This document shows positions 1-64,000 of a stretch of 64,000 nucleotides of DNA, in pieces (positions within the stretch are counted from its first letter, which is position 1; each line of letters starts with the position of its first letter). The DNA is from Chloroflexota bacterium (lineage in GTDB: Bacteria; Chloroflexota; Anaerolineae; UBA1429). The notes beneath the pieces were generated by a model. That model saw only the letters and a list, made by a program, of their open reading frames with translations, was not told where the DNA came from and ran no database searches. The position numbers and the translations under genes are program-made. The stretch spans positions 6,400 to 70,399 of the forward strand of contig DUUT01000197.1 of NCBI GenBank assembly GCA_012841405.1, in the 5' to 3' direction.

Positions 1-2
1 TC

Positions 3-725
3 TGGGCTGATGGAGGCGCGAGGAGTGGCCAGACGCTGGAAGCGTTCACAGCCGGTTTTGCCGATACGGTGGAGGTCACTGTGCTTCTGGGCCGAGTCGA
101 CGAGCGCGACGACGGGTCCGTGACGGTGCCCGTTACCCTCATGGCGGTGGCCAACGTTCCAGGCTCGCCGACGCGACCACAGCGTTTGCAGCTCTATCGG
201 GGGACGTACACTCTGCGTGCCATCGGCGGAACGTGGCGCATCGCCGGTGCACGGATCGTCGAGGTATCGCCCCACACGGCACTACCGAGGGAGGTGTCGA
301 ATCCCCTGGCGCTTCTGCGGGGCTACTTTGAGGCCATCAATAGCGGCGAGCTGGGACGCGCCTACACATCGTGGGGCCGCATAGGGGAGGCGAGCGTTCA
401 GAGCTTTGCAGCATTCCGCGCCGGTTTTGAGGTCACCAAGGGGGTCGAGGTGTACTACGGAGAGCCCGAGGAGGGCGCCGCGGCGGGGTCAGTCTATGCT
501 CGTGTGCCCGTGGTCATCATGGCTGATGAACCTGGCGGGATGCGGCGTGCGTTCTGCGGGAGCTATACGCTTCGTCGTGCCAACGTACCCCCGTTCGATC
601 GCTTTGGCTGGCGCATCGATCGTGCCGACATCGTCGAGGTTGATCCTGTGCCAGTCGATCGCGAGGCGCTGGAACGTTTGCTGGGCGGGGGGTGTGGCGC
701 ACAAGCCCGCGCGCTCGAAAGGTGA
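3..725 (+). CDS. hypothetical protein, 5' end probably off-window
   Basis: Frame stays open from the window edge to TGA 723-725 (track ORF 69..725). Composition is protein-like; no family recognised. Confidence 0.45.
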   Translation, partial: WADGGARSGQTLEAFTAGFADTVEVTVLLGRVDERDDGSVTVPVTLMAVANVPGSPTRPQRLQLYRGTYTLRAIGGTWRIAGARIVEVSPHTALPREVSNPLALLRGYFEAINSGELGRAYTSWGRIGEASVQSFAAFRAGFEVTKGVEVYYGEPEEGAAAGSVYARVPVVIMADEPGGMRRAFCGSYTLRRANVPPFDRFGWRIDRADIVEVDPVPVDREALERLLGGGCGAQARALER

Positions 726-755
726 CGTCGCGCCGACGCCGCTTGGTGCTCCAAG

Positions 756-788
756 AGATCCCCCTGGCATGGGCTCGCAGGGGGATCT
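756..788 (+). terminator. 11-bp perfect stem-loop downstream of the first CDS (no U tract)
   Basis: AGATCCCCCTG (756-766) pairs with CAGGGGGATCT (778-788). Confidence 0.35.
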
Positions 789-875
789 GTCGCCTACACT
801 CCTGGCTGGGGTTTGCGGCGAGCACTTTCGCTGTGGAAGGTCACTCAAGCTGGGTGCATAGTGGCCCCTGGGCGG

Positions 876-904
876 TTGCGACGACTCGACGACTCAGCTA
901 TACT
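876..904 (+). promoter_or_regulatory. sigma70-like promoter
   Basis: TTGCGA (876-881), 17-nt spacer, TATACT (899-904). About 230 nt upstream of the 1135 start. Confidence 0.45.
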
Positions 905-1134
905 GGACATGGTACGTGGGAGCTCCGCCTGGCACATCCCCTCTGACAACCTCTTAACCCTTCATCTGTAGTGCGTTCCATCCACTCGGGTTCGCTATGT
1001 GCGCCGCGTTGACCGCAACCGAGCCACGGCGGGGGGCGTGGCGTTCGCGGCTGCGTTGCGTGGTCGTCCAGAACAGGTGAAGCGAATGGCGCAATGGTGT
1101 GAGCCTATGCCGTTCGCGTCCTGCGGGAGGTGCG

Positions 1135-1428
1135 ATGGCAGAACGGAAGCAGGTGTTCCGCTATGCGTTGGTGGAGGGCGCGCCCGTATCAGCCGGTGAG
1201 ACGCGGGTGACGCCACAGGCACGGGTGCTGGAGGTACACTGGCCAAGCGGCGGCCTCGTCTGGAATCGGCCGGTGGCGGTGATCGTAGAGCGGAACGGGC
1301 AGATGGTGCGAAGGCCGATCGTTGACGCCACGAGGCTGGTACAGGCTATGCTGGGTGCGTTGGCGATGGTTTTCTCGATGGCGGCTGCTGCGCGTGTGGC
1401 AGGCAGCATGAGGAGGCGCCATGAGTGA
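1135..1428 (+). CDS. small hypothetical protein with hydrophobic C-terminal segment
   Basis: ATG 1135 preceded by GGGAGG. 8-nt overlap with the downstream YtfJ-like gene suggests a two-gene cassette. Confidence 0.5.
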   Translation: MAERKQVFRYALVEGAPVSAGETRVTPQARVLEVHWPSGGLVWNRPVAVIVERNGQMVRRPIVDATRLVQAMLGALAMVFSMAAAARVAGSMRRRHE

Positions 1429-1879
1429 GGCAATGGGGCGCGTGACCGAGTCCGCTGAGCGGACGCACGAGCGTGTGGTTGGGCTGGTGGAGCGTCTCAC
1501 CGAGGTGACGCGACCGGGGGCAGTCTTTGGCGAGCCGATGAGCGCCGGCGAGAACACGGTGGTGACAGCATCCGAAGTGTTCCTGGCCATGGGGTATGGG
1601 TTTGGCATCGGCGGTGGCGCCGGAATGCAGGGAATGCACAAGGAGGGTGACGAAGGCGCCGGAGAGGCCGCGGTACACGGTGGCGAGATGCCGAGCGGGT
1701 ATGGTGGTGGCGGGGGAGGCGGCGGAACATCCAAGGGGCGGCCGGTGGCCGTCATTACCATCAACCCGGCGGGCGTGCGCATCGAACCGGTGCTCGATCT
1801 GACCAAGATTGGACTGGCGTTCCTGATGGTACTGGGGAGCCTGTTCCTGACGATGGGCAAGATGCGCCGCGGGATGTAG
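1421..1879 (+). CDS. YtfJ/GerW-family (Spore_YtfJ) protein
   Basis: GEPMSAGENTVVTASEV...GYGFGIGGGAG, a poly-Gly tract, then RPVAVITINPAGVRIEPV. This layout is typical of GerW/YtfJ. Confidence 0.7.
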   Translation: MSEAMGRVTESAERTHERVVGLVERLTEVTRPGAVFGEPMSAGENTVVTASEVFLAMGYGFGIGGGAGMQGMHKEGDEGAGEAAVHGGEMPSGYGGGGGGGGTSKGRPVAVITINPAGVRIEPVLDLTKIGLAFLMVLGSLFLTMGKMRRGM

Positions 1880-1906
1880 CGAACGCGTGGCGAGGCATGG
1901 CGCTTC

Positions 1907-1935
1907 GAGAACCCTGCCCTGGCGGCAGGGGTCTC
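1907..1935. terminator. hairpin between convergent genes
   Basis: GAGAACCCTGCC, 5-nt loop, GGCAGGGGTCTC (12 bp, one mismatch). Confidence 0.45.
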
Positions 1936-1969
1936 GACATAAGGGGGCGCCGGCGAAGCGTAGCGATCG

Positions 1970-2287
1970 TTAGCGCTGCCGCTCGTCCGCGCCGGGGTCG
2001 CGCACACCCAAGAGCTCGCGCAGGCGGCGCATGACCATGATGGCGTCCTCCGAGTAGCCTCTGCCCACGATACGCCTGCCAAGCTCGACGATATCGGGGT
2101 CCTCATCGCTGCGTAGAATGGTCTCCTTGTCGGGCAGATTGATGCTGTGTTCTGCGCGCAGATGATCGCGTATCTCATCGACGACGTCGCCCGCCGTCTT
2201 GCCGCAAAAGGTGCGCGTGCATCCTGCGATGCCGAGGGCGTCACAAGAGATCCTGTACTCCTCTGGAGTCTGGCGATCCATCGGCAT
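1970..2287 (-). CDS. DUF1059-like small metal-binding protein with C-terminal extension
   Basis: N-terminus YRISCDALGIAGCTRTFCGKTAGDVVDEIRDHLRAEH resembles DUF1059. Confidence 0.55.
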   Translation of the reverse strand: MPMDRQTPEEYRISCDALGIAGCTRTFCGKTAGDVVDEIRDHLRAEHSINLPDKETILRSDEDPDIVELGRRIVGRGYSEDAIMVMRRLRELLGVRDPGADERQR

Positions 2288-2332
2288 GACTCCGTTTCAC
2301 CTGATACTGCGCCAAAGCAGTGACCGACACGG

Positions 2333-2494
2333 CTAGGTGAGGCGCCGGCCAAAGATCAGCGCCAACACAAAGAGCACCAAAAAGATCCAGAACAACACCT
2401 GAGCGATCTCGGCAAAGGCGCTGATGATGCCGCCAAAGCCAATGATCGCTAGGATGATGGCGATAACGAGTAGGACGATGGCCCACCTGAGCAT
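2333..2494 (-). CDS. UPF0391/DUF1328 small membrane protein
   Basis: [52 protein letters not shown] at 2494. Confidence 0.7.
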
Positions 2495-2577
2495 CTGAGG
2501 GACCTCCTCTCGAACTGCGGGTCGCTCAAGCCGGGGAGCAGACTCGGGGGAATGAGGGGGCGGTGGGGGCAGCGGGC

Positions 2578-3177
2578 TCAACGGCGGTACCGTTCCTCCT
2601 GCCATGGGTCACCCCGGTCGTGATAGCCACGGGATTCCCAAAACCCGGGACGACTCTCGGCTACACAATCGATTCCCTCGATCCACTTGCAGCTCTTCCA
2701 GGCGTAGAGGCGCGGTACGACGAGCCGCACCGGTCCACCGTGCTCGGCGGTCAGGGGGCGGCCATCATGGTGCGTCGCCAGGAGCACATCCTCGGCGAGC
2801 AGATCGGTGAGGGAGAGGTTCGTGGCGAATCCGTGGGCTCCATGAATGACCACGTGGCGCGCCTCGGGAAGCACCTCTACGAGGTCCATGATGGTGCGCG
2901 TGCTGACGCCCTCCCAGAGGTTGTCCAGCCGCGACCATCCGGTAACGCAGTGGAAATCCGAGAGCACGGTGACCCGCGGCAAGGCCCAGAACTCGTCCGC
3001 CGTGATCGTGCGCTGGGTGCGCACCAAGCCGCCGAAGGTTAGCGTCCAGGTGGAAGGATCGATGCGCGGGACGCCACCGATATGGAGCACCGGCCAGTGG
3101 ATCGTCTGCCTCTGCCCCGGCGGAATGCGAACGGGCCGCAACGTGTCCGGGCTGTGAATGACTCCCTCGCCAAGCAC
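2578..3177 (-). CDS. molybdopterin-binding oxidoreductase (sulfite-oxidase fold, YedY/MsrP-like domain)
   Basis: [20 protein letters not shown] and [20 protein letters not shown] motifs. GTG 3177 follows AGGAGG. The longer track ORF to 3450 runs through a repeat element. Confidence 0.7.
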
Positions 3178-3203
3178 CGCCACCTCCTGCACACCGGGGC
3201 CTA

Positions 3204-3439
3204 GGGCGTGCCTGAAGAACGCACCTACCTGCGCAGAAACGATGTCGTCCCGAGCGTCAGCAAGAGGTCCCGACGCACGCCTACAAGGTTCCGTGCTGCT
3301 CTGCAAGCGCGCCGCGAGCTCAAGCTTGACCCCAGCCGCCTTGGCCGTGCGCCAGCGCCCGCAGTCTGTATGCGCCGCAGAGTACGCCATGAGCATGATG
3401 ACTCGGAGCGACGCTGTGGCCCTGTCGCCAAACACGACC
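3204..3439 (-). mobile_element. MITE-like repeat, long/hybrid copy
   Basis: One end is ...CAGGCACGCCC followed by TAG, and the other is GGTCGTGTTTGGCGACAGGGCCACAGC. Internal blocks are shared with the copies at 24273 and 24406. Confidence 0.5.
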
Positions 3440-3455
3440 TCGACCAACAACTCCC

Positions 3456-3484
3456 AGTATACAACATTGTAGAGTCGGTTACAA
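3456..3484 (-). promoter_or_regulatory. sigma70-like promoter reading into the repeat and the Mo-oxidoreductase gene
   Basis: Minus strand TTGTAA (3484-3479), 17-nt spacer, TATACT (3461-3456), in a locally AT-rich patch. Confidence 0.5.
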
Positions 3485-3526
3485 CGGATTTATCGGCGCC
3501 ATGCGGAGCGGGGCATGGAGATGGCG

Positions 3527-4084
3527 TCAGGCAGAGGGCGCATACCAATAGCGCTTGACGCGGACAGCGCCACGCGCAGAGAAGGTGATGCCCTCCATCT
3601 CGAGGAGGGCGCGCTTCATGGGGAGACCGCCACGAAAGCCGCCCAGGGTGCCGTCGGCGTGAACGGCGCGATGGCAGGGGATGACGACTGGGAAGGGGTT
3701 GCTGCCAAGCGCAGTGCCCACCGCGCGGGCGGCGCGTGGGGCACCGATCTGCGCGGCGAGAAGGCCATAGGTGGTGACCTCGCCACGCGGAATGGCAAAC
3801 TCGGCGCACAGCACGCGCTGCTGGAACGGTGTGCAGGTGCTCAGGTCGAGCGGCTCCAGGTCAAATGTAACGGGGTGCCCTGCGAGGTAGCGCTCGAGAC
3901 GGTGGAGCAGATCGGCCACAGGCTCGGGAGGATCTGCCGGATCCCCAGGCATCGCGGCGGCCTCGTGTGGAAGCCTGTCGGTGGGCAGGTAGATGCGGCG
4001 CACAGGCGCACGCTCGCCCACAGTGGTTGCCCACGAGACGGTGAGGGTGCCGAATTGGAATGGGATCGAGCTGTATGCGAGCAT
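3527..4084 (-). CDS. ogt: methylated-DNA--protein-cysteine methyltransferase
   Basis: Active-site IPCHRAV followed by GTLGGFRGG. ATG 4084 preceded by AGGAG. Confidence 0.8.
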   Translation of the reverse strand: MLAYSSIPFQFGTLTVSWATTVGERAPVRRIYLPTDRLPHEAAAMPGDPADPPEPVADLLHRLERYLAGHPVTFDLEPLDLSTCTPFQQRVLCAEFAIPRGEVTTYGLLAAQIGAPRAARAVGTALGSNPFPVVIPCHRAVHADGTLGGFRGGLPMKRALLEMEGITFSARGAVRVKRYWYAPSA

Positions 4085-4219
4085 GGATTCGTGCTCCTGA
4101 TGCATGGGCAAGAGCGGATGGATCTCGCTAGGGGTGGGGCGTTGCTGCCAGCAACCCATAATCCACCATGATGGAGTATAGCACGCATGGGACGCCATGC
4201 CCAAGCGGGTGGGGCAGCG

Positions 4220-4919
4220 TCAGGGGAGCTGCACGTCGAGGACGCCCTCGCTCCAGTCGGGTGTCTCGGCGAGTAGTCGTCCATCGGGGCCAAAGAGGTA
4301 TCCGCCCCCCGGAAAGTCCTCATCGCGCGTACGGCCGGCCTGTGTCGCGATAGCTATGGGGATGCCGAGCTCGGCGGCATAGGACCCAGGGCCTTTTAGG
4401 CATTCGCCGCGCCACCAATCAAAGCCGGAGCGCCAGTTGCGCGTGGCCTGCTCGCCGTACAGCCCAGGGGCGGCCGCCACGAGGACGGCCCGAGCGCCAC
4501 GGCGGGCGTATTCGGCAAAGACCTCACGATGGCCCACGTCGGCACAGATGGCGACGCCAAAGACGAGGCCGGCGTGGGCAAAGAGCGGAAAGGCGTCTCC
4601 TGGCGTGAACCAGGCGATTTCCTCGTCCTCGATGCTCACCTTGCGGTACGCCCCGAGCAACGCTCCCCGGGCGGCGACGATCTGGGTGATGTAGGGCTTG
4701 GCGACTCCGCTGACGCCCGACTCTTCGATGAGGCCGGCCACCAGGGCCGCATCATGACCACGGGTGAGGGCGACGACAGCGGCCACCTCGGGCCCGTTGA
4801 GGGCCAGAACCGCCTCCGGGCAGTGCTGCGGCACGGTACGCGTGGCGCATGGCGGCCATGTTGTCATTGATGGCGCCCTTTTCGCAGCGCATCTGCACGA
4901 GGCTTACGGTGATGGGCAT
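4220..4919 (-). pseudogene. carbon-nitrogen hydrolase (nitrilase superfamily), frameshifted near 4830
   Basis: The N-terminal strand MPITVSLVQMRCEKG is in the frame of ORF 4752..4976. The rest (HCPE, AYRKVSI, VAICADV = Glu/Lys/Cys triad) is in the frame of ORF 4220..4867. Confidence 0.65.
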
Positions 4920-4997
4920 AACGCCTTTGTCCTTGGTGGTACGGGTTGGTGACAGCGACGGACACGCCATGCGCAAGGCGCGCTGTGCCAGAGCCCA

Positions 4998-6110
4998 TCA
5001 GCGGCGGTGGCCTGGAAGGGACGCGGAAGCGCCCTGTGCGAGGCCGCGACGCAGCGCGTTGCGGCGGGCTGCTGGTAGCTTGGAGGCCGCCGCCTCCATG
5101 AGGATAAAGAAAGCTTGACCCTCGGGAGCGGTGCCGGGCCGATCAAAGTGCGGCGCCCCGCAGACGCCACGCACCAGCCCGTAGCGATCCACCTGGCCTC
5201 GAGCGGCGTCGCGCATCCGATCGGCGGGACCGAGGTAGGGCTCGGGTAACCACCCCGCGTCGACGGCACGATAGATCGCGTAGGCTAGCATCTGCGAGAG
5301 GTTGGTCTCGACAAAGGTGCTGGGATCATCCACGATGTCGTGAAAGAGGCCGTCGGGGCGCATGTGGGCGAGGCACCCGTCGATGCCCTCACGGAGGTAG
5401 CCGATGAGGCGCTGGCGCTCGGCAACCATCGCCTCGGGCAGGGCGGCGATGACGCGTACCAGTCCGGCGGCTGCCCAGCCGTTGCCCACACCCCAGTGAT
5501 CTGGGCGGACCAAGCCGCCGCGCTCCTCGTCCCACATGTGGGCGTAGAGACGTGTCTTGGGGTCCCAGAGGAGACGGCGAAAGCCCTCCACCTGGCGTAC
5601 GGCCTCATCGGGGCGTCCGGCCACGGCGAGGAAGGGCGGCGCCATGTAGAACGAATCGACCCACACCTGAGGCTTGGTCACCAGGTGATGCAGAATTCCA
5701 TCGCGGGTGCGAGGGGCCCGGCCCAGGAGCCAGTCGAGCTGGTGCTCCGCGGCCTCACGCAGGCGGCGGTCTCCGGTGAGGCGGGCTGCATGCAGCACGG
5801 GCTCGCCGTTGGCCGCGGGATCGGTGACGGTCTCAGCGCCGCCCACCACGCCGAGGCGACCATCGGGAAGCTGGCGAACGACGGCCTCGTAGCCCATCAC
5901 GATGACGATGTCATCGTCGCCTGCTTCGAGGAAAGCCTGGGCGGCCACTCCCTGCTCCCAGGGGTGGCGCTGCATGGCGAGCAACGCCTGTTTGACGCGC
6001 GAGACGAGGCGATCGACGGATGCGGGCACGGACGCTCTCCCTTTCTGTTGCTGAACGGCCTGACGAGGCGCAGGGCAGCAGTCGGCGGACGCTTGCCAAC
6101 TCGTCCTCAA
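4998..6110 (-). CDS. glycoside hydrolase family 88/105 (unsaturated glucuronyl/rhamnogalacturonyl hydrolase-like)
   Basis: HPWEQGVAAQAFLE, VWVDSFYMAPPFLA, YAHMWDEE, WGVGNGWAAAGL. The ATG overlaps the upstream stop (ATGA). Confidence 0.7.
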   Translation of the reverse strand: MRTSWQASADCCPAPRQAVQQQKGRASVPASVDRLVSRVKQALLAMQRHPWEQGVAAQAFLEAGDDDIVIVMGYEAVVRQLPDGRLGVVGGAETVTDPAANGEPVLHAARLTGDRRLREAAEHQLDWLLGRAPRTRDGILHHLVTKPQVWVDSFYMAPPFLAVAGRPDEAVRQVEGFRRLLWDPKTRLYAHMWDEERGGLVRPDHWGVGNGWAAAGLVRVIAALPEAMVAERQRLIGYLREGIDGCLAHMRPDGLFHDIVDDPSTFVETNLSQMLAYAIYRAVDAGWLPEPYLGPADRMRDAARGQVDRYGLVRGVCGAPHFDRPGTAPEGQAFFILMEAAASKLPAARRNALRRGLAQGASASLPGHRR

Positions 6111-7852
6111 CCGGCGCCCTGGTCATGGCTCGCCGCCTCTTCACCCCTGGGCTCTGTTGCGCGGCGCGTGAGGGTTGCCGCCAGCTTGTCATAGCTGATG
6201 CCATAGTGCGACGCGATCTGTCGGGCATAGCTCGTGCCACGGGGAGGCCCCGGAGCAATGCGAAAGGTGGGACGAACGCCGTCCCCCTGGCCCTCGGGGA
6301 GGGGCTCGGCGCGGGCAACGATGCTGATTACCGGGCTGTCGCTCGGGACCTCGGCGTTGATGGCCTCGAGGTTGGCGGCCAGCTCGTGCAAGTGGGTGGC
6401 ATAGACGGCGCGAGCGCCCAAGAGGCGGAGCGCGCGGACGACGTCTCGCGCCAGGTAGAGACTCTCGCCGGGACTGGTGCTGGCGAGCGACTCATTGAGC
6501 AGCACGAGGCTTCGCCGGGTGGCGCGAGCAAAGATCGCCGCCAGCCGGCCGGCCTCCTCGCCCAGGCGACCCGCCTCGAGGTCGAGGCGTTCGGCGACGG
6601 GAAAGTGGGTGTAGATGCCATCGACCGGGCTGAGGGTGGCGGCGGTGGCAGGAACGGGCCAACCGGATTGGGCCATGACGTGCGCCAGCCCGATTGCCTG
6701 GGTATAGGTGGTCTTGCCGCCGCGGTTGGGGCCGGTGAGAATGGCGATGCGTCCCTGGCCGTCAAGGTCGGCGTCGTTGGCGACGATCTCTTGCGAACAC
6801 TCGGCGTGCCCAGGGGCGCCCTCCAGGCAACGAAGGGCGAGAAGCGGATTGTAGAGCCCTATGATGCGTGTGAGGCGTTCGTTGGCGGGCACGAGTTGCG
6901 GTTGACAGGTGGCAAAGCCCGCCGCCTGAAGGCGCTCCACCAGGCGGACGCCGTTCAGGTAGAAGGCCAACTCGGGCTCTAGGTCCGCCAGGAATCCCCC
7001 CTGGAGGCGGCTGTACTGCCCCAGCGCGTTGGCGATGGTGCGCGCGGTGGACGCCAGAATATCGTTCAGATCACGAAAGAGGGGGTGTAGCAGCGGTTGG
7101 GGCCGATCCGTCAGCCCGGGAACCCTGTCCGGTACGGTGTGCAGGGGCCCAATACCGCGCTCCGAGTCCTGACCTGCGTCACGACGGCCGAGGAGCCGGC
7201 CGAGTAGAGACTCGCCGGCGAACCGGTGCGCATTGACGCTGAGAATGGTTGCTGCCACGGGACGCAGCAGGTGGTCGAGGTTCACGCCGATGGTCACGCT
7301 ACCGATACGCTCGGCTTCGGCACGCAGGCGCGGGAGCTCTGCCATGAGGTGTGTGAACGTTGGTTCGGCGGCCAGCGTCCGGATATAGTCGCCGAGGGAG
7401 CGGAGGCCTCGCGAGCGCAGGGTCAAGTTGGGGTTGCCGAGCGCCTCGCCCAGGGCTGTGACGCAGTCGACGAGCAGCTCGAGCTGCCCGAGGCGCCAGA
7501 TCACCTGGTGGAGTGGCGTTTGATCGCGCCACTCGGGTGCGTTGAGACGGCCAAGGTCGACGAGGCGGGGCAGCAACGCCTGCAGGGCGGCGACGAGCGA
7601 GGGCGTTGCCAACAGGTCGGCAGCGATCTCTTGGCGGTAGGCAATCGTCTCGGCATCGAGAGGCGGGCTGGAAAGGATGTTGGTGATGGTGGACGCGTGC
7701 CGCCGGGGGACGCCGCGCACGAGATCGGCGATGCCCAGGTCTGTCAGGGCGGCAGCGTCAATGTGCGCGACGGGGCGTCCTGGCGCCTCGCCAGGCGCAA
7801 CTCCTGGCCACAGGAGGCTGATAGCGGGGGCGGTTGGAGGTGCGTTCGTCAC
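6107..7852 (-). CDS. MutS-related ATPase (MutS domain V, no Smr domain seen)
   Basis: GPNRGGKTTYTQAIG Walker A and LVLLNE Walker B-like motifs. GTG 7852 preceded by GAGAGGAG. The track ORF extends to 8038. Confidence 0.65.
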   Translation of the reverse strand: MTNAPPTAPAISLLWPGVAPGEAPGRPVAHIDAAALTDLGIADLVRGVPRRHASTITNILSSPPLDAETIAYRQEIAADLLATPSLVAALQALLPRLVDLGRLNAPEWRDQTPLHQVIWRLGQLELLVDCVTALGEALGNPNLTLRSRGLRSLGDYIRTLAAEPTFTHLMAELPRLRAEAERIGSVTIGVNLDHLLRPVAATILSVNAHRFAGESLLGRLLGRRDAGQDSERGIGPLHTVPDRVPGLTDRPQPLLHPLFRDLNDILASTARTIANALGQYSRLQGGFLADLEPELAFYLNGVRLVERLQAAGFATCQPQLVPANERLTRIIGLYNPLLALRCLEGAPGHAECSQEIVANDADLDGQGRIAILTGPNRGGKTTYTQAIGLAHVMAQSGWPVPATAATLSPVDGIYTHFPVAERLDLEAGRLGEEAGRLAAIFARATRRSLVLLNESLASTSPGESLYLARDVVRALRLLGARAVYATHLHELAANLEAINAEVPSDSPVISIVARAEPLPEGQGDGVRPTFRIAPGPPRGTSYARQIASHYGISYDKLAATLTRRATEPRGEEAASHDQGAG

Positions 7853-8110
7853 GGCTCGCTGATGCTCCTCTCTTTGTGCGGCCGATTCCCCGGAGAACGC
7901 GCGCCGATCATTCGGACTGTGGGCACGGCCTGCCCGTGCGCGACTATGGCGGCGTGGTAGGAGTGCGCCATGTCGTGCGTTGCCTCGCCCATATTCTACA
8001 CGTTGCCGGGCGAGTGGCACAAGGCGGGCCGCCACCATCGTGCGACGGGCGGCGAGGGGCGGCGGAACCCTCCGTCACGGTGTGGCGTCTGAGGATACGA
8101 GCATCTGACA

Positions 8111-9685
8111 ATGGGGCTGGGGGAACACGTGACGACAACGATGGATGCACACAGAGAAGAGCGACCTCGGCAAGTGCGTGATCGCGCGCGCTACAGTGCG
8201 TGGGCGTACCTCACCCCGCTGCTGGGGATACTCCTGGGGCTGGCGCTGCTCTACGGGCTCATGCGCGTGGTGCAAGCGCACTATGAGGGACGCATCTTTC
8301 CTGGTGTGTCGGTGCAGGGGGTGTCTCTCGGTGGCATGACGCCCGATGAGGCGCGCCACGCCCTCCAGGGCCTATTGGAGCCAGGATCGCCGGGGACGGT
8401 GGCCTTTACGGACGGACAGGAGGAATGGGTGGCCCCGTGGAGAGAGCTTGGGGTGACGCCCGATATCGAGGGAGCCGTCGCGGCGGCGTATGCCATTGGT
8501 CACGCTGACACCGAGGTACACCCCCGCGATTGGGTGCGGACCTGGCTCGCCGATCACCAGGTACAGGCACCCCTGGTGGTGAACGCGGTGGTGGCACGAG
8601 AGGCGCTTGCGGCGACCGCGGAGGCGCTGAATCGTGCGCCGACAGCGGGGCGGCTCGAACTGCGCGGTGACGAGGTGACCGTGGTGCCTGGGACGCCCGG
8701 GCGCGCGCTCGATGTGGACACATCCCTCGACGCGCTCCTGGCGGTGGCGCAGGGCGCGCCGGAACCGGTGTGGCTGACCTTTCGTGAAGTGCCGGCGCCG
8801 GAGCCAGACCCCGCGCCGCTGCAGGCCGAGGTAGACAGCCTGCTGGAGCGCACGGTCACCGTGTCGACGTACGACCCGGTGAGCGATCAGCGCTATGAGT
8901 GGGAGCTGGGCCGAGCGGCCATCGTCCACTGGCTGCAACTGGAGCTGGACGAGGACGGTGCGGCGCGTCGGGTCGCCGTTGACGACGAGGCGGTAAAGGC
9001 GACGCTGGCGACCCTGGCCGAGGACTGGACCGACGGGCGTGGGTTCCAGCCCGATGAGGCGGCCACTATCGTTCGGGAGGCGTTCGAGGGGGGAGGCGGG
9101 CGCGTGACATTGCGCATCGCGTACCCTGAGCGGCGCTATACCGTGCAGGCGGGTGATACGGCGCTTGTGGTGGCTGCCCGGCATGGTATGCCTTTCTGGC
9201 ACCTGGCCGAAGCAAACCCCGACGTCGACCTGAACGCCCTCACGGTAGGACAAGAGCTGATCATCCCCTCGCAAGACGTGCTGCTGCCCCACCCACCGGT
9301 ACCCTACAAGCGCATCGTCATCAGCCTCGCCGAGCAGCGCATGCGCGTCTACGAGAACGGTGCAGTGATCCACGATTGGCTCGTCGCGACGGGACGCGAC
9401 GGGTCACCGACGCTCCCCGGCGTGTTCCAGGTGCTGTCCAAGGAAGAGAATGCCTACGCGAGCCTGTGGGATCTCGAGATGCCCCACTTTATCGGCATCT
9501 ATGTCTCGGGGCCCGGGTTCACCAACGGCATCCACGCCCTGCCGATCCTGTCGAGCGGTCAGAGGCTGTGGGAGGGCGCCCTCGGAACGCGGGCGTCGTA
9601 TGGCTGTGTCATCCTCGGCATCCGAGAGGCGGAGGAACTGTACAATTGGGCCGAGCTTGGGGTTACGGTCGAGGTTCGTCCATAG
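8111..9685 (+). CDS. L,D-transpeptidase with PG_binding_4-like N-domain and LysM
   Basis: LysM YTVQAGDTALVVAARHGMPF...VGQELIIP. YkuD domain ...GIHALP...SYGCVIL. N-terminal TM segment. Confidence 0.8.
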   Translation: MGLGEHVTTTMDAHREERPRQVRDRARYSAWAYLTPLLGILLGLALLYGLMRVVQAHYEGRIFPGVSVQGVSLGGMTPDEARHALQGLLEPGSPGTVAFTDGQEEWVAPWRELGVTPDIEGAVAAAYAIGHADTEVHPRDWVRTWLADHQVQAPLVVNAVVAREALAATAEALNRAPTAGRLELRGDEVTVVPGTPGRALDVDTSLDALLAVAQGAPEPVWLTFREVPAPEPDPAPLQAEVDSLLERTVTVSTYDPVSDQRYEWELGRAAIVHWLQLELDEDGAARRVAVDDEAVKATLATLAEDWTDGRGFQPDEAATIVREAFEGGGGRVTLRIAYPERRYTVQAGDTALVVAARHGMPFWHLAEANPDVDLNALTVGQELIIPSQDVLLPHPPVPYKRIVISLAEQRMRVYENGAVIHDWLVATGRDGSPTLPGVFQVLSKEENAYASLWDLEMPHFIGIYVSGPGFTNGIHALPILSSGQRLWEGALGTRASYGCVILGIREAEELYNWAELGVTVEVRP

Positions 9686-9686
9686 A

Positions 9687-9975
9687 CAAAAACACAGAGC
9701 CTCAAGTGACCTTTGAGTATCCCTCTCACCAAAGACACCTGCCGAACGGAGCCCAGAACCTGTGTTAAAGGTTCTCATCTCCGCGGATCCGGATGGCTCA
9801 CCTTCACTCGAGCTTTCACCCGAGTTACAAACTTGCCAGACTCTCGATCACCCTTGCGGGTTGACCTTTCCGCCGACTCGTGGTTCATCAGGTGTGACCC
9901 TGATTCTCCACTTGCCATCCGTCTCACTTTGCTCAAGTGCTCGAGATGGGACTCGCCAACCTCTCGAGGCTCTGT
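9687..9975 (-). ncRNA. candidate structured ncRNA, about 290 nt, class unknown
   Basis: Sits downstream of a near-consensus promoter. A 13-bp helix joins the 5' end (9975-9963) to 9706-9694 and is followed by U5. Internal hairpins include an ACCC-GCAA-GGGU tetraloop stem. The next gene is convergent. Confidence 0.5.
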
Positions 9976-9981
9976 ATAAGT

Positions 9982-10010
9982 ATAATAGCAGATAGTGGTG
10001 GCTATGTCAA
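9982..10010 (-). promoter_or_regulatory. near-consensus sigma70 promoter
   Basis: Minus strand TTGACA (10010-10005), 17-nt spacer, TATTAT (9987-9982). Confidence 0.6.
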
Positions 10011-10079
10011 GTGTTTTTCTTGAGAAATATCGCGACGTGTACAACGTGTGGGGGGTGACTCGCGATGACGGCGGGGCCG

Positions 10080-10107
10080 TTGACAGGGACCTCGCCTCGA
10101 ATATGAT
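10080..10107 (+). promoter_or_regulatory. sigma70-like promoter for the amidohydrolase gene
   Basis: TTGACA (10080-10085), 16-nt spacer, TATGAT (10102-10107). Confidence 0.5.
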
Positions 10108-10137
10108 GGGCGGCAAACGCTACATCAGGGAGGGACG

Positions 10138-10941
10138 ATGATCGTCGAGTGGAACGCGCACATGTTCAGCAGCGACCGGCAGCGGTACCCCTTTTTTCCT
10201 ACGGCCGTCTACACGCCCTCCGAAGAGCGGCTCGCTACCGACCCGGTGGGTGACTATTTGCGGCGGATGGAGACCGTCGGCATCGATCGAGCCGTGCTCG
10301 TGCAGCCCGAGCCCTACGGCGATGACCACCGCCTGGTGCTCGACTGCCTGGCGCGGGATCCGAACCGCCTCAAGGCGACGTGTCTGTTTCTTCCCAAGGA
10401 TCCGCAGGCGGTACGCAAGATGGAAGCGCTGGTGGCCTCCGAACCACGCATCATAGCGCAGCGCTTCCATGCCCATCGTGGCAAAGAGATGTACCTCGAC
10501 AGCTTTTGCGATGCACCCGTGCGCGCCCTGTGGCGTCGTGCCGGCGAGCTGGGGCTGGTCATCGAGCTGCATATCGGCCCCAACTATGTGCGGCAGGCGT
10601 ACGATCTCGCGCGCGAGTATGCCGACTATCCGGTGCTCATCGATCACCTGGCAGAGCCCCACCTGGGCACGGAAGCCGAGTACGAGGATGTCTTGGCGAT
10701 GGGCGGGTTACCCAACGTGACCATGAAGCTCTCTGGCCTGACGCACTTTTCCCGCGAGCCAGAGCCCCATCGTGATGCGCGTGACCTGGTGCGACGGGTG
10801 GCCGACGCGTTCGGGCCGGAACGCTTGGCCTGGAGTTCTGGCTCGCCTGCGATCGTCGATGCGTTGCTCGATGACTGGTCGGATGAGGATCGCGCGCGGG
10901 TCAAGGGCCTGAACCTCGCGCGGCTGGCGGGGTTCGAGTGA
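10138..10941 (+). CDS. amidohydrolase-2 family metal-dependent hydrolase
   Basis: MIVEWNAHMF start, TIM-barrel hydrolase-like sequence, GGAGGG RBS. Confidence 0.75.
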   Translation: MIVEWNAHMFSSDRQRYPFFPTAVYTPSEERLATDPVGDYLRRMETVGIDRAVLVQPEPYGDDHRLVLDCLARDPNRLKATCLFLPKDPQAVRKMEALVASEPRIIAQRFHAHRGKEMYLDSFCDAPVRALWRRAGELGLVIELHIGPNYVRQAYDLAREYADYPVLIDHLAEPHLGTEAEYEDVLAMGGLPNVTMKLSGLTHFSREPEPHRDARDLVRRVADAFGPERLAWSSGSPAIVDALLDDWSDEDRARVKGLNLARLAGFE

Positions 10942-11055
10942 TGGCGTAGGCCCTACCTCGGGCGTACGGAGCGGGACAAAGGTGAGCCGGGGAACGCGCG
11001 CGTCGGCGAGGCGAGCGGACCCCCGGTTCTTCTTCACGGCGCGCTGTGTCCCCTA

Positions 11056-11188
11056 GGCCCTGTTTCACGAATGCACCTGACGTCGTAACGATGTCGCCCC
11101 GAGCGTAGGTGAAGGGCCTTGACGCCCATCGAACGAGTCTTCTCGCCACGCTCAGAACCACGCTGTGGCCTATTTTCCAAACGCAACC
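11056..11188 (-). mobile_element. MITE-like repeat, 133 nt, TA-flanked within CTAG
   Basis: TA at 11054-55 and 11189-90. Ends GGTTGCGTTTGGAAAATAGGCC and ...CGTGAAACAGGGCC. The terminal G completes the TAG stop of the AKR gene. Confidence 0.6.
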
Positions 11189-12036
11189 TAGCCGCGGGTA
11201 AAGAGAGGCTCGAGCCCACTGGAACGCGCGGAAACCTGTTTCTGCTCCTCGCTGGTCAGCGTACAGAAGCGATCGGCGGCATCACACATCCACCATAGCA
11301 GCTCGGCGTGACTCGGGCTGACGGCGGCGGTAACGTCGTGAGACAGCGTCCAGTTCAGTGCCATCTGCGCCTCGGCGGGATCATCGACGGGGACGTACCA
11401 GCACTTGGGCCATGGGCGCTGCTCGCCCTCGCGAAGGGGACGCTTGGCGAGCGCCTTGAGCGCCAGGATACCGACGTGCGCCCGCTTGGCGGCGGCTAGG
11501 GCGCGGGCCCCAAAGCCGCCTTGGTACCATGCCACCCAGTTGAACGGAAAGAGCATGGTGTCGAAGGGAAAGCGCGCTAGCAGGGCGGCGGCTGCGTCCT
11601 CATCATGAGCGGAAAAACCGATAAAGCAGATGAGACCCTGCTCTTGCGCCTCGACAAGGGCCTCGATAGCGCCGCCGGGTGCCAGAATCTGCTCGACCTC
11701 GCCGAGGCTGGAGACAGCGTGGATCTGATAGAGGTCGAACCTGTCCGTGCGTAGGCGTTCGAGGGAGCGCCGCAGCTCTTCGCGCGCGCCCTGAGCCGTG
11801 CGCTCGCGCGTCTTGCACGCCAGGAACACGGACCGGCGATAGGGCGCCAGGGCGGGGCCAAGGCGTTCCTCGGCGTTACCGTAGGTGGGCGCGACGTCAA
11901 AGTAGTTGATGCCACGGTCGATGGCTTGGGCCACCAGGCGCGTGGCCTCATCGGGAGTGACGTCGTTGACCACCATGCCGCCAAAGCCGACGACGGAGAG
12001 GTTGACCCCAGTTCTGCCCAGACGATGAGTATCCAT
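11188..12036 (-). CDS. aldo/keto reductase
   Basis: MDTHRLGRTGVNLSVVGFGG...INYFDVAPTYGNAEERLG. ATG 12036 preceded by GGAGG. Confidence 0.85.
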   Translation of the reverse strand: MDTHRLGRTGVNLSVVGFGGMVVNDVTPDEATRLVAQAIDRGINYFDVAPTYGNAEERLGPALAPYRRSVFLACKTRERTAQGAREELRRSLERLRTDRFDLYQIHAVSSLGEVEQILAPGGAIEALVEAQEQGLICFIGFSAHDEDAAAALLARFPFDTMLFPFNWVAWYQGGFGARALAAAKRAHVGILALKALAKRPLREGEQRPWPKCWYVPVDDPAEAQMALNWTLSHDVTAAVSPSHAELLWWMCDAADRFCTLTSEEQKQVSARSSGLEPLFTRG

Positions 12037-12049
12037 GGCAGCCTCCAAT

Positions 12050-12093
12050 CAGCAAGCAAAGGGGCCGCCTCGGATGCAGCGATGAGGCGGCCC
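12050..12093 (-). terminator. intrinsic terminator after the PH-domain gene
   Basis: GGGCCGCCTC pairs with GAGGCGGCCC (10-bp stem), followed on the minus strand by CCUUUGCUUGCU. Confidence 0.6.
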
Positions 12094-12182
12094 AGTGAAC
12101 GCGTGCCGGTAGTATGGCGCCTGCGGGCGGTGTTGGCAAGCTTGCGAGGCGCAGATGCCTCCACGCATGCAGGGCAAGAGCA

Positions 12183-12710
12183 CTACATCTCCTCCTGAAA
12201 GCTGAAGCGGTGGCGCTGCCGTGCCGATAGCACGGCACGGCGGATGGTGTCGTGGACGCGCTCCGGGTGGCGGACGTTGTGCAGCGTGAGCTGTGGGTGC
12301 GAGGGGTCCGAGCTGCGCAGGCTGACGTCACCAATGCCCAGGATACGCTCGCCCAAGCTCTGACGGTAATCGAGGTCCTGCACGCGAACGAGCTCGACGC
12401 TCTCGTTCGCCTTGCTCAGCAGACCCGAGCGCACGCGTATGCGCTCCGTGGAGATGGTGTACTGCTCGACCATCGACAGAAAGGGGCGACCCGACCAGAG
12501 CACCCGCTCGTCGGGCAACTCGGTGGTGGTACCACCGTCGACGCCGGTCTCGGCGCTGGTTTCAGCGAGGGTCTCGACAATGCCCTCGGCTACAGCGTCG
12601 ACGAGCGCTTCCAGCTGATCGGGCGGTATGGATGACACCTCGATGTGACTCTGGGCGATGGACTGCCAGATACGGGCGGAGAGGCGCGATTTGAGTTCGT
12701 CAGCGGCCAT
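12183..12710 (-). CDS. bacterial PH-domain (bPH_2/YdbT-like) protein
   Basis: ERVLWSGRPFLSMVEQYTISTERIRVRSG...VELVRVQDLDYRQSLGERILGIGDV. ATG 12710 preceded by GAGGAGG. The upstream part of the 424-aa track ORF is not protein-like. Confidence 0.7.
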   Translation of the reverse strand: MAADELKSRLSARIWQSIAQSHIEVSSIPPDQLEALVDAVAEGIVETLAETSAETGVDGGTTTELPDERVLWSGRPFLSMVEQYTISTERIRVRSGLLSKANESVELVRVQDLDYRQSLGERILGIGDVSLRSSDPSHPQLTLHNVRHPERVHDTIRRAVLSARQRHRFSFQEEM

Positions 12711-12825
12711 GTGGCATGCCTCCTCGGGAGGGCGGTAGCCTTCGATAGGATGATACACTGCCTGCGCATGATGGGGCGCAGGATAGCGCCATCCGAGGGC
12801 GGCGTCAATGGAGCGCGCAGCAGCG

Positions 12826-12854
12826 TTGACCGCTGTGCGGCTGCGGGCTATACT
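12826..12854 (+). promoter_or_regulatory. sigma70-like promoter for the radical-SAM/gcvT unit
   Basis: TTGACC (12826-12831), 17-nt spacer, TATACT (12849-12854). Confidence 0.55.
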
Positions 12855-12881
12855 GGCCGTCACCGAGCCTGAGTAGGTGAC

Positions 12882-13802
12882 ATGATGCGCCATGACGTGC
12901 GTCGAGATTACGATATCGATCTGGGCGAGATCCTGGCGACGACTCCCCATCGCTGGCGCGACGCCTGGGATGTGCGCTCTCGCTTCCACCCTCCGACGAT
13001 CACCTTTGATCGCCCGACGGCGACGTTGCCCATCAGCGTGACTGGAGCGCGTTGCGCGCTCCAGTGTGCCCATTGCGGCGGCCACTATCTGCGCCACATG
13101 CGAACCCTCGACGATGCGGCGGCCCTCGGTGCCCTGAACGGCGCTACGAGCCTGCTCATCTCTGGCGGCTGCGATGCAGCAGGGCGCGTGCCGGTGATCG
13201 AGCACCTCCCGGTGCTGCGCCGCCTGGGCGCTGGTAGGCGGCTGAACTGGCATCTCGGGCTGATCGATGAGGAGACGATGCGGGCGGTGGCGCCGCTGGC
13301 TGATGTGGTCTCGTTCGACGTGGTCGGGGATGCCGCCACGGCCCGCGAGGTCTATGGGCTTGACGTGGATCTCGCCATCTACATGGCGACACTCCGCACG
13401 ATGCGGCGACATGCACGGGTGGTGCCGCACATTACTGTGGGATTGCGCGGCGGGCAACTGAGCGGCGAGATGGCGGCCGTGTCGGCGCTGGCCGCCGAGG
13501 GCGTCGATACGCTGGTCTTTATCGTGCTGATTCCGACAGAGGGCACGGCGTTTGCCGATCGTTGCCCTCCAAAGGTGGCGGACGTCGCCGACGTGTTACT
13601 CCAGGCACGGCTGGCCCTCCCACAGGCGAGACTGTTGCTCGGGTGCATGCGGCCACACGGCGTTTACCGCCAGGCATTGGATGAGGTCGCAGTGCGGGCT
13701 GGAATCAATGGGATCGTCAACCCCACGCGCGTTGCCGAGCGCGTGGCGGAGGCGTTGGGACTGGAAGCGACGTGGGGGAACGAATGCTGCAGCTTGGACT
13801 AG
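12882..13802 (+). CDS. radical SAM protein, biotin-synthase-related (LipS1/LipS2-type candidate)
   Basis: CALQCAHC (CX3CX2C) motif, GCMRPHG, C-terminal ECCSLD. Lies directly upstream of gcvT. Confidence 0.7.
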   Translation: MMRHDVRRDYDIDLGEILATTPHRWRDAWDVRSRFHPPTITFDRPTATLPISVTGARCALQCAHCGGHYLRHMRTLDDAAALGALNGATSLLISGGCDAAGRVPVIEHLPVLRRLGAGRRLNWHLGLIDEETMRAVAPLADVVSFDVVGDAATAREVYGLDVDLAIYMATLRTMRRHARVVPHITVGLRGGQLSGEMAAVSALAAEGVDTLVFIVLIPTEGTAFADRCPPKVADVADVLLQARLALPQARLLLGCMRPHGVYRQALDEVAVRAGINGIVNPTRVAERVAEALGLEATWGNECCSLD

Positions 13803-14833
13803 TAGGATGCGAGCCGGGCGGCGAGGCCGCGGCACCGGAAGGCTTGCGTGCAACGACGGCGCCCCGCGACGCCCAGTGGCGGGTGTCCTCGGGCACCGCG
13901 GCGGTGCTGGGGTTGCGCCCTCTGACCATGGATGCGGTCCCCACGACGGCGTACCTCATGCTGGGCGAGCGTTGCCTGCGCAACTGTGCCTTTTGCGCCC
14001 AGGCGCGCGACAGCCGCGCGCCGATCGAGGCGCTCTCGCGGGTGACGTGGCCGGCCTTTGGTGCCCAGCACGTGGCACGGGCGGTAGAGCAGGCGCATGC
14101 GACGGGGAGAATCGCCCGGGCGTGCTTCCAGGTGACGGCTGGCGCCGGCGCTCTCGATGAGGCCGCCCAGGCCGTCAGGACACTCGCCGCTGAGACGGGA
14201 GTGCCTATCTGCGTGTCGGCGGCGCCACGGAATGTGGACGACGTCGGAAAGCTGCTACGCCTGGGGGCCGAGCGCGTGACCATCGCGCTGGACGCCGCCA
14301 AGCCGGCGGTGTTTGCGCGCGTCAAAGGCGGCGCGTGGGAGCGCACGTGGAATCTGCTCATGATGTCTGCGGAACGGTATCCAGGCCGCATCGGAACACA
14401 CCTTATTGTGGGGCTCGGTGAAACCGAGGCGGATGTGGTGACCCTGATACAGCGTCTGAGCGACGTGGGCGTCACCATCGCGCTGTTTGCCTTTACGCCC
14501 GTCCCGGGGACGGCGATGGCATCCGCTGCACCGCCGCCGTTGAGTGTGTATCGTCGCGTGCAGGTAGCGCGTTGGCTCATCGTGCAGGGCGTTTCGCGTG
14601 TCGACGCGTTCTCCTTTGACAGCGATGGGCGGCTCACCTCTTATGGGTTGGATGCGACAGCGCTGCGTGCGACGTTGGTGAGCGGGGAAGCGTTTCGCAC
14701 GGCGGGCTGTCCTGGCTGCAATCGTCCCTACTACAATGAGCGGCCTGGCGGTGTCATGTACAACTATGCGCGACCGCTTTCCACCGCGGAGGCCGAGCGA
14801 GAGGTCGCGGCGCTGGTGGCATCGCTCGGCTGA
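13772..14833 (+). CDS. radical SAM protein, biotin-synthase-related (LipS1/LipS2-type candidate)
   Basis: CLRNCAFC (CX3CX2C) motif, IVGLGETE, C-terminal GCPGCNRPYYNE. Overlaps the preceding radical-SAM gene. Start uncertain (13772 or 13784). Confidence 0.7.
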   Translation: MGERMLQLGLVGCEPGGEAAAPEGLRATTAPRDAQWRVSSGTAAVLGLRPLTMDAVPTTAYLMLGERCLRNCAFCAQARDSRAPIEALSRVTWPAFGAQHVARAVEQAHATGRIARACFQVTAGAGALDEAAQAVRTLAAETGVPICVSAAPRNVDDVGKLLRLGAERVTIALDAAKPAVFARVKGGAWERTWNLLMMSAERYPGRIGTHLIVGLGETEADVVTLIQRLSDVGVTIALFAFTPVPGTAMASAAPPPLSVYRRVQVARWLIVQGVSRVDAFSFDSDGRLTSYGLDATALRATLVSGEAFRTAGCPGCNRPYYNERPGGVMYNYARPLSTAEAEREVAALVASLG

Positions 14834-14967
14834 AAGGGGAATCGCTCGCTCACGCCTGGCTCATGTCTCGCCGCCGCTTCTGGATGGAAGGCGGGGAAAC
14901 GGGGTGACCGCGGCAGGTCTGACGTGCTGGCGAGCATCGACACGAACAAGCAGCGAGGAGCGGTATC

Positions 14968-16065
14968 ATGGCAAAGCAAACGGCGTTGTACGATCGGCAC
15001 GTGGCCCTGGGCGGAAGGATGGTCGAGTTCGCCGGATGGATGCTGCCGGTGCAGTACCCCACCGGCCCCAAGGAGGAACACCTCCGCGTCCGCGAGGCGG
15101 CGGGCCTGTTCGATATCGATCACATGGGGCAGATCGTCGTTCACGGCGCGGATGCCGTTCCCTTTCTGCAGCACGTGCTAACGGCCGACGTCAGCAGCTT
15201 TGAGGTCGGCCGTGCGTACTATGGGTTGATGTGCTATGACGATGGCGGTGTGGTAGACGACACCTTTGTGTACCGGCTGCCCGATCGCTACTTTGTGGTG
15301 GTGAATGCGGCGAACAATGCCAAGGATACGCGTTGGCTGGACTATCATCGGGCCGGGTTTGACGTGACGGTGGAAAACGTGTCCGATGCGACCTATATGC
15401 TGGCGCTACAAGGACCCAAGGCGGAGGCCATCTTGAGTTCCCTCTGCCCAGCCGAGCTATCGACTATGCCGTACCATACGGTCATCGAGACGGAGGTTCT
15501 CGGTGTGCCGACCATTGTCGGGCGTACGGGGTACACGGGAGAGGATGGCTTTGAGCTGTTCTTCTCTGCGGAGAGGGCCGTTGATGTGTGGGACGGCATC
15601 ATGGATGCGGGGGCGCCCCATGGGCTGTTACCCATCGGCTTGGCGGCGCGCGACTCGCTGCGCTTTGAGCCCTGCTTTCCCCTCTACGGCCAAGAGATCT
15701 CGGCGATGGTAGACCCCATCGAGGCTGGCCTGGGGTGGGCGGTGGCCCTGTCCAAGGGGCCGTTCATCGGGCGGGAGGCGTTGCTCAAGACGCGGCTCGA
15801 GGGCGCGCCGAATCGGCTCGTGGGGCTGCGCATGACGCAGGGCGGCGTACCTCGCCATGGGTACGAGGTTGTGGTCGGTGACGTCGTCGTTGGCGAGGTG
15901 ACCACGGGGATGTATGCCCCAACGGCGGAGGCGTTCCTTGCCCTGGCGTACGTGGCGACGGAGTACAGCACGCCGGGCACCGAGGTGGGGATCATGATCC
16001 GCGACAGGGTGCGCTCGGCGGTCGTTGAAAAGATACCCTTCTATCGACCGACGTATCGACGTTAA
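14968..16065 (+). CDS. gcvT: aminomethyltransferase (glycine cleavage T protein)
   Basis: MAKQTALYDRHVALGGRMVEFAGWMLPVQY and full-length GcvT-like sequence. Confidence 0.95.
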   Translation: MAKQTALYDRHVALGGRMVEFAGWMLPVQYPTGPKEEHLRVREAAGLFDIDHMGQIVVHGADAVPFLQHVLTADVSSFEVGRAYYGLMCYDDGGVVDDTFVYRLPDRYFVVVNAANNAKDTRWLDYHRAGFDVTVENVSDATYMLALQGPKAEAILSSLCPAELSTMPYHTVIETEVLGVPTIVGRTGYTGEDGFELFFSAERAVDVWDGIMDAGAPHGLLPIGLAARDSLRFEPCFPLYGQEISAMVDPIEAGLGWAVALSKGPFIGREALLKTRLEGAPNRLVGLRMTQGGVPRHGYEVVVGDVVVGEVTTGMYAPTAEAFLALAYVATEYSTPGTEVGIMIRDRVRSAVVEKIPFYRPTYRR

Positions 16066-16318
16066 GCCGTACTGCGGGTGAACGGAGCTTGAGCGGAGCG
16101 CTCGGCATCAGGAGTCAAGCCACAACAGCGCGCCATCATCTTGTGCGATTGAACCACAACCCAGAGCACCGAGCATGAAGGATTGGTGCAGAGGCGTGGG
16201 TTCCGTTTCAGCGGAACCCGTGGCCGGCTGAGGTCAGGCCGGGCGGCGACGCCCCGCAACCAGTCCTTCGCGCTTCCCAAAGGGACACGGTGGCCACCCG
16301 GGATGGGGATGTGGGTGT

Positions 16319-18718
16319 ATGGTGCAAGAGAGACAGGCGCGTGGGCGCGGCGTCGGGCTGGTGCTTGTAGGCATGGTGCTGGTTGCTGCCCTCGGGGGAA
16401 GCTGGCTGGCCAAGAGGGGAGACGCTGAGGGGCAGACGCTCGGCCTCCCACCGGGAACGCGCGTCGGCTACCACCATGCGACGGGGCTGGTGCGGTTTCT
16501 CGGCGCGGCGGCGGGCGAGGCGTTGGCCGAGTATCCGAGTCTGTCATCGGCCGAAGGCCCCGAAGGGATCGCGGAAGCCTTTCTGAGCGTGTACGGCGGC
16601 CTCTTTGGCGTGGCGGACACGCAGCGGGACCTTGCCATTCAGTCCACAACCACGGCTCCGTCGGGGCGGACCGCGGTGCGCTACCAGCAGCACTACGACG
16701 GCGTGCCCATCGTGGCCGGCGAGTTGCTCGTGCAGGTTGATGCGTCGCAGCGAGTGTTGGCGGCCACCGGGGAGACCGCCAGAGACCTCACCCTCGATGT
16801 GACGCCGCGGCTGGCGTCCGACGAGGCGTGTCGGCGCGCGCTGGAGGATGTGGCACAGGAACGAGGCGCCGATCCCCAGGCGTTGACGTGCTCCGAGCCC
16901 GAGCTCTGGATCTATGATCCGGCGTTGCTCGATGCGCCGGGGCCGCGCCGCGCGCGCCTGGTGTGGCGTATGGAGATCCGCCACGCGGACGACCTGTCGG
17001 TGCGCGAGCTGGCACTCGTCGATGCCCACATGGGCGTGATGGCCCTGCGCTTTAGCATGGTCGATGAGGCCAAGCTGCGGAGGGTCCATGACAACGCGAA
17101 TGACGCCTCTCGCGGACTTCCGGGAACCCTGGTGCGCATCGAGGGGGGGCCGCCGGTAGGCGTGACCGATGCGGATGCCGCCTACGCGTTCCTGGGGGAC
17201 ACGTACGACCTGTACCATCGCCTGCACGGCCGCGATAGTTGGGATGGGGCGGGGGCGCCGATAGTGGTGACGACGCGATATTGCCCTCCCGGACAGGAGT
17301 GCCCCTACAGGAACGCGTTCTGGAACGGCACCCAGCTCGTGTTCGGCGAGGGGTATGCACGCGCTGACGATGTCGTGGCGCACGAGTACACCCATGCGGT
17401 GACCGAGCACACCTCACGCCTCTTCTACTACATGCAATCTGGAGCGATCAACGAAGCGTTCTCGGACATTTGGGGCGAATTCGTGGACCTCAGCAACGAC
17501 GGCGATGCGGGCAACGACGCCGAGCGATGGCTGGTCGGTGAGGATCTCACCAACGGCCCTGCCCGCAGCCTGAGTGACCCGCCGTCTTTCGCGTACCTGT
17601 TTCCCGATACGGGGCTCCAGCCGTATCCCGACCACATGGAGCACCCGGGCTACTACTGTGGTCATCTGGATAACGGCGGCGTACACCTGAACAGCGGGAT
17701 TGCGGCCAAGGTGGCCTATCTGCTGACAGATGGTGGCTCCTTCGGCGGGTATGACATCGGGCCGTTGGGCCTGGCCAAGACGGCAGCAGTGTTCTATGAG
17801 GTGCAGACCCAGTTGCTCACCTCCGGGGCGGGCTACGCCGATCTCCACGATGCGCTCATCCAGGCGGCCTACAACCTCGTCGTCGATGGCGTGTTGACGC
17901 CACCTGACGTGACGCACGTCGAGCGGGCGGTGGCGGCCGTGGGGATGGATCGACACCCCCCGGCGTGTGCCGTCGCTGTGGCGCCTCTGTGCACGGAGGG
18001 CTCTCCCCAGGACGTCTTTTATGATGACCTGGAGCGTCCCGAGGACGGCATCTGGACGGCGGTTACGCTCGAAGGGGTGTACAACAGCTTTTACTACCCC
18101 CAGAACCCGAACGACTTGGGCTTGGACGCCACGTATGCGCGCAGCGGAGTCACCAACATCTGGGGCTATGACCAGGAATATATCGGTGACTATGCCATGG
18201 TCATGATGCGCGACGTGGTGCTCCCTGCTGGGGCGTACCTGCGGTTCGAGCATGCGTTCGCTTTTGAAGAGGCGCCCAAGTGGGGGCAAGGGTTCGGCGC
18301 CGATGGAGGCGTCGTCGAGTACAGTATCGACGGGGGCGCCACCTGGCAGGATGCCGGCCCGTTGTTCACGCACAATGGCTATACGGGCCGATTGGTCGAA
18401 GGGTGGGGGAACCCCTTGGTCGGCAGGGAGGCCTTTGTCTCCGCAAGCAGGGGGTATATCACGAGTCGCCTGGACCTCCGCTCGCTGGCCGGTGAGCGGT
18501 TTCGCGTGCGCTTTCGCATTGGCACCGATGATGGCGGCAACGACTATGGGTGGTTCATCGATAACATTCACATCTACCACTGCCTTGACGCGCCGGGAGC
18601 GGCGACAGGCACGCCCACGTTGGTGGAGCCTACGCGCGCAACGCCCACGCGGGCAACGCCCACGGGTGTGCCGCATCCGTGGTGGTTCCCTGTGGCCATC
18701 AAGGAGTATGCGCGCTGA
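16319..18718 (+). CDS. secreted M4 (thermolysin-like) metallopeptidase with propeptide and C-terminal domain
   Basis: VVAHEYTHAV (HEXXH) and GAINEAFSDIWGE motifs. N-terminal signal/TM segment. Confidence 0.9.
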   Translation: MVQERQARGRGVGLVLVGMVLVAALGGSWLAKRGDAEGQTLGLPPGTRVGYHHATGLVRFLGAAAGEALAEYPSLSSAEGPEGIAEAFLSVYGGLFGVADTQRDLAIQSTTTAPSGRTAVRYQQHYDGVPIVAGELLVQVDASQRVLAATGETARDLTLDVTPRLASDEACRRALEDVAQERGADPQALTCSEPELWIYDPALLDAPGPRRARLVWRMEIRHADDLSVRELALVDAHMGVMALRFSMVDEAKLRRVHDNANDASRGLPGTLVRIEGGPPVGVTDADAAYAFLGDTYDLYHRLHGRDSWDGAGAPIVVTTRYCPPGQECPYRNAFWNGTQLVFGEGYARADDVVAHEYTHAVTEHTSRLFYYMQSGAINEAFSDIWGEFVDLSNDGDAGNDAERWLVGEDLTNGPARSLSDPPSFAYLFPDTGLQPYPDHMEHPGYYCGHLDNGGVHLNSGIAAKVAYLLTDGGSFGGYDIGPLGLAKTAAVFYEVQTQLLTSGAGYADLHDALIQAAYNLVVDGVLTPPDVTHVERAVAAVGMDRHPPACAVAVAPLCTEGSPQDVFYDDLERPEDGIWTAVTLEGVYNSFYYPQNPNDLGLDATYARSGVTNIWGYDQEYIGDYAMVMMRDVVLPAGAYLRFEHAFAFEEAPKWGQGFGADGGVVEYSIDGGATWQDAGPLFTHNGYTGRLVEGWGNPLVGREAFVSASRGYITSRLDLRSLAGERFRVRFRIGTDDGGNDYGWFIDNIHIYHCLDAPGAATGTPTLVEPTRATPTRATPTGVPHPWWFPVAIKEYAR

Positions 18719-18809
18719 GGGGACGGCCGTTGCTGGCCGCACGGCGATGCTGCCCAAGACGGGTCGCCCACTTCGGCCATTTTCGGGCTTGTGGGATTGC
18801 CTGCGGCCA

Positions 18810-18838
18810 TTGACACCTACCATCGTGGGGGCTATGCT
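18810..18838 (+). promoter_or_regulatory. sigma70-like promoter about 270 nt upstream of gcvH
   Basis: TTGACA (18810-18815), 17-nt spacer, TATGCT (18833-18838). Confidence 0.45.
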
Positions 18839-19109
18839 GGCAGTATGGGGGGCGTTCAGAGGCCCCACAGTGCGATGCTGTGCCCAGGACGCATTGCTGC
18901 CTGCGGTGAGGCGAGCCATGGGGCGCGCTGCTGCATCTGCGAGATGGGATGAGCGGAACCCGGAAAAGTGCGGGGCGCTGAGCAGTCCACGGGGTGGATT
19001 TGCGCCGGATGACGGATTGATGCAAGATAGGCACGACTTGTCAGGGGTCAGGTGATGTTGTCTTGATCGCATTCCAGCCCTAGCAAGAACATAACACGGA
19101 GGACCGCAC

Positions 19110-19517
19110 ATGCCATTCAAGGTTGACAGCAGATGCCGATACACCAAGACGCACGAATGGATTCGCGTTGAGGGGGATGAGGCGTACGTCGGGATCAGTG
19201 ACTATGCCCAGCAGCAGCTCAGCGACGTGGTCTTTGTCGAGATGCCCGAGGTCGGCGACAGCTTTGAGAAGGGCGAGGTCTTTGGCGTCGTCGAGTCAGT
19301 CAAGGCGGCGTCGGATGTCTACCTGCCGGTTGCCGGTGAGATCCTCGAGATCAATGAGGAGCTGGAGGACAGCCCCGACCTGGTGAACCGCGATCCGTAC
19401 GGCGATGGCTGGTTCGTCAAGTTTGTCATTGAGGATCACGAGGAGCTCCCTACGTTGATGGATGCGGACGCATATCAGCAGTTCGCGCAGCGTGCCGAGG
19501 AGGAGGGAGCGCACTAG
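19110..19517 (+). CDS. gcvH: glycine cleavage H protein
   Basis: Lipoyl-lysine context VVESVKAASDVYLPVAG. Confidence 0.95.
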   Translation: MPFKVDSRCRYTKTHEWIRVEGDEAYVGISDYAQQQLSDVVFVEMPEVGDSFEKGEVFGVVESVKAASDVYLPVAGEILEINEELEDSPDLVNRDPYGDGWFVKFVIEDHEELPTLMDADAYQQFAQRAEEEGAH

Positions 19518-20858
19518 ATGACACATGTGCCCCACACCGAAGACGAAAAGCGCTCCATGCTGGCACGCATCGGCGTGCGTAGCGTCGAGGATCTCTTTGG
19601 CGATGTGCCGACCGGGTACCGGTTCCCGTGGCTAGAGCTGCCCAGACCCCTCTCCGAACTCGAAATGATGGCCGAGTTGCGCGAGATCTCGGAAGGCAAT
19701 GCCGATCTCCAGCACACCGCCTGCTTCCTCGGCGCGGGGGCGTACCATCACTTCATACCCAGCGTTGTCGATCACGTCATCCGCCGATCCGAGTTCTATA
19801 CCGCCTATACGCCGTACCAGCCCGAGATCAGTCAGGGGACGCTACAGAGCGTCTTTGAGTACCAGTCCATGATCTGTGCGCTGACGGGCATGGAGGTGAG
19901 CAACGCGTCGCACTATGATGGGGCGACGGCCCTGGCCGAGGCCGTGATCATGGCGATCAATGTGGCACGAGGCAGGCGGACCAAGGTGGTGATGGCACCA
20001 TCGGTGCACCCCGAGTATCGTGCCACGGCGCGGACGTACACGCAGGGTATGAGCGTGGAGGTGGTGGGGGACGATCGCCTGGATAATGATCTGCAGGCAA
20101 TGGTAGAGATGGTGGACGATCGCACGGCTTGCCTGGTGCTCCAGACCCCCGACTTTTTCGGACGGATCGTGGACCTGGCAGGGGTGGCGGATGCCGTGCA
20201 TGCCAAAGGCGCTTTGCTGGCGGTCGTGTGCAACCCCATTGCGCTGGGCTTGCTCAAGCCGCCGGGAGCGTTTGGCGCCGACATCGTGTTGGGCGAGGGG
20301 CAACCGCTGGGTATCCCCCTGAGCTATGGAGGGCCGTACCTGGGCTTCTTTGCCTGTCGAGAGGAGTACGTCCGACGGATGGCGGGGCGCCTGGTGGGTG
20401 AGACGATCGACGCTGACGGTAGGCGTGGCTATGTGCTCACCCTGTCGACGCGCGAGCAACACATTCGTCGCGAGCGCGCCACATCCAACATCTGCACGAA
20501 TCAGGGCCTCAACGTGCTCGCGGCGGCGGCGTATCTGGCGGCGATGGGGCGGTGTGGTCTGCCACAGGTGGCGAGGCTGTGTTACCATCGCGCCCACTAC
20601 GCTGCCGATGCGATCTCGGTGCTTGACCAGTATACGGTAGACATGGCGCAGCCCTTCTTCCACGAGTTTGTCGTGCACTGCCCTCGGCCGGTGGAAGAGA
20701 TCAATGCCATCCTGCTGGAGGAGCATGGCATCATCGGCGGCTATGACCTGTCCAAGGCGTATCCCGAGTTGGTCAACCAGATGCTGGTCTGCGTCACCGA
20801 GATGAACTCGGTGGACGAGATCGACGCCCTGGTGCAGGCGCTGGAGGAATCGGCCTGA
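19518..20858 (+). CDS. gcvPA: glycine dehydrogenase (decarboxylating) subunit 1
   Basis: Full-length GcvPA-like sequence that abuts gcvH. Confidence 0.95.
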   Translation: MTHVPHTEDEKRSMLARIGVRSVEDLFGDVPTGYRFPWLELPRPLSELEMMAELREISEGNADLQHTACFLGAGAYHHFIPSVVDHVIRRSEFYTAYTPYQPEISQGTLQSVFEYQSMICALTGMEVSNASHYDGATALAEAVIMAINVARGRRTKVVMAPSVHPEYRATARTYTQGMSVEVVGDDRLDNDLQAMVEMVDDRTACLVLQTPDFFGRIVDLAGVADAVHAKGALLAVVCNPIALGLLKPPGAFGADIVLGEGQPLGIPLSYGGPYLGFFACREEYVRRMAGRLVGETIDADGRRGYVLTLSTREQHIRRERATSNICTNQGLNVLAAAAYLAAMGRCGLPQVARLCYHRAHYAADAISVLDQYTVDMAQPFFHEFVVHCPRPVEEINAILLEEHGIIGGYDLSKAYPELVNQMLVCVTEMNSVDEIDALVQALEESA

Positions 20859-22453
20859 TGAACGCAGAGCACAACGACGCCAAGCGTGGTGTGGCGCTGC
20901 CGATGCAGCGCCGCGTAGAGCCTGTTATCTATGAGCTCGGGGCGCCGGGACGTTGCGCGGCGACGCTGCCACCGCTAGACGTGCCCGAGGCCGACCTGCC
21001 CCCGGCCGAGCTCTTGCGCGACGACCTCGACCTGCCCGAGGTCACCGAAGGCGATCTGATGCGGCACTATGTGCGGCTGTCGCAGAAGAACTGGGGCGTT
21101 GATGTGGGTTTCTACCCACTCGGCTCCTGTACGATGAAGTACAACCCCAAGGTCAACGAGGACGCGGTACGCTTGCCGGGCTTTGCGGAGACGCATCCGT
21201 ACCAGCCCGAAGACTCGGTGCAGGGCAATCTCCAGCTGATGTACGAGCTGCAGGAGTACCTCAAGGAGATAGGTGGGTTCGCGGCGGTCAGTCTACAGCC
21301 GGCGGCGGGGGCCCACGGCGAGCTGACGGGCGTCCTCATGATGCGTGCCTACCACGCAGCAAGGGGTGATGCGGAGCGCAAGCGTGTGCTGATTCCCGAC
21401 TCGGCCCACGGGACAAACCCCGCAAGCACCGCCATGGCAGGCTTTGAGGCGGTCGAGGTGGCCTCCGATGCACGGGGCAATGTCGACCTGGACGATCTGT
21501 GCGCCAAGCTCGATGAGCGCGTTGTCGGCATGATGCTGACGAATCCCAACACGCTGGGGCTGTTCGACGAGAACGTTCTCGAGGTCTCGCGTCTCGTACA
21601 CGAGGCCGGTGGGCTGATGTATGGCGATGGCGCCAACCTGAACGCTCTCCTCGGAATCGCCAAGCCGGGCGAGCTCGGGTTCGACGTCATGCACTATAAC
21701 CTGCACAAGACATTCTCGACGCCTCACGGCGGTGGCGGTCCGGGATCCGGCCCGGTGGGCGTGAGCGAGGCGTTGGTAGAGTTTCTCCCCGGCCCGATCG
21801 TGACGGCCGAGCCATGCATGATCGACACGATCACAGGGAAGCGACTGCCGGAGGAGGCCGCCAACGCTTGGGCGGTGGCTGACAGTGACTGGGATGATGC
21901 CTGCCGAGAGGGGCTGTGGTACCGGCTCGAAATGCCGGCGCGGTCGATTGGCCGCGTCAAGGCGTTCTACGGTCACTTTGGGATTATGGTGCGCGCCTAT
22001 ACCTACATCCGCATGCTGGGGGCGCGTGGGCTGCGCGAGGTCAGCGAGGCGGCCGTCCTGAACGCCAACTATTTGCAGGCGATCCTAAAGGACGTGTACC
22101 CGCTGCCCTATGAGCGGACGTGCATGCACGAGTTCGTGGTGCAAGGCAAGAATGAAGGCGCTCCCGACGTGCGGGCTCTCGACATCGCCAAGCGCCTCAT
22201 CGATTACGGCGTGCACCCGCCGACGAACTACTTTCCGCTGATCGTGCCCGAGGCACTGATGATCGAGCCGACAGAGACGGAGAGCAAGGATACCCTCGAC
22301 TATTTCGCCGATGTGATGCAGCGTATCGCCGAGGAGGCGCGCACAGAGCCCGAGACGCTGCACGAGGCGCCGGTCAATGCGCCTGTGCGTCGGCTGGACG
22401 AGGTACGGGCGGCGCGCAATCCGGTGTTGCGCTGGAGGCGGCCAGCGCGCTGA
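20858..22453 (+). CDS. gcvPB: glycine dehydrogenase (decarboxylating) subunit 2
   Basis: HYNLHKTFSTPHGGGGPG (PLP-lysine region). The ATG overlaps the gcvPA stop. Confidence 0.95.
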   Translation: MNAEHNDAKRGVALPMQRRVEPVIYELGAPGRCAATLPPLDVPEADLPPAELLRDDLDLPEVTEGDLMRHYVRLSQKNWGVDVGFYPLGSCTMKYNPKVNEDAVRLPGFAETHPYQPEDSVQGNLQLMYELQEYLKEIGGFAAVSLQPAAGAHGELTGVLMMRAYHAARGDAERKRVLIPDSAHGTNPASTAMAGFEAVEVASDARGNVDLDDLCAKLDERVVGMMLTNPNTLGLFDENVLEVSRLVHEAGGLMYGDGANLNALLGIAKPGELGFDVMHYNLHKTFSTPHGGGGPGSGPVGVSEALVEFLPGPIVTAEPCMIDTITGKRLPEEAANAWAVADSDWDDACREGLWYRLEMPARSIGRVKAFYGHFGIMVRAYTYIRMLGARGLREVSEAAVLNANYLQAILKDVYPLPYERTCMHEFVVQGKNEGAPDVRALDIAKRLIDYGVHPPTNYFPLIVPEALMIEPTETESKDTLDYFADVMQRIAEEARTEPETLHEAPVNAPVRRLDEVRAARNPVLRWRRPAR

Positions 22454-22477
22454 CGGCGCTGGGGCTGAGGTAATTCG

Positions 22478-22513
22478 CAGGGGCACGGGGAGCGGTCCGT
22501 GCCCCTGTTTGTT
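22478..22513 (+). terminator. intrinsic terminator after gcvPB
   Basis: CAGGGGCACGG pairs with CCGTGCCCCTG, followed by TTTGTT. Confidence 0.8.
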
Positions 22514-22580
22514 CGAGGCGTACGGTTCGCCAAAGCACGCGCGCTATTCGCAGCATGCACATGATAGGGGAGGGCGCAGG

Positions 22581-23588
22581 ATGGATCGCTCACAGTACAG
22601 GCCGGTGGTGGGGATCATGATGGGAGACCCCGCCGGAATCGGACCGGAGGTGGCGCTCAAGAGCGCCGTGGACGCCTCTGTACGCGAGGTGTGCCGGCCG
22701 CTACTCATCGGCAGCTATGCGGTGTTCGATAGGGCGCGTAAGGATCTCGATGTGGCCGTGCAACTGCTGCGGCTGTCCAGCGACGAACCGATCGACGCCG
22801 TCGATGGTGCTGGCGCGAGCGCCGTCCCCGTGATCGAGGTTGTCGGCGATGAGGCGCTGCTACCGGTGGCGACGGTGAGCAAAGAAGCCGGCGCCGTGGT
22901 GGCGGCGATGATCCGCGCGGGGTTCGCGCTGGCCTCTGAGGGGCGGGTGGGAGCGCTGGCCATGGCGCCGATCACCAAAGAGTCCCTGGCGCTGGCGGCG
23001 GGGTACGCCTCCGAGTTCGAGTTGTTCGAGGACATCACGGGCCAGACGGACCTGCGCGCTGCGGTCAAGTGGGGCAATCTCCTGCGTATCACCGTGACGG
23101 AGCACATGGCCTTTCGCGATATCGTCTCGCGGCTGACGCCAGAGCGTATTGTCACCGCCACGGAGCAGCTCGTGGGCATGATGCGGCGGCTCGGGACGGA
23201 ACAGCCGCGGGTGGCGGTTGCGGCACTGAACCCCCACGGCGGCGAGGGGGGCCTCTTTGGCGACGAGGAGCGTACCATCATCACGCCAGCCATCGAGACG
23301 CTGGCCGAGCGCGGTATCGTGGTGCGCGGGCCGGTGCCTGCGGATACGGTGTTCGTGCGCGCGATGCGCGGCGAGTTCGATGGCGTGACGTTCCTGTACC
23401 ACGACCAGGGCAATATCGCCATGAAGACGGCGGCGTTCGGCGAGGGCGTGGTCATCTATGCCGGGCTGCCGCTGAGTGTCGTCACGCCCGGCCATGGGAG
23501 TGCGTTCGACATCGCCGGCAAGGGAATCGCTGACCCGGGCAACATGATCGAGGCGGTGCGAACGGCCGCCGTGTTGGCGGGGCGGTAG
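22581..23588 (+). CDS. pdxA: PdxA-family 4-hydroxythreonine-4-phosphate dehydrogenase-like enzyme
   Basis: [50 protein letters not shown] 22581 preceded by GGGGAGGG. Confidence 0.8.
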
Positions 23589-23595
23589 GCGCACC

Positions 23596-24273
23596 ATGCT
23601 GTACTTGGTGGCGACACCGATCGGCAACCTGGGAGACATCAGCCTGCGGGCGCTAGAGACGCTGCGCACGGTGGATCTGGTGGCCAGCGAGGACACGCGC
23701 AAGACCGGGCGCCTCCTGAAGCACTATGACATCCACAAGCCCCAGGTGGCCTTTCACGAGTACAACGAGGCGGAGGCGACGCCGCGTATCGTCGAGGTAC
23801 TCAAGGATGGAGCGTCGGTGGCGCTGGTGGCCAACGCGGGGACGCCGGGGATCTCGGATCCGGGATACTCTTTGGTGCGCGCGGCGGTGGAGCACGACCT
23901 GCCCGTAACGATGATCCCCGGGCCCACGGCGCTAGTGATGGCGGTGGTGCTGTCGGGGCTCCCCGCTCACAGCTTTGTCTTTCGGGGGTTTACGCCGCGG
24001 CGGTCGGCAGCGCGCCAACGGTTCTATGCCGCCGATGCCGAGATCCCCTACACGCTCATCTATTACGAGAGCCCCTATCGGCTGCTCGCCTCGCTCGAGG
24101 ATGCTCTGGCGGTGTTTGGCAACCGTCGGGCGGCGCTGGCGAATGACCTCACCAAGATGTACGAGGCGGTGGAACGTGGCACGCTCACCGAACTCATCGA
24201 GCGGCTGCGGGGCACGCCCATTCGCGGGGAGTATGTGCTGGTGGTCGCCGGGGCGGAGGCGGCGCAGGGCTAG
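23596..24273 (+). CDS. rsmI: 16S rRNA (cytidine1402-2'-O)-methyltransferase
   Basis: [35 protein letters not shown]. Confidence 0.9.
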
Positions 24274-24403
24274 GGCGTGTGTGAAAAAGGGCCACAGCTC
24301 CGATCTGTGCGTGGCGAGAAACCTTGTCGATGGGCGTCAAGGCACCTCGTTTACGCTCGGGACGACATCGTTTCGACGTCGGGTGCATTCTTGAGACACG
24401 GCC
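24273..24403 (+). mobile_element. MITE-like repeat, 131 nt, TA-flanked within CTAG
   Basis: TA at 24271-72 and 24404-05. TIRs GGGCGTGTGTGAAAAAGG and (reverse complement) GGCCGTGTCTCAAGAATG. The first G completes the rsmI TAG. Confidence 0.6.
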
Positions 24404-24405
24404 TA

Positions 24406-24578
24406 GGACGTGTTCGGAAAAGAGCCACAGGATCGCTCCGCGTCATCATGATCCCGTCGTACGCCGCGGTGTGCTTGCAGCGTAGCGCGGCGTACGACGG
24501 TGTAGCGCGGGGCTGCGCGCGAGGCGGGCGCCCCGAGGCGGCGATGCCGCCCAGGGGCAGGGGTTCGTAACACCGTCC
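24406..24578 (+). mobile_element. second, tandem MITE-like repeat (about 173 nt subfamily) with internal 15-bp perfect hairpin
   Basis: Ends GGACGTGTTCGGAAAAGAGCC and ...GTTCGTAACACCGTCC. Hairpin CCGTCGTACGCCGCG (24454-68) pairs with CGCGGCGTACGACGG (24486-500). Confidence 0.5.
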
Positions 24579-24704
24579 ATGGAGCTTTCGAGGGCACGCG
24601 CAGCGTGACGGATGTGATGGTGCCACGGCTCCCTCCCCTGCGGAGCGGAAGGAGTTGCCTGAGCAAGCGGTAGCGCCACGAGCAGTGCCGTGGAGGTGGA
24701 CGGA

Positions 24705-25652
24705 ATGGTTGATTTCCGGGGAATCTGGCCCGCAGTCGTCACGCCGCAGGATGCAGAGGGGCGCGTCGACGTTGACGCCGCCACAAGGCTGATCGATGTG
24801 CTGCTCGAAGCGGGGATAAGCGGCCTATACGTCCTCGGCGGTGCAGGCGAGGGCGTGCTCTTGCCACGAAGAGTGCGTCACGAAATGGCGGACGTAGCAA
24901 TGGCGGCTGTGGGGGGCCGGGTGCCCGTGATGGTGCATGTGGGGGCGCTGGCGACCGATACCGCCGTAGAGCTCGCTCAGCACGCAAACCTCGCGGGCGC
25001 CGACGCCATCAGTGCCGTGTTGCCCTTTTACTATGACTATCCGTTTGAGGCCATTCTGGCGCATTACCGCGCGATCTGCCGCGAATCGCAGGTCCCGGTG
25101 ATGGTGCACCATGCACCGACAACGGCGGCGGCCATTATTCGCCCAGAGCAGCTCCTCGAGATTTGCGCGCTCGACGGGGTGGGAGGCGTGCTCTACGTGT
25201 CACGCGACATGCAGTTCCTCTCGCACCTGATGGCGCGGCGCGACCCGAGCGCGGTGGCTATCCTGTCGGGGACCGATGAGCTGTTGTTGCCCTCCCTGGC
25301 TCTGGGGGTAGAGGGGGCGACGGGCATCACCGCGAATGTGTTGCCGCGACTGTTCATGGATATGGTCGAGTCGTTCGCTCGCGGCGAGGTCGAGGCGGCG
25401 CGCCAGCTGCAGTTCGCCGCCAACCGCATCATCGCCGCGATGCAGCCCTACGGCCTGGTGCCCGCCGTCAAGGCGACGCTGACGAGCCTGGGGATCCGAG
25501 CTGGCGGCGCGAGATTGCCCATGAGGGCAGTGGAGGGCGAGCAGGCGCGCCGGTTGCGGCGCGATCTCGACGCGGCCGGCCTGCCCGAGCTCGTGCGGCG
25601 CAAGGCGCTCTATGGACGCGAGGGAGACGCGCTACGGGGGCGGCTGGGCTAG
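24705..25652 (+). CDS. dihydrodipicolinate synthase/N-acetylneuraminate lyase family protein
   Basis: FRGIWPAVVTPQDAEGRVD...GISGLYVLGGAGEG. An alternative GTG start lies at 24690. Confidence 0.75.
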   Translation: MVDFRGIWPAVVTPQDAEGRVDVDAATRLIDVLLEAGISGLYVLGGAGEGVLLPRRVRHEMADVAMAAVGGRVPVMVHVGALATDTAVELAQHANLAGADAISAVLPFYYDYPFEAILAHYRAICRESQVPVMVHHAPTTAAAIIRPEQLLEICALDGVGGVLYVSRDMQFLSHLMARRDPSAVAILSGTDELLLPSLALGVEGATGITANVLPRLFMDMVESFARGEVEAARQLQFAANRIIAAMQPYGLVPAVKATLTSLGIRAGGARLPMRAVEGEQARRLRRDLDAAGLPELVRRKALYGREGDALRGRLG

Positions 25653-25685
25653 ACGCGGACTGGCCCCTCGACGCGAGGTCGGCCG

Positions 25686-27137
25686 TCAATGGGCTGGAGG
25701 GAGGGCGGGTTCGGCATACAAGCCGGCGCGAAGGTATGCCAGGTAGCCGCAACGCTCCAGGCCCTTGAGTGAAAAGACGGCGTGCCCGGGAGCACCGAGG
25801 ACGCGTGCGGTGGCGATCTGACCGCCGATGCTCTCGGCGGATACACAGTGGCCGTCATTGGTCTCGACCCCTACCCCGGGCAACACCCAGTTGCCGCCGG
25901 AATTGGCCAGGTAATCGGCGACGATCAGGCCCCACGTATCCACATCCGTAAAGATGCCGGAGCCATAGACCATGGGGGCAATGGCGTCGACGGCACCCTC
26001 CTGCACCCACCTGTGCGAGTCCTGATAGTAGTCATGGTATCCCTGACTGGTGCTGGGCCAGCCGGGGCGCGACTGGTACACGGGCCAGACCGCGGCCGAG
26101 ACGAGGGCGTTGGGCCGTATCGCATGGGTCTGCCGAGTGATGCGGGCGACGAGCTCGGTCACTTGGCGACGCTGATAGTCCGCCCGCCAGGCGTCTGACG
26201 GGGGCCAGTGACAGGCGGGATCGGCGGCACAGGCCTGCTGCGTAAAGGGGTCGAGCGAGTACCGGCGCCCGGGATACCGAACGTTGTCCAGGTGGAGGCC
26301 ATCGATGGGATAGCGCGTGGCGATGTCGGCGGCGACGGCAGCGATGTGATCGCGGACCTGCGGACAGGCAGGGCTGGCCCAGATGTACTGGCCCCACGTG
26401 ATGGGCATGTGGCCCTCGGAATCGTAGACGCGCCAGGAATACCCGAGGCCGTAGCCGCCACTTTGATGATCGGTGAGCCGGTTCAGCGCTTGGGGCGGCC
26501 ACACGCCATCAATCGGCGGCACCAGGCTGCCCATGCCCTCGGGAGGCGCCTGCCACGTCGGATAGACGTTCAGCCAGGCATGGGCCTGTATGCCGGCGGC
26601 ATGTGCGCGCTCGATGAGCTCGGCGAGCGGATCCCAGCCGGGATGCACACCCAGGCTGGGGCCGAGGGTGCCGGTGAGCCGGGGAGACCAAGGCTCCAGG
26701 CCCGGGGTGTAGTAGGCGTCACCGGCAGCGCGGACTTGGAAAAAGATGGCGTTGAAACCCGCTGTCGCTGCCTGACGGACGACGTTCTGGATATCGCCAG
26801 GCTGCGGCGAGACGCCGTAGGAGGTCCAGTCGTAGCGGCTCACCCACACGGCCCGCAGCTCCCGTCCAGGCTCCAGAGTCGGCGGCGGCGGGGGCGGCTC
26901 CGCCGTCGGTGGCGGCGTTGGAGTGGGGTCGTTGCGCACGGCTGGCAAATAGATGCGGCCCCCCTCAGCGGCACGCGCGAGGCTCCGCAGCGGGCCTTGG
27001 CGTCGCGACGCCATGGTGACTGCGGCGAGGAGGGTGAGGAGCAGGGCACACCCCAACAGGGCGAGCGCGCGTGTGGAGCGGCGAGGTTTGGTGTCGGATG
27101 GGAGCGGCGCATCGCCCCGGGGCATCGTGATCATCAT
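25686..27137 (-). CDS. glycoside hydrolase-like family 10 (GHL10/DUF187) protein, membrane-anchored
   Basis: RAVWVSRYDW...FNAIFFQVRAAGDAYY...GIQAHAWLNVYP. N-terminal TM segment and Pro-rich linker. Confidence 0.7.
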   Translation of the reverse strand: MMITMPRGDAPLPSDTKPRRSTRALALLGCALLLTLLAAVTMASRRQGPLRSLARAAEGGRIYLPAVRNDPTPTPPPTAEPPPPPPTLEPGRELRAVWVSRYDWTSYGVSPQPGDIQNVVRQAATAGFNAIFFQVRAAGDAYYTPGLEPWSPRLTGTLGPSLGVHPGWDPLAELIERAHAAGIQAHAWLNVYPTWQAPPEGMGSLVPPIDGVWPPQALNRLTDHQSGGYGLGYSWRVYDSEGHMPITWGQYIWASPACPQVRDHIAAVAADIATRYPIDGLHLDNVRYPGRRYSLDPFTQQACAADPACHWPPSDAWRADYQRRQVTELVARITRQTHAIRPNALVSAAVWPVYQSRPGWPSTSQGYHDYYQDSHRWVQEGAVDAIAPMVYGSGIFTDVDTWGLIVADYLANSGGNWVLPGVGVETNDGHCVSAESIGGQIATARVLGAPGHAVFSLKGLERCGYLAYLRAGLYAEPALPPAH

Positions 27138-27369
27138 TCAATCGGCTCGTGTAGTGTACGGTGCAGTGTGCCTGCGAATACTACACGGATGCCCACCCGG
27201 CGTCAATCGTTCCCGCACGAGAGGGCTGCCGTTACGGTAAGGAGATCTTTCTCGAGGGGTCTCCTCCAGATCGGCGAGGCACTACAAGGATGTAAGGGCC
27301 ATCCGCCGGGTGCGTCGTCGCGTCGGTAGGGAGTGGGTGGTTGGCGCCATCCGCTGTGGAGCGGAAACC

Positions 27370-28020
27370 ATGCGAAGCGTAGGGCGCGGCATCGGTGCGG
27401 TGGTGGGGTTGGCGGTGCTGGGCGTGTTCGCCAGCCGGGTGGCCATGGCGCGCGGGCGCCGAGGGCGCGCGCCGTCTCGGGGCGTCGCGGCGCGGGACGA
27501 GGTGCAAGGCCCTCCGCTGGCGGGAGGGCAGGTCCCAGAGGCACCACGAGACGACGTGCCGGTGGACTATGCTCTGCTTCTGCTGGCGCTGTCGATTCCC
27601 TTCTGGCTCGTGGGGGGTGGACGCCTGCCCATCCCCGTGCAGCTGCCCGTCAGTGCCTTAGCATTCGTGAACCCTGTCCTGGCAGCGACCATCCTCACGT
27701 ATCGGCGCGAGGGGAGGGCGGGCGTTCGTGCCCTCCTGTGGCGGGCGGGTGACTATGATCGCGTGCGTCACAAGATTTGGTACCTCCCCGCGTTGTTCCT
27801 TTTTCCTGCGATCGCGCTGCTATCGTATGGACTGATGCGTGTGATGCGACGCCCCCTACCCGCGGTGCAGATCGGTTGGCTGTCCATCCTGGGCTATCTG
27901 CTCATCTTTCTCGGGGCCGCCTTGGCGGAGGAACTGGGGTGGATGGGCTATGCCTTCCGCCCGGTGCAGAAGCGTTGGGGAGCGTTGGGCGCTGTTCTCC
28001 TCCAGCGGCTCACACTATGA
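27370..28020 (+). CDS. CPBP-family intramembrane protease-like protein, possibly truncated
   Basis: Multi-TM protein with the AALAEELGWMGYAFRP (EExxxR) motif. The ORF stops shortly afterwards, and the later His motifs are not seen in frame. Confidence 0.45.
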   Translation: MRSVGRGIGAVVGLAVLGVFASRVAMARGRRGRAPSRGVAARDEVQGPPLAGGQVPEAPRDDVPVDYALLLLALSIPFWLVGGGRLPIPVQLPVSALAFVNPVLAATILTYRREGRAGVRALLWRAGDYDRVRHKIWYLPALFLFPAIALLSYGLMRVMRRPLPAVQIGWLSILGYLLIFLGAALAEELGWMGYAFRPVQKRWGALGAVLLQRLTL

Positions 28021-28161
28021 CCCCGGCATTACCCTGATGCTGATGACACCGTTACTGGCCTTTATGCTCATCGGATGGGATCACCGCACGCTGACCTCGT
28101 ATCGGCTGCGCGGCCGAGCCGTCGACGGCCATGAGAGATAGCGGGCCCTGTCCGCGGGCTA

Positions 28162-28292
28162 GGTCGTGTAGTGAAAACGCACCCGACGTAGGACGAGGCC
28201 GCCCCGAGCGTAAGCGCGGGGCCTTGACGCCCATCGCCAAGGTTTCTCGCCACGCTCGGAACGACGCTGTAGCCCTTCTTGCACACACTACC
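28162..28292 (-). mobile_element. MITE-like repeat, 131 nt, TA-flanked within CTAG
   Basis: TA at 28160-61 and 28293-94. Collinear with the 24273 copy over its full length. The terminal G completes the TAG of the Gfo/Idh/MocA gene. Confidence 0.6.
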
Positions 28293-29527
28293 TAGCAGCC
28301 GAGGGCGCGCAGCAGCGCTGGGCTGCGCGGGAAGCGGTCATACCCCGCGGCCGATACGGGCTCCGTCGAACGGGTCCAGGGAAGGCCGAGGTCAGAGAGC
28401 ATGGCCCCGCTGGCGTACGCCTCTGCCAGAGCGCCCTCCATCTCACGGACGGCGACGATCCCGGAAGGCTCGAGGATACGCGTGCCATCTGAGGGGATGG
28501 TGTGTACACCCTGGGATGACTCGAAGGCCAGATTGATCGCCAGGACGTGCGAGCCGGCCTCGGACAGCCCGCATGTTGGGAAGGGTTCATCGCCGGCGGC
28601 GACGCGTGCCGTCTGTCGCAGGGGCAGCGTCTGCAGATCGTCGAACGCCGGATTGGCAAAGCGCTCCTCGCGCCCGTCGGCATAGCGGATCGCGGCCACA
28701 TCGCCGTCGGCGGCCCAGTCCACGGTGCCGTGTTCGCACTCGAGGTGGATGACGGGATCGTGCTGCTCGGCGACGGCGTGGCTGACAACGTGCAGCACCC
28801 GAGCTCCCCCGGCCAGGCGCACCTCGATGCAGGACGTGTCGTAGGAGGCGATATCCCGCGCGCGGTACAGCTCGGCGCGCACCGACTCGATGGGACGCGG
28901 CGTGCCCTGGCTCGCCCTCGCATAGTACAGCGCCTGCGTCACATAGTGCGCGGTGGCGTTGGTCGCGGGGCCGTCGAGGATCCAGCGATTGTTGTGGCGC
29001 AGCGCACCGGCCCACGCGTTGCGGCTGTAGTAAGCGCTGTCGCGAGGCCAGACGATCATGGTGCGCGCCTCACGTACGGCCCCCAGGCCGCCGTCCCCGA
29101 GGCGCGACGCGATCCAGCGCGTGGTAGGTGAATACAGCCACTGGTATCCGACGGCGCACCACCGCCCCGTGCGCTGCTCGACCTCGTGCAGGTGCTGCAC
29201 CTCTTGCACGGTGCCCGCCAAAGGCTTTTCGACGAGGACATCAAACCCCGCCTCCATGGCGCTGACGGCCATCGGCTCGTGATAGGCGATGCCCGTCGGG
29301 ACTCCGATCACGTCCAGTGAGCCCTGCCCATCAGCGAGCATCGCCTCGAGACTCGCGTAGATCGAACAACCCGCCGCTTGGAGCTGTGCTACCTGGGCCT
29401 GATAGCGTTCGGGGCGGCGCACCACCGCGGCGGCGAGGCGAGCGATGCCCTCGCGCTCCAGCTGGGCGAGACAGCGAACCCACGTGGCGGCGAAACCGCC
29501 GATCCCAACGATGCCATAGTCGATCAT
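28292..29527 (-). CDS. Gfo/Idh/MocA family oxidoreductase
   Basis: MIDYGIVGIGGFAATW Rossmann N-terminus and family-like body. Confidence 0.85.
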   Translation of the reverse strand: MIDYGIVGIGGFAATWVRCLAQLEREGIARLAAAVVRRPERYQAQVAQLQAAGCSIYASLEAMLADGQGSLDVIGVPTGIAYHEPMAVSAMEAGFDVLVEKPLAGTVQEVQHLHEVEQRTGRWCAVGYQWLYSPTTRWIASRLGDGGLGAVREARTMIVWPRDSAYYSRNAWAGALRHNNRWILDGPATNATAHYVTQALYYARASQGTPRPIESVRAELYRARDIASYDTSCIEVRLAGGARVLHVVSHAVAEQHDPVIHLECEHGTVDWAADGDVAAIRYADGREERFANPAFDDLQTLPLRQTARVAAGDEPFPTCGLSEAGSHVLAINLAFESSQGVHTIPSDGTRILEPSGIVAVREMEGALAEAYASGAMLSDLGLPWTRSTEPVSAAGYDRFPRSPALLRALGC

Positions 29528-29577
29528 GGCTGTAGCCTCCGCTCATCGGGTGTGCCGTGGAGAACAGCGGCTTGGGC

Positions 29578-30624
29578 CTATGGACGCGATGCTGTCGCTT
29601 CATCCGCCGCGGCGTCGGCCTGGTCGGTCTGCTCATCCGGCGCCAGAGCCTCGCGTGGCGGCGTGGTGGGCGCCGGACCCGGGCGTGGTGGCTTGGGCGG
29701 ACGCGGCCCGACGACGGGGGGCTGGTCACCCTGCTCGATCTCGCGCAGAGAGCGCACCTCATCCCAGCGGTCTTGAGGGACGATGAGAGCCTCGGCAAAG
29801 AACTGGACGATGTGCATCTGGCCATCCAGCGAGATGGGCATCTCGTCCGAGATGGCGCCCAAGAGACCGCGGGCGACGCCAGAGGTCGCGAGGGCGGCGT
29901 TCGGGTTCGTGGGGACGAGCTTGCCGTGGGATGCCAAGTGGGCCGTCAGGCGGTCACGCAGCGAGGCCGGATGCATGCGGCGATAGTCGTCGATCCAGGC
30001 GGCCACTTGTGGGATGACCCAGCTCTTTTGCACCGCCCAGCCGGGGCAGCTCTTGTACGAGACATCGCGGTGGAAGCAGAGCCGCTGGATGTCGAGGCCA
30101 AGCTTGCAGTGCAAAATGCCCAGGGCGGCGACAGTGTTCTCCCACGTGGCACCTGAGGGCTGGACGGCATCGTAATCGCCGACCATTTCGAGGTGGCGCG
30201 TTCCCGTGTTGTGCCCGAGAGCGCCGACGCCATCGTAGCGCAGGTCGCTAAAGAGCCAGATGCCGTCATCGGCGACAAAGAGGTGGGGACCAGCGTTCCA
30301 GCCCTCATGGGTGAGGCCATTCTCGTCGATCCACAGTTGCTTCTCATAGTAGGCCTTCATGGCCATGATCGTGCTGTAGCCACGCCAACTCTCGCGGGTG
30401 GGTTTCCACGTGTGGTGCAAAAAGATCCGGTCAGGCAGGGGTTCCGGGAACTCGAGCTGCTCGACATAAGCGACGAACTCGGAAATGGTCATGCAGCGCC
30501 CATCGATCTCCATGGGCGGCTCTTTGATGACGTCCGACTGCGACGGGCGGAGCGCCGCGTTCGGCGTCCGCGCTGCAGCCGCCGAGAAGGCTGTACGCGG
30601 GTTGCGGGGGGAATGGGAGTTCAT
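29578..30624 (-). CDS. N-acetylmuramoyl-L-alanine amidase (Amidase_2/PGRP domain) with Pro-rich tail
   Basis: IFLHHTW...GALGHNTGTRHLEMVGDYD...CFHRDVSYKSCPG. Start uncertain. Confidence 0.7.
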   Translation of the reverse strand: MNSHSPRNPRTAFSAAAARTPNAALRPSQSDVIKEPPMEIDGRCMTISEFVAYVEQLEFPEPLPDRIFLHHTWKPTRESWRGYSTIMAMKAYYEKQLWIDENGLTHEGWNAGPHLFVADDGIWLFSDLRYDGVGALGHNTGTRHLEMVGDYDAVQPSGATWENTVAALGILHCKLGLDIQRLCFHRDVSYKSCPGWAVQKSWVIPQVAAWIDDYRRMHPASLRDRLTAHLASHGKLVPTNPNAALATSGVARGLLGAISDEMPISLDGQMHIVQFFAEALIVPQDRWDEVRSLREIEQGDQPPVVGPRPPKPPRPGPAPTTPPREALAPDEQTDQADAAADEATASRP

Positions 30625-30753
30625 GGCACCTCGTCAGGATTCGTCGTGCACCGCTGCTCGCCCCGACGGCGCGGCAGACTGTGGTCGCGGGCCGCGCATC
30701 GGAGGCGCCGGGCATCCCCCGGGATGGCTCTCGCACAGGGAGGGATGGGCGCG

Positions 30754-32658
30754 TCAGCGCAGGTAGCGAACGTCACCGACACGGCGGGTGACGCGTCGGC
30801 GGTCGAGCTCCTCCAGGAGGCTGAGGGCGTAGCGGCGGCTGGTATTGAGCAGGTCACGGATCTGGGCGACGGTGGCGCCGTCGGGTTGCTCGCGCAGATA
30901 GGCGACGACACGCGCCTGCATATCCGCCAGGGCCTCGGCGTCAAACACCACGTCATCGGACACCTTGACGAGGCGACCTTCCTCGAGCAGGTATTGGAGC
31001 AGTTCGGCGCCCAACGCTTCCTCGACTTGGGCATAGGTGGGCGGAGACGCAGGGTTGGCGCGAACAGCGGCCAGGGATTGGTCGACGGCGCGCTGCTGCT
31101 CTGCGGACAGGGACACGGCAAAGTCGGGCAAGCGCACGAGAGTGGCCGTCCCGGCCAAACGTCCCTGGCGCACGGCATGGTCCAGGAACTGATTGGCAAC
31201 GGCGGCGTCGAGCCCCAAACGGCTACGCAGCTCCTCCCGGGGCATCCCAGCGCGCAGGGGCCATCGCCGGTGGAATGTGGCCAGAATCTCACCGGCCCTG
31301 GACATCAGCCGCTCCCAGGCGTCGAGGGTCAGCACCCCGGCAGAGCTGCGGCTGAGGGACGCTGGAGTGCCTTCTAGGCCCAAGAGGACGACGCGCCTCT
31401 CCTGCACCAAAGCGGCCAGCGCCGGGGTGGCTTCGGCGCTAGAGAGGTGACTGCGGCGCACCAGCTCGCGCGCCTCGATGGGGCCCTCGCGGGCCAACGT
31501 CTGCAGGAGCACATCCTCGGGAGAGCCGTGGGCGAGGGCCTCCAGCTGGGCGATGACCTCGGCGCGAAATCGCCGGTGGCGGCGTCCTGGATGGGTCTGT
31601 ACGATCTGGCCGCCGCCGAGAGTAATGCTGGGGGAGGGGAGACGTACGATATAGTGATCTCCACGTACCAGCGCCATCGGCTCCGCCAGACGGAACTGCA
31701 CCCAGCCGACCGCACCGGGCGCCAGCTCTTCGGCGTCGAGGAGCCGCACATTGGCCTCGACACGCGCCGAGCCGCTGTGCACGTCGACCAGGGCATTGTG
31801 CTTGAGGGGCCACGGTGCATCGGCGATGAGGCGCAGCCGCGCGTCGACGAGCTCTGTCGGTTGGAGCCATCCGGGGCGCGTGAGTACCTGGCCCCGGCGT
31901 ACCTGATCCACCGTAACGCCACTGAGATTGGCTGCCACCCGCTGGCCTGGGGCGGCGGTGGTCGCGTGGACCTTGTGGGTCTGCAGGCCACGCACCCGGG
32001 CGGACTGGTTGCCGGGGATGAGGGCGACCTCTTCGCCCACCGACAGGCTGCCGTCGATGAGTGTCCCCGTGACGACGGTGCCGAACCCTGCGATGCTGAA
32101 AACACGATCGATGGGCAGGCGGGGCCTCTTGAGGTCGGGCCGTGGTTGTGCCTGATCGAGGAGTCGGTCGAGCTCGGTCAGCAACTCGGGAATGCCTCGC
32201 CCGGTCAGTGCTGAGACAGGGATGATCGTGGCGTTCTCGAGGACGGTGCCGGCCAACTGATCGTGCACGTCTTCTTGCACGAGCTCGAGCCACTCAGCGT
32301 CATCGATGAGGTCACTCTTGGTGAGGGCGACAACGCCCTGTGGCACTTCCAGCAGATCGATGATGGCGAGGTGTTCGCGTGTTTGGGGCATGACGGCCTC
32401 GTCGGCGGCGACGACAAAGAGGGCGAGGTCAATTCCGCCAACCCCGGCCAGCATGTTCCTGATAAAGTCCTCGTGTCCCGGGACGTCGACGATGCTGATC
32501 TCCCGCCCGGACGGGAGGGTCAGCCAGGCAAAACCCAGGTCAATGGTCATCTCGCGTTCCTGCTCCTCACGGAGCCGGTCCGGATTGATGCCACTGAGGG
32601 CGCGAACGAGGGTTGACTTGCCATGGTCGACGTGACCGGCAGTACCAACGACAAACAC
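30754..32658 (-). CDS. selB: selenocysteine-specific translation elongation factor
   Basis: MFVVGTAGHVDHGKSTLVRALSG...MTIDLGF G-domain plus a long winged-helix C-terminal region (634 aa). Confidence 0.85.
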   Translation of the reverse strand: MFVVGTAGHVDHGKSTLVRALSGINPDRLREEQEREMTIDLGFAWLTLPSGREISIVDVPGHEDFIRNMLAGVGGIDLALFVVAADEAVMPQTREHLAIIDLLEVPQGVVALTKSDLIDDAEWLELVQEDVHDQLAGTVLENATIIPVSALTGRGIPELLTELDRLLDQAQPRPDLKRPRLPIDRVFSIAGFGTVVTGTLIDGSLSVGEEVALIPGNQSARVRGLQTHKVHATTAAPGQRVAANLSGVTVDQVRRGQVLTRPGWLQPTELVDARLRLIADAPWPLKHNALVDVHSGSARVEANVRLLDAEELAPGAVGWVQFRLAEPMALVRGDHYIVRLPSPSITLGGGQIVQTHPGRRHRRFRAEVIAQLEALAHGSPEDVLLQTLAREGPIEARELVRRSHLSSAEATPALAALVQERRVVLLGLEGTPASLSRSSAGVLTLDAWERLMSRAGEILATFHRRWPLRAGMPREELRSRLGLDAAVANQFLDHAVRQGRLAGTATLVRLPDFAVSLSAEQQRAVDQSLAAVRANPASPPTYAQVEEALGAELLQYLLEEGRLVKVSDDVVFDAEALADMQARVVAYLREQPDGATVAQIRDLLNTSRRYALSLLEELDRRRVTRRVGDVRYLR

Positions 32659-32663
32659 GGTCC

Positions 32664-33911
32664 TTACTCTATCTCTTCCTCAAAGTAGCCGCGGGTCTCG
32701 GTATAGAGCTGCTCGGCGGCCTTGGCTTGGAGTTGCATGGCGCGCAGCTGTTCGCGCTTGAGGCGGTTGAACTCGGTGATCATGCGGGCGCCCAAGGCCT
32801 TGAGGCGCTCGTCCAGCGCGGACAGCGCGCTGACCATGGCTTGGCGGGCCTGGTCCAGGTCCTCAAGCTTTTGGTCTTGGGCGTTGTCACGGTGAATCTG
32901 GGATTCGAGCAGGCGCTCGCGGCGCTCGGCTTCCTGTGCCCAGCGGCGCTCGCTCTCGCTGTGCCATTCGCGGAGGTCGTGACGCATCTGATCCTCGGCG
33001 ATGCGCTGAATCTGGCGGAGCTGATCCTGCTGCTGGCTCACCTGGTGTGCGAGCTCTTGCACCTCGCGAAGCACGCGCCGATTCTTGTCGTGCTGATCGG
33101 TGTAGTACCGCAGCTGCTCGGCCCAGGTCTCGAGCTGATGCGAGAACCCCTCCATCTTGCGCGCCCACTCGGTCATCGTCTGGGCCCGATCGCGGTCGCT
33201 GCGGCGCTGCGTTTCGGCCAGCTCGGCTTGCTGTTTGGTGAGGTCCTCGCGCAGGTTGTGCATCTCGACCATCTGCTGGGTGATGCGTGTCATCTCGGTT
33301 TCGAGAAGCTGGATGCGCGACAGGTATTCGGGCTGCTCCTTCTGTGAGTCGCTGATAGCAAGCTCTACCTGGCCGAGGCGGACGACGGTCTGTTCGATAC
33401 GATCGGCCAGCTGCCGCGAAACCTCCTCGCGCTGCGCGATGCGCTTGGCCGTGTCTTCCTGAGCTTGCTGCAAGCGGAGGATCATCTCATTGAGACGCCG
33501 CTCCTCAGCCTGACGGACGGCAATGGACTGCTCCAGCGGCTCAAAGCGCTCGAGCTGTGCCTGAATCTCTTGGATGACACGCAGATCCTGCTCGTGCTCG
33601 GCCTGACGATTGCGCCAGAACTCGGTCTCGCGCTTTTGCACCTCCTGGCGCAGCTCTGACAGCATCAGTACGATCTCGTCCCTGGTGTTGCGCAGAGCCT
33701 CCTCGACGTCGGGGATGCGCAGCAGCTGCGCGTGCTGCTTGGTGAGACGGTCTTCTAGGGAGACGAGGTGCTGGGCCTGGTCGGCCATCACAACCTGCTG
33801 CTTGTCCACGATGTCGCGGAGTTCCGAAACGACGGCGCGCGTGCGCCTGAGTTCCTGGTCTAGCCAGGAGATGTTGGGACTGTCCTGCGTCGTGGGAGTC
33901 GGGTTCTTCAT
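32664..33911 (-). CDS. coiled-coil protein of unknown function
   Basis: About 415 aa, rich in E/Q/R/L heptad-like sequence. Ends 6 nt upstream of selB. Confidence 0.55.
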   Translation of the reverse strand: MKNPTPTTQDSPNISWLDQELRRTRAVVSELRDIVDKQQVVMADQAQHLVSLEDRLTKQHAQLLRIPDVEEALRNTRDEIVLMLSELRQEVQKRETEFWRNRQAEHEQDLRVIQEIQAQLERFEPLEQSIAVRQAEERRLNEMILRLQQAQEDTAKRIAQREEVSRQLADRIEQTVVRLGQVELAISDSQKEQPEYLSRIQLLETEMTRITQQMVEMHNLREDLTKQQAELAETQRRSDRDRAQTMTEWARKMEGFSHQLETWAEQLRYYTDQHDKNRRVLREVQELAHQVSQQQDQLRQIQRIAEDQMRHDLREWHSESERRWAQEAERRERLLESQIHRDNAQDQKLEDLDQARQAMVSALSALDERLKALGARMITEFNRLKREQLRAMQLQAKAAEQLYTETRGYFEEEIE

Positions 33912-34055
33912 CGATGATCCTCTAGGCGCTTGCCATGTGTTATGGTGATCTATGGCCAACAATTGGCGATCAGCGCTGCGCGTGTGGTCTCGCTGCAGGC
34001 GGTGGGTCTACATGGACCTGGATGACGGTCCGCGGTGCAATGGGTCAACGACAGG

Positions 34056-35771
34056 TCACCGATTGACGAATACCACGGTCCCTATCTCCGACCACTCGTA
34101 CAACCAGATGGCATCTGGTGTGTCAAGAACGATGCAGCCATAGGAGCAGGGACTGCCGAGGCGGTCCCGCCACACAGTGACCCCAGCGCGCGTGACGGGC
34201 AGAGCGTGAAAGCCGTTCTCAGAGCCGCCCGCCCAATAGATGCCAAGCCAGTAGGGCATAAAGATATCCCACCTGCTGCCGTAGGCCTGGGGTATCTTGC
34301 TCTGGATTTCGTATCTGCCCGGCAGGGTTGGTGCGCTGGCCCGGCCTGTGCAGACGGTGAACACCTTGACCGGCTCGTGGTTCTCATAGACGACCACGAG
34401 TTGATCGGAGAGGTCCACCTCGATGCGCCGTGGAGGCGTGATGGCATCCAGCACCTCTGCGAGGTGCACCTGCGCCTCTGGGTGCTCGGGAAGCAGCTCT
34501 AGCGATTTCTCCAGGCAGTTCTTGGACTCGTCCCAGCGACGCTCCTCCTGCAAGGCGACGCCATAGCCAAAGTACGCCTGCCCGAGCATGACGCGGGCAT
34601 CGCGAAAGTCGGGGTCAATGGCATAGACGCGCTTGAGCGTTTCCACCGCGCGAGCCCAGTCGCGTACCCAGTACGCGTCGAGCCCCTCGATGTACATGGC
34701 GACCTTGCGACGCGCCTTCTGGAGGTCATCGTTGGCGGCGTCGAGCCGTATGGCGGCGTCGAGGTAGGCCAGGGCATCATCCATCTGATTGGCGGCGACC
34801 ATATCCAGCCCGCGGTGGTAGCTGGCCTGTGCGAGGCGCTGCCGCGCCTCGGCGTTGCGCGGATCGATCTCGCGGATGCGCTCGAGGGCGGTAATTGCAT
34901 CCGCCCAGGCCTGACGGTTCCACGCCACCTCCACCTGCACCCACAGGGGCTCGAGGCGCTCGGCGGTGGTTGGTGTGGGCGTAGCGTCGACGGCGGGCGG
35001 CGGCAGCTCGTCGGCGTGGACGGCGCTGCCACGGCTGTTCGCCTGGAGGACGCCGACGATGACAAAAGCCAGCATGGCCACGGTGGCCACTACCGACGCC
35101 ATGGGCACGGCCTTGGAGGCGATCCGTCGCTTGGCAGAGCCGGCGAGCGACGATGACGGTACACGCGACTTGAACTCCCCGTATGCCTGGGCGACGCCCT
35201 GCCCGGCACGATGAACAACGGCCGTGAGGCGCGAGGCATCAAAGGTGCTGCGCACGGCAGCTGCCGGCCGACGCGGGGCACCGAGGTTGTCGGGGGATGC
35301 GCTTGCTGGCTGTTGCCGGGGCCGCTCGGTTGCCGTGCGCTTGGGTGCGCCAGCGGACGTGCCCCTCGCCGGCGCGGATTGCGTCGGTCGCTCGGGCCGC
35401 GCGGGCGGGTCTGCAGCGGTACGGCGAAGCAGGGACTGGAGGCGCGCGCCCCAGGTGCGCTCGCCCGAACGCGCGGCATCGTCGATACCGAGCTCTGAGC
35501 GGGCCCACGCCGTGGCTTCGGCAATGCTGTGGCTCTCAGGGAGCAGCGCGGCGGCCTCTTGCAGATACCGCAGGCTACTCTCGCGATTTTCGGCAACCCA
35601 GGCAAGCCACAGCCAGGCCTCCTCATCGTAGGGGTCGCCGTGGATCATGCGGCGAAACACGGCGCGCGCCAGGACATGGTCTCCAGAGCGCGCGAGCGCG
35701 ATGCCCTGCTCGAGGGGAGTCGTCGCGCCGGGGCGCTGCCGGCCGTCGGTTGGTTCGGTGTTGCTCGTCAC
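34056..35771 (-). CDS. TPR-repeat protein with C-terminal L,D-transpeptidase (YkuD) domain
   Basis: C-terminus GFHALP...PCSYGCIVL. Central TPR-like repeats and a TM segment. Confidence 0.8.
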   Translation of the reverse strand: MTSNTEPTDGRQRPGATTPLEQGIALARSGDHVLARAVFRRMIHGDPYDEEAWLWLAWVAENRESSLRYLQEAAALLPESHSIAEATAWARSELGIDDAARSGERTWGARLQSLLRRTAADPPARPERPTQSAPARGTSAGAPKRTATERPRQQPASASPDNLGAPRRPAAAVRSTFDASRLTAVVHRAGQGVAQAYGEFKSRVPSSSLAGSAKRRIASKAVPMASVVATVAMLAFVIVGVLQANSRGSAVHADELPPPAVDATPTPTTAERLEPLWVQVEVAWNRQAWADAITALERIREIDPRNAEARQRLAQASYHRGLDMVAANQMDDALAYLDAAIRLDAANDDLQKARRKVAMYIEGLDAYWVRDWARAVETLKRVYAIDPDFRDARVMLGQAYFGYGVALQEERRWDESKNCLEKSLELLPEHPEAQVHLAEVLDAITPPRRIEVDLSDQLVVVYENHEPVKVFTVCTGRASAPTLPGRYEIQSKIPQAYGSRWDIFMPYWLGIYWAGGSENGFHALPVTRAGVTVWRDRLGSPCSYGCIVLDTPDAIWLYEWSEIGTVVFVNR

Positions 35772-36067
35772 TGCTCGCCTCCGTGAGACGCCGGAGCTGG
35801 CATGGCAAAGTGGGGCCGAGCACGCTACTGCACAGCCAAAGGGCTGGCGTAGGCATCGGGATAGGCGCGAATGGCAGCAGTTACCCGCTAACGATGGGCA
35901 ACAGCACGGTCAGCTTCACCGCGGGATTATACCACCGAAGGGAAGGGGGTGCAACGATGGAGACGGTGGGGCAACGCATCGCACGGCCTACGCCCGGTCG
36001 TGGTCGACGGACGGTGTCGGGTGCTGCGATCTCTTGTCCGAGGCCGTGTCAGCCCGCTGGGGGCAGG

Positions 36068-36096
36068 TTGAGGGTTACGTGGGGCCGTGGTACACT
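36068..36096 (+). promoter_or_regulatory. sigma70-like promoter for the racemase-family gene
   Basis: TTGAGG (36068-73), 17-nt spacer, TACACT (36091-96). Confidence 0.4.
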
Positions 36097-36179
36097 GGCA
36101 GAGCCATAGGGACGCGAGGGGGCGTGGTGCGCCCTCTGCCGCCCATGGCTCCATCATCCGCTAGACGAGGAGCAGTGAG

Positions 36180-36842
36180 GTGTCCAGGAAGCAAGTAGCC
36201 ATCGTGTATACGAGTCGCGTCACCGTGCCGGGGACCCTCGAGCTGGCCGACGAGATCCTCAAGGACTATCGGATCGTCAACATTATCGACGACAGCCTGC
36301 TCGACGATGTGCTGGCCGCGGGCAAGCTGACGCGTGATGTGACGCGGCGCATTGTGCAGTACTGCCTGGCGGCAGAGGACGGCGGCGCCGATGTGATCTT
36401 GAGCCAGTGCTCGTCGGTGGGCGAGGCGATCGACGTGGCCCGGGCGGTCGTGCGGGTGCCGATCGTCAAGATCGATGAGCCCATGGCTGAGGAGGCGGTG
36501 CGGCTGGGGCCCCGCGTCGCAGTGGCAGCAACGTTGCCGACGACGCTGGACCCCACCTGTCGCCTGATTGAGCGCACAGCGACGGCCATGGAGAAGCAGG
36601 TGCGTATCACTCGGGTGCTGGCTGAGGGGGCCTTTGACAAACTGCGTGCGGGCGACACGGCAGCCCACAACAGCATGGTGATGGCCAAGCTCGAGGAGGT
36701 GCGCGACGCGGTCGATGTCATCGTGCTGGCGCAGGGGAGCATGGCGGTGTTGGTGCCCGAGCTACAGGATTGGGGCAAGCCGGTACTCACCAGCCCGCGC
36801 CTCGGCATCGAGCGCGTGCGGCAGGTGCTCGAGTCTCAATAG
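36180..36842 (+). CDS. Asp/Glu/hydantoin racemase family protein
   Basis: VAIVYTS...GADVILSQCSSVG...VIVLAQGSMA. GTG start preceded by GAGGAG. Confidence 0.7.
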   Translation: MSRKQVAIVYTSRVTVPGTLELADEILKDYRIVNIIDDSLLDDVLAAGKLTRDVTRRIVQYCLAAEDGGADVILSQCSSVGEAIDVARAVVRVPIVKIDEPMAEEAVRLGPRVAVAATLPTTLDPTCRLIERTATAMEKQVRITRVLAEGAFDKLRAGDTAAHNSMVMAKLEEVRDAVDVIVLAQGSMAVLVPELQDWGKPVLTSPRLGIERVRQVLESQ

Positions 36843-36947
36843 GTTCCCTGGGAATCGGGAGCCGCGGCGGATAGGTGCAGCCCGACACGCTCTCTCCACA
36901 TCGCACCATACGCGTGGGCTGACGGTGAATGGGGAGTGGGGGGAGCG

Positions 36948-37788
36948 ATGGACTGGACGATCGTCATTTGGGGCGTGTTGCTCCTGCTTTTCGTAGCGCC
37001 CGCCGCGCGACTGTGGATGGTGCAGATGGCGCGCACGCGAGCGATCCGGCGCCTGGAGCAGCGGCGGCAGAGCCGTGTCATCGTACTGATCCATCGACAA
37101 GAGATCCTGGCGCTGTTGGGGTTGCCCCTTCTGCGCTACATCGATATCGACGACTCTGAGTCTGTCCTACGAGCGATCAAGCTCACGGACCCGGACGTGC
37201 CCATCGACGTCGTGCTACACACCTGGCGGGCTGGTGCTGGCAGCGGAACTCATCGCCAATGCCCTCTGCTGTCGAGAAGCGCCCACGACGGTGTTCGTGC
37301 CGCACTATGCGATGTCGGGGGGGACACTTATCGCGCTGGCTGCCAACGAGATCGTGATGGACCCCAACGCGGTGTTGGGACCGGTAGACCCGCAGGTGGG
37401 GCGCTATCCGGCGGCCTCGGTGCTGAGTGCTGTGGCGCGCAAGAGCGTCAATGAGGTGGATGACGAGACCCTCATCCTGGCGGATGTCGCTGAGAAGGCG
37501 CTGCGCCAGATGCACGCCACGGTGACGCGCATCGCGTCGCAGCGGATGGAGCGCGATGTGGCGGCGGCGCTGGCCAATGCGCTCTCCACAGGGCTCTGGA
37601 CGCATGACTATCCCATCGGCGTCGAGGAGGCGCGTAACATGGGGCTGCCGGTGAGCACCGAGATGCCCCAGGAGGTCTATGACCTGATGCGCCTCTATCC
37701 GCAATCTGCGGCGCGGCGACCCTCGGTGGGCTATATCCCAGTGCCCTACCGCCGCCGGCGGGATGGCGGCGGCCATGAGGACCGGTAG
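36948..37788 (+). pseudogene. SDH-family Clp-fold serine proteinase (PF01972-like), frameshifted near 37222
   Basis: ...IDVVLHT in one frame continues as (PGGLV)LAAELIANAL...VFVPHYAMSGGTLIALAANEIVMD in another. One extra C in the run at 37221-22 would restore HTPGGLVLAAE. Confidence 0.7.
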
Positions 37789-38638
37789 CGGTGCTGCAGC
37801 AGGAGGGGGCGTGAAGCGGAAGGCGCAGCGCATAGTCCTTGTCCTGGTCGGCCTTCTCGTCACGTTGGGGTTGGCGCTATGGGTGCAGGCGGATGCCGTA
37901 TACCTGCCGGTGTGGCTGTTCGGGCCCGGCGAGCCGGTGCAGTACGGCTATGAGGTGGTAGCGCGCTATCCTCATGACCCCGATGCATTCACCCAGGGCC
38001 TGGTGTACGGTGGGGATGGGGTGCTATACGAGGGCACCGGCTTGTGGGGGGCGTCATCGCTGCGACGGGTCGACCTGACGACGGGCGAGGTACAACGGCG
38101 ACGGGACCTGGCCGATGCGTACTTTGGCGAGGGGATTGCCGTGGTGGAGGAACGCATCATCCAACTCACCTGGAAGGCGGGCGTAGCCTTTACCTATGAC
38201 CGAGAGACGTTCGAGCTGCTGGGCGAGCACGCTTATCCCGGTGAAGGGTGGGGGGTGACCTATGACGGTGAGCGCCTCATCATGAGCGACGGCACGTCGC
38301 GCCTGCGATTCTGGGATCCCGAGACTCTGGCAGAGATCGGAAGCGTGGAGGTGCTTGACGGCGAGGACCCCATCACCTATCTCAACGAGCTGGAATACGT
38401 CGAGGGGCAGGTGTGGGCCAACGTGTGGCAGACCGACCGCATCGCGCGGATCGATGCCGATTCGGGTCGCGTGGTGGGGTGGATCGACCTCACCGGCTTG
38501 TTGCGTGCGGAGGATCGCCAGGGCCGGCGCGTCGATGTGCTCAACGGCATTGCCTACGATGCGGACGCGGAACGGGTGTTCGTCACCGGCAAATGGTGGC
38601 CGGTGTTGTACGAGATCAGGGTTGTGCGAGGCGGATAG
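37763..38638 (+). CDS. glutaminyl-peptide cyclotransferase (beta-propeller type)
   Basis: YPHDPDAFTQGLVY...LYEGTGLWGASSLRRVDL...FGEGIAV...GWGVTYDG. N-terminal signal anchor. Confidence 0.8.
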   Translation: MAAAMRTGSGAAAGGGVKRKAQRIVLVLVGLLVTLGLALWVQADAVYLPVWLFGPGEPVQYGYEVVARYPHDPDAFTQGLVYGGDGVLYEGTGLWGASSLRRVDLTTGEVQRRRDLADAYFGEGIAVVEERIIQLTWKAGVAFTYDRETFELLGEHAYPGEGWGVTYDGERLIMSDGTSRLRFWDPETLAEIGSVEVLDGEDPITYLNELEYVEGQVWANVWQTDRIARIDADSGRVVGWIDLTGLLRAEDRQGRRVDVLNGIAYDADAERVFVTGKWWPVLYEIRVVRGG

Positions 38639-38742
38639 GCTCCTGCGGGGCGAAGGAGCCTGGACGCCTTGTGGTCGGCGGATGACGGCCCCGCATTTGG
38701 GGGCATGCATCGCCTTTGTCAACGCAAAGCGAGGCTTTTACC

Positions 38743-39561
38743 ATGTCGAGCTTTCCCACTACGCAGATCGAAGATCTAGAGCTATCACGGCTGATTATCG
38801 GCACCAACTGGTTCATGGGCTACTCGCACTTTTCTTCAGCCAAAGACAAGTGGATCAAGCAGTACATGACCCCGGAGCGCATCGCCGAGGTGATGTGCGT
38901 GTTCGCGCGGAACGGCGTCAACGCCGTCATGTCGATGCAGAACCCGACGATGAAAGAGGCCATCCGCATCGTGCGCGAAGAGACGGGCGTCGAGATGCAC
39001 TGGATCTGCACCCCCAGCGGTGAGCACGTCGATGATCTGATGCCCGGGATCGAGGAGAGCGCGGAGTATGGGGCGCGCATCTGTATGCCGCACCAGCACT
39101 GGACGGACGGCAACATGCTGGTGAATGACCGCGTGATCGTGGGCCTGGAAAAGGTCACCGAACGCATCCGCTCGTTGGGCATGATTCCCGGGCTGTCGAC
39201 GCATCGACCCGAGACGGTCGTGCTTTGCGACAAGGCGGGCTACGATGTCGCCACGTACATCCAGATCTATAACGCTATCGGGTTCCTGTGTCAGGTCGAG
39301 ACGGACTGGGTGGCGCGCATTATCAACGGCACGCCCAAGCCGGTGATGTGCATCAAGCCCCTGGCGGCGGGGCGCATACTGCCGCCGACGGGGTTTAGCT
39401 TTGTGCTCAACTCGATCAAGCCGACGGACATGGTATGCGTCGGGACGATGAGTACGTTCGAGGCCGAGGAGGACATTCGCATCTGTCGCGAGATCATCGA
39501 GAAGGGGGCGGCGGCACCCAACGAGTTCACCTTCTCACGAAGCAAGTCGGCGCTCTTGTAG
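38743..39561 (+). CDS. conserved-looking hypothetical protein
   Basis: Clean 272-aa ORF with a GAGG RBS. No family recognised. Slightly less GC-rich than its neighbours. Confidence 0.55.
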   Translation: MSSFPTTQIEDLELSRLIIGTNWFMGYSHFSSAKDKWIKQYMTPERIAEVMCVFARNGVNAVMSMQNPTMKEAIRIVREETGVEMHWICTPSGEHVDDLMPGIEESAEYGARICMPHQHWTDGNMLVNDRVIVGLEKVTERIRSLGMIPGLSTHRPETVVLCDKAGYDVATYIQIYNAIGFLCQVETDWVARIINGTPKPVMCIKPLAAGRILPPTGFSFVLNSIKPTDMVCVGTMSTFEAEEDIRICREIIEKGAAAPNEFTFSRSKSALL

Positions 39562-39609
39562 CAGTTTGAGCCGGCGCACGACAGTCCATCGAACACGGAG
39601 GAATGCACC

Positions 39610-40131
39610 ATGACGGTACGCAATGCTGTGGCCTACGATCATCGCCTGAGCAAGACGCTAGCGCTACTGACGCAGCCCGGGCTGTTGCTGGCCGCCACAC
39701 GGCGCAACGGCGAGTCCAACGTGATGGCCATTGGCTGGGCTACCGTGGGAACCGCGTGGGGACGCCCTATCTTTCAGGTGATGGTACGCCCCTCGCGCTA
39801 CACGTACGAGCTGCTGGAGGAATCGGGAGAATTCACGGTGAACGTGCCCACCGGTGCCATGCGTGACTGGGTGACGGTATGCGGCACGCGCAGCGGACGC
39901 GATTTCGACAAGATCGGTGCGTCCGGCGTGGCGGTGTCACGCGGCCAAGGGGTGGCGACGATTACGCTGGATGAGAGCCCCATGGTGTACGAGTGCCGCG
40001 TGGTGCACCGCAACGACGTGCTGTCGCCAAACCTGGACCCGGAGATTGCCGCCAGTGCCTACGCGGGCGGAGACTACCATCGTGTCTACTGGGGCGAGAT
40101 CGTCGGGGCGTATGCGACGGCGGATTACTGA
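39610..40131 (+). CDS. flavin reductase-like FMN-binding domain protein
   Basis: LLAATRRNGESNVMAIGWATVG...GEFTVNVP. Confidence 0.75.
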   Translation: MTVRNAVAYDHRLSKTLALLTQPGLLLAATRRNGESNVMAIGWATVGTAWGRPIFQVMVRPSRYTYELLEESGEFTVNVPTGAMRDWVTVCGTRSGRDFDKIGASGVAVSRGQGVATITLDESPMVYECRVVHRNDVLSPNLDPEIAASAYAGGDYHRVYWGEIVGAYATADY

Positions 40132-40166
40132 TCCGCGAGCACCCCGCGGGTGATGCCTTGATACAG

Positions 40167-40216
40167 GTGACAGGTTACAGGCGAACGTGGATTTCTCGCC
40201 ACCTGTAACCTGTCAC
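40167..40216. terminator. 15-bp perfect hairpin between convergent genes
   Basis: GTGACAGGTTACAGG (40167-81), 20-nt loop, CCTGTAACCTGTCAC (40202-16). Confidence 0.5.
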
Positions 40217-40290
40217 GTGTCACCGGGGGTACTGCCGTTCTAAGGGGGCAACGGGCGGCCCCTCGTTCATTCGCTTCTAGCGCGAGGGGT

Positions 40291-41196
40291 TCACTCCGCT
40301 GTGAGCTTGGCGCCGGTGGCGTCGGTGTACACCTCGGCGACGCCGATGGCGGTGAGGTCGCCCTTACCCATGCCCATGGCCAGGGTATAGAGTTGGTGCG
40401 AGAGGGCGGTGCTGAACATGGGAACGCCGAGGGCCTTGCCATAGTCGAGGGCCAAGCCCATGTCCTTGCGCATGAGCGACAGTTTGAACCCGGGACGCAG
40501 GTCACCGGCGAGCAGGCTTGTCTTGGCGCCATCCAGCTGGCGACTGCCGGCGGTGGCGTTGACGAGAATGCTGTGCGCCAGCCCGGGCTCGACGCCCGCC
40601 TGGGCCACCATGGTCAGTGCCTCCGAGATGGCGACTTGGGTGGCGGCTACGATGAGGTTATTGGCGAGCTTGACGGCCAGCGCCGAGCCATTCTCACCGA
40701 CGTAGGTGATGCTCTTGCCCATGGCCTCCAGCGCGGGCAACACAGCATCGAAAGCCTCGCGGGGGCCCCCGACCATGATGGCCAGCGTACCGGCGATGGC
40801 GCCGTTCTGGCCACCACTAATAGGCGCGTCGAGGAGGGTGATGCCGCGGGCAGAGACCTCCGCTGCGAGCCGCTGGGATGTCAGCGGCGAGATGGTGCTC
40901 GTATCGATGACGATAAGCCCCTCGCTGGCGCCCTCGGCGATACCGTCGGGGCCGGTGAGCACCTCCTCAACAGCAGCGTCGTCCGAGACGCAGGTGACGA
41001 TGGCCTGCACCGCGCCGGCGATCTCGGCAGCGGTCTGGGCCTCGCGGGCTCCCTGGCCGACAAGGCGCTCCACAGGGGCGCGATTTCGGTGCGCCATTAC
41101 GGTCACCTCAAAGCCGGCCTTGAGCAGATTGGCCGCCATCGGCTCTCCCATCGTCCCAACCCCGATAAAGCCGATGCGCGTAATCTTTTCCTCCAT
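40291..41196 (-). CDS. NAD(P)-dependent beta-hydroxyacid dehydrogenase (3-hydroxyisobutyrate/2-hydroxy-3-oxopropionate reductase family)
   Basis: ITRIGFIGVGTMGEPMAANL...LLDAPISGG. ATG 41196; the longer track ORF is an N-terminal artefact. Confidence 0.85.
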   Translation of the reverse strand: MEEKITRIGFIGVGTMGEPMAANLLKAGFEVTVMAHRNRAPVERLVGQGAREAQTAAEIAGAVQAIVTCVSDDAAVEEVLTGPDGIAEGASEGLIVIDTSTISPLTSQRLAAEVSARGITLLDAPISGGQNGAIAGTLAIMVGGPREAFDAVLPALEAMGKSITYVGENGSALAVKLANNLIVAATQVAISEALTMVAQAGVEPGLAHSILVNATAGSRQLDGAKTSLLAGDLRPGFKLSLMRKDMGLALDYGKALGVPMFSTALSHQLYTLAMGMGKGDLTAIGVAEVYTDATGAKLTAE

Positions 41197-41367
41197 GGCC
41201 CCATCCTTTCGTTTCGTAATTGCGAGCATGGCCCAACGCCTACTGAGCCTAGCGATCGATCGATGGCCCCATGTTGGCCGGAGTAGCACCGCGCTGTCAA
41301 GCCCGCGGGGGGGCGTCGGACCCGTGGGTTCTCGGGGGTCTTGCTGCATGTTCGGCCGCGTTTGCGC

Positions 41368-41395
41368 TTGACAAGCCGTGTGGGCATGGTAAGCT
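41368..41395 (+). promoter_or_regulatory. sigma70-like promoter inside the long non-coding region upstream of spoVS
   Basis: TTGACA (41368-73), 16-nt spacer, TAAGCT (41390-95). Confidence 0.5.
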
Positions 41396-41401
41396 TTCTG
41401 A

Positions 41402-41732
41402 GCAACTTGAGTAGGAACACGGACGGCACACGCATCGAGTGGAACACGGCGTGTGGCGGAGAGAGAGGAGCGCATGGCTGGGGAAGGGGTGGCCACCCGT
41501 CTGGCGGATCCTACGCGTTCTGCTGGAGATGACTGTAGTGTGAAGCGCTGCTGATCCGTCGCGTTTGCCTAGCATGGCCCTCCAAAAGGGCGGGCTGGGT
41601 ACCCACAAGGCTATGGGCTCGCACCGTTGGCTATTGGTAGTTGACCGGTAACTCGGACGGTACGACGTTATTCTCCCATGCATATACATCGTGATGCTAT
41701 GCTCCGTCACGTTGCCGTGGCGGGGCTTTTTT
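41402..41732 (+). ncRNA. candidate about 330-nt transcript (ncRNA or terminated leader), class unknown
   Basis: Bounded by the promoter at 41368 and the canonical terminator at 41701-41732. No protein-like ORF on either strand. Confidence 0.35.
41701..41732 (+). terminator. canonical intrinsic terminator
   Basis: 11-bp stem GCUCCGUCACG / CGUGGCGGGGC (two G-U pairs), UUGC loop, then UUUUUU. Confidence 0.75.
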
Positions 41733-41986
41733 GTCCGTACGGGCCCGGGGAGCGACAGCATGGCTCGTGGGAGCGGCGTCGACGGATACAGCGCGCCCGG
41801 GTTGTAGCCGGACGGGCGCAGGGAAGGGGCGCTGTCGGGTGTGGCGATGCCGGGTACAGCTGGAACAGCGACAATGTCGTCACGCACAACGCGGGGTATG
41901 GCGGCAGCACGCATGCCGCAGTCTCATGTTCGAAGCGTCAGGCGTGCCATCGTAGCCTGGCGATACAGGGTAAAGGAGATCAGGAC

Positions 41987-42391
41987 ATGGGTGTGTTAAA
42001 GGTGTCGGCTCACTCCAAGTGCACCGCCGTGGCGGGAGCCATTGCTGGCGTCATCCGGGATTGCGGGCGGGCTGAGGTGCAAGCGATCGGTGCTGGCGCG
42101 GTCAACCAAGCGGCCAAGGCTGTGGCCATTGCCCGGTCGTACCTGGCGCTCGACGGCCTTGATGTTGTGCTGATTCCGTCATTTACAGAGGTGAGTATCG
42201 CCGATCAGGTACGCACGGCGCTCAAGCTGGTCGTAGAGTGCCGTCAACCCATCGAGTTCTCGAGCCCCGCTGGTGAGCGCCGTGGCAGTCGACAGTTTCT
42301 CGAGCGCGTGATGGGCGGCTCGCTCGAGGGGCAGGTGCATGGTGCCGCGCGGATCGCGTCGCCCAATGGTGAAAAGGGCGCGGGGGTCTAG
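41987..42391 (+). CDS. spoVS: SpoVS-family protein with about 48-aa C-terminal extension
   Basis: MGVLKVSAHSKCTAVAGAIAGVIRDCGRAEVQAIGAGAVNQAAKAVAIAR...ALKLVVECR. AAGGAG RBS. Confidence 0.85.
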   Translation: MGVLKVSAHSKCTAVAGAIAGVIRDCGRAEVQAIGAGAVNQAAKAVAIARSYLALDGLDVVLIPSFTEVSIADQVRTALKLVVECRQPIEFSSPAGERRGSRQFLERVMGGSLEGQVHGAARIASPNGEKGAGV

Positions 42392-42430
42392 GCACAAAGT
42401 AGGAATCTCGGCCAAAACGCGCAGGAATAC

Positions 42431-42459
42431 TTGACATCATGAATGCAATATGTTAGTAT
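42431..42459 (+). promoter_or_regulatory. near-consensus sigma70 promoter
   Basis: TTGACA (42431-36), 17-nt spacer, TAGTAT (42454-59), in an AT-rich patch. Confidence 0.6.
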
Positions 42460-42465
42460 AGTAAT

Positions 42466-42762
42466 GCAGGGTTCCGAGGGGCTGAGTGACCCTCATTGGA
42501 GGATCGTCGCTGACTGGTGAGCGACTCGATCGAGGGAAACCTCGATGGAGTGGTGAGTTGGTCGAATGGACGCGGGAGACCGCACCCGGGAAGCCAACAC
42601 GCAAGTACCGGCAAAAGTCGGGAAAACGGGCCAAGCGGTGATAGATCGTACTCGAATGGGGAGACCAAGGTCAATCGGGGCCCTGCTTCCTCCTGTGGTT
42701 ACCTAGAACGAGGGGCGACGTGCGGCCGGGACATCCGCAGCGTCGCCCCTCGTTTGTCTGTT
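42466..42762 (+). ncRNA. candidate structured ncRNA, about 295 nt, class unknown
   Basis: A 12-bp closing helix pairs GCAGGGUUCCGA with UCGGGGCCCUGC. Hairpins include AUCGAGG-GAAA-CCUCGAU and GCGG-GAGA-CCGC. CGAAUGG...GGAGACC occurs twice. Ends at a strong terminator, and the next gene is convergent. Confidence 0.5.
42707..42762 (+). terminator. intrinsic terminator (possibly bidirectional)
   Basis: AACGAGGGGCGACG pairs with CGTCGCCCCTCGTT (14 bp), followed by TGTCTGTT. Confidence 0.8.
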
Positions 42763-42784
42763 GCCTCCACACGAAACGCAGCGG

Positions 42785-43297
42785 TTACCACCGCTCCCAG
42801 TGGATCAGTTGCTCCTTGGGCTTGCGCAGCTTGGCCGGCATCTCGTCTGCTGGGTAGCCGAGCGGCGTCATGGCGATCGGTTCGACGCCTTGGGGAAGCC
42901 CAAACACCTCGCGCGCCGCCACGGGATCAAAGGCTCCGATCCAGCAGGTGCCCAGGCCCTCGTTGGTGGCCGCCAAGATGAGGTGGTCCATGGCGATGGT
43001 TACATCGACATCGGCATAGTGCTTGCCATCGCGGCGGCGCCAAGCCGCTTCTGGCACGGCGCAGGCGCAGACGACGAGCGGAGGCTGCCGGGCGAACCAT
43101 TCGGCGTTGTACACGCGATGGAGCTCCTGTTCGCGTCCCTCGGTCTTGATGACGACCAAACCGATGGGTTGGCGGTTCGCCGCCGTGGGAGCGAGCACAA
43201 AGGCGTCGAGTACGCGCTGGAGGACATCGTCGGGAATCGGCGTGCCGCGGTACGACCGCACACTGTAGCGCTGGCGAATGACATCGTCGAACTGCAC
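42785..43297 (-). CDS. nitroreductase family protein
   Basis: MQFDDVIRQRYSVRSYRGTPIPDDVLQRVLDAFVLAPTAANRQP. Confidence 0.85.
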   Translation of the reverse strand: MQFDDVIRQRYSVRSYRGTPIPDDVLQRVLDAFVLAPTAANRQPIGLVVIKTEGREQELHRVYNAEWFARQPPLVVCACAVPEAAWRRRDGKHYADVDVTIAMDHLILAATNEGLGTCWIGAFDPVAAREVFGLPQGVEPIAMTPLGYPADEMPAKLRKPKEQLIHWERW

Positions 43298-43401
43298 GGA
43301 ACACCTCCTGATTTGCAGGGCAAGGGCTCGTATGGATGCTGTATGATAGCGCGCGGAGAGACACCTCGCAAGGCGGTGCCGTGGTGCGGGTGCTGGCGCG
43401 A

Positions 43402-43430
43402 TTGTGAGCGAGGGTGAGGCGGGCTATAAT
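43402..43430 (+). promoter_or_regulatory. sigma70-like promoter
   Basis: TTGTGA (43402-07), 17-nt spacer, TATAAT (43425-30). Confidence 0.55.
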
Positions 43431-43492
43431 GCCGCGCGTCATGCATCACCATCGGTGCTCGACACGACGACACATTAGCGAGGAGGGTGACG

Positions 43493-44527
43493 ATGGCCGA
43501 CGTGAAAGAGTTGTTGCAGCGCCACACCGCGTTCTGGAACCACGAGCGCCAGGGAGAGCCGCTCATGCGCCTGCGACCGATGCACTACCGGCGGCCGTTC
43601 GATGATTTGGACGTGACGCCGGACATGCTGGACGTGGATGCTCTGACCCCCGAGGTGGGCCATCGCGATTGGCGCAAGCGTCTCGTGCAGGGTGATCTCT
43701 TTCACGGCGAGCATGCCTTCTCGCGCATCCCCTGGATGGAGGCATTGGTCGGCTGCGAGATCCATTCGGGTACCGACGAAGCCATGTGGCCGCGACCGGC
43801 CTTGGGCCCCGATTTCGAGGGCATGGATGCGATCGTGCCGGCTGACGACAACCCATGGCTGCAAAAGCTGCTCGCGCTGACCCAGGCGTTGGTGGACGCC
43901 AATGACGGATCGTACATGGTGACGCATACGCTCATGCGTGGCCCGAGTGACCTCCTCTCGGCGTTGCTGGGGGACGAACGCATGGGCCTCGCGTTCTTCG
44001 ATGCTCCGGACACGGTATGCGAGATCCTCACGCGGGCGCGGGAGGCGTTCATCAAGGTGGCGCGGGCGCAGTACGCCTTGATTTCCGCGTTTGAGGGTGG
44101 GTGGTCGTGCTGGGCATACGGGCTGTGGGCTCCCGGGTCGGTGATTCGTTTCCAGTCGGATTCGTCAAGCCAGCTCTCGCCGCGTATGTATCGGGAGCAT
44201 ATCTTGCCCCACGATCGCGCCATCATGCAGTCCTTTGACTATTCAATCATCGACCTGCACTCGGGTGGCACGCTGCACATCCACAAAGAGCTAATGGACA
44301 CGCCGGATCTGAACGCCATCTCGGTGACGATGGATCCGTACGCCAACGCCCCGAGAGTGGAGGACCTGTTACCGACGTTCGCCGCCATCCTCGAGGCCAA
44401 GAGTCTTTTGGTGACCGGCGAGATGACCATGGCAGAGGTTGAGCGCTTGCGCGACGCCCTGCCGACGGCGAGTCTGGCGATCAACGCCCACGTGACGGAC
44501 AAGCTGCTGTATGAGCGGCCGATCTAG
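43493..44527 (+). CDS. hypothetical protein, possibly URO-D-like (uroporphyrinogen decarboxylase fold)
   Basis: ATG 43493 preceded by GAGGAGGG. RGPSDLLSALLGDERMGLAFF and the C-terminal half resemble URO-D-family proteins. Weak call. Confidence 0.5.
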   Translation: MADVKELLQRHTAFWNHERQGEPLMRLRPMHYRRPFDDLDVTPDMLDVDALTPEVGHRDWRKRLVQGDLFHGEHAFSRIPWMEALVGCEIHSGTDEAMWPRPALGPDFEGMDAIVPADDNPWLQKLLALTQALVDANDGSYMVTHTLMRGPSDLLSALLGDERMGLAFFDAPDTVCEILTRAREAFIKVARAQYALISAFEGGWSCWAYGLWAPGSVIRFQSDSSSQLSPRMYREHILPHDRAIMQSFDYSIIDLHSGGTLHIHKELMDTPDLNAISVTMDPYANAPRVEDLLPTFAAILEAKSLLVTGEMTMAEVERLRDALPTASLAINAHVTDKLLYERPI

Positions 44528-44666
44528 GTAGCGTTTGGAGCAAGGGGGCACAGCGGCGTACTAGGTGACGCACTAGACGACGAGCGCTGCAGACCCAAGC
44601 CTGGCGCTGGCACGGGATCACGTCGGCCGCGGCCGGCGCCTCCCAGTCGACGGAGGTGGGTTGCCA

Positions 44667-44691
44667 GGCTCAGGCGTCGTCCGCCTGAGCC
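44667..44691 (+). other. 10-bp perfect stem-loop
   Basis: GGCTCAGGCG, TCGTC loop, CGCCTGAGCC. Confidence 0.4.
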
Positions 44692-44728
44692 GGTAGTGTC
44701 AGGCTGTCGATGTGCGCCAAGGCCCACC

Positions 44729-44785
44729 GCGTACGCTCGGGGCCACACCGTTTCTGCGCGTGCCTTTGACGCCCGAGTCTGTAGC
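44729..44785. repeat. degenerate fragment of the MITE-like family
   Basis: Contains the GTACGCTCGGGG and CCTTTGACGCCC blocks shared with the full copies. Confidence 0.3.
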
Positions 44786-44887
44786 AAGCGATATGGGTTG
44801 CGGGGTGGTTGCGCGGATGGTCACCGCTCAAGGACCGCGCCCACCCCCATGATATGCGTTCATGCCTCTCGAGGTGAGGTACCGCCG

Positions 44888-45685
44888 ATGCGCGTGACAG
44901 TGTTGGGATCGGGGACGTCCCATGGCGTGCCCATGTTGGATTGCGTGCTGAACAACTATGAGCGTTGCCCGCACATGGTGTGTCTCAAGGCACGCACCGA
45001 TCCGCGCTATCGGCGCATGCGGGCCTCCATCCTGGTCGAGGTGGATGGCTGCAGCATCCTGGTGGATACATCCCAGGATTTCCGCCAGCAGATGTTGGCC
45101 CACTCGGTGCGACGGATCGATGCCGTGATCTATACGCACGGGCATGCCGATCACATCTATGGGCTGGCCGACATGCGCTCCTACAGCAGCCATCAGGGAG
45201 AGCCCATCCCCATCTACGGCTCTGTGGAGACACTGGCGTGCATCCGCGGCGCCTTTGACTATGTGTTCAACCCCCCGGCGCTCCTTGGGGGCGGCGTTCC
45301 CTTGGTGGAGGCCCACGTCCTCGACGGCCCCATGGTAGTGGCCGGGGCCTTGGTGACGCCGGTACCCGTCGAACACGGGCCGCTGAACGGCTGTCTCGGG
45401 GTGCGCATCGGTGATACGGCCTATATCCCCGACGTGAAGCGCATCCCCGATGCGTCCCTGGGACTCTTGGAAGGGCTGGATCTGCTCATCATCAATTGCC
45501 TCCGGTTGCGCTCCCACGCCACGCACCTCACTCTGGACGAAAGCCTGCGCTACGTGCGCGAGCTCCAGCCGAGGCGGGCACTGCTGACCCATCTCAGTCA
45601 CGACATCGATGCAGATGTGGAGGGGTGGCTGTTGCCATCAGGTGTGGCCTTTGCGCGGGATGGCCTGGTGGTGGAGTGTGTCTGA
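44888..45685 (+). CDS. MBL-fold metallo-hydrolase (PhnP/GPMB-like)
   Basis: MRVTVLGSGTSHGVP...VIYTHGHADHIYGL. GAGGTGAGG RBS. Confidence 0.8.
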   Translation: MRVTVLGSGTSHGVPMLDCVLNNYERCPHMVCLKARTDPRYRRMRASILVEVDGCSILVDTSQDFRQQMLAHSVRRIDAVIYTHGHADHIYGLADMRSYSSHQGEPIPIYGSVETLACIRGAFDYVFNPPALLGGGVPLVEAHVLDGPMVVAGALVTPVPVEHGPLNGCLGVRIGDTAYIPDVKRIPDASLGLLEGLDLLIINCLRLRSHATHLTLDESLRYVRELQPRRALLTHLSHDIDADVEGWLLPSGVAFARDGLVVECV

Positions 45686-46891
45686 GCCGACACGCACAGC
45701 GCCTTGGTCCCGCGCAGGGGCGCCCCCCGCAAGGGGTGCTCTGCTGAGGGTACAGCTCCTCTTTCTCGCCATCTATGGCGCCTATGGCACCACGTCGTTG
45801 TTTCGGGGGCTGTACTATCGGCGTGTGGGGCTCAGCAGCGCCCAGATTGGACTCCTCATCGCCCTCGAGCCGATATGGTCATGCTGGTATCGGGTCCGGC
45901 GTGGAGCATGGTAGCCGACCGCGCGGGGCTGCGCGACCGCCTGCTCACGCTCGTCACCGGTCTGAGCATCCTTCCCCTACTGGCCATGGCCTGGCTGCAC
46001 AGCTGGGCAGCGCTCGCATTCCTTACGGCGCTTCACGCCGTGTTCCTCGGGCCGATCCAACCCCTCTCCGACAGCAGCGCCCTCTCCGCCCTGGGGGCCG
46101 AGCGCCAGCAGTACAGCCGCATCCGCGCGCTCGGCTCGCTCAGCTATGCCGTGGTGGTATGGGGGACGGGACTGCTGCTCCAGGGGCGGGACCTGCGGTG
46201 GGCCTTTCTGGGGTTTGCCCTCTTCATGGGGAGTGCCTGCCTCATCTCGACCGGCATACGCTCCGCACAGCCCTCCGTCTCGGTGAGCCTTGGGTCCGGC
46301 TTGAGGCTGCTCATGCGCGATGCCGGGTGGGTGACCTTTATGGTGGCCCTTTTCGTTGCCATGGTCATGCAGACGGTGACGTTTGGCTACAGTGCGCTGT
46401 ACCTCGATGCGTTGGGCGCCTCGGAGAGTGTCGTTGGCTTCTCGGGTGCCTTGGGCTCTTTTGGCCAGACCCTGCTGATGCTGTTCGTCATCCCTGCCAT
46501 GCTGCGACGATGGGGCAGCGATCGCCTGCTGCTGCTGGCGCTGGGCACCTACGCGTTGCGGCTGGGGGTGTGGAGCCTCGTCCCCCAGGTGTGGGCGGTG
46601 GTGGCGAGCATGGTGGTGATGGGGCTCACGTTTGGCGCCTCGCTGGTCGCGGCCGTGGACTATGCCGACTGACACGCGCCTCCGGGGTTGGCGGCTACCT
46701 CGCAGGCCTTGGCGACTGGGCTGGTCTCGGGGTTGGGGCGCTCGGCGGGGGGCGTGATGGCCGGATTCCTCTACGATGGCTTTGGGCCCCAGATGGCGTT
46801 CGGCGCCTTTGCGGCCCTGGCTGTCGTGGCCCTGGCGGTTTTCAGCTGGCTGTGGCGGCGACGCCTGTCCCCCGTGCCGGCGCGTCGATAG
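45678..46891 (+). pseudogene. MFS transporter (MFS_1_like type) with one frameshift and one in-frame TGA
   Basis: ...SSAQIGLLIALEPI continues in another frame as MVMLVSGPAWSMVADRAG (shift near 45873). An in-frame TGA at 46670-72 lies between ...AAVDYAD and HAPPGLAATSQALATGLVSG. Confidence 0.65.
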
Positions 46892-47096
46892 GCCCGCCGC
46901 TTGCAGTGCCATCGATATGCCTCGGGAGGACGTCGCGGCGCGACGTCCGTGTTTTGTGGCGCTTGTGAGTTTGTGTTATAGTTTAGTTACTATCTCGATG
47001 GTTTCTGCCCTTGACGCTTCACCCTCCGGCCGAGCGCGTAGCGTGCGAAGCGAACCCGTGGAGCGATTTGGGCAGAGTTGGTATAAGGGAAGTCTG

Positions 47097-49316
47097 ATGG
47101 ATACGGGACGACCTCTGATCCGGAACCTACCCGAGGCGCTGACGCCCGAGCAGGAACGCGTGGCGTCACACCCCCGCGAGGGGCGTACGACGCTGTGCCT
47201 GAACGGCGTGCCCGGCACGGGCAAGACGACGGCGCTCATGGCGCGGCTCGCAGCGCTGCTCCGCGAGGGCACGCGACCTCACGAGATCTTGGTTCTGGTG
47301 CCGCAGCGCGCCCAGGTGGACGAGTACGAGCGCCTGTTGGCGGGCCTTGACGCCCCTACGCGGGGCGGAGTGGACGTGACGACGTTCTATAGCATGGCGC
47401 AGCGCTTTGTGGCGCTCTTTTGGCCGGCCATTGCTGAGCAAGCGGGTTTTGCCCAGCCGGACAAGGAGCCGGTGTTTTTGACCATCGAAACGGCGCAGTA
47501 CTTTATGTGGCGCGTGGTCGAGCCGCTGGTGATGAACCAAGGGTACTTTAGGGACCTCGCCATCCGCCGCGGGCGGCTCTTGGCACAGATCATCGATAAC
47601 CTGAACAAAGCGGCGCTGGTAGGCTTTGAGCATACCGAGATCTATCCACGGTTGAGTGGTGCCTGGACGGGGACTGCTGAGCGTGTGAACAGCTACTGGC
47701 AGGCGCAGGACTGTGCGCTGCGCTTTCGGCAGTACTGCCTCGCCCACAACCTGATCGATTTCTCGCTGCTCATCGAGCTATTCCACCGCCACGTGATGCC
47801 CAGCGAGGCATTCCGCGAGCACTTTCGCTCGCGCTACCGGCACCTCCTCGTGGACAACCTCGAAGAGAACGTGCCAGTGGCGCTGGATTGGCTCCGCTGG
47901 GCCAGCGAGCAGTGCGACACCACGGTGCTCGCCTTTGACGTCGGTGGTGGGTATCGCCTCTTCCTGGGCGCCGACGTCCATGCGGCCGAGCAGCTGGGCG
48001 ATTGTTGCGATGATACCCTCACCTTTGGGCAGCTTGCCGAGCCTACCGCCGATGCCCTGGCGCTGGCCGGCGCGATCCGCAGGACGCTCGATCTGCCCGA
48101 GGTGACACCCGAGTCGCTGGGCGTCGGGCCGCTGGAGAGCGCCGGCGAACGGCCTGGAGATCCGCGGCGGGCCATTGCCGATCAGGGCGGTGGCCGCTAT
48201 TGGATCAGCATGGTGAACTGGATTGTCGAGCACGTCGTGGCGCTGGTTGAGGAGGGCACGCCGCCGGGCGAGATCGCCATCATTGCGCCGTATGTGAGCG
48301 AGGTGATGCGCTTTGCCATCGAGGATGGGCTTCGCCAGCATGATATCCCTATCTATCTGCTGCGGCCGTCGACGATGATGCGCGACGACCCCGTGGTGCG
48401 CGCGCTCCTGGTGCTGGTGTTGCTGGCCCATCCTGATTGGGAGATCGAGGTTGGCGCCGAACCCTACGTGCTTTCCGAGGCGGACGTGGCGCTGGCCCTG
48501 GAGGTAGCGCTCGGCGATCTCGACCCCATCCGGGCGCGACATCTGGCCCAGGCGGCGGTGCCTACCGGCGAACGTACGCTGGTGGATCTGAGCGGCGAGA
48601 ATGCCGACCAGCACGGACAACGCGCGATTGGGCGGCTGTGGGAGCAAGTCGGATACCAGGTGCGGGAGCGCTATCAGGACCTGTACGAGTGGTTCGCTGG
48701 CTATCGCGCGGGCGAGCCCGAGCCGGTGGACATTATGCTGTCGCGGCTGTTCGGCGATCTCCTCTCGCGCCGAGGATTTGGCTTCTATGACGATACCGAA
48801 CGGGGGCGGGCGTACGGGCGTCTGGTGGAATCGGCGACCAAGTTTGGCCAGGCAGTGCGCTTGGGCGAGACCCTTACGGAGCAGCAGATGTGGAGCGACT
48901 ATGTGCAGCTGCTGCTGGGCGGCATTACCAGCGCCCAGTACCTGCTCGACTGGCCGGAACCGGATGGTGAGGCGGTGGTCCTGGCGACGGCCTATGGCTA
49001 TCTCACGCGCGATCTACGTTCCACGTACCAGTTCTGGACGGATCTCGGTGATGGGGGATGGCTGAGCCGTCCCAACCAGCCATTGACGCACCCCTACGTG
49101 CTGCGGCGCGACTGGCCCGTAGGCCAGCCGTGGAGTGACGTGGAGGACCTCGAGGCGAACCGTGAGGCGCTGGGGCGGGTGATCCAGGGCCTCGCGGCGC
49201 GCTGCACGGGCAAGGTGTACCTGGCCTACAGCGAGCTGGGCATCGGCGGTGAAGAACAGACCGGCGAGCTGCTGCATGCGCTGATGCGTGCCCTAACGGT
49301 GGCAGACCATGCGTGA
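47097..49316 (+). CDS. UvrD-like/AddB-like P-loop protein with degenerate helicase motif II, no nuclease domain seen
   Basis: Walker A GVPGTGKTT. LLVDNLEEN sits where DExx is expected. 740 aa, overlapping the downstream UvrD gene by 8 nt. Confidence 0.65.
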   Translation: MDTGRPLIRNLPEALTPEQERVASHPREGRTTLCLNGVPGTGKTTALMARLAALLREGTRPHEILVLVPQRAQVDEYERLLAGLDAPTRGGVDVTTFYSMAQRFVALFWPAIAEQAGFAQPDKEPVFLTIETAQYFMWRVVEPLVMNQGYFRDLAIRRGRLLAQIIDNLNKAALVGFEHTEIYPRLSGAWTGTAERVNSYWQAQDCALRFRQYCLAHNLIDFSLLIELFHRHVMPSEAFREHFRSRYRHLLVDNLEENVPVALDWLRWASEQCDTTVLAFDVGGGYRLFLGADVHAAEQLGDCCDDTLTFGQLAEPTADALALAGAIRRTLDLPEVTPESLGVGPLESAGERPGDPRRAIADQGGGRYWISMVNWIVEHVVALVEEGTPPGEIAIIAPYVSEVMRFAIEDGLRQHDIPIYLLRPSTMMRDDPVVRALLVLVLLAHPDWEIEVGAEPYVLSEADVALALEVALGDLDPIRARHLAQAAVPTGERTLVDLSGENADQHGQRAIGRLWEQVGYQVRERYQDLYEWFAGYRAGEPEPVDIMLSRLFGDLLSRRGFGFYDDTERGRAYGRLVESATKFGQAVRLGETLTEQQMWSDYVQLLLGGITSAQYLLDWPEPDGEAVVLATAYGYLTRDLRSTYQFWTDLGDGGWLSRPNQPLTHPYVLRRDWPVGQPWSDVEDLEANREALGRVIQGLAARCTGKVYLAYSELGIGGEEQTGELLHALMRALTVADHA

Positions 49317-51558
49317 CACGATGCTGTACGGCTATCGATTGCGGCCGCGCCAGGTGGAGGTGCTCAGCTATACGGGGGGGTTCGCGGCCGTGTCGGCGGT
49401 GCCGGGGAGCGGCAAGACGCTGACACTATCGCTGCTGGCCGCGCGCCTCATCGTCGAGGGGCGCATCGGCAACCAGGGCGAGGTGCTGGTCGTCACGGTG
49501 CAGAACTCGGCGGTGGACAATATCGGGCAGCGTATCCGCGGCATTCTGGCGGAGCAAGGGCTGCCCCCCGTAGGCTTTCGCGTGTGCACGCTGCACAAGC
49601 TCGCGGCCGACATCCTCCGGCAGCGGCTCGACCTCGCTGGTGTGGAGGAGGGGTTTGCCATCATCGATGAGGTCGAGGCCCGCCGGGCGATGCACAATGC
49701 CGCTGACGTGTGGATCAGTCGGCATCGGGCGTGGTGGCTGAGTTTTTTGGACAACGGCGACGGGCAGGTAAGCGGCACCGTCGAGGAGCGGTGGCGACAA
49801 GAGACGGAACGGGTGGGCCGTGAGGTCACCAAGCTGGCCAAGCACCTCAGGTTGACGCCCGAGGCGGCCCAGCGCCTACTCCTCGGTTCCGGTATCCAGG
49901 ACGATTTTACCGCCATGGGGCTCGATCTGTATGCACAGTACGCCCGCTACCTGCAGGTGCGCACCGGACTTGATTTCGATGATCTGATCTGGCGGGCGCT
50001 GGACATGCTCGATCAGGACCCCAGCTTTGTCGAAAACCTTCGCGCGCGGTGGCCCTACATCCTAGAGGATGAGGCGCAGGATAGCTCGCCGCTGCAAGAG
50101 CGTATCTTGGAGAGGTTGGCGGGACCTGCGGGCAACTGGATACGCGTGGGTGATCCGAACCAGTCGATCAACAGCACCTTTACGGCGGCTGATCCGCGCT
50201 ACTTCCGCCGTTTCTTCGGGCGCGATGACGTGACGTCGGTGACGCTTCCCCAGTCGGGGCGCAGCGGAACGCCGATTATCGACCTGGCGAACCGCCTCGT
50301 GCGCTGGGTGCGCGCAGCGCACCCCGAGCCCGCCATCCGCGACATGGCCTTCATGGGGCAGGATATCCAGCCGACGGATCCGGGCGATGCGCAGCCGAAC
50401 CCGCCAGCGGAGGAGTGCCACATCCACGTGGTGGATCGCCCCTACCCCTCCGTCGATGTCGAGGCCGGCAAGGTTGCCCTTTGGGCGGCGAGCTATGCGG
50501 GGCGCTACCCTGAGCGCACCGTAGCGATACTGGTCCCTTCAGGTTGGCAGGGGGGCGTGGTGGTGGACGCGCTGCAGCAGATGCCCGGCGAGATTCCCTT
50601 TGATGATCTCTTGCGGTCGACCCCCGAGACGCGGAGTGCGGCGCGGGTGATGGCAGCGGTGACGCGCTACCTGGGCGCGCCGACACGGCGGCGAGCGCTG
50701 GCGCGGTTGTTCGCCGCTCTGCACCAGGAGGGGATCCTGGGGATGGAGCTGCTCGCGGAACGGCTGCGGCTGGTGCGCGCGGTGCTCGACAGCATCGCAC
50801 CACATGAGCTTCTCTTTCCTCACGAGGCCACGGTGGTGGAAGAGCTGTTGCCTGCGCAGGTCGCCCTGTACACCAACGAGGTGGATCTCGTCGAGCGCTT
50901 TGCGCGGCTGGTGGGGCGCTGGGTGCGCGCGGCATCGCTGCCCGTCGACCAGTTGCTGCTGACGGTGGCGCAGGACCTCTACCAGAGCGAGCCGGACCTG
51001 GCCATCTGTCACAGCCTGGCGACGAGCCTGCGCGGGGCCAGCGAGATGCACCCCAACTGGGGGTTGACCGATTTCGCCGCCGAGCTCGACGAAGTCGCAG
51101 GCAACCGTCGGGCGCTGGGAGGCTTGTCGTTGGCGGATGTGGGGTACACGGCACGGCCGGGGCGCATCGTCGTGACGACGATGCACAAGGCCAAGGGGCT
51201 AGAGTGGGACGCCGTCTACCTGATGTGCATCGACAATCTCGAGTTCCCCGACACGTGCGACGATGCCTTTCGCGATGAGCCGTACTTTATGCCCGGGCGA
51301 GCCCCAGCCGTAGAGGCGCGCAAGCAGCTGGCGGCGTTGGGTGGCGAGACCCTCGGCGATGAGGCCGATCGGTCGCCGGTGGAGCAGGCACGGCTCGAGG
51401 TCATCGCCGAGCGCCTGCGGTTGCTCTACGTGGGGATCACCCGCGCGCGCCGCGATCTGGCGATCACCTACAGTGAGATGAACGGCCGCCGACGCGTCGG
51501 CGCGTCGGTAGCGCTCATGGCGCTCGTCTCTGGCGTCGCCCAGGCGACGAACGCGTAA
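49309..51558 (+). CDS. UvrD/REP-family ATP-dependent DNA helicase
   Basis: AVPGSGKT, ILEDEAQDSSP, TTMHKAKGLEWDAVYL, LLYVGITRARRDL. Confidence 0.85.
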   Translation: MRDTMLYGYRLRPRQVEVLSYTGGFAAVSAVPGSGKTLTLSLLAARLIVEGRIGNQGEVLVVTVQNSAVDNIGQRIRGILAEQGLPPVGFRVCTLHKLAADILRQRLDLAGVEEGFAIIDEVEARRAMHNAADVWISRHRAWWLSFLDNGDGQVSGTVEERWRQETERVGREVTKLAKHLRLTPEAAQRLLLGSGIQDDFTAMGLDLYAQYARYLQVRTGLDFDDLIWRALDMLDQDPSFVENLRARWPYILEDEAQDSSPLQERILERLAGPAGNWIRVGDPNQSINSTFTAADPRYFRRFFGRDDVTSVTLPQSGRSGTPIIDLANRLVRWVRAAHPEPAIRDMAFMGQDIQPTDPGDAQPNPPAEECHIHVVDRPYPSVDVEAGKVALWAASYAGRYPERTVAILVPSGWQGGVVVDALQQMPGEIPFDDLLRSTPETRSAARVMAAVTRYLGAPTRRRALARLFAALHQEGILGMELLAERLRLVRAVLDSIAPHELLFPHEATVVEELLPAQVALYTNEVDLVERFARLVGRWVRAASLPVDQLLLTVAQDLYQSEPDLAICHSLATSLRGASEMHPNWGLTDFAAELDEVAGNRRALGGLSLADVGYTARPGRIVVTTMHKAKGLEWDAVYLMCIDNLEFPDTCDDAFRDEPYFMPGRAPAVEARKQLAALGGETLGDEADRSPVEQARLEVIAERLRLLYVGITRARRDLAITYSEMNGRRRVGASVALMALVSGVAQATNA

Positions 51559-51593
51559 GGGGGTCGGTGTGGCAATCTGGGAGAGTTACTACA

Positions 51594-51635
51594 GGTACCC
51601 GCTCTGCTGGAGGTGCCCCCAGGAGAGCCGGTACC
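51594..51635. terminator. hairpin between convergent genes
   Basis: GGTACCCGCTCT pairs with AGAGCCGGTACC (12 bp, one mismatch). Confidence 0.4.
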
Positions 51636-51675
51636 CCGTCACCCAGAACCCCCAACACACACCACCGAGAGCGCG

Positions 51676-52518
51676 TTACGAGAGCGCCTGCACGTACGCA
51701 CGATTCCGTTCCAGCTTTTCGCGGGTGTTGCCCGCCGAAAAATCTTCGAAGGAGCACCACCCGGTATAGCCCACAGCGCACAGGTCGGCGATGAACTGGC
51801 GCAGGTCGACGATCCCCTCGTCGATGGCGGCCGCGGCGGGCTGCCAGACCGCTTCGCCGGTGGGACGGGTGCCCACGCGCCTCCACTGGCTGTTCTTAAG
51901 GTGCACATGGGCTAGGTAGGGGCCCAACAGCTCCATTCCCATGCGCCAATCTTCGTACCCCTCATAGACCATGTTCCCCGGATCGAGTATGACGCCAACA
52001 AAGCGCGGGTCAAAGTGGCGCACCAGGCGGTGCGCCAGGCTCGGGCTGCTGCAGATGTTGCCCGGGTGGATCTCGAGGCAGGCCTGAACGCCATGCTGGC
52101 GTGCGAGGCGCTCGACGTCGGTGTAGGCGGCCAGGGTCTCAGCAAAGAGACGCCGATAGCCGATGACGCGATCGTAGCGCGGCGGTGATACGCGAATTGG
52201 CGGACACCCCATCGCGCGGGCGGCACGCATGGCGCGATCGATGGCGTCACAGTCGGTAGCAGCCATGTACGTGCCCAGCGCGGGCACCTCGAGGCCCGCA
52301 CGAGCGGTGAGGTCGGCCAGGGCGGCGGCTTCTGCATCGACGGTATCGATGTGAATCGTACAACGGTTGTTCTGCCAGTAGCTCGGGGCTGCGGCCGGGT
52401 CGAGCACGCGACGTGTGACGCGCCACTCCACCCCTTGATAACCCACCTCTGCCAGGAGCGCCACGGCCTCTTCAGGCTCGTATTCGGGCAGCATGACGGT
52501 AAAGACAGCGAGCTTCAT
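51676..52518 (-). CDS. sugar phosphate isomerase/epimerase (xylose isomerase-like TIM barrel)
   Basis: MKLAVFTVMLPEYEPEEAVALLAEVGYQGVEW and family-like body. Confidence 0.8.
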   Translation of the reverse strand: MKLAVFTVMLPEYEPEEAVALLAEVGYQGVEWRVTRRVLDPAAAPSYWQNNRCTIHIDTVDAEAAALADLTARAGLEVPALGTYMAATDCDAIDRAMRAARAMGCPPIRVSPPRYDRVIGYRRLFAETLAAYTDVERLARQHGVQACLEIHPGNICSSPSLAHRLVRHFDPRFVGVILDPGNMVYEGYEDWRMGMELLGPYLAHVHLKNSQWRRVGTRPTGEAVWQPAAAAIDEGIVDLRQFIADLCAVGYTGWCSFEDFSAGNTREKLERNRAYVQALS

Positions 52519-52723
52519 GGGAACCCCTCCAGCGAGCGTGCGCGGGCCAACCGTCGCGGACGGGCCGAGTCTAGCGTACTATGTGGACTCCCGGCAAGGG
52601 CATGCGCTTGTGGGTATGGCTCGCTGGATGGATGGCACGCAGTGATTGGTTGTGCTAGAATGCTGCGGAGTGCCGGTGTGGAGTGTGGCGCCGACATATT
52701 GAATGCATATCCGAGGGGGCTCC

Positions 52724-53758
52724 ATGATCGAGATTGCACCGGAACGGCTGCGGGACGCTGTCAGGGACGTATTCGTCGCGGCGGGAACGCCGGAGGATGG
52801 CGCGTGCCAAGTGGCGACGTCGCTCGTTGAGAACAACCTCATGGGCCACGACTCGCATGGAGTACTGCGGGTGGGCTGGTACGTGGACGCTATCCTGACG
52901 GGGCGTGTGAATCCCAAAGCAGCCATCCGTATCGAACGGGAATCGGCGACTACGGCCCTGGTGGACGGGGGCAGCAACTTTGGCCAGCTCGTAGCCCGGC
53001 AGGCGATGGATATTGCCATCTCCAAGGCGCGTGAGCACGACTTGGGGCTGGTAGCGACCCATCATTGTGGACACACGGGGCGCATGGGCGAGTATTCGGT
53101 GCAGGCCGCCGAGCAGGGCTTTGTGGGCATGGTCTTTGGCAGTGGCTCGGCGCCGGGCGGCATCGTGGCGCCATACCTCGGCACGGGGCGGTTGCTCAAC
53201 ACGAACCCCACATCGTGGGCGGTTCCCGCCGCCACACATCCGCCGGTGTTCCTCGACTTTGCCACCTCGGTGGTGGCTCAGGGCAAGATCCAAGCGGCCA
53301 TCGACAAGGGGGTCTCCATTCCCGAGGACTGGCTACTGAACGCCGAGGGAAAACCGACGACGGATCCGAACGACCAGCGAAACGGCGGCGTGTTGCTGCC
53401 CTTTGGGCGGCACAAGGGATACTGCCTGTCGTTCCTCATCGAGATTCTCTGTGGTGGGCTATCCGGCGCGGTGTGTGGGCCTCTGGCCGCTTACTGCCCG
53501 GACTATGCCACGCTATTCCTGGCGATCAACATCGAGGCGTTCCAGCCCCTCGACGAGTTCCGGCAGATGGTTGATGATATGGTGGCGGCGGCCAAGGCGG
53601 TACGCAAGGCAGAGGGCGTGGACGAGATCCTCGTGCCGGGCGAGCCGGAGTGGCGTACGAGAGAGCAGCGCTTGCGCGACGGGCTGCAGCTGCCGGATGC
53701 CACCTGGGAGCGCATCGTCGAGTCGGGTGCCAAGTGTGGGCTCACAGTGACGCTGTGA
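52724..53758 (+). CDS. Ldh_2 family (malate/L-lactate/sulfolactate dehydrogenase-like) oxidoreductase
   Basis: LMGHDSHGVLRVGWY...HKGYCLSFLIEIL. Confidence 0.8.
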   Translation: MIEIAPERLRDAVRDVFVAAGTPEDGACQVATSLVENNLMGHDSHGVLRVGWYVDAILTGRVNPKAAIRIERESATTALVDGGSNFGQLVARQAMDIAISKAREHDLGLVATHHCGHTGRMGEYSVQAAEQGFVGMVFGSGSAPGGIVAPYLGTGRLLNTNPTSWAVPAATHPPVFLDFATSVVAQGKIQAAIDKGVSIPEDWLLNAEGKPTTDPNDQRNGGVLLPFGRHKGYCLSFLIEILCGGLSGAVCGPLAAYCPDYATLFLAINIEAFQPLDEFRQMVDDMVAAAKAVRKAEGVDEILVPGEPEWRTREQRLRDGLQLPDATWERIVESGAKCGLTVTL

Positions 53759-54600
53759 TGGCTGGCGGGCGACATGCCCCCGTTGCGGTGGCATCCCTGG
53801 GCGGTGCACGGTTGACGCTGCTCCTCGACGCGCGGGGCACGATTTCCGGCGACCGGGTGTTCAGCCCGGCGTCGCGAGAGGAGTGGAGCCCAGGCTTGAC
53901 GGTGAGGCGCGACGGTGAGCTGGCGATTCACTGTACGTGCTTGCTGATCGAGGCGGGTGGGCAGCGTACGCTTGTGGATACCGGCTTTGGCGATAGCCTG
54001 CGCACCGACCGGCACCACAGCCTATTGGTCAGCCTAGACGCCGTCGGAATGCGGCCGGAGGACATCGGATGGGTAATCCTCACGCACACCCACGGCGATC
54101 ACGCCGGCGGTACGACACGCCGCGCGGGAGACGGCTGGGTGCCAACGTTCCGCGAGGCGGAGTATGTCGTGCAAGATCGCGAGGTAGCCGCCATGCGCGA
54201 TCGCGATGATGCTTTCTGGCGCACGCGGTTCCAGCCCCTGGTGGATCACGGCCAACTGCGCCTCATCAACGGCGATGGGGCGCTGGACGGCTATGTGGCG
54301 TGCCGCCTAACGCCCGGGCATACACGGGGGCATCAGGCGGTGATGATCTCGACGCCGCTGGGTGATGCCATCTTTCTTGGGGATCTCGCAGTGTTGACGC
54401 GCAACCTGGAGCACCCAGAGTGGAATCCGAGCTGGGCGTGGTCCACTGAGGAGGATATCAGCAGCCGCCGAGCCATCATCGCGCTGGCAGCGAGAACGGG
54501 TGCCCTGGTCATCGTCGGGCACGATCCCGAGCGGCCGTTCGTGCATGTTGCGCTCGATGGCGACAGGGCTAAAGTAACCGACGCCCCCCGCGACGCGTAG
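53758..54600 (+). CDS. MBL-fold metallo-hydrolase (lactonase-like)
   Basis: VILTHTHGDHAGG. The ATG overlaps the upstream TGA (TGATG). Confidence 0.75.
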   Translation: MAGGRHAPVAVASLGGARLTLLLDARGTISGDRVFSPASREEWSPGLTVRRDGELAIHCTCLLIEAGGQRTLVDTGFGDSLRTDRHHSLLVSLDAVGMRPEDIGWVILTHTHGDHAGGTTRRAGDGWVPTFREAEYVVQDREVAAMRDRDDAFWRTRFQPLVDHGQLRLINGDGALDGYVACRLTPGHTRGHQAVMISTPLGDAIFLGDLAVLTRNLEHPEWNPSWAWSTEEDISSRRAIIALAARTGALVIVGHDPERPFVHVALDGDRAKVTDAPRDA

Positions 54601-54732
54601 CGGGGGCGCCCGATGCTGGAGCGCCCGCTGAACTCGAGGACGGCACCGGCGCGAGGCGTGACGTAGCATCTGACATATCGGACCGATAGCAGGGCGAAGA
54701 CGTGCCAGCCTTTACCCTTGGAGGACCTGGCG

Positions 54733-55509
54733 ATGAAGATCTATATTCTCACCGATCTGGAGGGGGTGGCGGGCGTGGCCCGGTGGGATCAGACGGGCCG
54801 CGACACGCCAGGATATCCGCAGGCGGTGCGGCTGATGACGGAGGAGCTGCGCGCCTGCGTTGCCGGTATCCAGGCGGCCGAAGCCGAGGCCGAGATCTGG
54901 GTGTGGGATGCCCACGGACCCGGTGCGATCGATGTGGAGCGCTTTCCGCGCGGCGCCAAGCTACTGAACAACGGTCCGGTGCCCACATCAGGGTTCATGG
55001 ATGCGACGTTCGATGCGCTGTTCTTCCTGGGGCAGCATTCCAAGGCGGGCACGCGCAATGGGAACCTGGCCCACTCGTATTCGTCGCTCAGCATTGAGCG
55101 CATTCGCATCAATGGGATCGAGCTGGGCGAATTCGGCTGTCGGGCAGCATACGCCGGAACCCTCGGCGTGCCGACGGTATTTGTCAGCGGCGATGATACG
55201 ATGATGGCGGAGGCGAAAGCACTCGTGCCGGGGATCTATGGGGCCCAGGTCAAGGTGGCGCTTGGCCCGCAGGTCGCGCTACACCTGGCGCCGGAAGATG
55301 CCCGGGACCTGATCCGCGCGGTGGCGGAGGAGGCGACTGCTAACGCTGGCAGCGTCGTGCCGTTCGTCCTGCCCGGGCCGCCGTACGAGCAAGAGATCAC
55401 CATCTGGGCGCGCACGGACCCCGCCACGTATCTTGCGCGGGGATTCGAGCAGACAGGTGCGCGAACGTTCGTCAAGTGTGCAGAGCGGCTCGAAGCGCTC
55501 ATGATCTAG
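54733..55509 (+). CDS. M55 family metallopeptidase (DppA-like D-aminopeptidase)
   Basis: MKIYILTDLEGVAGV...MTEELRACVAG. Confidence 0.75.
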   Translation: MKIYILTDLEGVAGVARWDQTGRDTPGYPQAVRLMTEELRACVAGIQAAEAEAEIWVWDAHGPGAIDVERFPRGAKLLNNGPVPTSGFMDATFDALFFLGQHSKAGTRNGNLAHSYSSLSIERIRINGIELGEFGCRAAYAGTLGVPTVFVSGDDTMMAEAKALVPGIYGAQVKVALGPQVALHLAPEDARDLIRAVAEEATANAGSVVPFVLPGPPYEQEITIWARTDPATYLARGFEQTGARTFVKCAERLEALMI

Positions 55510-55519
55510 CCGGTCTGGA

Positions 55520-56167
55520 GTGAGGGCTGTGAGAATCTCGGTTCTGGGTGCGACGGGGAGGACGGGGCGTCAGATCGTGGAGCAGGCGCTTCAGGCGGGG
55601 CACGAGGTGGTGGCCTTTGCACGGAAACCTGAGGCGCTGGAGATGGACCACGAGCGCCTGACGGTGGTCCAAGGCGATATCCTCGATGCTGAGCGTGTGT
55701 CCGAGGCCGTAGGAGGGGCCGAGGCAGTGATCAGCGCACTGGGCGCGCAACGCGACTCTCCGGAGGCGATGCTGACGCGTGGGATGGCCAACGTGGTGGC
55801 GGCCATGAAGGAGCACGGCGTGCGCCGCCTCATCGCACTCACCGGCGCGGGAGTGCGCCTCGAGAGCGACCCGGCGTCGCTAGGGCGTACCATCGTGCTT
55901 GCGTTGCAGGGGCTGTTCTCGCCGAGCCCGCTGCGGGATGCCCAGGGCGCTGTCGAAGTGATTCGCGCCAGCGGGCTCGACTGGACCGTCGTTCGGGTGA
56001 CGCGCCTGTCCGATAGGCCCGGCACAGGGCGCGTGCATGGTGGCGCTCCTCGGCTGGAGCCGATCCGCTCCATCCCACGGGCGGATGTGGCACGGTTCGT
56101 GTTGGAGCAGGTGACGGACGAGCGCTATCTGGTGCAGGCGCCCATGGTGGCGCCCGCACCTCGCTAG
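55520..56167 (+). CDS. NAD(P)H-binding (NmrA/BVR-B-like atypical SDR) protein
   Basis: ISVLGATGRTGRQIVEQALQAGHEVVAFAR. Confidence 0.8.
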   Translation: MRAVRISVLGATGRTGRQIVEQALQAGHEVVAFARKPEALEMDHERLTVVQGDILDAERVSEAVGGAEAVISALGAQRDSPEAMLTRGMANVVAAMKEHGVRRLIALTGAGVRLESDPASLGRTIVLALQGLFSPSPLRDAQGAVEVIRASGLDWTVVRVTRLSDRPGTGRVHGGAPRLEPIRSIPRADVARFVLEQVTDERYLVQAPMVAPAPR

Positions 56168-57018
56168 TAGTCGAGCTCCTGGACCTGCTCCAGCTCGATG
56201 GCAAAGTCGACGTCCTCATCGAGCCAGTCGACAGCATCATCCCCCGCGGCAGAGGCCACCCCTGGCGTCGCCGCCTCGCGATGGCAGAGGGTGGCATAGT
56301 TGCAGTGTGCGCACTGACGCACGTCGTCGGTTGGGGCAAAGGCGTCGCGCGGCAGGTTCGCCACCTCCTTGATGAGATCCTCGAGCATCTCCCCGTCGCG
56401 GCAGTACTCGGCCTCCGAGTACGACACCGTCGCCGTCTCTTCCGGAAAGTTGGCGAACCAGTAGAGCATGGAGGCTTGGTCGGGGGCGATGGGGGTCCCA
56501 CCGGTCAAGACGCGCCCCGCAGCGATGAGCGCGTAGAGGTAGATGCGCGTCTGCATGCGGTCGCGAAGGGTGCGTTGCGAGGGGCGGCGTTCTAGCGTCT
56601 TCCAGTCGACAATGACGGCGTCTCCACCCACATCGAGCGCCAGCAGGTCAAAGCGGGCATAGAGGCGATACGCGCCGATGGGCACGACAACAGGGAGCTC
56701 GGCCTCGCGCAGGCCGGAGGGGAGCGCGCACCAATCAAAGCGTTCGACCTCGCGCCACCAGCGACGCAGGTCGAGGTCCTCGTGGGCGCGGACGATGGGG
56801 CCCATGTCGATGCCCACATGCCTACGGGCGAGCCAATGGTGAAAGACGCGGCCGCGCTCCAGGTGTTGGCGATAGGGCAGGGGGTTGTCGTCCTCGAGAC
56901 AGGGCCAGGGCTGTCGGTCGACGTACTTGAGTAGAAAGCGACGCTTGCAGCGCCGATAGGTGCCAAGGCTGTGCTGGCTAAAGAGATAGCCGGGCTGGAT
57001 GACCGGCGATGAGAGCAT
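56164..57018 (-). CDS. PD-(D/E)XK nuclease, Cas4/AddB-type with Cys cluster
   Basis: N-terminal Cys (YRRCKRRF), IVDWKT, QTRIYLY (QxxxY), C-terminal CAHCNYATLC. Confidence 0.7.
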   Translation of the reverse strand: MLSSPVIQPGYLFSQHSLGTYRRCKRRFLLKYVDRQPWPCLEDDNPLPYRQHLERGRVFHHWLARRHVGIDMGPIVRAHEDLDLRRWWREVERFDWCALPSGLREAELPVVVPIGAYRLYARFDLLALDVGGDAVIVDWKTLERRPSQRTLRDRMQTRIYLYALIAAGRVLTGGTPIAPDQASMLYWFANFPEETATVSYSEAEYCRDGEMLEDLIKEVANLPRDAFAPTDDVRQCAHCNYATLCHREAATPGVASAAGDDAVDWLDEDVDFAIELEQVQELDY

Positions 57019-57144
57019 GCTGTGCCTCCCGGGCCCGTGGCCCGTGTAGTGTGGAGTGAACCTCGTTTCTAGATCACAAGCAACGTGTCGTTGCGGATGG
57101 TGCGTAACGGCGCCGGACAGTCCGCAGAGTGGCCTGCCGATGCG

Positions 57145-57219
57145 GGATGCCGTCGCCGCCCCGAGCGTACACGACGGGGGGCATCGTTTGTACGGCGGGT
57201 GTGTCCTCGAATCACGGCC
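57145..57219. repeat. partial/palindromic copy of the MITE-like family abutting nadE
   Basis: CGCCCCGAGCGTA and ...CATCGTTTGTACGGCGGGTGTGTCCTCGAATCACGGCC followed by TA. The terminal base supplies the G of the nadE TAG. Confidence 0.45.
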
Positions 57220-58874
57220 TAGCCGTGATGGAATCGCGCTGCGATGGGCATACGACGCCCGACGCCGAATGCTTTCGACGTGACGCGCAGACCGGGGGCG
57301 GCCTGTTTGCGTTTGTACTCGTTATGATCGACGGCGCGCGCCACCCAGCGCACCGTCTCGGGGGCAAACCCCTCGGCGATGATCTCGTCGACAGAGCGCA
57401 GCTCTTCGATGTACTGATGCAAGATGGCGTCGAGGATCGGATAGGGCGGCAGGGTATCCTGGTCCGTCTGGTTGGGGCGCAGCTCGGCGGATGGTGGTTT
57501 GGTGATGCTCGCGAGCGGGATGATCTCTCGCTCGCGGTTTATATAGTGCGCCAGCTCGTAGACCATGGTCTTGGGCACATCCGAGAGAACCGCCAGGCCG
57601 CCACTCATATCACCGTAGAGGGTGCAGTAGCCGACGGCCAGCTCGCTCTTGTTGCCGGTGGACAGCACCATGTGGCCGAGCTTGTTCGATAGGGCCATGA
57701 GATAGTTGCCGCGGATGCGCGCCTGGATGTTCTCCTCGGTGGCGTCTGGGGCGCGCCCCTCAAAGTGCGGTCCGAGGGCGCGCACGTAAGCTTCGTAGGG
57801 TGCGTCGATAGCGATGACCTTGTAGTCGATGCCCAGGTTGTGCGCCAGGTCCTCGGCGTCCGAAAGGCTGCCCGGGGAGGAGTACTGGGATGGCATGCCG
57901 ACGCCGAGAACGTTCTCAGGCCCCAGGGCGGCCACGGCCAGGGCGCAGGTCACCGCCGAATCGATACCGCCCGAGAGACCGATGACGGCACGATCAAAGC
58001 CGACCTTGCGCATATAGTCCTTGAGACCCAGCACCAGGGCATCGTGTACGGAGGCGATCTCGTCCTGGGGGACGTAAGGTCCGACCGGCGATGAGGTGGC
58101 CGTATCGATGGTGACGATCTGCTCCACGAAGGGGTCGAGGAGGGCGATGGGCTCACCGTCGCCGTTCACGGCGACGCTGCGACCGTCGAACACGAGGTCG
58201 TCGTTGCCGCCGACCTGGTTGACGTAAAGGAAAGGAACGCCGTGGCGCCGGGCGTGGCCGCTGATCAGGTCAAAGCGCGTCCGCTCTTTGCCCACGCTGA
58301 ACGGAGAGGCCGAGAGGTTGATCAGCAGTGTCGCCCCCTGGCGTGCCAGCTCGGTCACCGGATCGGTGTCATACGGAGGGCGCTTGGGCCACATCTCGGC
58401 GTCCATCCAGGCATCCTCGCAGATATGGATACCGAGGGACTCGCCCCGAAAACGAACGGGCTCGACGCGCGTGGTGGCGTCAAAGTAGCGCCCCTCGTCA
58501 AAGACGTCGTAGGTGGGGAGGAGGGCCTTGTAGCGCTGGGCCACGATCTCGCCGTTAGTGACCAGGATGGCTGCGTTGTAGAGCCCCTTACCGTTGGGGC
58601 GGCCGGTGGGCACGGGCGCCCCAAAGAGGATGCCGGTCTGGCCATACTCCCGCGAGACAGCGCGGATGCGCTCGATACCGTCGAGCACGTCATGGATGAA
58701 CCAGTCGCGCTCGACAAGGTCCTTCGGCGGGTAGCCGGAGACAAACATCTCGGAAAAGACCACGAGATCAGCGCCGCCCCGCTCGCGACACGCCGCGAGC
58801 GTACGGATAAGGCGATCAAGGTTCCCGTCAACGTCGCCGACGGTCGGGTTGAGCTGGGCGATGGTGATGCGCAT
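57219..58874 (-). CDS. nadE: glutamine-dependent NAD+ synthetase
   Basis: N-terminal CN-hydrolase domain ([14 protein letters not shown]) plus a C-terminal NAD synthetase domain (GLSGGIDS). Confidence 0.95.
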
Positions 58875-59005
58875 GGGGCCCCAATTCCGCGTAGAGGTAG
58901 ATCACGCGTGCGTACCTCACGCGTGAGTATAAGCGATGATGGCACGCGTTGCCAGTGAAAATGCACCGCCAGGCACCAGATGCTGACGGGTAGCGTGTGA
59001 TCTCG

Positions 59006-59034
59006 TTGACAGGCAGCCGCTGCGGTTCTAGACT
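59006..59034 (+). promoter_or_regulatory. sigma70-like promoter for recJ
   Basis: TTGACA (59006-11), 17-nt spacer, TAGACT (59029-34). Confidence 0.5.
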
Positions 59035-59061
59035 GCGGGCCAATTGGTGGGGGAGGAGGAT

Positions 59062-61455
59062 ATGAGGCGCGTCTGGAGGCCGGTGCCGCCGGTGGAGCCC
59101 TCTACTGCACTACGTGAGGCGGTCGGTGGGCATCCGCTGGTGGCCAGAGTGCTGGCGCAACGTGGGTTTGCCGACCCCAAGGAGGCGCTGTCGCACCTGG
59201 ACCCGGAGCAGTACTGCCCAGCATCGCCCTGGGAGCTGCCGGGCGTGGCCGATGCGGTGGCGCTGTTGCGCGTGGCCATCGCCCAGGGCAAGCGCGTGCG
59301 TGTGTGGGGCGATTTCGACGTCGATGGGCAGACGGCAACGGCGCTGCTGGTGGAGGCGCTAACCGCGGCAGGGGCAACGGTCGACTTTGACTTGCCACGG
59401 CGCAGCGAGGGGCACGGCCTGGCGGAGCGCGCGATCGACGAGGCGCTGCGTGACGGCGTCGATGCGCTGCTCACGTGTGACACGGGCATCTCCGACATCG
59501 AGGTCGTGGCTGAGGCTGGACGGCGTGGGCTGACGGTGATCGTGACCGACCATCACGACCTGCCGCCGGAGCTACCCGCAGCCCACGCGGTGGTGAACCC
59601 CAAGCTGCTGCCGGAGGACCACGCGCTGCGAGAGCTGTCGGGTGTCGGCGTGGCCTACGAGCTGATGCTGGCGTTGCTCAGCGAGCGAGCGGCGGACGAA
59701 TGGCTGCGCCCGCTCGATCTGGTCGCGGTTGGATTAGTGGCGGACGTGGCGCGCCAGGTGAAGGACGTGCGCTACCTCGTGCAGTGTGGGCTGGAGGCCC
59801 TGCGCGCGGGGCAGAGGCCGGGGATCCGCGCCCTGGCGGAGGTGGCGGGCCTGTCGGTGAGCGCGCTAGACGAGAGCGATATTGGCTTTCAGCTGGGGCC
59901 GCGGCTGAACGCGGCCGGCCGGCTCGATGATGCCCGCAAGGCGGTGCGACTGCTCCTGACGCGCGATGCCGCCGAGGCGATCACCATCGCGCGCGAACTT
60001 GAGGCGCTGAACCAGGATCGTCGGGCGCGTACCGAGGCCGCGCTGGCGGCAGCGGAGGAGGCGCTCCACCGGGAGCCGGGCGCGCTGCGCGAGCCGGTGC
60101 TGGTGGTCGAGGGGCCCGGTTGGGAGCCGGGTGTGTTGGGGCTTGTGGCCGCAGAGCTCGTGCGGCGTTACGGGCGGCCCGCCATCGTCATCGCGCACCG
60201 CGATGGCCACCTGAGCGTGGGATCAGCGCGGTCCGTTGAGGGGTTCGACATCCACCAGGCGATTGCCTCGCAAGCCACACTGCTGGTGCGTGAAGGGGGA
60301 CACCCCATGGCGGCAGGGCTCAGCCTGGAACGCGACAACGTCCCTGCGTTTCGCCACGGCGTGCTTGCTTGGGCTCGGCGGTGCAGACCAGCGGGCCCGG
60401 AGCCGCTGACAGTCGATGCCGACATCCCCTGGACAGAGGCTGGGCTCGAGCTCGCCCGCGAGTTGGGCCGGCTGGCGCCGTTTGGCGCTGGAAACCCACG
60501 CCCGGTGCTGGTGGCGCGAGGTGGGGTGCTCGTACGCGTCGACGATGTGAGTCGGCGTCGTGAGACGCGGCATCGGCACCTCTTCCTGGAAGGGCCGGAG
60601 GCGGCTACGCTACGCGTGACGTGGTTCAACGCTGACGAGCTACCTCAGCTGGGCGAGCGCGTCGATGTGGCCTTTTGCCTGGAGGTGAATCGCTGGCGTG
60701 GAGAGGAGCGCGCTCAGCTGCAACTGGTCGATTGGCGGCCCGCTGCCCCGGCACCGCGCCAGGTGGTGGAGATCCTCGTGGCGGGGCGCGACGTGGTGGA
60801 TTGGCGCCATGAACACGACACGGCGGCGCGCCTCCGCGCCCTGCGGGATCGGTTCGGGGATCGGTTGGTGGTGTGGGCCGAGGGTGTGACCCCTACCCCC
60901 GAGGAGAGCGTTACGCGACGCGAGCTGTTCGCGCAACGCCGCGATGCCCTTGCCCTGGCGCTTCTGACGGCTCCGCCCTCGGGCGAAGCGCTTCGCAGCG
61001 TGCTCGCTGCTACGAAACCTCAGAGTGTCTACCTCATGCCGCCCGTGCCGGTGGAGATGCCCTCGGCGAACGTGTTTGTCGAACAGGTGGCTGGGATGCT
61101 GCGCGTTGCGCTGCGGGCGCACAAGGGGGTGATCGATCTCCGGCGCATGGCCGCGCGGGTGGCCGCCCGAGAAGAAGCCGTGATGGCGGCGCTGCGCGGT
61201 TTGGAGCTGAACGGGGTAGTAGTGCTGCGTCGCGAGGGGGGCGTCCTCCGCGCCTATCTGCCGGGGGAGGCCCCCGATGAGGATGATCTCGACACCGACG
61301 GGATGGTCGCCGAATCGGAGGAGGAGCGCAAGGAGCGGCTCGCTACGGCGCGACAGCAGGTCCGCCACGCACTGGTGTACCTATTACGGGAGACGGATGC
61401 CTTTCGGCGGGCGTGGGCAGAGCTAACGGTCGAGGCGTTGCTGGGCGCGGACTGA
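59062..61455 (+). CDS. recJ: single-stranded-DNA-specific exonuclease RecJ with long C-terminal extension
   Basis: VWGDFDVDGQTATALL and VIVTDHHDLP (DHH) motifs, GGHPMAAG. Confidence 0.9.
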   Translation: MRRVWRPVPPVEPSTALREAVGGHPLVARVLAQRGFADPKEALSHLDPEQYCPASPWELPGVADAVALLRVAIAQGKRVRVWGDFDVDGQTATALLVEALTAAGATVDFDLPRRSEGHGLAERAIDEALRDGVDALLTCDTGISDIEVVAEAGRRGLTVIVTDHHDLPPELPAAHAVVNPKLLPEDHALRELSGVGVAYELMLALLSERAADEWLRPLDLVAVGLVADVARQVKDVRYLVQCGLEALRAGQRPGIRALAEVAGLSVSALDESDIGFQLGPRLNAAGRLDDARKAVRLLLTRDAAEAITIARELEALNQDRRARTEAALAAAEEALHREPGALREPVLVVEGPGWEPGVLGLVAAELVRRYGRPAIVIAHRDGHLSVGSARSVEGFDIHQAIASQATLLVREGGHPMAAGLSLERDNVPAFRHGVLAWARRCRPAGPEPLTVDADIPWTEAGLELARELGRLAPFGAGNPRPVLVARGGVLVRVDDVSRRRETRHRHLFLEGPEAATLRVTWFNADELPQLGERVDVAFCLEVNRWRGEERAQLQLVDWRPAAPAPRQVVEILVAGRDVVDWRHEHDTAARLRALRDRFGDRLVVWAEGVTPTPEESVTRRELFAQRRDALALALLTAPPSGEALRSVLAATKPQSVYLMPPVPVEMPSANVFVEQVAGMLRVALRAHKGVIDLRRMAARVAAREEAVMAALRGLELNGVVVLRREGGVLRAYLPGEAPDEDDLDTDGMVAESEEERKERLATARQQVRHALVYLLRETDAFRRAWAELTVEALLGAD

Positions 61456-61632
61456 GCGTGTATTGGGGTGCGCGGTGCTCCTGATACAAGCCGTGCGGAC
61501 TGGATGGCGTCTGAGGCGGTCAGGTGGTGGCGATGCGGAATGGATTCGGGCAGACAAGGGAGGGTGGTTAGCGTGCTGGCGGCGGTGCCGGCGGCGCTGC
61601 TGGAGAGAGCACCGACTCTCAGGGGAGGGAAC

Positions 61633-62619
61633 ATGTCTGACAAAGTGCGCATCGGGATCATCGGGGCTGGCGGGATCGCCCGGGCCCACGTCAAGCGTCT
61701 CATGGATATCCCAGAGGCGGAGGTGGTGGCTTTTGCCGATCCGAGCGAGGCCGCAATCGGGCGTATGCGGACCGAGTTTCCCCACACGGCGGGGATCCCT
61801 TGCTTTGCGGACTACTGTGAGATGCTGGCGCGCGTGCCGATGGATGCCGTCCAGATCAACACCCCGCATACGCAGCACTTTGAGCAGGGGATGGCGGCGC
61901 TGGCAGCGAACAAGCACGTGCTGATGGAAAAACCGATGGTGTGCAGCGTGCCGCACGCCCACGCGCTGATCGAGGCGGGCAGAGGCAAGGTGCTCATGAT
62001 CGCGTATCAACGGCGCTTTCAGGGGACCTATGCCTGTGTGCGCGATCTAATCCAAAGCGGCGCCGTGGGTCAGGTGCAGTATGTGGCCGCGCTGCAGTCC
62101 CAGGGTTGGTTGCGCGGAACGCGGGGCACGTGGCGACAGTGCAAGGCGCTGAGCGGTGGTGGGCAACTCAACGATTCGGGCAGTCACCTGATCGACGTCC
62201 TCCTCTGGGCGACGGGCCTGGTGGCCGACACCGTCTATGCCACGTGCTGCAACTATGATACCGAGGTGGATATTGACTCAGCTTTGGTGCTGCAGTTCAC
62301 CAACGGCGCCCAGGGGACGCTCTCGGTGATTGGCGATAGCCCCATGTGGTGGGAAGAGTTCTCGGTGTGGGGCAGTGAGGGGGCCGTCTTGTATCGTAAT
62401 GGCGCCGTGATGATGCAGCGCTTTGGCGAGAGCACCATGACAACGGTGACGGATTTGCCCGCCGATTCGACGCCAGATCGCAACTTTATCGATGCCATCC
62501 TCGGCCGTGATGCGGTGCAGGTGCCGCCCGAGTGTGGCCTGCGGGTGATCGAGCTCACCGAAGCCGCGTGGCGTTCAGCCGAGGAGGGGCGCCCGGTGCG
62601 GGTATCAGAGCTTGCGTAG
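61633..62619 (+). CDS. Gfo/Idh/MocA family oxidoreductase
   Basis: VRIGIIGAGGIARAHV...EKPM. GGGGAGGG RBS. Confidence 0.85.
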   Translation: MSDKVRIGIIGAGGIARAHVKRLMDIPEAEVVAFADPSEAAIGRMRTEFPHTAGIPCFADYCEMLARVPMDAVQINTPHTQHFEQGMAALAANKHVLMEKPMVCSVPHAHALIEAGRGKVLMIAYQRRFQGTYACVRDLIQSGAVGQVQYVAALQSQGWLRGTRGTWRQCKALSGGGQLNDSGSHLIDVLLWATGLVADTVYATCCNYDTEVDIDSALVLQFTNGAQGTLSVIGDSPMWWEEFSVWGSEGAVLYRNGAVMMQRFGESTMTTVTDLPADSTPDRNFIDAILGRDAVQVPPECGLRVIELTEAAWRSAEEGRPVRVSELA

Positions 62620-62722
62620 GGATGGCACAGGGCGAGGGGACGATGGGCCGCGATCCGGCTCGACCGCAGAAACCTCGGGACCGGAGCATCCGCAGGGAAC
62701 ACTACAGACTCAGGGGGTGGGG

Positions 62723-63787
62723 ATGAACGCGCGGGAAAGGGTGTTGAGCGCACTGGAGCGCAAAGGGTACGATCGCATCCCGGTGCACCACGAGGGGACA
62801 CCAGAAGTCAATGCCATGTTGCGCGACCACCTGGGCGTAGACGATGACCTGGCGCTTGCAGAAGCGCTGGGAGACGACTGGCGGTACGTGCAGCCCGAGT
62901 ACATCGGCCCCGCGTTGCGCACCCACGAGGACGGCAGTATCGAGGGGCTCTGGGGTGAGCGCTATGCCAACGTGCCGTACGGCGACAATATCGGCACGTA
63001 TCCGGAGGCGGTGTTTCTGCCGTTTGCCGAGATCGATGACCCGGCGCAGCTCGACGGGTACCCCTTTCCCTCGGCGGATTGGTACGACTATGCGACGATC
63101 GCCGAGCAAGCGGAGGGTTGGGCGGACTATGCGGTCTTTTTCGGCTCGGCCGGGCATCTGGACTTTATGAACGGAATCGCCCGCTGCCGCGGTGTGGAGC
63201 GCGTGCTGTTCGACGTGGGATCTGAGGATCCGGTGTTCATGCGCCTCGTGGAGGAGAGGTTTCGTTTCTTCTACGAGGTGACGGAGCGCGTGCTCCAGGC
63301 GGCGGGAGGTAGGATCGATATCGTGCACTGCGGAGAGGATCTCGGGACACAGCGCGGGCCGATCATCTCGTTGCGCTCGTTCGAGCGGCTGTTCGAGCCC
63401 TTCTATGCACAGTACTTTCAGCTGGTGCACCGCTACGGCGCTCGCGTGCTCATGCACTCGTGCGGCAGCGTGCGTCACTTTATTCCCAAGCTCATTGGCC
63501 TCGGCCTCGATATCCTCGATGTGGTACAGGTGGCAGCGGCCGGGATGGAGCTGGAGGGGCTACAGCGAGACTTTGGTGCGTACCTGAGCTTTAGCGGGAC
63601 CATGTGCGTGCAGTCAATCCTGCCGTTTGGCACGGTGGAGGACGTGGAACGCGAGGTGCGCCGACGACTCGATCTGTTTGCGGATGGCGGCTTGATCCTC
63701 GGCCCAACCCACGCCATCCAGGTGTTCACCCCGATCGACAACATCATGGCGATGTACCGGACGGCCGGGAGTCTGCGGGAGCCGTAG
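62723..63787 (+). CDS. uroporphyrinogen decarboxylase (URO-D) family protein
   Basis: MNARERVLSALERKGYDRIPV...HSCGSV...ILDVVQ...GGLILGPTHAIQ. Confidence 0.75.
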   Translation: MNARERVLSALERKGYDRIPVHHEGTPEVNAMLRDHLGVDDDLALAEALGDDWRYVQPEYIGPALRTHEDGSIEGLWGERYANVPYGDNIGTYPEAVFLPFAEIDDPAQLDGYPFPSADWYDYATIAEQAEGWADYAVFFGSAGHLDFMNGIARCRGVERVLFDVGSEDPVFMRLVEERFRFFYEVTERVLQAAGGRIDIVHCGEDLGTQRGPIISLRSFERLFEPFYAQYFQLVHRYGARVLMHSCGSVRHFIPKLIGLGLDILDVVQVAAAGMELEGLQRDFGAYLSFSGTMCVQSILPFGTVEDVEREVRRRLDLFADGGLILGPTHAIQVFTPIDNIMAMYRTAGSLREP

Positions 63788-63807
63788 CCGCCACGAAACG
63801 CGAAACG

Positions 63808-63842
63808 AAAAGGGGCATCAGGCCATTGCCGGTGCCCCTTTT
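63808..63842 (+). terminator. intrinsic terminator (A-tract/U-tract flanked)
   Basis: AAAAGGGGCA, loop, TGCCCCTTTT. Confidence 0.8.
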
Positions 63843-63855
63843 GGGTGTCTGCCTC

Positions 63856-63991
63856 GGTCGTTATTGAACGCACCTGGCATCTTGTCGAGGCGGGCGCGTT
63901 CAGCGCAGCGCGGGCCGCGTCGATGGGCGTCAAGGCCCCTCGCCCACGCTCGGGGCGACATCGTTGCGGCGTAGGGTTCTCAAACGCGTCC
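63856..63991 (+). mobile_element. MITE-like repeat, 136-nt variant copy
   Basis: Ends GGTCGTTATTGAACGCACC and ...TTCTCAAACGCGTCC followed by TAG. The central blocks GTCGATGGGCGTCAAGGCCCC...ACGCTCGGGGCGACATCGTT are shared with the other copies. Confidence 0.5.
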
Positions 63992-64000
63992 TAGCTCCCC

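Follow-up and report, generated by a model that had tools for sequence, protein, structure and literature searches.

What is encoded in the AT-rich gap that separates the L,D-transpeptidase gene (8111-9685, plus strand) from the amidohydrolase gene (10138-10941, plus strand) on this contig? The gap measures 452 nt and displays a G+C content of 0.52-0.55, versus 0.62-0.74 in its flanks and 0.656 over the window, i.e. the whole 64,000-nucleotide stretch of DNA that was analysed, which bears out the AT-richness remarked on in an earlier reading made from the sequence alone (hereafter the sequence-only reading). The same reading put forward an independent structured RNA, some 290 nt long, behind its own promoter; we find such an RNA of 282 nt (RNA-A), of which the promoter and helices are kept in five lineages. 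On the sequence evidence, a genuine and independent gene specifies RNA-A, a folded non-coding RNA (ncRNA), and has a strong predicted promoter of its own. The locus is composed of the following elements.

9982 to 10010, minus strand: RNA-A promoter, TTGACA (10010-10005), a 17-nt spacer ending in TG, and TATTAT (9987-9982)
9694 to 9975, minus strand: RNA-A, structured ncRNA of 282 nt, counted between the two outermost bases of the closing helix, both included
9935 to 9975, minus strand: 5' strand of the terminal rod (P1a-e, P2), ACAGAGCCUCGAG-A-GGUU-GG-CGAG-UCCC-A-UCUCG-A-GCACUU, consensus structure
9741 to 9934, minus strand: apical domain, made up of a junction, P3 with its enclosed hairpins, and P9/P10
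9694 to 9740, minus strand: 3' strand of the terminal rod, with the motif CAAAGGUCACUUG that recurs throughout the family
9688 to 9693, minus strand: GUUUUU, a U-rich tract immediately behind the closing helix, presumed 3' end of RNA-A

The minus-strand TTGACA-17-TATTAT described before is present at 10010-9982; it matches 11 of the 12 consensus positions, and a TG precedes the -10 box. Exact matches to TTGACA-N17-TAnnAT number two in the 64-kb window, against 0.02 expected. This sigma-70-type consensus promoter would drive transcription from the first base of the terminal rod, the predicted +1 being the A at 9975, and the transcript would be ended by the rod together with the U-run behind it; from these sequence signals we infer the positions of promoter, +1 and 3' end. 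A terminator scan reported no classical hairpin terminator at the 3' end of RNA-A. In every lineage a run of three to five T residues follows the closing helix, and in the window the GUUUUU tract adjoins the stop codon (9683-9685) of the L,D-transpeptidase gene. The gene downstream is convergent, as had been pointed out, and RNA-A is therefore not a leader.

The closing helix is formed by ACAGAGCCUCGAG (9975-9963) and CUUGAGGCUCUGU (9706-9694), with one G-U pair, and is followed by GUUUUUG, so that the proposed pairing of the 13 nt at the 5' end with the 13 nt at the 3' end, next to a U-run, was found as described. The second long-range helix, UCCC(A)UCUCG with UGAGA-GGGA, and the four local hairpins (AUCAGG/CCUGAU, ACCC-GCAA-GGGU, CUCGGGU/GCUCGAG and AGAACC/GGUUCU) were likewise recovered, both in the minimum free energy (MFE) structure and in the alignment consensus. 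The MFE of RNA-A is -124.1 kcal/mol versus -96.2 +/- 5.0 for 200 dinucleotide shuffles (z = -5.56), none of which was as good. Supported by covariation, RNA-A is an imperfect rod of ~36 bp capped by a multi-helix domain. Conserved non-Watson-Crick features mark the rod (an A/A mismatch, tandem U-G wobbles, and GA/AA loops), and GNRA-loop hairpins and purine-rich internal loops the apical cap. Within the apical domain, the single-stranded junction GAGCAAAGUGAGAC at 9934-9921 is followed by P3 (9920-9914 / 9797-9791), which encloses P4/P5, P6/P7 (GCAA loop) and P8 (GAAA loop); the P9/P10 hairpin at 9786-9742 comes after P3.

Five lineages of one uncultured clade of Anaerolineae (L006/L018/L016, L008, L010/L009, L019 and L017) keep RNA-A in the syntenic position. 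The conserved block runs from the -35 box to just past the closing helix, and the alignable portion amounts to 45-57% in the untranscribed upstream spacer, 67-88% in the RNA, and 66-78% in neighbouring coding DNA. TTGACA and TAnnAT lie exactly 17 nt apart in all five lineages, with a spacer that differs in sequence. In the RNA-A alignment, the 87 predicted pairs are 96.4% paired, and 15 of them show compensatory (double-sided) changes, compared with 6.4 +/- 1.8 in shuffles; none of 500 shuffles reached 15, and slid controls gave 0-2. Each of helices 3-10 carries compensatory changes or one-sided changes that keep the pairing. The rod is the most conserved part of RNA-A and almost invariant, with no double-sided change in its 36 pairs.

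The window copy of RNA-A contains ORFs of 48-113 codons, on which a reading of the locus as a small-protein gene could be built, be it the 48-codon MASGESGSHL... or another frame. The alignment leaves this reading a negligible probability: the embedded 48-codon ORF, conservation of which the sequence-only reading had named as evidence against an RNA, is not conserved, its ATG is lost in the other lineages, stops occur there in every frame, eight indel columns are of a single base and one indel is of three bases, and the variable sites are distributed 44/46/39 over the codon positions, without periodicity.

A MITE-like miniature mobile element, in which the 13-bp ends would be terminal inverted repeats recognised as DNA, would account for the inverted repeats, the AT-richer interior and the repeated occurrence, within a genome, of copies with similar ends, and the flank in L016 changes right past the 3' end of the RNA. 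We regard it as highly improbable, given that RNA-A is syntenic in lineages of which the flanking proteins are only 62-72% identical, is single copy in the window by nhmmer and BLAST, has a conserved promoter outside the repeats at a fixed distance, and holds internal hairpins that covary; the conserved G-U/U-G positions would be mismatches in DNA. No transposase is encoded nearby, no flanking direct repeat or target-site duplication was seen on inspection of the locus sequence, and plasmid, phage and viral collections returned no match. Leader, riboswitch, mRNA and mobile element are excluded as identities of RNA-A.

The only other exact TTGACA-N17-TAnnAT of the window lies 33 kb from RNA-A and precedes a diverged paralogue, RNA-B.

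42431 to 42459, plus strand: RNA-B promoter, TTGACA-17-TAGTAT, predicted +1 being the G at 42466
42466 to 42686, plus strand: RNA-B, diverged RNA-A paralogue of 221 nt, covariance-model match
42706 to 42765, plus strand: RNA-B intrinsic terminator, a GC-rich hairpin followed by UUUGUCUGUU, 20 nt past the rod

The RNA-A covariance model matches RNA-B end to end with 54.5 bits (E ~3e-15), the best unrelated match in the window scoring 6.7 bits. RNA-B displays the terminal rod architecture of RNA-A and homologous P4-P8 hairpins, lacks P9/P10, and has an MFE z-score of -7.85; its rod counts ~48 nt per strand and runs into a multi-way junction without a bubble. The linker between the rod and the terminator holds CUUCCUCCU. 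The single locus of the sequence-only reading is one member of the family; the paralogue at 42466-42686 had been missed.

A third and weaker member, RNA-C, was found in a distant Anaerolineae MAG. It has the length of RNA-A (282 nt), scores 12.8 bits, which is near the significance limit of the roughly calibrated covariance model, and has 11-13-mers in common with RNA-A as well as the promoter geometry. Its interior cannot be aligned, the terminal rod being the only part clearly common with RNA-A. Support for the family comes from only seven distinct sequences. RNA-A, RNA-B and RNA-C share the conserved terminal rod starting from the predicted +1, the helix beginning 6-7 nt past the -10 box in each, and differ in their apical multi-hairpin domains, with two to four GNRA tetraloops per member. 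The motif AAGGUCA is identical in the three RNAs. Across them the outer rod comprises 17 pairs, 98.3% paired; both sides have changed at positions 1, 5 and 9, whereas slid controls show no such change. The first 18 nt of the 5' strand of the rod covary with the 3' strand. When 286 kb were searched, sequence-agnostically, for a near-consensus promoter and, behind it, a 12-bp closing helix, only family members were returned.

The genomic neighbours vary by copy: L,D-transpeptidase/amidohydrolase, spoVS/nitroreductase, and nitroreductase/ABC transporter. For RNA-A, RNA-B and RNA-C alike the next downstream gene is convergent (nitroreductase in the case of RNA-C), and a riboswitch or 5' leader was rejected on this ground. 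RNA-B and RNA-C have separate hairpin terminators of their own, at which their transcripts would end. These observations bear on a further reading, which takes RNA-A as a cis element of the L,D-transpeptidase gene, either a convergent antisense RNA or a bidirectional terminator controlling the 3' end of the mRNA. RNA-A does adjoin the transpeptidase stop in all five lineages, including L019, where the amidohydrolase is missing and the neighbours are L,D-transpeptidase and aldo-keto reductase, and no separate transpeptidase terminator was seen by sequence inspection, the scan having covered little of the gene. It is nonetheless a very unlikely explanation: RNA-A overlaps the transpeptidase gene by no more than a few nucleotides, the same promoter and rod stand beside unrelated genes in RNA-B and RNA-C, which have terminators of their own, and a covarying structure of 280 nt far exceeds what a terminator needs. 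L016 also keeps the RNA although the DNA beyond its 3' end differs and the L006-type transpeptidase stop is absent, in a contig that ends 68 nt on.

The family was compared with known RNA classes. With Rfam 15 at the gathering threshold, the whole window gave no match, and RNA-B matched no Rfam family; up to E = 10, the locus, four homologous loci and RNA-B yielded only miRNA, snoRNA and lncRNA noise. ARAGORN found no tRNA or tmRNA in the window. The view that RNA-A is not RNase P RNA, SRP RNA or tmRNA thus agrees with unmatched Rfam models and the empty ARAGORN result, and the likeness to 6S RNA, put forward as a loose one, is indeed no closer, no 6S model matching up to E = 10. A literature search found no described ncRNA of this kind from Anaerolineae or Chloroflexota. 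Judged from sequence comparison, the family is previously uncatalogued and absent from Rfam.

Several traits recall a regulator of the 6S or Ms1 type, a nucleic-acid mimic that would sequester RNA polymerase (holoenzyme or core). 6S binds the sigma-70 holoenzyme and serves as a template for pRNA, and Ms1 binds the RNA polymerase core. The RNA studied here is highly structured and stand-alone, has paired 5' and 3' ends and a strong promoter, is probably strongly expressed, and occurs in more than one copy, the two paralogues being analogous to 6S-1/6S-2 of Bacillus. Its range of 221-282 nt overlaps the sizes of 6S (153-237; PMC7726162) and Ms1 (~230-300 nt; PMC9130861), RNA-B at 221 nt lying inside the 6S range, and RNA-A and RNA-C at 282 nt outside it. 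Over large distances, homologues of Ms1 and 6S are known to go undetected by sequence and Rfam searches (PMC9130861). The 14-nt single-stranded 5' junction of RNA-A faces the P9/P10 hairpin and can be read as a central bubble. RNA-B has no such bubble, however, its long rod leading straight to the multi-way junction, and in place of the 6S layout, a mimic of the open promoter in which a large central bubble lies between the closing stem and a loop-capped internal stem, the rod of the family opens into a junction with a branched three-hairpin domain and an extra hairpin. Ms1, which fits in length, combines a central bubble with short hairpins at both termini (PMC9130861); in this family the two ends pair together over 13 bp and form no separate terminal hairpins. 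Ms1 shows a conserved synteny in Actinobacteria; the organism carrying RNA-A belongs to the Chloroflexota. Rfam 6S and related models remain unmatched even at E = 10. The terminal rod is the most conserved part here, whereas the closing stem is the least sequence-constrained part of 6S. On balance, we consider a 6S/Ms1-type function unlikely, though worth keeping in mind.

Could the activity reside in the apical domain instead, the rod only clamping or protecting the ends? A ribozyme, an RNA that binds a ligand or a metal, or one that assembles with itself (cf. raiA, OLE and ROOL) would be consistent with the several covarying helices, the two to four GNRA tetraloops per member, the conserved purine-rich internal loops (GAAAGG / CCGAGAG around P7) and the conserved junction strands. 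RNAs with tertiary folds typically show this degree of complexity. Like raiA and OLE, the family is multi-helix, with GNRA loops, conserved junction nucleotides, an own promoter, a lineage-restricted distribution and an orphan function. Its conserved core, in contrast, is the terminal rod and not the junctions. RaiA folds into six stems (P1-P6) with two pseudoknots, has 51 positions of high conservation, and occurs chiefly in Bacillota and Actinomycetota, Anaerolineae having few representatives or none (PMC10861870); no Rfam raiA match was obtained up to E = 10. What makes an apical activity quite doubtful is that conservation across the family is lowest in the apical domain, RNA-B lacking P9/P10 and RNA-C having an unalignable interior, and that no ribozyme or riboswitch family was matched. 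A hammerhead core was considered for UUGAUGAGUCCC (UGAUGAG-like, in the rod) and rejected: the window copy reads UUGGCGAGUCCC (UGGCGAG), so the motif is not kept there, and the GAAA/stem II context is absent.

The Y RNAs, including YrlA and YrlB, which tether Ro60/Rsr, offer a parallel in design. They too are stand-alone small RNAs whose 5' and 3' ends join in a long stem (here ~36 bp), they occur as several paralogues per genome, and their end stem is conserved when the remainder varies between paralogues; in addition, CGA over UUG (C-G / G-U / A-U) near the 5' end of the family recalls the GGUCCGA/UUGAC helix. The details differ. Characterised Y RNAs are 80-130 nt long (PMC4201824), as compared with 221-282 nt for this family, and the bacterial Rsr-binding motif GNCGAAN0-1G near the 5' end (PMC4201824) is absent, the family reading nnCGAGRG (CUCGAGAG in RNA-A, UCCGAGGG in RNA-B and CACGAGAG in RNA-C, with the first G and second A of the motif unmatched). 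ARAGORN detects no tRNA-like module, and Rfam Y_RNA is not matched. None of the 48 ORFs of the 64-kb window is an rsr/TROVE gene, nor does the window encode RNA-binding, reverse transcriptase, Cas or transposase proteins.

The reading that we prefer, with a probability of roughly 0.45, is that RNA-A belongs to an ncRNA family of uncultured Anaerolineae (Chloroflexota), of which this genome has no fewer than two diverged copies, and whose members act in trans, are bound by protein, and combine a rod handle with a variable apical module. The RNA would most likely be stable and abundant, the terminal rod common to all members would serve as a docking and end-protection handle for one shared partner, and the apical domain, which differs between paralogues, would be the variable functional module. 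Y RNAs are known to follow such a modular logic. Alternatively, the high sequence conservation of the rod might stem from pairing with RNA or DNA, or from a signal for processing. A more far-reaching proposal, which we put forward only tentatively, is that RNA-A and RNA-B are the founders of a new class of housekeeping-type RNP RNA, widespread in Anaerolineae, in which the invariant rod, rich in wobbles, would recruit a dedicated protein and swappable apical domains would provide each paralogue with its own target or effector, unrelated to Y RNA, 6S or Ms1 though working alike.

Anaerobic digesters and sediments harbour Anaerolineae in abundance, yet to our knowledge these bacteria are almost unstudied for RNA. 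A covarying RNA of 220-280 nt with a predicted promoter of its own, two copies per genome and no Rfam family adds to the few orphan structured RNAs of bacteria. The terminal rod is a sharply defined module that can be used as bait for the partner, and can seed a covariance model for mapping the family across the Chloroflexota. If the partner were RNA polymerase, Ro or a new protein, it would show how Chloroflexota fill the regulatory niche that in other bacteria or organisms belongs to 6S, Ms1 or Y RNAs.

The distribution of the family looks patchy, with close outgroups that do not carry the RNA at either syntenic position: it is absent at the syntenic site beside L,D-transpeptidase homologues of <=53% identity (L011-L015, L020, L021), and beside nitroreductase neighbours of 74% and 78% identity (L022-L024, L027). 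A query with the C-terminal YkuD domain, for fragments on short contigs, brought no new clade lineage, and this domain fails to tell clade and outgroup apart. The exact rod 22-mer GAGAGGGANACTCAAAGGTCAC occurs in only two metagenome loci and one GTDB genome, all of the same clade.

The 452-nt gap between the L,D-transpeptidase and amidohydrolase genes has a G+C content of 0.52-0.55 versus 0.656 for the whole window, and carries the structured non-coding RNA under study (RNA-A, 282 nt) behind a near-consensus promoter:

8111-9685, + strand: L,D-transpeptidase gene (PG_binding_4, LysM and YkuD domains)
9975-9694, - strand: RNA-A
10010-9982, - strand: RNA-A promoter, TTGACA, 17-nt spacer ending in TG, TATTAT (11/12 consensus positions)
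10138-10941, + strand: Amidohydro_2 gene

The 5' strand ACAGAGCCUCGAG (9975-9963) starts 6 nt past the -10 box and pairs, with one G-U, with CUUGAGGCUCUGU (9706-9694), which is directly followed by GUUUUUG. The sequence-only reading, which had described an AT-richer gap of about 450 nt, a minus-strand TTGACA-17-TATTAT and a 13-nt end pairing with one G-U ahead of a U-run, was thus accurate on each of these points. A divergent promoter, TTGACA-16-TATGAT, is located on the amidohydrolase side (10080-10107, + strand), 30 nt before the start codon, so that the gap carries two back-to-back promoters; both hexamers of the former are kept in the four amidohydrolase-carrying lineages (CCCATCATA and CCCTGTCAACG as the minus strand reads in alignment A1).

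The window matches a 75-kb JGI metagenome contig, and named homologues of its transpeptidase are from Anaerolineae/Chloroflexi MAGs. An RNA-A homologue of 281-282 nt was found immediately past the stop codon of the convergent transpeptidase gene on all contigs with a transpeptidase 72, 70, 68 or 62% identical to that of the window (L006, L008, L010/L009 and L019). RNA-A is absent from transpeptidase loci at ≤53% identity. Genome and metagenome scans with an RNA-A 22-mer, which is clade-specific and not a family-wide motif, returned three further copies: one nearly identical to that of the window (L017), one of the L006 lineage (L016), and one in the GTDB MAG 'Anaerolineae bacterium isolate AnMBR.bin251' (L018). 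Conservation extends from the -35 hexamer to a few bases past the closing helix; the promoter hexamers do not vary and are always 17 nt apart, while the sequence between them is free. In pairwise comparison, the RNA is 67-88% identical and the final 1000 nt of the transpeptidase gene 66-78%; the untranscribed stretch ahead of the promoter reaches 45-57% and is essentially unalignable. L019 lacks the amidohydrolase, with an aldo-keto-reductase gene on the promoter side instead, showing that the RNA is not tied to the amidohydrolase. Two copies display local peculiarities. On L016 (14795-14862), AT-rich sequence (GCTTTTGTGCTACTCACTTACTACCCTCAATAATACGC...) replaces the transpeptidase stop codon right past the RNA 3' end, after which the contig ends. 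An insertion or rearrangement may have occurred precisely at the 3' boundary of the RNA gene, as at tRNA/tmRNA genes. In the L017 copy (804-1085), an A replaces U on the 3' side of the closing helix (GAGGCACUGU) and breaks one pair; two more changes lie in P2 and the junction. Strain variation or an assembly error may account for these differences.

A 289-nt stretch spanning RNA-A folds at -124.1 kcal/mol versus -96.2 ± 5.0 for dinucleotide shuffles (z = -5.56), none of 200 of which folded as well. The RNAalifold consensus of eight sequences from five lineages comprises 87 predicted pairs, with 96.4% of the cells paired (shuffles 94.1 ± 0.3%, slid controls 29-44%) and 15 pairs changed on both sides (shuffles 6.4 ± 1.8, slid controls 0-2), a number reached by 0/500 shuffles. 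All the helices previously named from the sequence recur in both the minimum free energy structure and this consensus. The RNA ends form a terminal rod (P1a-e and P2) with 36 pairs, between which lie an A bulge, a GA/AA loop, an AA bulge, a second A bulge and a 1x6 loop. This rod is nearly invariant among the RNA-A copies of the clade, and RNA-A variation alone therefore neither supports nor contradicts it. The apical half consists of a 14-nt single strand, GAGCAAAGUGAGAC, then P3 with three hairpins inside it, P4/P5, P6/P7 (GCAA loop) and P8 (GAAA loop), and a fourth hairpin, P9/P10. Pairing-preserving variation was observed in all of P3-P10 (e.g. AUCAGG/CCUGAU, CUCGGG/CCCGAU and ACCGGA/UCCCGGU).

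A protein-coding reading is disfavoured by several observations. RNA-A contains no conserved ORF, with stops in every frame of the other lineages; the 48-codon ORF pointed out beforehand as a possible refutation loses its ATG there; one-base indels occupy eight alignment columns, and there is a single indel of 3 bases; and variable columns are spread 44/46/39 over the codon positions. Sequence comparison shows a covarying multi-helix fold with neither coding capacity nor a co-directional downstream gene. Rfam 15 at gathering threshold gave nothing over the whole window, and at E up to 10 the RNA-A locus and four homologous loci gave only miRNA, snoRNA and lncRNA noise; the models for 6S, Y RNA, raiA, RNase P, SRP and tmRNA did not match, ARAGORN found no tRNA or tmRNA in the window, and plasmid, phage and viral collections held no match to RNA-A. 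In line with the earlier remark that hallmark motifs of RNase P, SRP and tmRNA are not seen, no known housekeeping RNA matched in these searches. The same searches bear on two other loci. An M4 (thermolysin-like) peptidase gene (16319-18718) interrupts the run of glycine-cleavage genes gcvT, gcvH, gcvPA and gcvPB (14968-22453), and Rfam detected no glycine riboswitch in the window, the gaps ahead of gcvT (135 nt) and gcvH (391 nt) included. A gene for the selenocysteine elongation factor SelB adjoins a 432-aa ORF without Pfam match (30754-33962, - strand), and ARAGORN found no tRNA-Sec in the window.

The exact pattern TTGACA-N17-TAnnAT occurs twice in the window versus 0.02 expected. A paralogue, RNA-B, is present in the following setting:

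41987-42391: spoVS gene, upstream of the RNA-B promoter
42431-42459, + strand: RNA-B promoter, perfect TTGACA-17-TAGTAT
42431-42765, + strand: RNA-B unit, from promoter to terminator
42466-42686, + strand: RNA-B
42785-43297, - strand: nitroreductase gene, convergent to RNA-B

RNA-B starts with GCAGGGUUCCGA, 6 nt past the -10 box, which pairs with UCGGGGCCCUGC 200 nt downstream, and the unit ends with a strong GC hairpin and U-tract terminator. The 20-nt linker between rod and terminator carries CUUCCUCCU, an anti-Shine-Dalgarno-like string. The 221-nt core has a folding z of -7.85, and R1, a covariance model derived from the aligned RNA-A copies, matches it end to end (54.5 bits, E ~3e-15, model E-values being rough), the best unrelated match in the window scoring 6.7 bits. 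The rod, P4/P5, P6/P7 with its purine-rich internal loop, and P8 correspond between the two RNAs; RNA-B lacks P9/P10. In another Anaerolineae MAG (L025/L026), R1 found a borderline third member, RNA-C (12.8 bits, E ~0.004, equally rough), adjoining a nitroreductase gene whose product is 70% identical to that of the window. RNA-C has the length of RNA-A (282 nt), a TTGACA-17-TATGAT promoter with TG ahead of the -10 box, a start 6 nt past that box, its own hairpin terminator, an 11-mer in common with the window RNA-A (CGAGAGGUUGG) and a 13-mer in common with every RNA-A copy (CAAAGGUCACUUG); its interior is not alignable.

Over the outer 17 pairs of the rod, pairing reaches 98.3% across RNA-A, RNA-B and RNA-C, with double-sided changes at positions 1 (A-U/G-C), 5 (A-U/G-C) and 9 (U-A/C-G/A-U), and none in slid controls. 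A sequence-agnostic search of 286 kb for a near-consensus promoter with a 12-bp helix that starts within 4-10 nt of it and closes a span of 160-350 nt returned members of the RNA family only. The family, which rests on seven distinct sequences, is characterized by a conserved predicted promoter whose distance to the first rod base does not vary and by two or more diverged copies sharing the rod. Transcription would start at this first base; the 3' end would be set by the rod and U-run in RNA-A, and by the downstream hairpin in RNA-B and RNA-C; and the RNA would be stable and act in trans.

The rod is the sole element common to all members, and its non-Watson-Crick features are kept: an A/A or GG/AA loop, the G-U in CGA/UUG, and a wobble-rich helix (GAUU, GGUU or GGCU over GGUC; 2-3 wobbles in RNA-A/RNA-C, two in RNA-B). 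Together with the differing apical domains, this leads us to favour tentatively, at a probability of roughly 0.45, a modular ribonucleoprotein, in which the rod would serve all members as a handle for protein docking and end protection, with the apical domain as the module specific to each paralogue. Y RNAs resemble this logic; the bacterial Y-RNA motif is GNCGAAN0-1G (PMC4201824), whereas the family reads nnCGAGRG. The main rival, an RNA polymerase-binding role of the 6S/Ms1 type, fits in overall size, although the 282 nt of RNA-A and RNA-C exceed the 6S range (PMC7726162) and only the 221 nt of RNA-B lie inside it, and such RNAs also occur as paralogues; we consider it unlikely, as the rod/bubble/rod layout is missing, RNA-B having no counterpart of the 6S central bubble (PMC7726162), and RNA-A lacks the separate terminal hairpins of Ms1 (PMC9130861). 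A catalytic, ligand-binding or self-assembling apical domain is more doubtful still, fitting poorly with the apical domain being the least conserved part. The family would work in the manner of structured RNAs that stand alone and pair their ends, but it is no demonstrable member of any catalogued family.

The distribution of the family is patchy. Gene neighbours vary between copies, with no obvious gene for an RNA-binding protein, Ro/TROVE, a reverse transcriptase, Cas or a transposase among these neighbours. Cis-antisense or terminator readings and a mobile-element reading are disfavoured, with several observations against each. No RNA was found at nitroreductase loci of 74% and 78% identity. 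On L027 the nitroreductase gene directly abuts an NAD_binding_2 gene, which in the window lies beyond spoVS and RNA-B, so that these two, which look like an indel module, have been inserted or deleted together relative to L027. The interval between the NAD_binding_2 dehydrogenase and nitroreductase genes is about 1.3 kb in the window (41497-42784, versus L027 639-738), comprising a 490-nt gap, spoVS with a 50-aa C-terminal extension, and RNA-B. In an outgroup Anaerolineae (L020, 5979-8378), an orthologue-like L,D-transpeptidase gene and a gene for a 170-aa nitroreductase, the gene types that flank RNA-A and RNA-B respectively in the window, are convergent direct neighbours separated by a 109-nt gap without RNA, an arrangement that may be a coincidence or a trace of the origin of the RNA loci.

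Follow-up and report, generated by a model that had tools for sequence, protein, structure and literature searches.

Two overlapping radical-SAM genes, designated lipS1 and lipS2 on the grounds given below, stand at the head of a glycine-cleavage locus in the 64,000-nucleotide stretch of DNA that we analysed (the window). The window belongs to the MAG of an uncultured Anaerolineae bacterium (96% complete, 7.5% contamination, 238 contigs). The pair is followed after 134 nt by gcvT and, further downstream, by gcvH, gcvPA and gcvPB (Table 1). The first-pass annotation had placed the pair directly upstream of gcvT, as was found here, and close to gcvH; the latter is in the same locus but is close only in a loose sense, since an M4 metalloprotease gene intervenes. 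In most relatives, no metalloprotease insertion separates gcvT from gcvH. On the minus strand, an open reading frame overlapping lipS1 (12183..13457) was rejected as a full-length gene; the actual protein encoded there has 175 aa and a bacterial PH domain, with its start at 12710.

Table 1. Features of the lipS1-lipS2-gcv locus, in window coordinates
Feature	Position	Strand	Length	Evidence or detail
Candidate sigma-70-like promoter	12826..12854	+		TTGACC (12826-12831), 17-nt spacer, TATACT (12849-12854); 10/12 consensus matches
lipS1	12882..13802	+	306 aa	NF053742 LipS1 equivalog
lipS1-lipS2 overlap (most likely extent)	13784..13802	+	19 nt	Conserved -19 start in relatives
lipS2	13784..14833	+	349 aa from ATG 13784 (353 aa from GTG 13772)	NF053743 LipS2 equivalog
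gcvT (aminomethyltransferase)	14968..16065	+		TIGR00528 374 bits; PF01571, PF08669
M4 metalloprotease gene	16319..18718			Between gcvT and gcvH
gcvH	19110..19517	+		TIGR00527 159.6 bits; lipoyl-acceptor motif VESVKA
gcvPA	19518-20858	+		NF001696 615.7 bits
gcvPB	20858-22453	+		NF003346 737.5 bits

The promoter-like site described in the first-pass annotation was located upstream of lipS1. A same-genus relative carries the same two hexamers at the same spacing within flanks that have diverged, and two promoter-like sites were observed in the region against 0.3 expected. This suggests that the site acts as a promoter. No terminator-like site was found in the lipS2-gcvT spacer, and neither a glycine riboswitch nor any other known RNA was detected in this spacer or in positions 12000-20000 (Rfam, E up to 0.1). 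Because the spacer is short and has no predicted terminator, lipS1, lipS2 and gcvT are probably co-transcribed from the candidate promoter.

The extent of the lipS1-lipS2 overlap depends on the lipS2 start codon and is 31 nt from GTG 13772 or 19 nt from ATG 13784. To compare the junction among relatives, lipS2 was read in tblastn-anchored frames at 35 loci, the junction values of L060 and L078 being ignored on account of their long upstream open frames. Most of the 35 relatives share an in-frame start located 19 nt ahead of where the lipS1 stop codon ends, and in L020, L022, L023, L034 and L038 lipS2 has no other possible start, so that the true overlap is most likely 19 nt. The genes therefore do overlap as had been claimed, but probably not by the roughly 30 nt proposed. 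Almost every adjacent lipS1-lipS2 pair that was examined keeps an overlapping junction, and an overlap of this kind implies that translation of the two genes would be coupled.

Identity of the two radical-SAM proteins

To assign the two proteins to families, we compared them with the curated NCBIfam equivalog models, each of which has its own cut-off. The product of the first gene matched NF053742 at 263.9 bits (cut-off 230), residues 42-303 covering positions 1-268 of the 268-position model, and that of the second gene matched NF053743 at 360.3 bits (cut-off 270), residues 36-332 covering positions 1-291 of 292. These full-length matches bear out the earlier proposal of a bacterial LipS1/LipS2 pair and also assign the first gene to LipS1 and the second to LipS2, a point that the first-pass annotation had left undecided. 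The sequence motifs listed there were all present: a CX3CX2C radical-SAM motif, CALQCAHC (C58/C62/C65), and a C-terminal ECCSLD in LipS1, and the motif CLRNCAFC (CX3CX2C; C68/C72/C75), GLGETE and GCPGCNRPYYNE in LipS2, whose residues are numbered here from GTG 13772. The canonical lipoyl synthase model TIGR00510 (LipA, cut-off 310 bits) gave 36.8 bits for LipS2 and no match for LipS1, and neither protein contains a CX4CX5C or RSSY motif.

In Thermococcus kodakarensis, the auxiliary-cluster ligands were assigned by Neti et al. 2022 (PMC9585515) as C230, C276, C277 and H159 in LipS1, one Cys lying ~46 residues before a C-terminal Cys-Cys, and as C85, C276 and C279 in LipS2, a Cys ~40 residues past the motif plus a C-terminal CxxC. 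In the Anaerolineae proteins, the three motif cysteines of LipS1 together with C255, C302, C303 and H183 were invariant in 13/13 sequences, and the three motif cysteines of LipS2 together with C118, C313, C316 and H210 were conserved in all 35 of the relatives' sequences. The spacing of LipS1 C255, C302/C303 and H183 agrees with that of the T. kodakarensis ligands at a consistent offset of 24-26 residues, and LipS2 C118 and C313xxC316 are spaced in agreement with C85 and C276xxC279. On this correspondence, for which the basis was residue spacing, invariance and the curated models and not an alignment with TK2109 and TK2248 themselves, C255, C302, C303 and H183 are putative auxiliary-cluster ligands of LipS1, and C118, C313 and C316 those of LipS2.

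The two proteins could instead be BioB paralogues, or other BioB/HydE-like radical-SAM enzymes that have nothing to do with lipoate, their adjacency to gcvT being a coincidence. Pfam assigns both of them the generic Radical_SAM domain only, LipS2 weakly matches the bioB model TIGR00433 (53 bits) and carries GLGETE, and the AlphaFold2 model of LipS1 (pLDDT 90.8) has HydE, BioB and PylB as its nearest solved folds. Searched by sequence, solved structures gave no detectable match for LipS1 and only weak LipA and BioB matches for LipS2. Moreover, no bioB and no other BioB candidate was found in the organism's own genome. However, the score of 53 bits is far below the TIGR00433 cut-off of 225 and LipS1 did not match this model at all, whereas both proteins exceeded their LipS1 and LipS2 equivalog cut-offs. 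Best homology to BioB, which the first-pass annotation had said would speak against its proposal, was thus not what we observed. No dethiobiotin-pathway genes lie nearby, dozens of genomes keep the pair linked to gcvT or gcvH, and LipS1/LipS2 and LipA are complementary in their distribution over 41 genomes. Collectively, the bioB scores, the equivalog matches, the distribution and the linkage largely refute a BioB-paralogue identity, which we regard as highly improbable.

Lipoate genes in the genome and in its relatives

Whether the genome lacks canonical lipA had been put forward as a check on the proposal, and none was found in the 96% complete MAG. LplA-type ligases and LipM were also absent from this genome. 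Its sole gene of the LplA/LipB fold (LplA-B_cat), located elsewhere on contig 11, scores as the transferase LipB (NF010925, 192 bits against a cut-off of 155; TIGR00214, 147.7 against 83.55). ACP is present. The gcvH of the gcv operon is the only GCV_H-family gene, with no LbpA-like second paralogue, and a dedicated LbpA system was rejected on this basis. GcvH is presumed to be the main substrate of LipS1/LipS2. A single E2 gene was found; it lies on a contig of 2 kb, whose end truncates it.

The distribution of the synthases was examined in 41 genomes, comprising this one and 40 relatives. LipS1 was over cut-off in 29 of them and LipS2 in 30, the two proteins co-occurring, and LipA in 11. LipS1/LipS2 and LipA occurred together only in two class-level relatives (G032 and G035), to which may be added one family genome (G013) in which a contig begins with a partial LipA. 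No LipA was over cut-off in the 24 other family genomes, and no canonical lipA was found in 22 of these 24; the lipA-free genomes include three single-contig ones (G020-G022) that are 94-98% complete. LipB was the only LplA-B_cat protein in 23/24 family genomes, which have about one E2 each. The order lipS1-lipS2-gcvT is kept in ~20/23 family genomes and in 21/80 named Anaerolineae loci, and one locus (L035) has the order lipS1-lipS2-lipB. The presence of lipA together with a lack of co-occurrence with gcvH across genomes had been named as evidence that would count against the pair; neither was seen, and in many genomes the pair is found linked to gcv genes.

A canonical LipA might nevertheless be hidden in the 4% of the genome missing from the assembly, leaving LipS1/LipS2 as an accessory system like that of proteobacterial sulfur oxidisers. 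The fragmented state of the assembly and the LipA genes of G032, G035 and G013 are compatible with this, as is the report of LipA in 27/62 LipS1/LipS2-bearing Chloroflexota by Tanabe et al. (PMC10332631). It is nevertheless very unlikely given that LipA is missing above cut-off from the 24 other family genomes, the single-contig ones included, and that there is no second, LbpA-like GcvH for an accessory system to serve. Together, these results indicate that the overlapping gene pair very probably encodes the two-protein lipoyl synthase LipS1/LipS2, and that this is the only lipoyl synthase of the organism.

In the route that we propose, LipB would transfer the octanoyl group of octanoyl-ACP to GcvH and to the one lipoyl domain of E2, in each case at the acceptor lysine. 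The radical-SAM cluster of LipS2 would abstract a C8 hydrogen and attach sulfur from the auxiliary [4Fe-4S] cluster, and LipS1 would repeat the sulfur insertion at C6 of the 8-mercaptooctanoyl intermediate to give the lipoyl group, following the order (C8 by LipS2, then C6 by LipS1) of Neti et al. 2022 (PMC9585515). Given the probable co-transcription with gcvT, the enzymes that make the cofactor would be produced together with the glycine cleavage system, their main client. That LipB is the octanoyl donor, and E2 a second substrate, we infer from the gene content.

LipS1/LipS2 could also be genuine but act on octanoyl-GcvH alone, in which case E2 would either stay unlipoylated or obtain its lipoyl group through scavenging or a relay from GcvH. 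In keeping with this, lipS1 and lipS2 are joined to the gcv operon rather than to E2 genes, Bacillus-type pathways require GcvH as the first acceptor (PMC10332631), and the LipS1/LipS2 route of sulfur oxidisers serves specific substrates (bioRxiv 10.64898/2026.10.01.755906). However, a LipL-type amidotransferase is required for a relay and an LplA-type ligase for scavenging, both of which have the LplA-B_cat fold, and the one gene of this fold in the genome is LipB. LipB has been described as an all-purpose transferase (PMC10332631), and in the cited work it is the ligase or transferase step, not LipS1/LipS2, that sets discrimination. We therefore consider a restriction to GcvH unlikely, though less so than a hidden LipA or a BioB-type identity. 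That LipS1/LipS2 have displaced LipA as the sole housekeeping synthase throughout this Anaerolineae family, fed by LipB from octanoyl-ACP and serving both GcvH and E2, is a wider reading that we hold with moderate confidence.

Relation to known lipoate pathways

The closest characterised counterparts are T. kodakarensis LipS1 (TK2109) and LipS2 (TK2248) (Jin et al. 2020; Neti et al. 2022, PMC9585515), which are likewise two separate BioB-like radical-SAM proteins with one CX3CX2C motif each. In both systems, the second cluster site comprises one Cys together with a C-terminal CC and a His (LipS1) or with a C-terminal CxxC (LipS2). They also share the lack of the LipA-type CX4CX5C/RSSY motif, the lack of LipA in the genome and the genomic association with H protein. 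In contrast, the host here is a bacterium (Anaerolineae, Chloroflexota), lipS1 and lipS2 adjoin and overlap each other whereas those of T. kodakarensis are unlinked (loci 2109 and 2248), and the octanoyl group is presumably provided by LipB from octanoyl-ACP rather than by the LplA/LplB ligase from free octanoate.

Among bacteria, the same two synthase families occur in the sLpl(AB)-LipS1/LipS2(-LipT) pathway of sulfur oxidisers (Tanabe et al. 2023, PMC10332631). That pathway is an addition to LipB/LipA dedicated to LbpA, whereas the Anaerolineae genome has no sLpl(AB) ligase, LbpA paralogue or LipA, and LipS1/LipS2 apparently form its sole housekeeping synthase for GcvH and E2. The gene orders also differ, being lipS1-slpl(AB)-lipT-lipS2 there and lipS1-lipS2-gcvT here. 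A de novo route of LipM with LipS1/LipS2, inferred for some Synergistota, Thermotogota, Schekmanbacteria and Bacillota (PMC10332631), is more similar in that an octanoyltransferase feeds LipS1/LipS2 in the absence of LipA and that the Bacillota lipS1/lipS2 genes likewise lie within glycine-cleavage operons, but the transferase here exceeds the LipB cut-offs of TIGR00214 and NF010925 and does not score as LipM. The LipB/LipA pathway of E. coli begins with the same LipB/octanoyl-ACP step and likewise ends in lipoylated GcvH and E2. It differs in using one LipA in place of two enzymes, in its auxiliary-cluster ligands and in the order of sulfur insertion, which is reversed for LipS1/LipS2 (C8, then C6; PMC9585515).

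We found no demonstration in the literature of LipB acting upstream of LipS1/LipS2; the published partners named in PMC10332631 are Lpl ligases and LipM, and no row of the phylum table in Tanabe et al. 2023 combines LipB with LipS1/LipS2. The enzyme pair itself is not new, contrary to what the first-pass annotation implied: bacterial LipS1/LipS2, those of Chloroflexota included, were published in 2023 (PMC10332631), and the association of the family with GcvH is likewise in the literature. The 2023 paper lists Chloroflexota among the LipS1/LipS2-bearing phyla with 62 genomes in GTDB R207, and models of the NCBI pipeline already name both proteins. Since the pair has already been described and catalogued, we regard its recognition here as a sound annotation, not a discovery.

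The annotation matters for how the lineage is read. Older pipelines labelled such genes biotin synthases and Pfam calls them merely radical SAM; under these labels, the lineage would seem incapable of making lipoate despite its glycine cleavage system and 2-oxoacid dehydrogenase E2. The family-wide presence of LipB and LipS1/LipS2 without LipA offers a natural test of whether LipS1/LipS2 are active on LipB-octanoylated GcvH and E2 and can replace LipA in general. If the wider reading given above is true, the family would use a hybrid LipB-LipS2-LipS1 route, in which LipS1/LipS2 accept acceptors octanoylated by LipB and replace LipA as a module.

Identity of the two radical-SAM proteins

The first-pass annotation had described an overlapping radical-SAM gene pair and read it as a candidate bacterial LipS1/LipS2, leaving open which gene was which. 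Both open reading frames, their CX3CX2C motifs (one per protein) and the other reported motifs were all present in the translations. Pfam recognised only the generic Radical_SAM domain in both proteins. Using the curated NCBIfam equivalog models, the upstream protein matched LipS1 (NF053742) at 263.9 bits (cut-off 230) and the downstream protein matched LipS2 (NF053743) at 360.3 bits (cut-off 270), each over the entire model. The upstream gene is therefore lipS1 and the downstream gene lipS2, which settles the assignment. Biotin synthase and LipA were rejected as identities: LipS2 scored 53 bits (52.7 in the genome scan) against bioB (cut-off 225) and 36.8 bits against lipA (cut-off 310), and LipS1 matched neither. 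The LipA motifs CX4CX5C and RSSY were absent from both translations.

In Thermococcus kodakarensis LipS1, the radical-SAM cluster ligands are C27/C31/C34 and the auxiliary ligands C230, C276 and C277 plus the conserved H159; in LipS2 they are C39/C43/C46 and C85, C276 and C279 (Neti et al., PMC9585515). Across 13 sequences drawn from several families of the class, residues C58/C62/C65, H183, C255 and C302/C303 of the window LipS1 did not vary, and their positions exceed those of the T. kodakarensis ligands by a steady 24-31 residues. C68/C72/C75, C118 and C313/C316 of LipS2 were kept in 35/35 relatives. The predicted correspondence to the T. kodakarensis ligands rests on the curated models, spacing and invariance rather than on direct alignment with TK2109 and TK2248. 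A sequence search found no solved structure for either family. The nearest solved folds to a confident AlphaFold2 model of LipS1 (pLDDT 90.8) were HydE, BioB and PylB, in agreement with the family's past annotation as biotin synthase (PMC9585515). Collectively, these results confirm the motif observation and support the locus as a LipS1/LipS2 lipoyl synthase pair.

Organisation of the locus

Features in and around the lipS1-lipS2 locus (window coordinates)
Feature	Position	Strand	Details
Bacterial PH-domain (bPH_2) protein gene	12186-12710	-	175 aa; start 12710; divergent from lipS1
Promoter-like site of PH-domain gene	12780-12808	-	TTGACG-17 nt-TATCCT
Promoter-like site upstream of lipS1	12826..12854		TTGACC, 17 nt, TATACT
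lipS1 ORF	12882..13802	+ (as lipS2)	306 aa; CALQCAHC; C-terminus ECCSLD
lipS2 ORF	13772..14833	+ (as lipS1)	353 aa; CLRNCAFC; GLGETE and GCPGCNRPYYNE
M4 (thermolysin-like) metalloprotease gene	16319-18718		800 aa; between gcvT and gcvH

The overlap between lipS1 and lipS2 is 31 nt if lipS2 starts at GTG 13772 and 19 nt if it starts at ATG 13784. Among 35 adjacent lipS1-lipS2 pairs of relatives, most have a lipS2 start codon that precedes the end of the lipS1 stop by 19 nt, and in five loci this is the sole possible start because the frame opens there or there is no alternative start codon. On the strength of this recurrence we assigned ATG 13784 as the start of lipS2. An overlap, previously put at about 30 nt, is real and conserved, with 19 nt as its most likely size. 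Overlap of this kind suggests that the two genes are translationally coupled.

The promoter proposed for the pair was located in the 170-nt intergenic region common to lipS1 and the divergent bPH_2 gene. A scan of the lipS1 upstream region revealed two promoter-like sites compared to 0.3 expected from shuffles. In L017, the closest named relative (an Anaerolineae MAG of the same genus; LipS1 80% identical), the two hexamers and their 17-nt spacing are unchanged, whereas the rest of the intergenic DNA has diverged; this modest phylogenetic footprint favours a real promoter. As first described, the pair lies directly upstream of gcvT, which starts 134 nt past the end of lipS2. Scans between lipS2 and gcvT turned up neither a terminator-like site nor any Rfam family, the glycine riboswitch included, and lipS1, lipS2 and gcvT are presumably co-transcribed. 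The metalloprotease gene, gcvH, gcvPA and gcvPB follow gcvT.

Distribution and gene order in relatives

We surveyed 41 genomes: our own, 24 of the same family and 16 from other families in the class. LipS1, LipS2 and LipA were above cut-off in 29, 30 and 11 of these, respectively. G032 and G035 carry both systems; the LipA of G013 is partial. The LipS pair is present in 23/24 family genomes, which include three single-contig genomes, and a full LipA in none. In 23/24 the sole LplA-B_cat protein is LipB, with about one E2 per genome. The family genome G003 (2.1 Mb, 90% complete) has LipB and one E2 but no LipS1, LipS2, LipA or gcvT. One missing locus would account for the absence of both the LipS pair and gcvT; either the assembly lacks the lipS-gcv locus, or the lineage lost glycine cleavage together with lipoyl synthesis.

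The window's own assembly (4.0 Mb, 238 contigs, 96% complete, 7.5% contamination) was checked for a canonical lipA, as the first-pass annotation had proposed. None was found, the sole weak match being lipS2 itself. The genome encodes one GcvH-family protein (acceptor motif VESVKA), one E2 catalytic domain on a short contig, an ACP and a single protein with the LplA/LipB catalytic fold. This protein scores as LipB (NF010925, 192 bits vs 155; TIGR00214, 147.7 bits vs 83.55), and ligases and LipM are absent. BioB was likewise absent from this genome, the best match again being lipS2. A ~186-aa biotinyl/lipoyl-domain protein on contig 20 is probably BCCP, although biotin synthase was not found; judged by gene content, the organism may be a biotin auxotroph.

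Of the 23 family genomes with the LipS pair, about 20 have lipS1, lipS2 and gcvT side by side on one strand. Among 80 named loci, nearly all from uncultured Anaerolineae MAGs, this order occurs in 21, usually with gcvH-gcvPA directly after. In eight loci (L037, L040, L045, L062, L085, L089, L090, L094), gcvH-gcvPA directly follows lipS1, and the fetched flank contains neither lipS2 nor gcvT; these genomes have a split pair in which only LipS1 is linked to the H protein. In a Bacillota MAG (L087), gcvT-gcvH-gcvPA lies upstream of lipS1-lipS2. While gcvT, gcvH and gcvPA are contiguous in most relatives, a protease gene separates gcvT and gcvH in the window and, among the 80 loci, only in L017 and L028. 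One Anaerolineae locus (L035:1698-4264, DAOTVS010000004.1) has lipB directly downstream of lipS1-lipS2, its product 64% identical to our LipB; this was the only physical LipB-LipS linkage seen in the 80 loci. Elsewhere in the class, lipS2 of several families (G026, G032, G035) adjoins a non-LipB LplA-fold gene, the arrangement described by Tanabe et al. for Chloroflexota. In most other families (G025-G039), the gcvT match falls inside frames of 1060-1313 aa, covering ~340 model positions, which suggests GcvT-domain fusions instead of stand-alone GcvT.

A proposed lipoyl route

T. kodakarensis is the organism in which LipS1/LipS2 were first found (Jin et al. 2020) and then characterised (PMC9585515); their function has been proven in bacteria and their distribution surveyed across GTDB (PMC10332631). 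Given these published families and survey, the locus is clearly a member of known families. The survey lists 62 Chloroflexota genomes with both lipS genes, of which 41 have Lpl ligases, 8 have LipM without Lpl and 13 are not accounted for; it has no LipB row (PMC10332631). A full-text search for LipS1 with LipB in Chloroflexota returned PMC10332631 alone.

Mechanistically, a hybrid de novo route of LipB, LipS2 and LipS1 is most likely, with the LipS1/LipS2 chemistry taken from PMC9585515 and PMC13692748. With octanoyl-ACP as the donor, LipB would octanoylate GcvH and the E2 lipoyl domain, LipS2 would thiolate C8 and LipS1, acting after LipS2, would thiolate C6. In each synthase, the radical-SAM cluster would serve for hydrogen abstraction and the auxiliary [4Fe-4S] cluster would be sacrificed as the sulfur source. 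According to a 2026 preprint, in sLpl-LipS1/S2 bacteria the new pathway serves LbpA proteins and the canonical one is kept alongside it. The window locus falls outside the definition of the sLpl(AB)/LbpA pathway because its genome has neither a ligase nor LbpA. The inferred de novo route of LipM + LipS1/S2 is similar to it, except that here LipB takes LipM's place and LipS1/S2 is the sole synthase. Of modest interest is that, without LipA, a route combining LipB with LipS1/LipS2 would extend across the family.

Follow-up and report, generated by a model that had tools for sequence, protein, structure and literature searches.

The window, namely the whole 64-kb stretch of DNA that was analysed, has about 65% G+C and a GC skew that is positive throughout. 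Its rsmI gene is followed by two adjoining copies of a short sequence belonging to a dispersed repeat family, of which the window holds eight copies or fragments. All eight intervals assigned to this family by the original prediction do contain members of it, as established by direct reading, BLAST and a profile search. The features are listed below, with the wider span and the E value of the profile match in brackets.

23596-24273: rsmI, from the gene call and a Pfam TP_methylase match.
24273-24403 (span 24270..24406), plus strand: full 131-nt copy with CTAG on both sides (E 6.5e-43). The TAG stop of rsmI (24271-24273) lies in the left CTAG, and the right CTAG is common to the adjoining tandem copy.
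24406-24578 (span 24403..24581), plus strand: 173-nt copy of the longer subfamily, in tandem with the preceding one. It has the family left end and about 66 nt in common with the copy at 3204, a different interior that includes a perfect 15-bp palindrome (24454-24500), and the right end ACACCGTCC, followed by AT instead of TA.
28162-28292 (span 28159..28295), minus strand: full 131-nt copy with CTAG on both sides (E 1.8e-40). The left-end CTAG holds the TAG stop (28292-28294) of a Gfo/Idh/MocA gene (28292-29527, minus strand).
11056-11188 (span 11053..11191), minus strand: full 133-nt copy with CTAG on both sides (E 1.6e-40), lying between convergent genes. The left-end CTAG holds the TAG stop (11188-11190) of an aldo/keto reductase gene (11188-12036, minus strand). 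The corresponding place in relatives L151 and L152 has no element.
63856-63991 (span 63853..63994), plus strand: full-length copy with a diverged left third and CTCG, not CTAG, as left flank (E 1.3e-15, profile positions 53-138). The right-end CTAG (63991-63994) contains the TAG with which a converging M20 peptidase gene ends.
3204-3439 (span 3201..3442), minus strand: 236-nt hybrid copy with CGAG as left and CTAG as right flank. Its left end resembles that of 24406 and its right 95 nt resemble the 131-nt copies. The insertion separates the molybdopterin oxidoreductase gene listed next, whose start it precedes, from a conserved promoter-like site with the sequence TTGTAA-17-TATACT (minus strand, 3484-3456).
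2578-3192, minus strand: molybdopterin oxidoreductase gene.
44524..44785, plus strand: decayed composite copy whose left end (44524-44568, E 0.009) starts on the TAG stop of gene 43493-44527 and is separated by about 135 nt of unrelated sequence from the core (44705-44758, E 5.8e-9).
57145..57222, plus strand: right-end fragment of about 75 nt (E 4.1e-5). The terminal CTAG (57219-57222) holds the TAG stop (57219-57221) of nadE (57219-58874, minus strand).
-2460..-2325, -8618..-8485 and -10351..-10220, in window-equivalent positions: three extra full copies.

The piece at 44.7 kb had been described as a fragment at 44729-44785. It is indeed a family member but not just a fragment: since the profile search found a left end at 44524-44568, it is a decayed composite copy beginning on a stop codon. 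The three extra copies were found after extending the window leftward by means of contigs with identical genes, the new full copies appearing within 12 kb. Including these three, all within 17 kb of flanking contig, the family numbers 11 copies over 81 kb, a density of about one copy per 7.4 kb, with six in plus and five in minus orientation.

The repeat is far more frequent than expected by chance. There are four occurrences in the window of the core pattern GGCGTCAAGGC-N8-12-ACGCTCGGG, where 0.00 are expected, and seven of ACGCTCGGGRCGACATCGT with up to three mismatches, where 0.08 are expected; family copies account for six of the latter, while the match at 43212 lies outside the family. 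Full copies measure 131-135 nt. The three copies of 131-133 nt, which the original prediction had called collinear throughout, do align collinearly with 77-82% identity, and all pairings of the four full copies that were compared fall between 77 and 85%. Since this range holds for every pairing, we read it as the trace of an old burst of transposition followed by decay.

The family is not confined to one stretch of DNA. Genes identical to those of the source organism are present in dozens of public assemblies, including a 1.04-Mb JGI contig (3300053716, Ga0534105_00048). A scan of metagenome contigs with the core motif revealed at least four further family copies among the matches listed, so that copies beyond the window exist both in the flanking contig and elsewhere. 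Most of the metagenome matches listed are due to chance. The same scan of a genome collection, which evidently lacks the source species, gave 18 single matches, all chance-like except that in the relative L004, where a related tandem array of repeat units is found. No family copy was detected in the viral contigs scanned, and BLAST of the family consensus against plasmids gave no match. Assemblies of near-identical strains are interrupted within the element, as would be expected of a dispersed repeat. Among strains that are 99-100% identical no presence/absence polymorphism was found, each contig either carrying the copies or ending inside one.

The consensus of the 131-135-nt form is CTAGGTAGTGTGTGGAAAAAGGGCCACAGCGTCGTTCTGAGCGTGGCGAGAAACCTTGTCGATGGGCGTCAAGGCCCCTCGCTTACGCTCGGGGCGACATCGTTTCGACGTCGGGTGCATTTTCGAGACACGGCCTAG. 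Full copies have the outer edges CTAGG...CCTAG and imperfect terminal inverted repeats of about 16-20 nt. The consensus left end is GGTAGTGTKTGGAAAA and the right end is TTYTYGAGACACGGCC; comparison of the former with the reverse complement of the latter, GGCCGTGTYTCRAGAA, gives matches at about 12 of 16 positions, and in the three copies of 131-133 nt some 12-13 matches per 16-18 positions are seen by eye. The inverted-repeat ends that had been proposed for the three copies of 131-133 nt are thus real, and the reverse complement of one copy matches the family profile with an E value of 5e-5. Variation between the copies is comparatively high in the terminal repeats, conservation does not differ among the three thirds of the element, and its middle forms a long imperfect hairpin. 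Copies range from 131 to 236 nt and are non-coding. Six-frame translations of the longer copies gave no credible Pfam match, only two weak, unrelated ones far below threshold, and no helix-turn-helix or DDE remnant of a transposase was seen in them. The longer subfamily (24406-24578) and the hybrid (3204-3439) have the ends of the family but different interiors, which is the usual picture for deletion derivatives of a single parent.

CTAG is present at all intact ends, and it is the only tetranucleotide to occur repeatedly there. CTAG is found on both sides in five copies, among them the three of 131-133 nt, for which bracketing by TA within CTAG had been claimed and holds at both ends, and on one side in the remaining copies. 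The exceptions already known are correct: AT follows position 24578, TC takes the place of TA at one end of 3204-3439, and there is no TA to the left of 63856. The left flank of the copy on L026 is CTAA and its right flank CTAG. An odd and nearly uniform decay from CTAG to CTCG is seen at the element end that has no stop codon to protect it.

The central hairpin, of approximately 70 nt with conserved G-U pairs, raises the question of whether the repeat is chiefly a functional RNA, that is, a 3'-UTR or leader hairpin selected for termination, mRNA stability or protein binding, whose spread would be secondary. In every copy the sense strand folds more stably than the antisense strand, by 6-23 kcal/mol, because of the G-U pairs, and eight of the 11 copies are in sense orientation relative to the gene that would read into them; the three antisense copies include the two most truncated or diverged ones. 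A central block of 15 nt is invariant among four full copies of the contig taken without a search pattern, although with marginal significance (permutation p 0.04), and the tandem array of L004 could also be understood in this way. However, the hairpin shows no covariation among 14 diverse copies, including three diverged L004 units. Hairpin cells are paired in 82.1% of cases versus 82.6% in shuffles, with a covariation score of 0.106 versus 0.123, and substitutions simply break pairs; the fold of the alignment contains one compensatory pair among 41. The fold z-scores, from -0.2 to -4.2, are unremarkable, the 8 to 3 split in orientation is not significant, and the only terminator-like site, a weak one with a 5-bp stem, is on the antisense strand. 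Rfam gave no match in the whole window at the gathering threshold (0 matches) and nothing relevant at the locus up to E 10; near the locus there are only sub-threshold matches, of a microRNA model on a simple palindrome. Moreover, the G-U pairs go back to a single founder and do not count as independent evidence. Owing to this lack of covariation support a selected RNA, which we consider improbable, was set aside, and we take the hairpin for a trait of the ancestral sequence instead of a sign of function.

Two other origins were considered. No tRNA or tmRNA from which the repeat might derive was found. Integron attC sites were rejected as well: the neighbours are housekeeping genes on both strands, and core sites of the type RYYYAAC/GTTRRRY are absent.

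As to the position of the copies with respect to genes, eight of the 11 found over 81 kb have an end-CTAG exactly on the TAG stop of a gene. The overlap involves the left end of the element in six cases (rsmI, Gfo, the aldo/keto reductase, the aldehyde dehydrogenase, gene 43493-44527 and a HAD hydrolase) and its right end in two (nadE and the M20 peptidase). The coordinates thus bear out the overlap anticipated for rsmI, Gfo/Idh/MocA, the aldo/keto reductase and nadE, and the tabulation of copies abutting TAG stops extends it to the remaining genes. In a ninth case the copy extends over the TGA stop and the final four codons of a gene for a transketolase subunit. As for the remaining two copies, one is located in a 5' leader and the other is the second of the tandem pair.

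This association can be accounted for by the composition of the host genome. According to the deposited gene calls TAG is the commonest stop, used by 28 of 58 genes. There are 15 CTAG stops in 74.7 kb, seven of which adjoin an element end. When CTAGs that owe their existence solely to the far end of a copy are not counted, those outside coding sequence comprise 16 free intergenic sites, eight free stops and seven occupied stops. In other words, since CTAG is scarce in DNA of 65% G+C and TAG is the commonest stop, stops make up about half of the CTAGs of non-coding regions, and if insertions inside genes are lost most surviving copies will be found on stops. The excess of copies at stop CTAGs is only marginal (p about 0.05 by a binomial estimate), and it is explained by target choice together with the loss of insertions inside genes.

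The relatives used for comparison were L145, L153, L160 and L161 (ENA ERZ4756918), and L151 and L004 (MAG Anaerolineae bacterium AnMBR.bin251). The closest relatives that could be obtained have 81-86% protein identity. The element is absent from all five orthologous sites (L145, L151-153, L160), and about 60 kb of sequence from relatives contains no copy besides the L004 array. The clearest case is the leader of the oxidoreductase gene, the only site where both flanks align. The promoter-like site TTGTAA-17-TATA(C/A)T and the RBS/start region align with L160 on both sides of an extra block of approximately 240 bp present in the window, the rest of the leader being equal within 2 nt, and L160 reads CAGG at this place.

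The proteins encoded next to the copies had been said to be unchanged. RsmI (225 aa), the aldo/keto reductase (282 aa) and the aldehyde dehydrogenase (455 aa) have equal lengths in the window and in a relative, and their C-termini align, but the Gfo protein is two residues longer than its orthologue. The original prediction had also held that the element supplies TAG stop codons. The copies do sit on TAG; since protein lengths are unchanged, it would be better to say that the element probably preserves a TAG that was there before.

The prediction that empty sites would show a single CTAG found partial agreement. CTAG lies at the exact orthologous stop of rsmI in L145 and of the aldo/keto reductase in L151 and L152. 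CTGA is found instead at the orthologous stop in L153 (aldo/keto reductase) and L160 (aldehyde dehydrogenase), and the Gfo gene of L145 has a CTAG two codons upstream by protein alignment. Thus two of the five stop comparisons are exact, but three are not and the leader has CAGG, the relatives being too diverged for this purpose. In fact, the stop codon differs between the window and its relatives in about half of 21 orthologous genes, and at CTAG stops of the window without an element CTAG is kept in the relatives in one of four cases. Because of this turnover the comparison of empty sites is uninformative rather than negative, and with relatives so distant it is mainly the copies themselves that speak for a CTAG target.

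Transposable elements of the miniature inverted-repeat type (MITEs) are non-coding remnants of DNA transposons that keep the ends bound by the transposase and are moved in trans by a DDE transposase. The repeats described here are very probably copies of an element of this ordinary kind. A DDE transposase encoded elsewhere in the genome would bind the imperfect terminal repeats of approximately 16-20 bp, excise the element and integrate it at the palindrome CTAG, and integration would duplicate either the central TA or the whole CTAG. If only TA is duplicated, the G...C ends of the element would rebuild CTAG at both junctions, and as a consequence a TAG stop used as target would survive and the protein would remain unchanged. 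Each insertion would also create two new CTAGs open to further insertion, and the head-to-tail pair at 24273 and 24406 is explained in this way. The deposited gene tables contain no transposase domain, so that the lack of a transposase noted for the window extends to 81 kb, and no full-length parent element was found in this region.

An HUH single-strand transposase would arrive at much the same arrangement. An IS200/IS605-type palindrome-associated element, or a REP served by a RAYT, would give the same filled and empty sites if it carried CTAG at its own end and inserted 3' of CTAG with no duplication, and a strong strand-specific hairpin is available. We regard this origin as highly improbable: the copies have terminal inverted repeats instead of distinct subterminal hairpins at each end, their distribution (six plus, five minus) under a constant GC skew reveals no replication-strand bias, and genes for TnpA, TnpB or RAYT are absent from the 81 kb. 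It is also unlikely that insertion at stop codons is a built-in "safe harbour", in which a CTAG-specific transposase lineage would have co-evolved with G...C ends that rebuild TAG, the hairpin would serve the host as part of 3'-UTRs and the decay of CTAG to CTCG would mark the immobilisation of a copy. The association with stop codons follows from the target and from the heavy use of TAG by the host.

Within the MITE interpretation, the parent might be sought in one of two transposase families. The original prediction pointed to the target pattern of IS630/Tc1-mariner elements, and this is a plausible though tentative assignment: TA inside CTAG would be duplicated and the element would read GG...CC, so that both ends begin with a matched GG. 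One paper (PMC2170065), citing Tenzen and Ohtsubo 1991, mentions a preference of IS630 for TA within CTAG, and according to the same paper the 24-bp imperfect terminal repeats of ISY100 are enough in cis. IS630-family elements are known in the Chloroflexi, since one of Roseiflexus is mentioned in PMC5009743. The IS630 target pattern is compatible with every intact copy, but the sequence fits a 4-bp duplication of CTAG equally well, no IS630-type transposase was found in 81 kb and the longer copies contain no helix-turn-helix or DDE remnant. The IS630 label is therefore plausible but unproven.

A parent of the IS5 family (IS5 or IS427 group) is possible too, if rather doubtful. In that case the whole CTAG, as a target of YTAR type, would be duplicated and the element would be G...C, similar to MITEPsy1. 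The latter is an IS5-derived element of 100 nt that duplicates CTAG or YTAA (PMC3189936). Its ends, GGAAGGTCTGAAAAAGCC, resemble GGTAGTGTGTGGAAAAAGGGCC of the repeat described here in having a G-rich start followed by TG-AAAAAG, a resemblance that is a lead and not a test. In addition, ISMysh01 of the IS5 group makes direct repeats of four bases, CTAG (PMC9241763). On the other hand, a 4-bp duplication leaves mismatches at the second and third positions of the terminal repeats, pairs of CTAA or TTAG are missing although a relaxed YTAR target predicts them, and no IS5-type transposase was found in 81 kb. Because the palindrome overlaps the terminal repeat, CTAG...CTAG fits TA duplication, CTAG duplication and an element-borne CTAG alike; since a target different from CTAG is not seen in any copy, the outermost C and G may be attributed either to the target or to the element.

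What these data add is a new MITE family, one of high density in an uncultured Chloroflexi (Anaerolineae-like) lineage that is present in dozens of public metagenome assemblies; the knowledge of transposition is left unchanged by it. Among the papers searched, none was found that describes MITEs in Chloroflexi. It is clear from this family how a mobile element can gather at the ends of genes without harm to the proteins when its palindromic target includes a stop codon. There are practical consequences as well: short-read assemblies are broken by the repeat precisely where genes end, and it inflates the number of spurious ORF calls across intergenic regions. Judging from its position between the promoter-like site and the gene, the copy in the oxidoreductase leader could alter expression.

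Several bacterial systems can be compared with the family. The Correia elements of Neisseria and the RUP elements of Streptococcus pneumoniae are dispersed sequences of 100-150 nt with inverted ends and TA flanks, often co-transcribed with their neighbours and able to fold into a long hairpin. They differ from the present repeat in sequence, in host phylum and in its strict CTAG context. IS870 of Agrobacterium vitis, a member of the IS630 family that Fournier et al. reportedly described in 1993, is said to need a CTAG target to complete the stop of its own ORF. In both cases the CTAG palindrome ties insertion to a TAG stop, but while the target completes the gene of IS870 itself, here the element would rebuild the stop of a host gene.

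IS630 and its derivatives (PMC2170065) share with the repeat a TA target with a preference for CTAG and imperfect terminal repeats of about 20-25 bp that suffice in cis. The family would be explained by cut-and-paste transposition with the enzyme acting in trans. The present copies, however, fit a duplication of CTAG as well as one of TA alone, and their long internal hairpin is not a feature of the IS630 family. A parallel in organisation can be drawn with MITEPsy1 of Pseudomonas syringae pv. phaseolicola (PMC3189936). Both are short and non-coding (100 nt versus 131 nt), with terminal inverted repeats of about 18 nt that have a G-rich start and an A-run, CTAG at both junctions and several copies per genome. 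There is no homology between them beyond the loosely similar ends. The parent of MITEPsy1, ISPsy2, is known and its mobility has been trapped experimentally, whereas the repeat described here is known from its sequence. MITEPsy1 also uses YTAA targets, unlike the present family, in which CTAG alone is found, and the density of copies is far higher here, about one per 7 kb.

In copies that lack the CTAG tetranucleotide at one end, that end has almost always been altered in the same way. At the central TA, 8 of 11 changes are one recurring transversion that produces CTCG or, on the complementary strand, CGAG, whereas the same class of transversion represents only 13 of 38 changes at interior A:T positions (p ~0.01). 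None of the element ends that double as stop codons has changed. The altered ends are the following.

Altered element ends
Window 63853-63856: altered element end
Window 3439-3442: altered element end
Window 44770-44776: altered element end
Left flank, window-equivalent -2328 region (~17325-17331 of L149, a contig carrying identical genes): altered element end
17655-17660 of L164, a second contig carrying identical genes: altered element end
L139, L096 and L125, further sequences with element ends: further altered ends

Across the entire window and its flanks (-5781 to 68874), CTAG is depleted, with 62 occurrences observed and 107 expected from trinucleotide counts. Over the same interval of this 65% G+C genome, TAG is the commonest stop codon, being used by 28 of 58 genes; the relatives are similar in this respect, with TAG stops in 17 of 37 genes.

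The TGA stop and the final four codons of the gene for a transketolase C-terminal subunit lie within the right end of a copy, on its antisense strand (L164 17525-17538, window-equivalent ~-8485 to -8498). The insertion may have replaced the C-terminus of this protein. Another copy, of 236 nt (window 3201-3442), separates a molybdopterin oxidoreductase gene from a promoter-like TTGTAA-17-TATACT (window 3456-3484, minus strand). It follows the -10 box by ~15 nt and precedes the gene's called start by 9 nt, so that the leader of this gene would hold the entire element. The promoter-like site is conserved in the relative L160, where it reads TTGTAA-17-TATAAT.

The common left end of the element carries, on the antisense strand, a weak terminator-like site, in which a 5-bp stem precedes GCCCTTTTTC; the count of such sites is two, compared with 0.5 expected.

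Weak terminator-like sites
Window 24293-24309, minus strand: weak terminator-like site
Window 24426-24442, minus strand: weak terminator-like site

The longer copy also contains an internal perfect 15-bp inverted repeat, CCGTCGTACGCCGCG ... CGCGGCGTACGACGG (window 24454-24500). Its match to an Rfam microRNA model is sub-threshold and surely spurious. Elsewhere, the gene at 62612-63787 is followed by a terminator-like hairpin, GGGGCA...TGCCCC plus TTTT (window 63808-63843), and the 63856 copy lies just past it, with convergent genes on either side.

In strains 99-100% identical to the source, the short-read assemblies listed here all break within a copy, just past a stop codon.

Contig ends within copies
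L155-L158 and L163: 47 nt beyond the stop codon of the aldo/keto reductase
L162: 25 nt beyond the stop codon of the aldehyde dehydrogenase

Tandem repeats are present in relatives. In the MAG Anaerolineae bacterium AnMBR.bin251 (L004 4414-4721, minus strand), a 110-nt unit is repeated 2.8 times in tandem. The units share homology with the left and central portions of the element, among them a left-end-like GCGTGTCTC, and lack the right end. The array resembles a small satellite that arose from the element family. Downstream of the aldo/keto reductase gene, contig L153 (~11100-11187) of the relative from ERZ4756918 shows a ~22-nt tandem repeat (GATCCGATGTGTGGATCGCCC...) that reaches the contig end.
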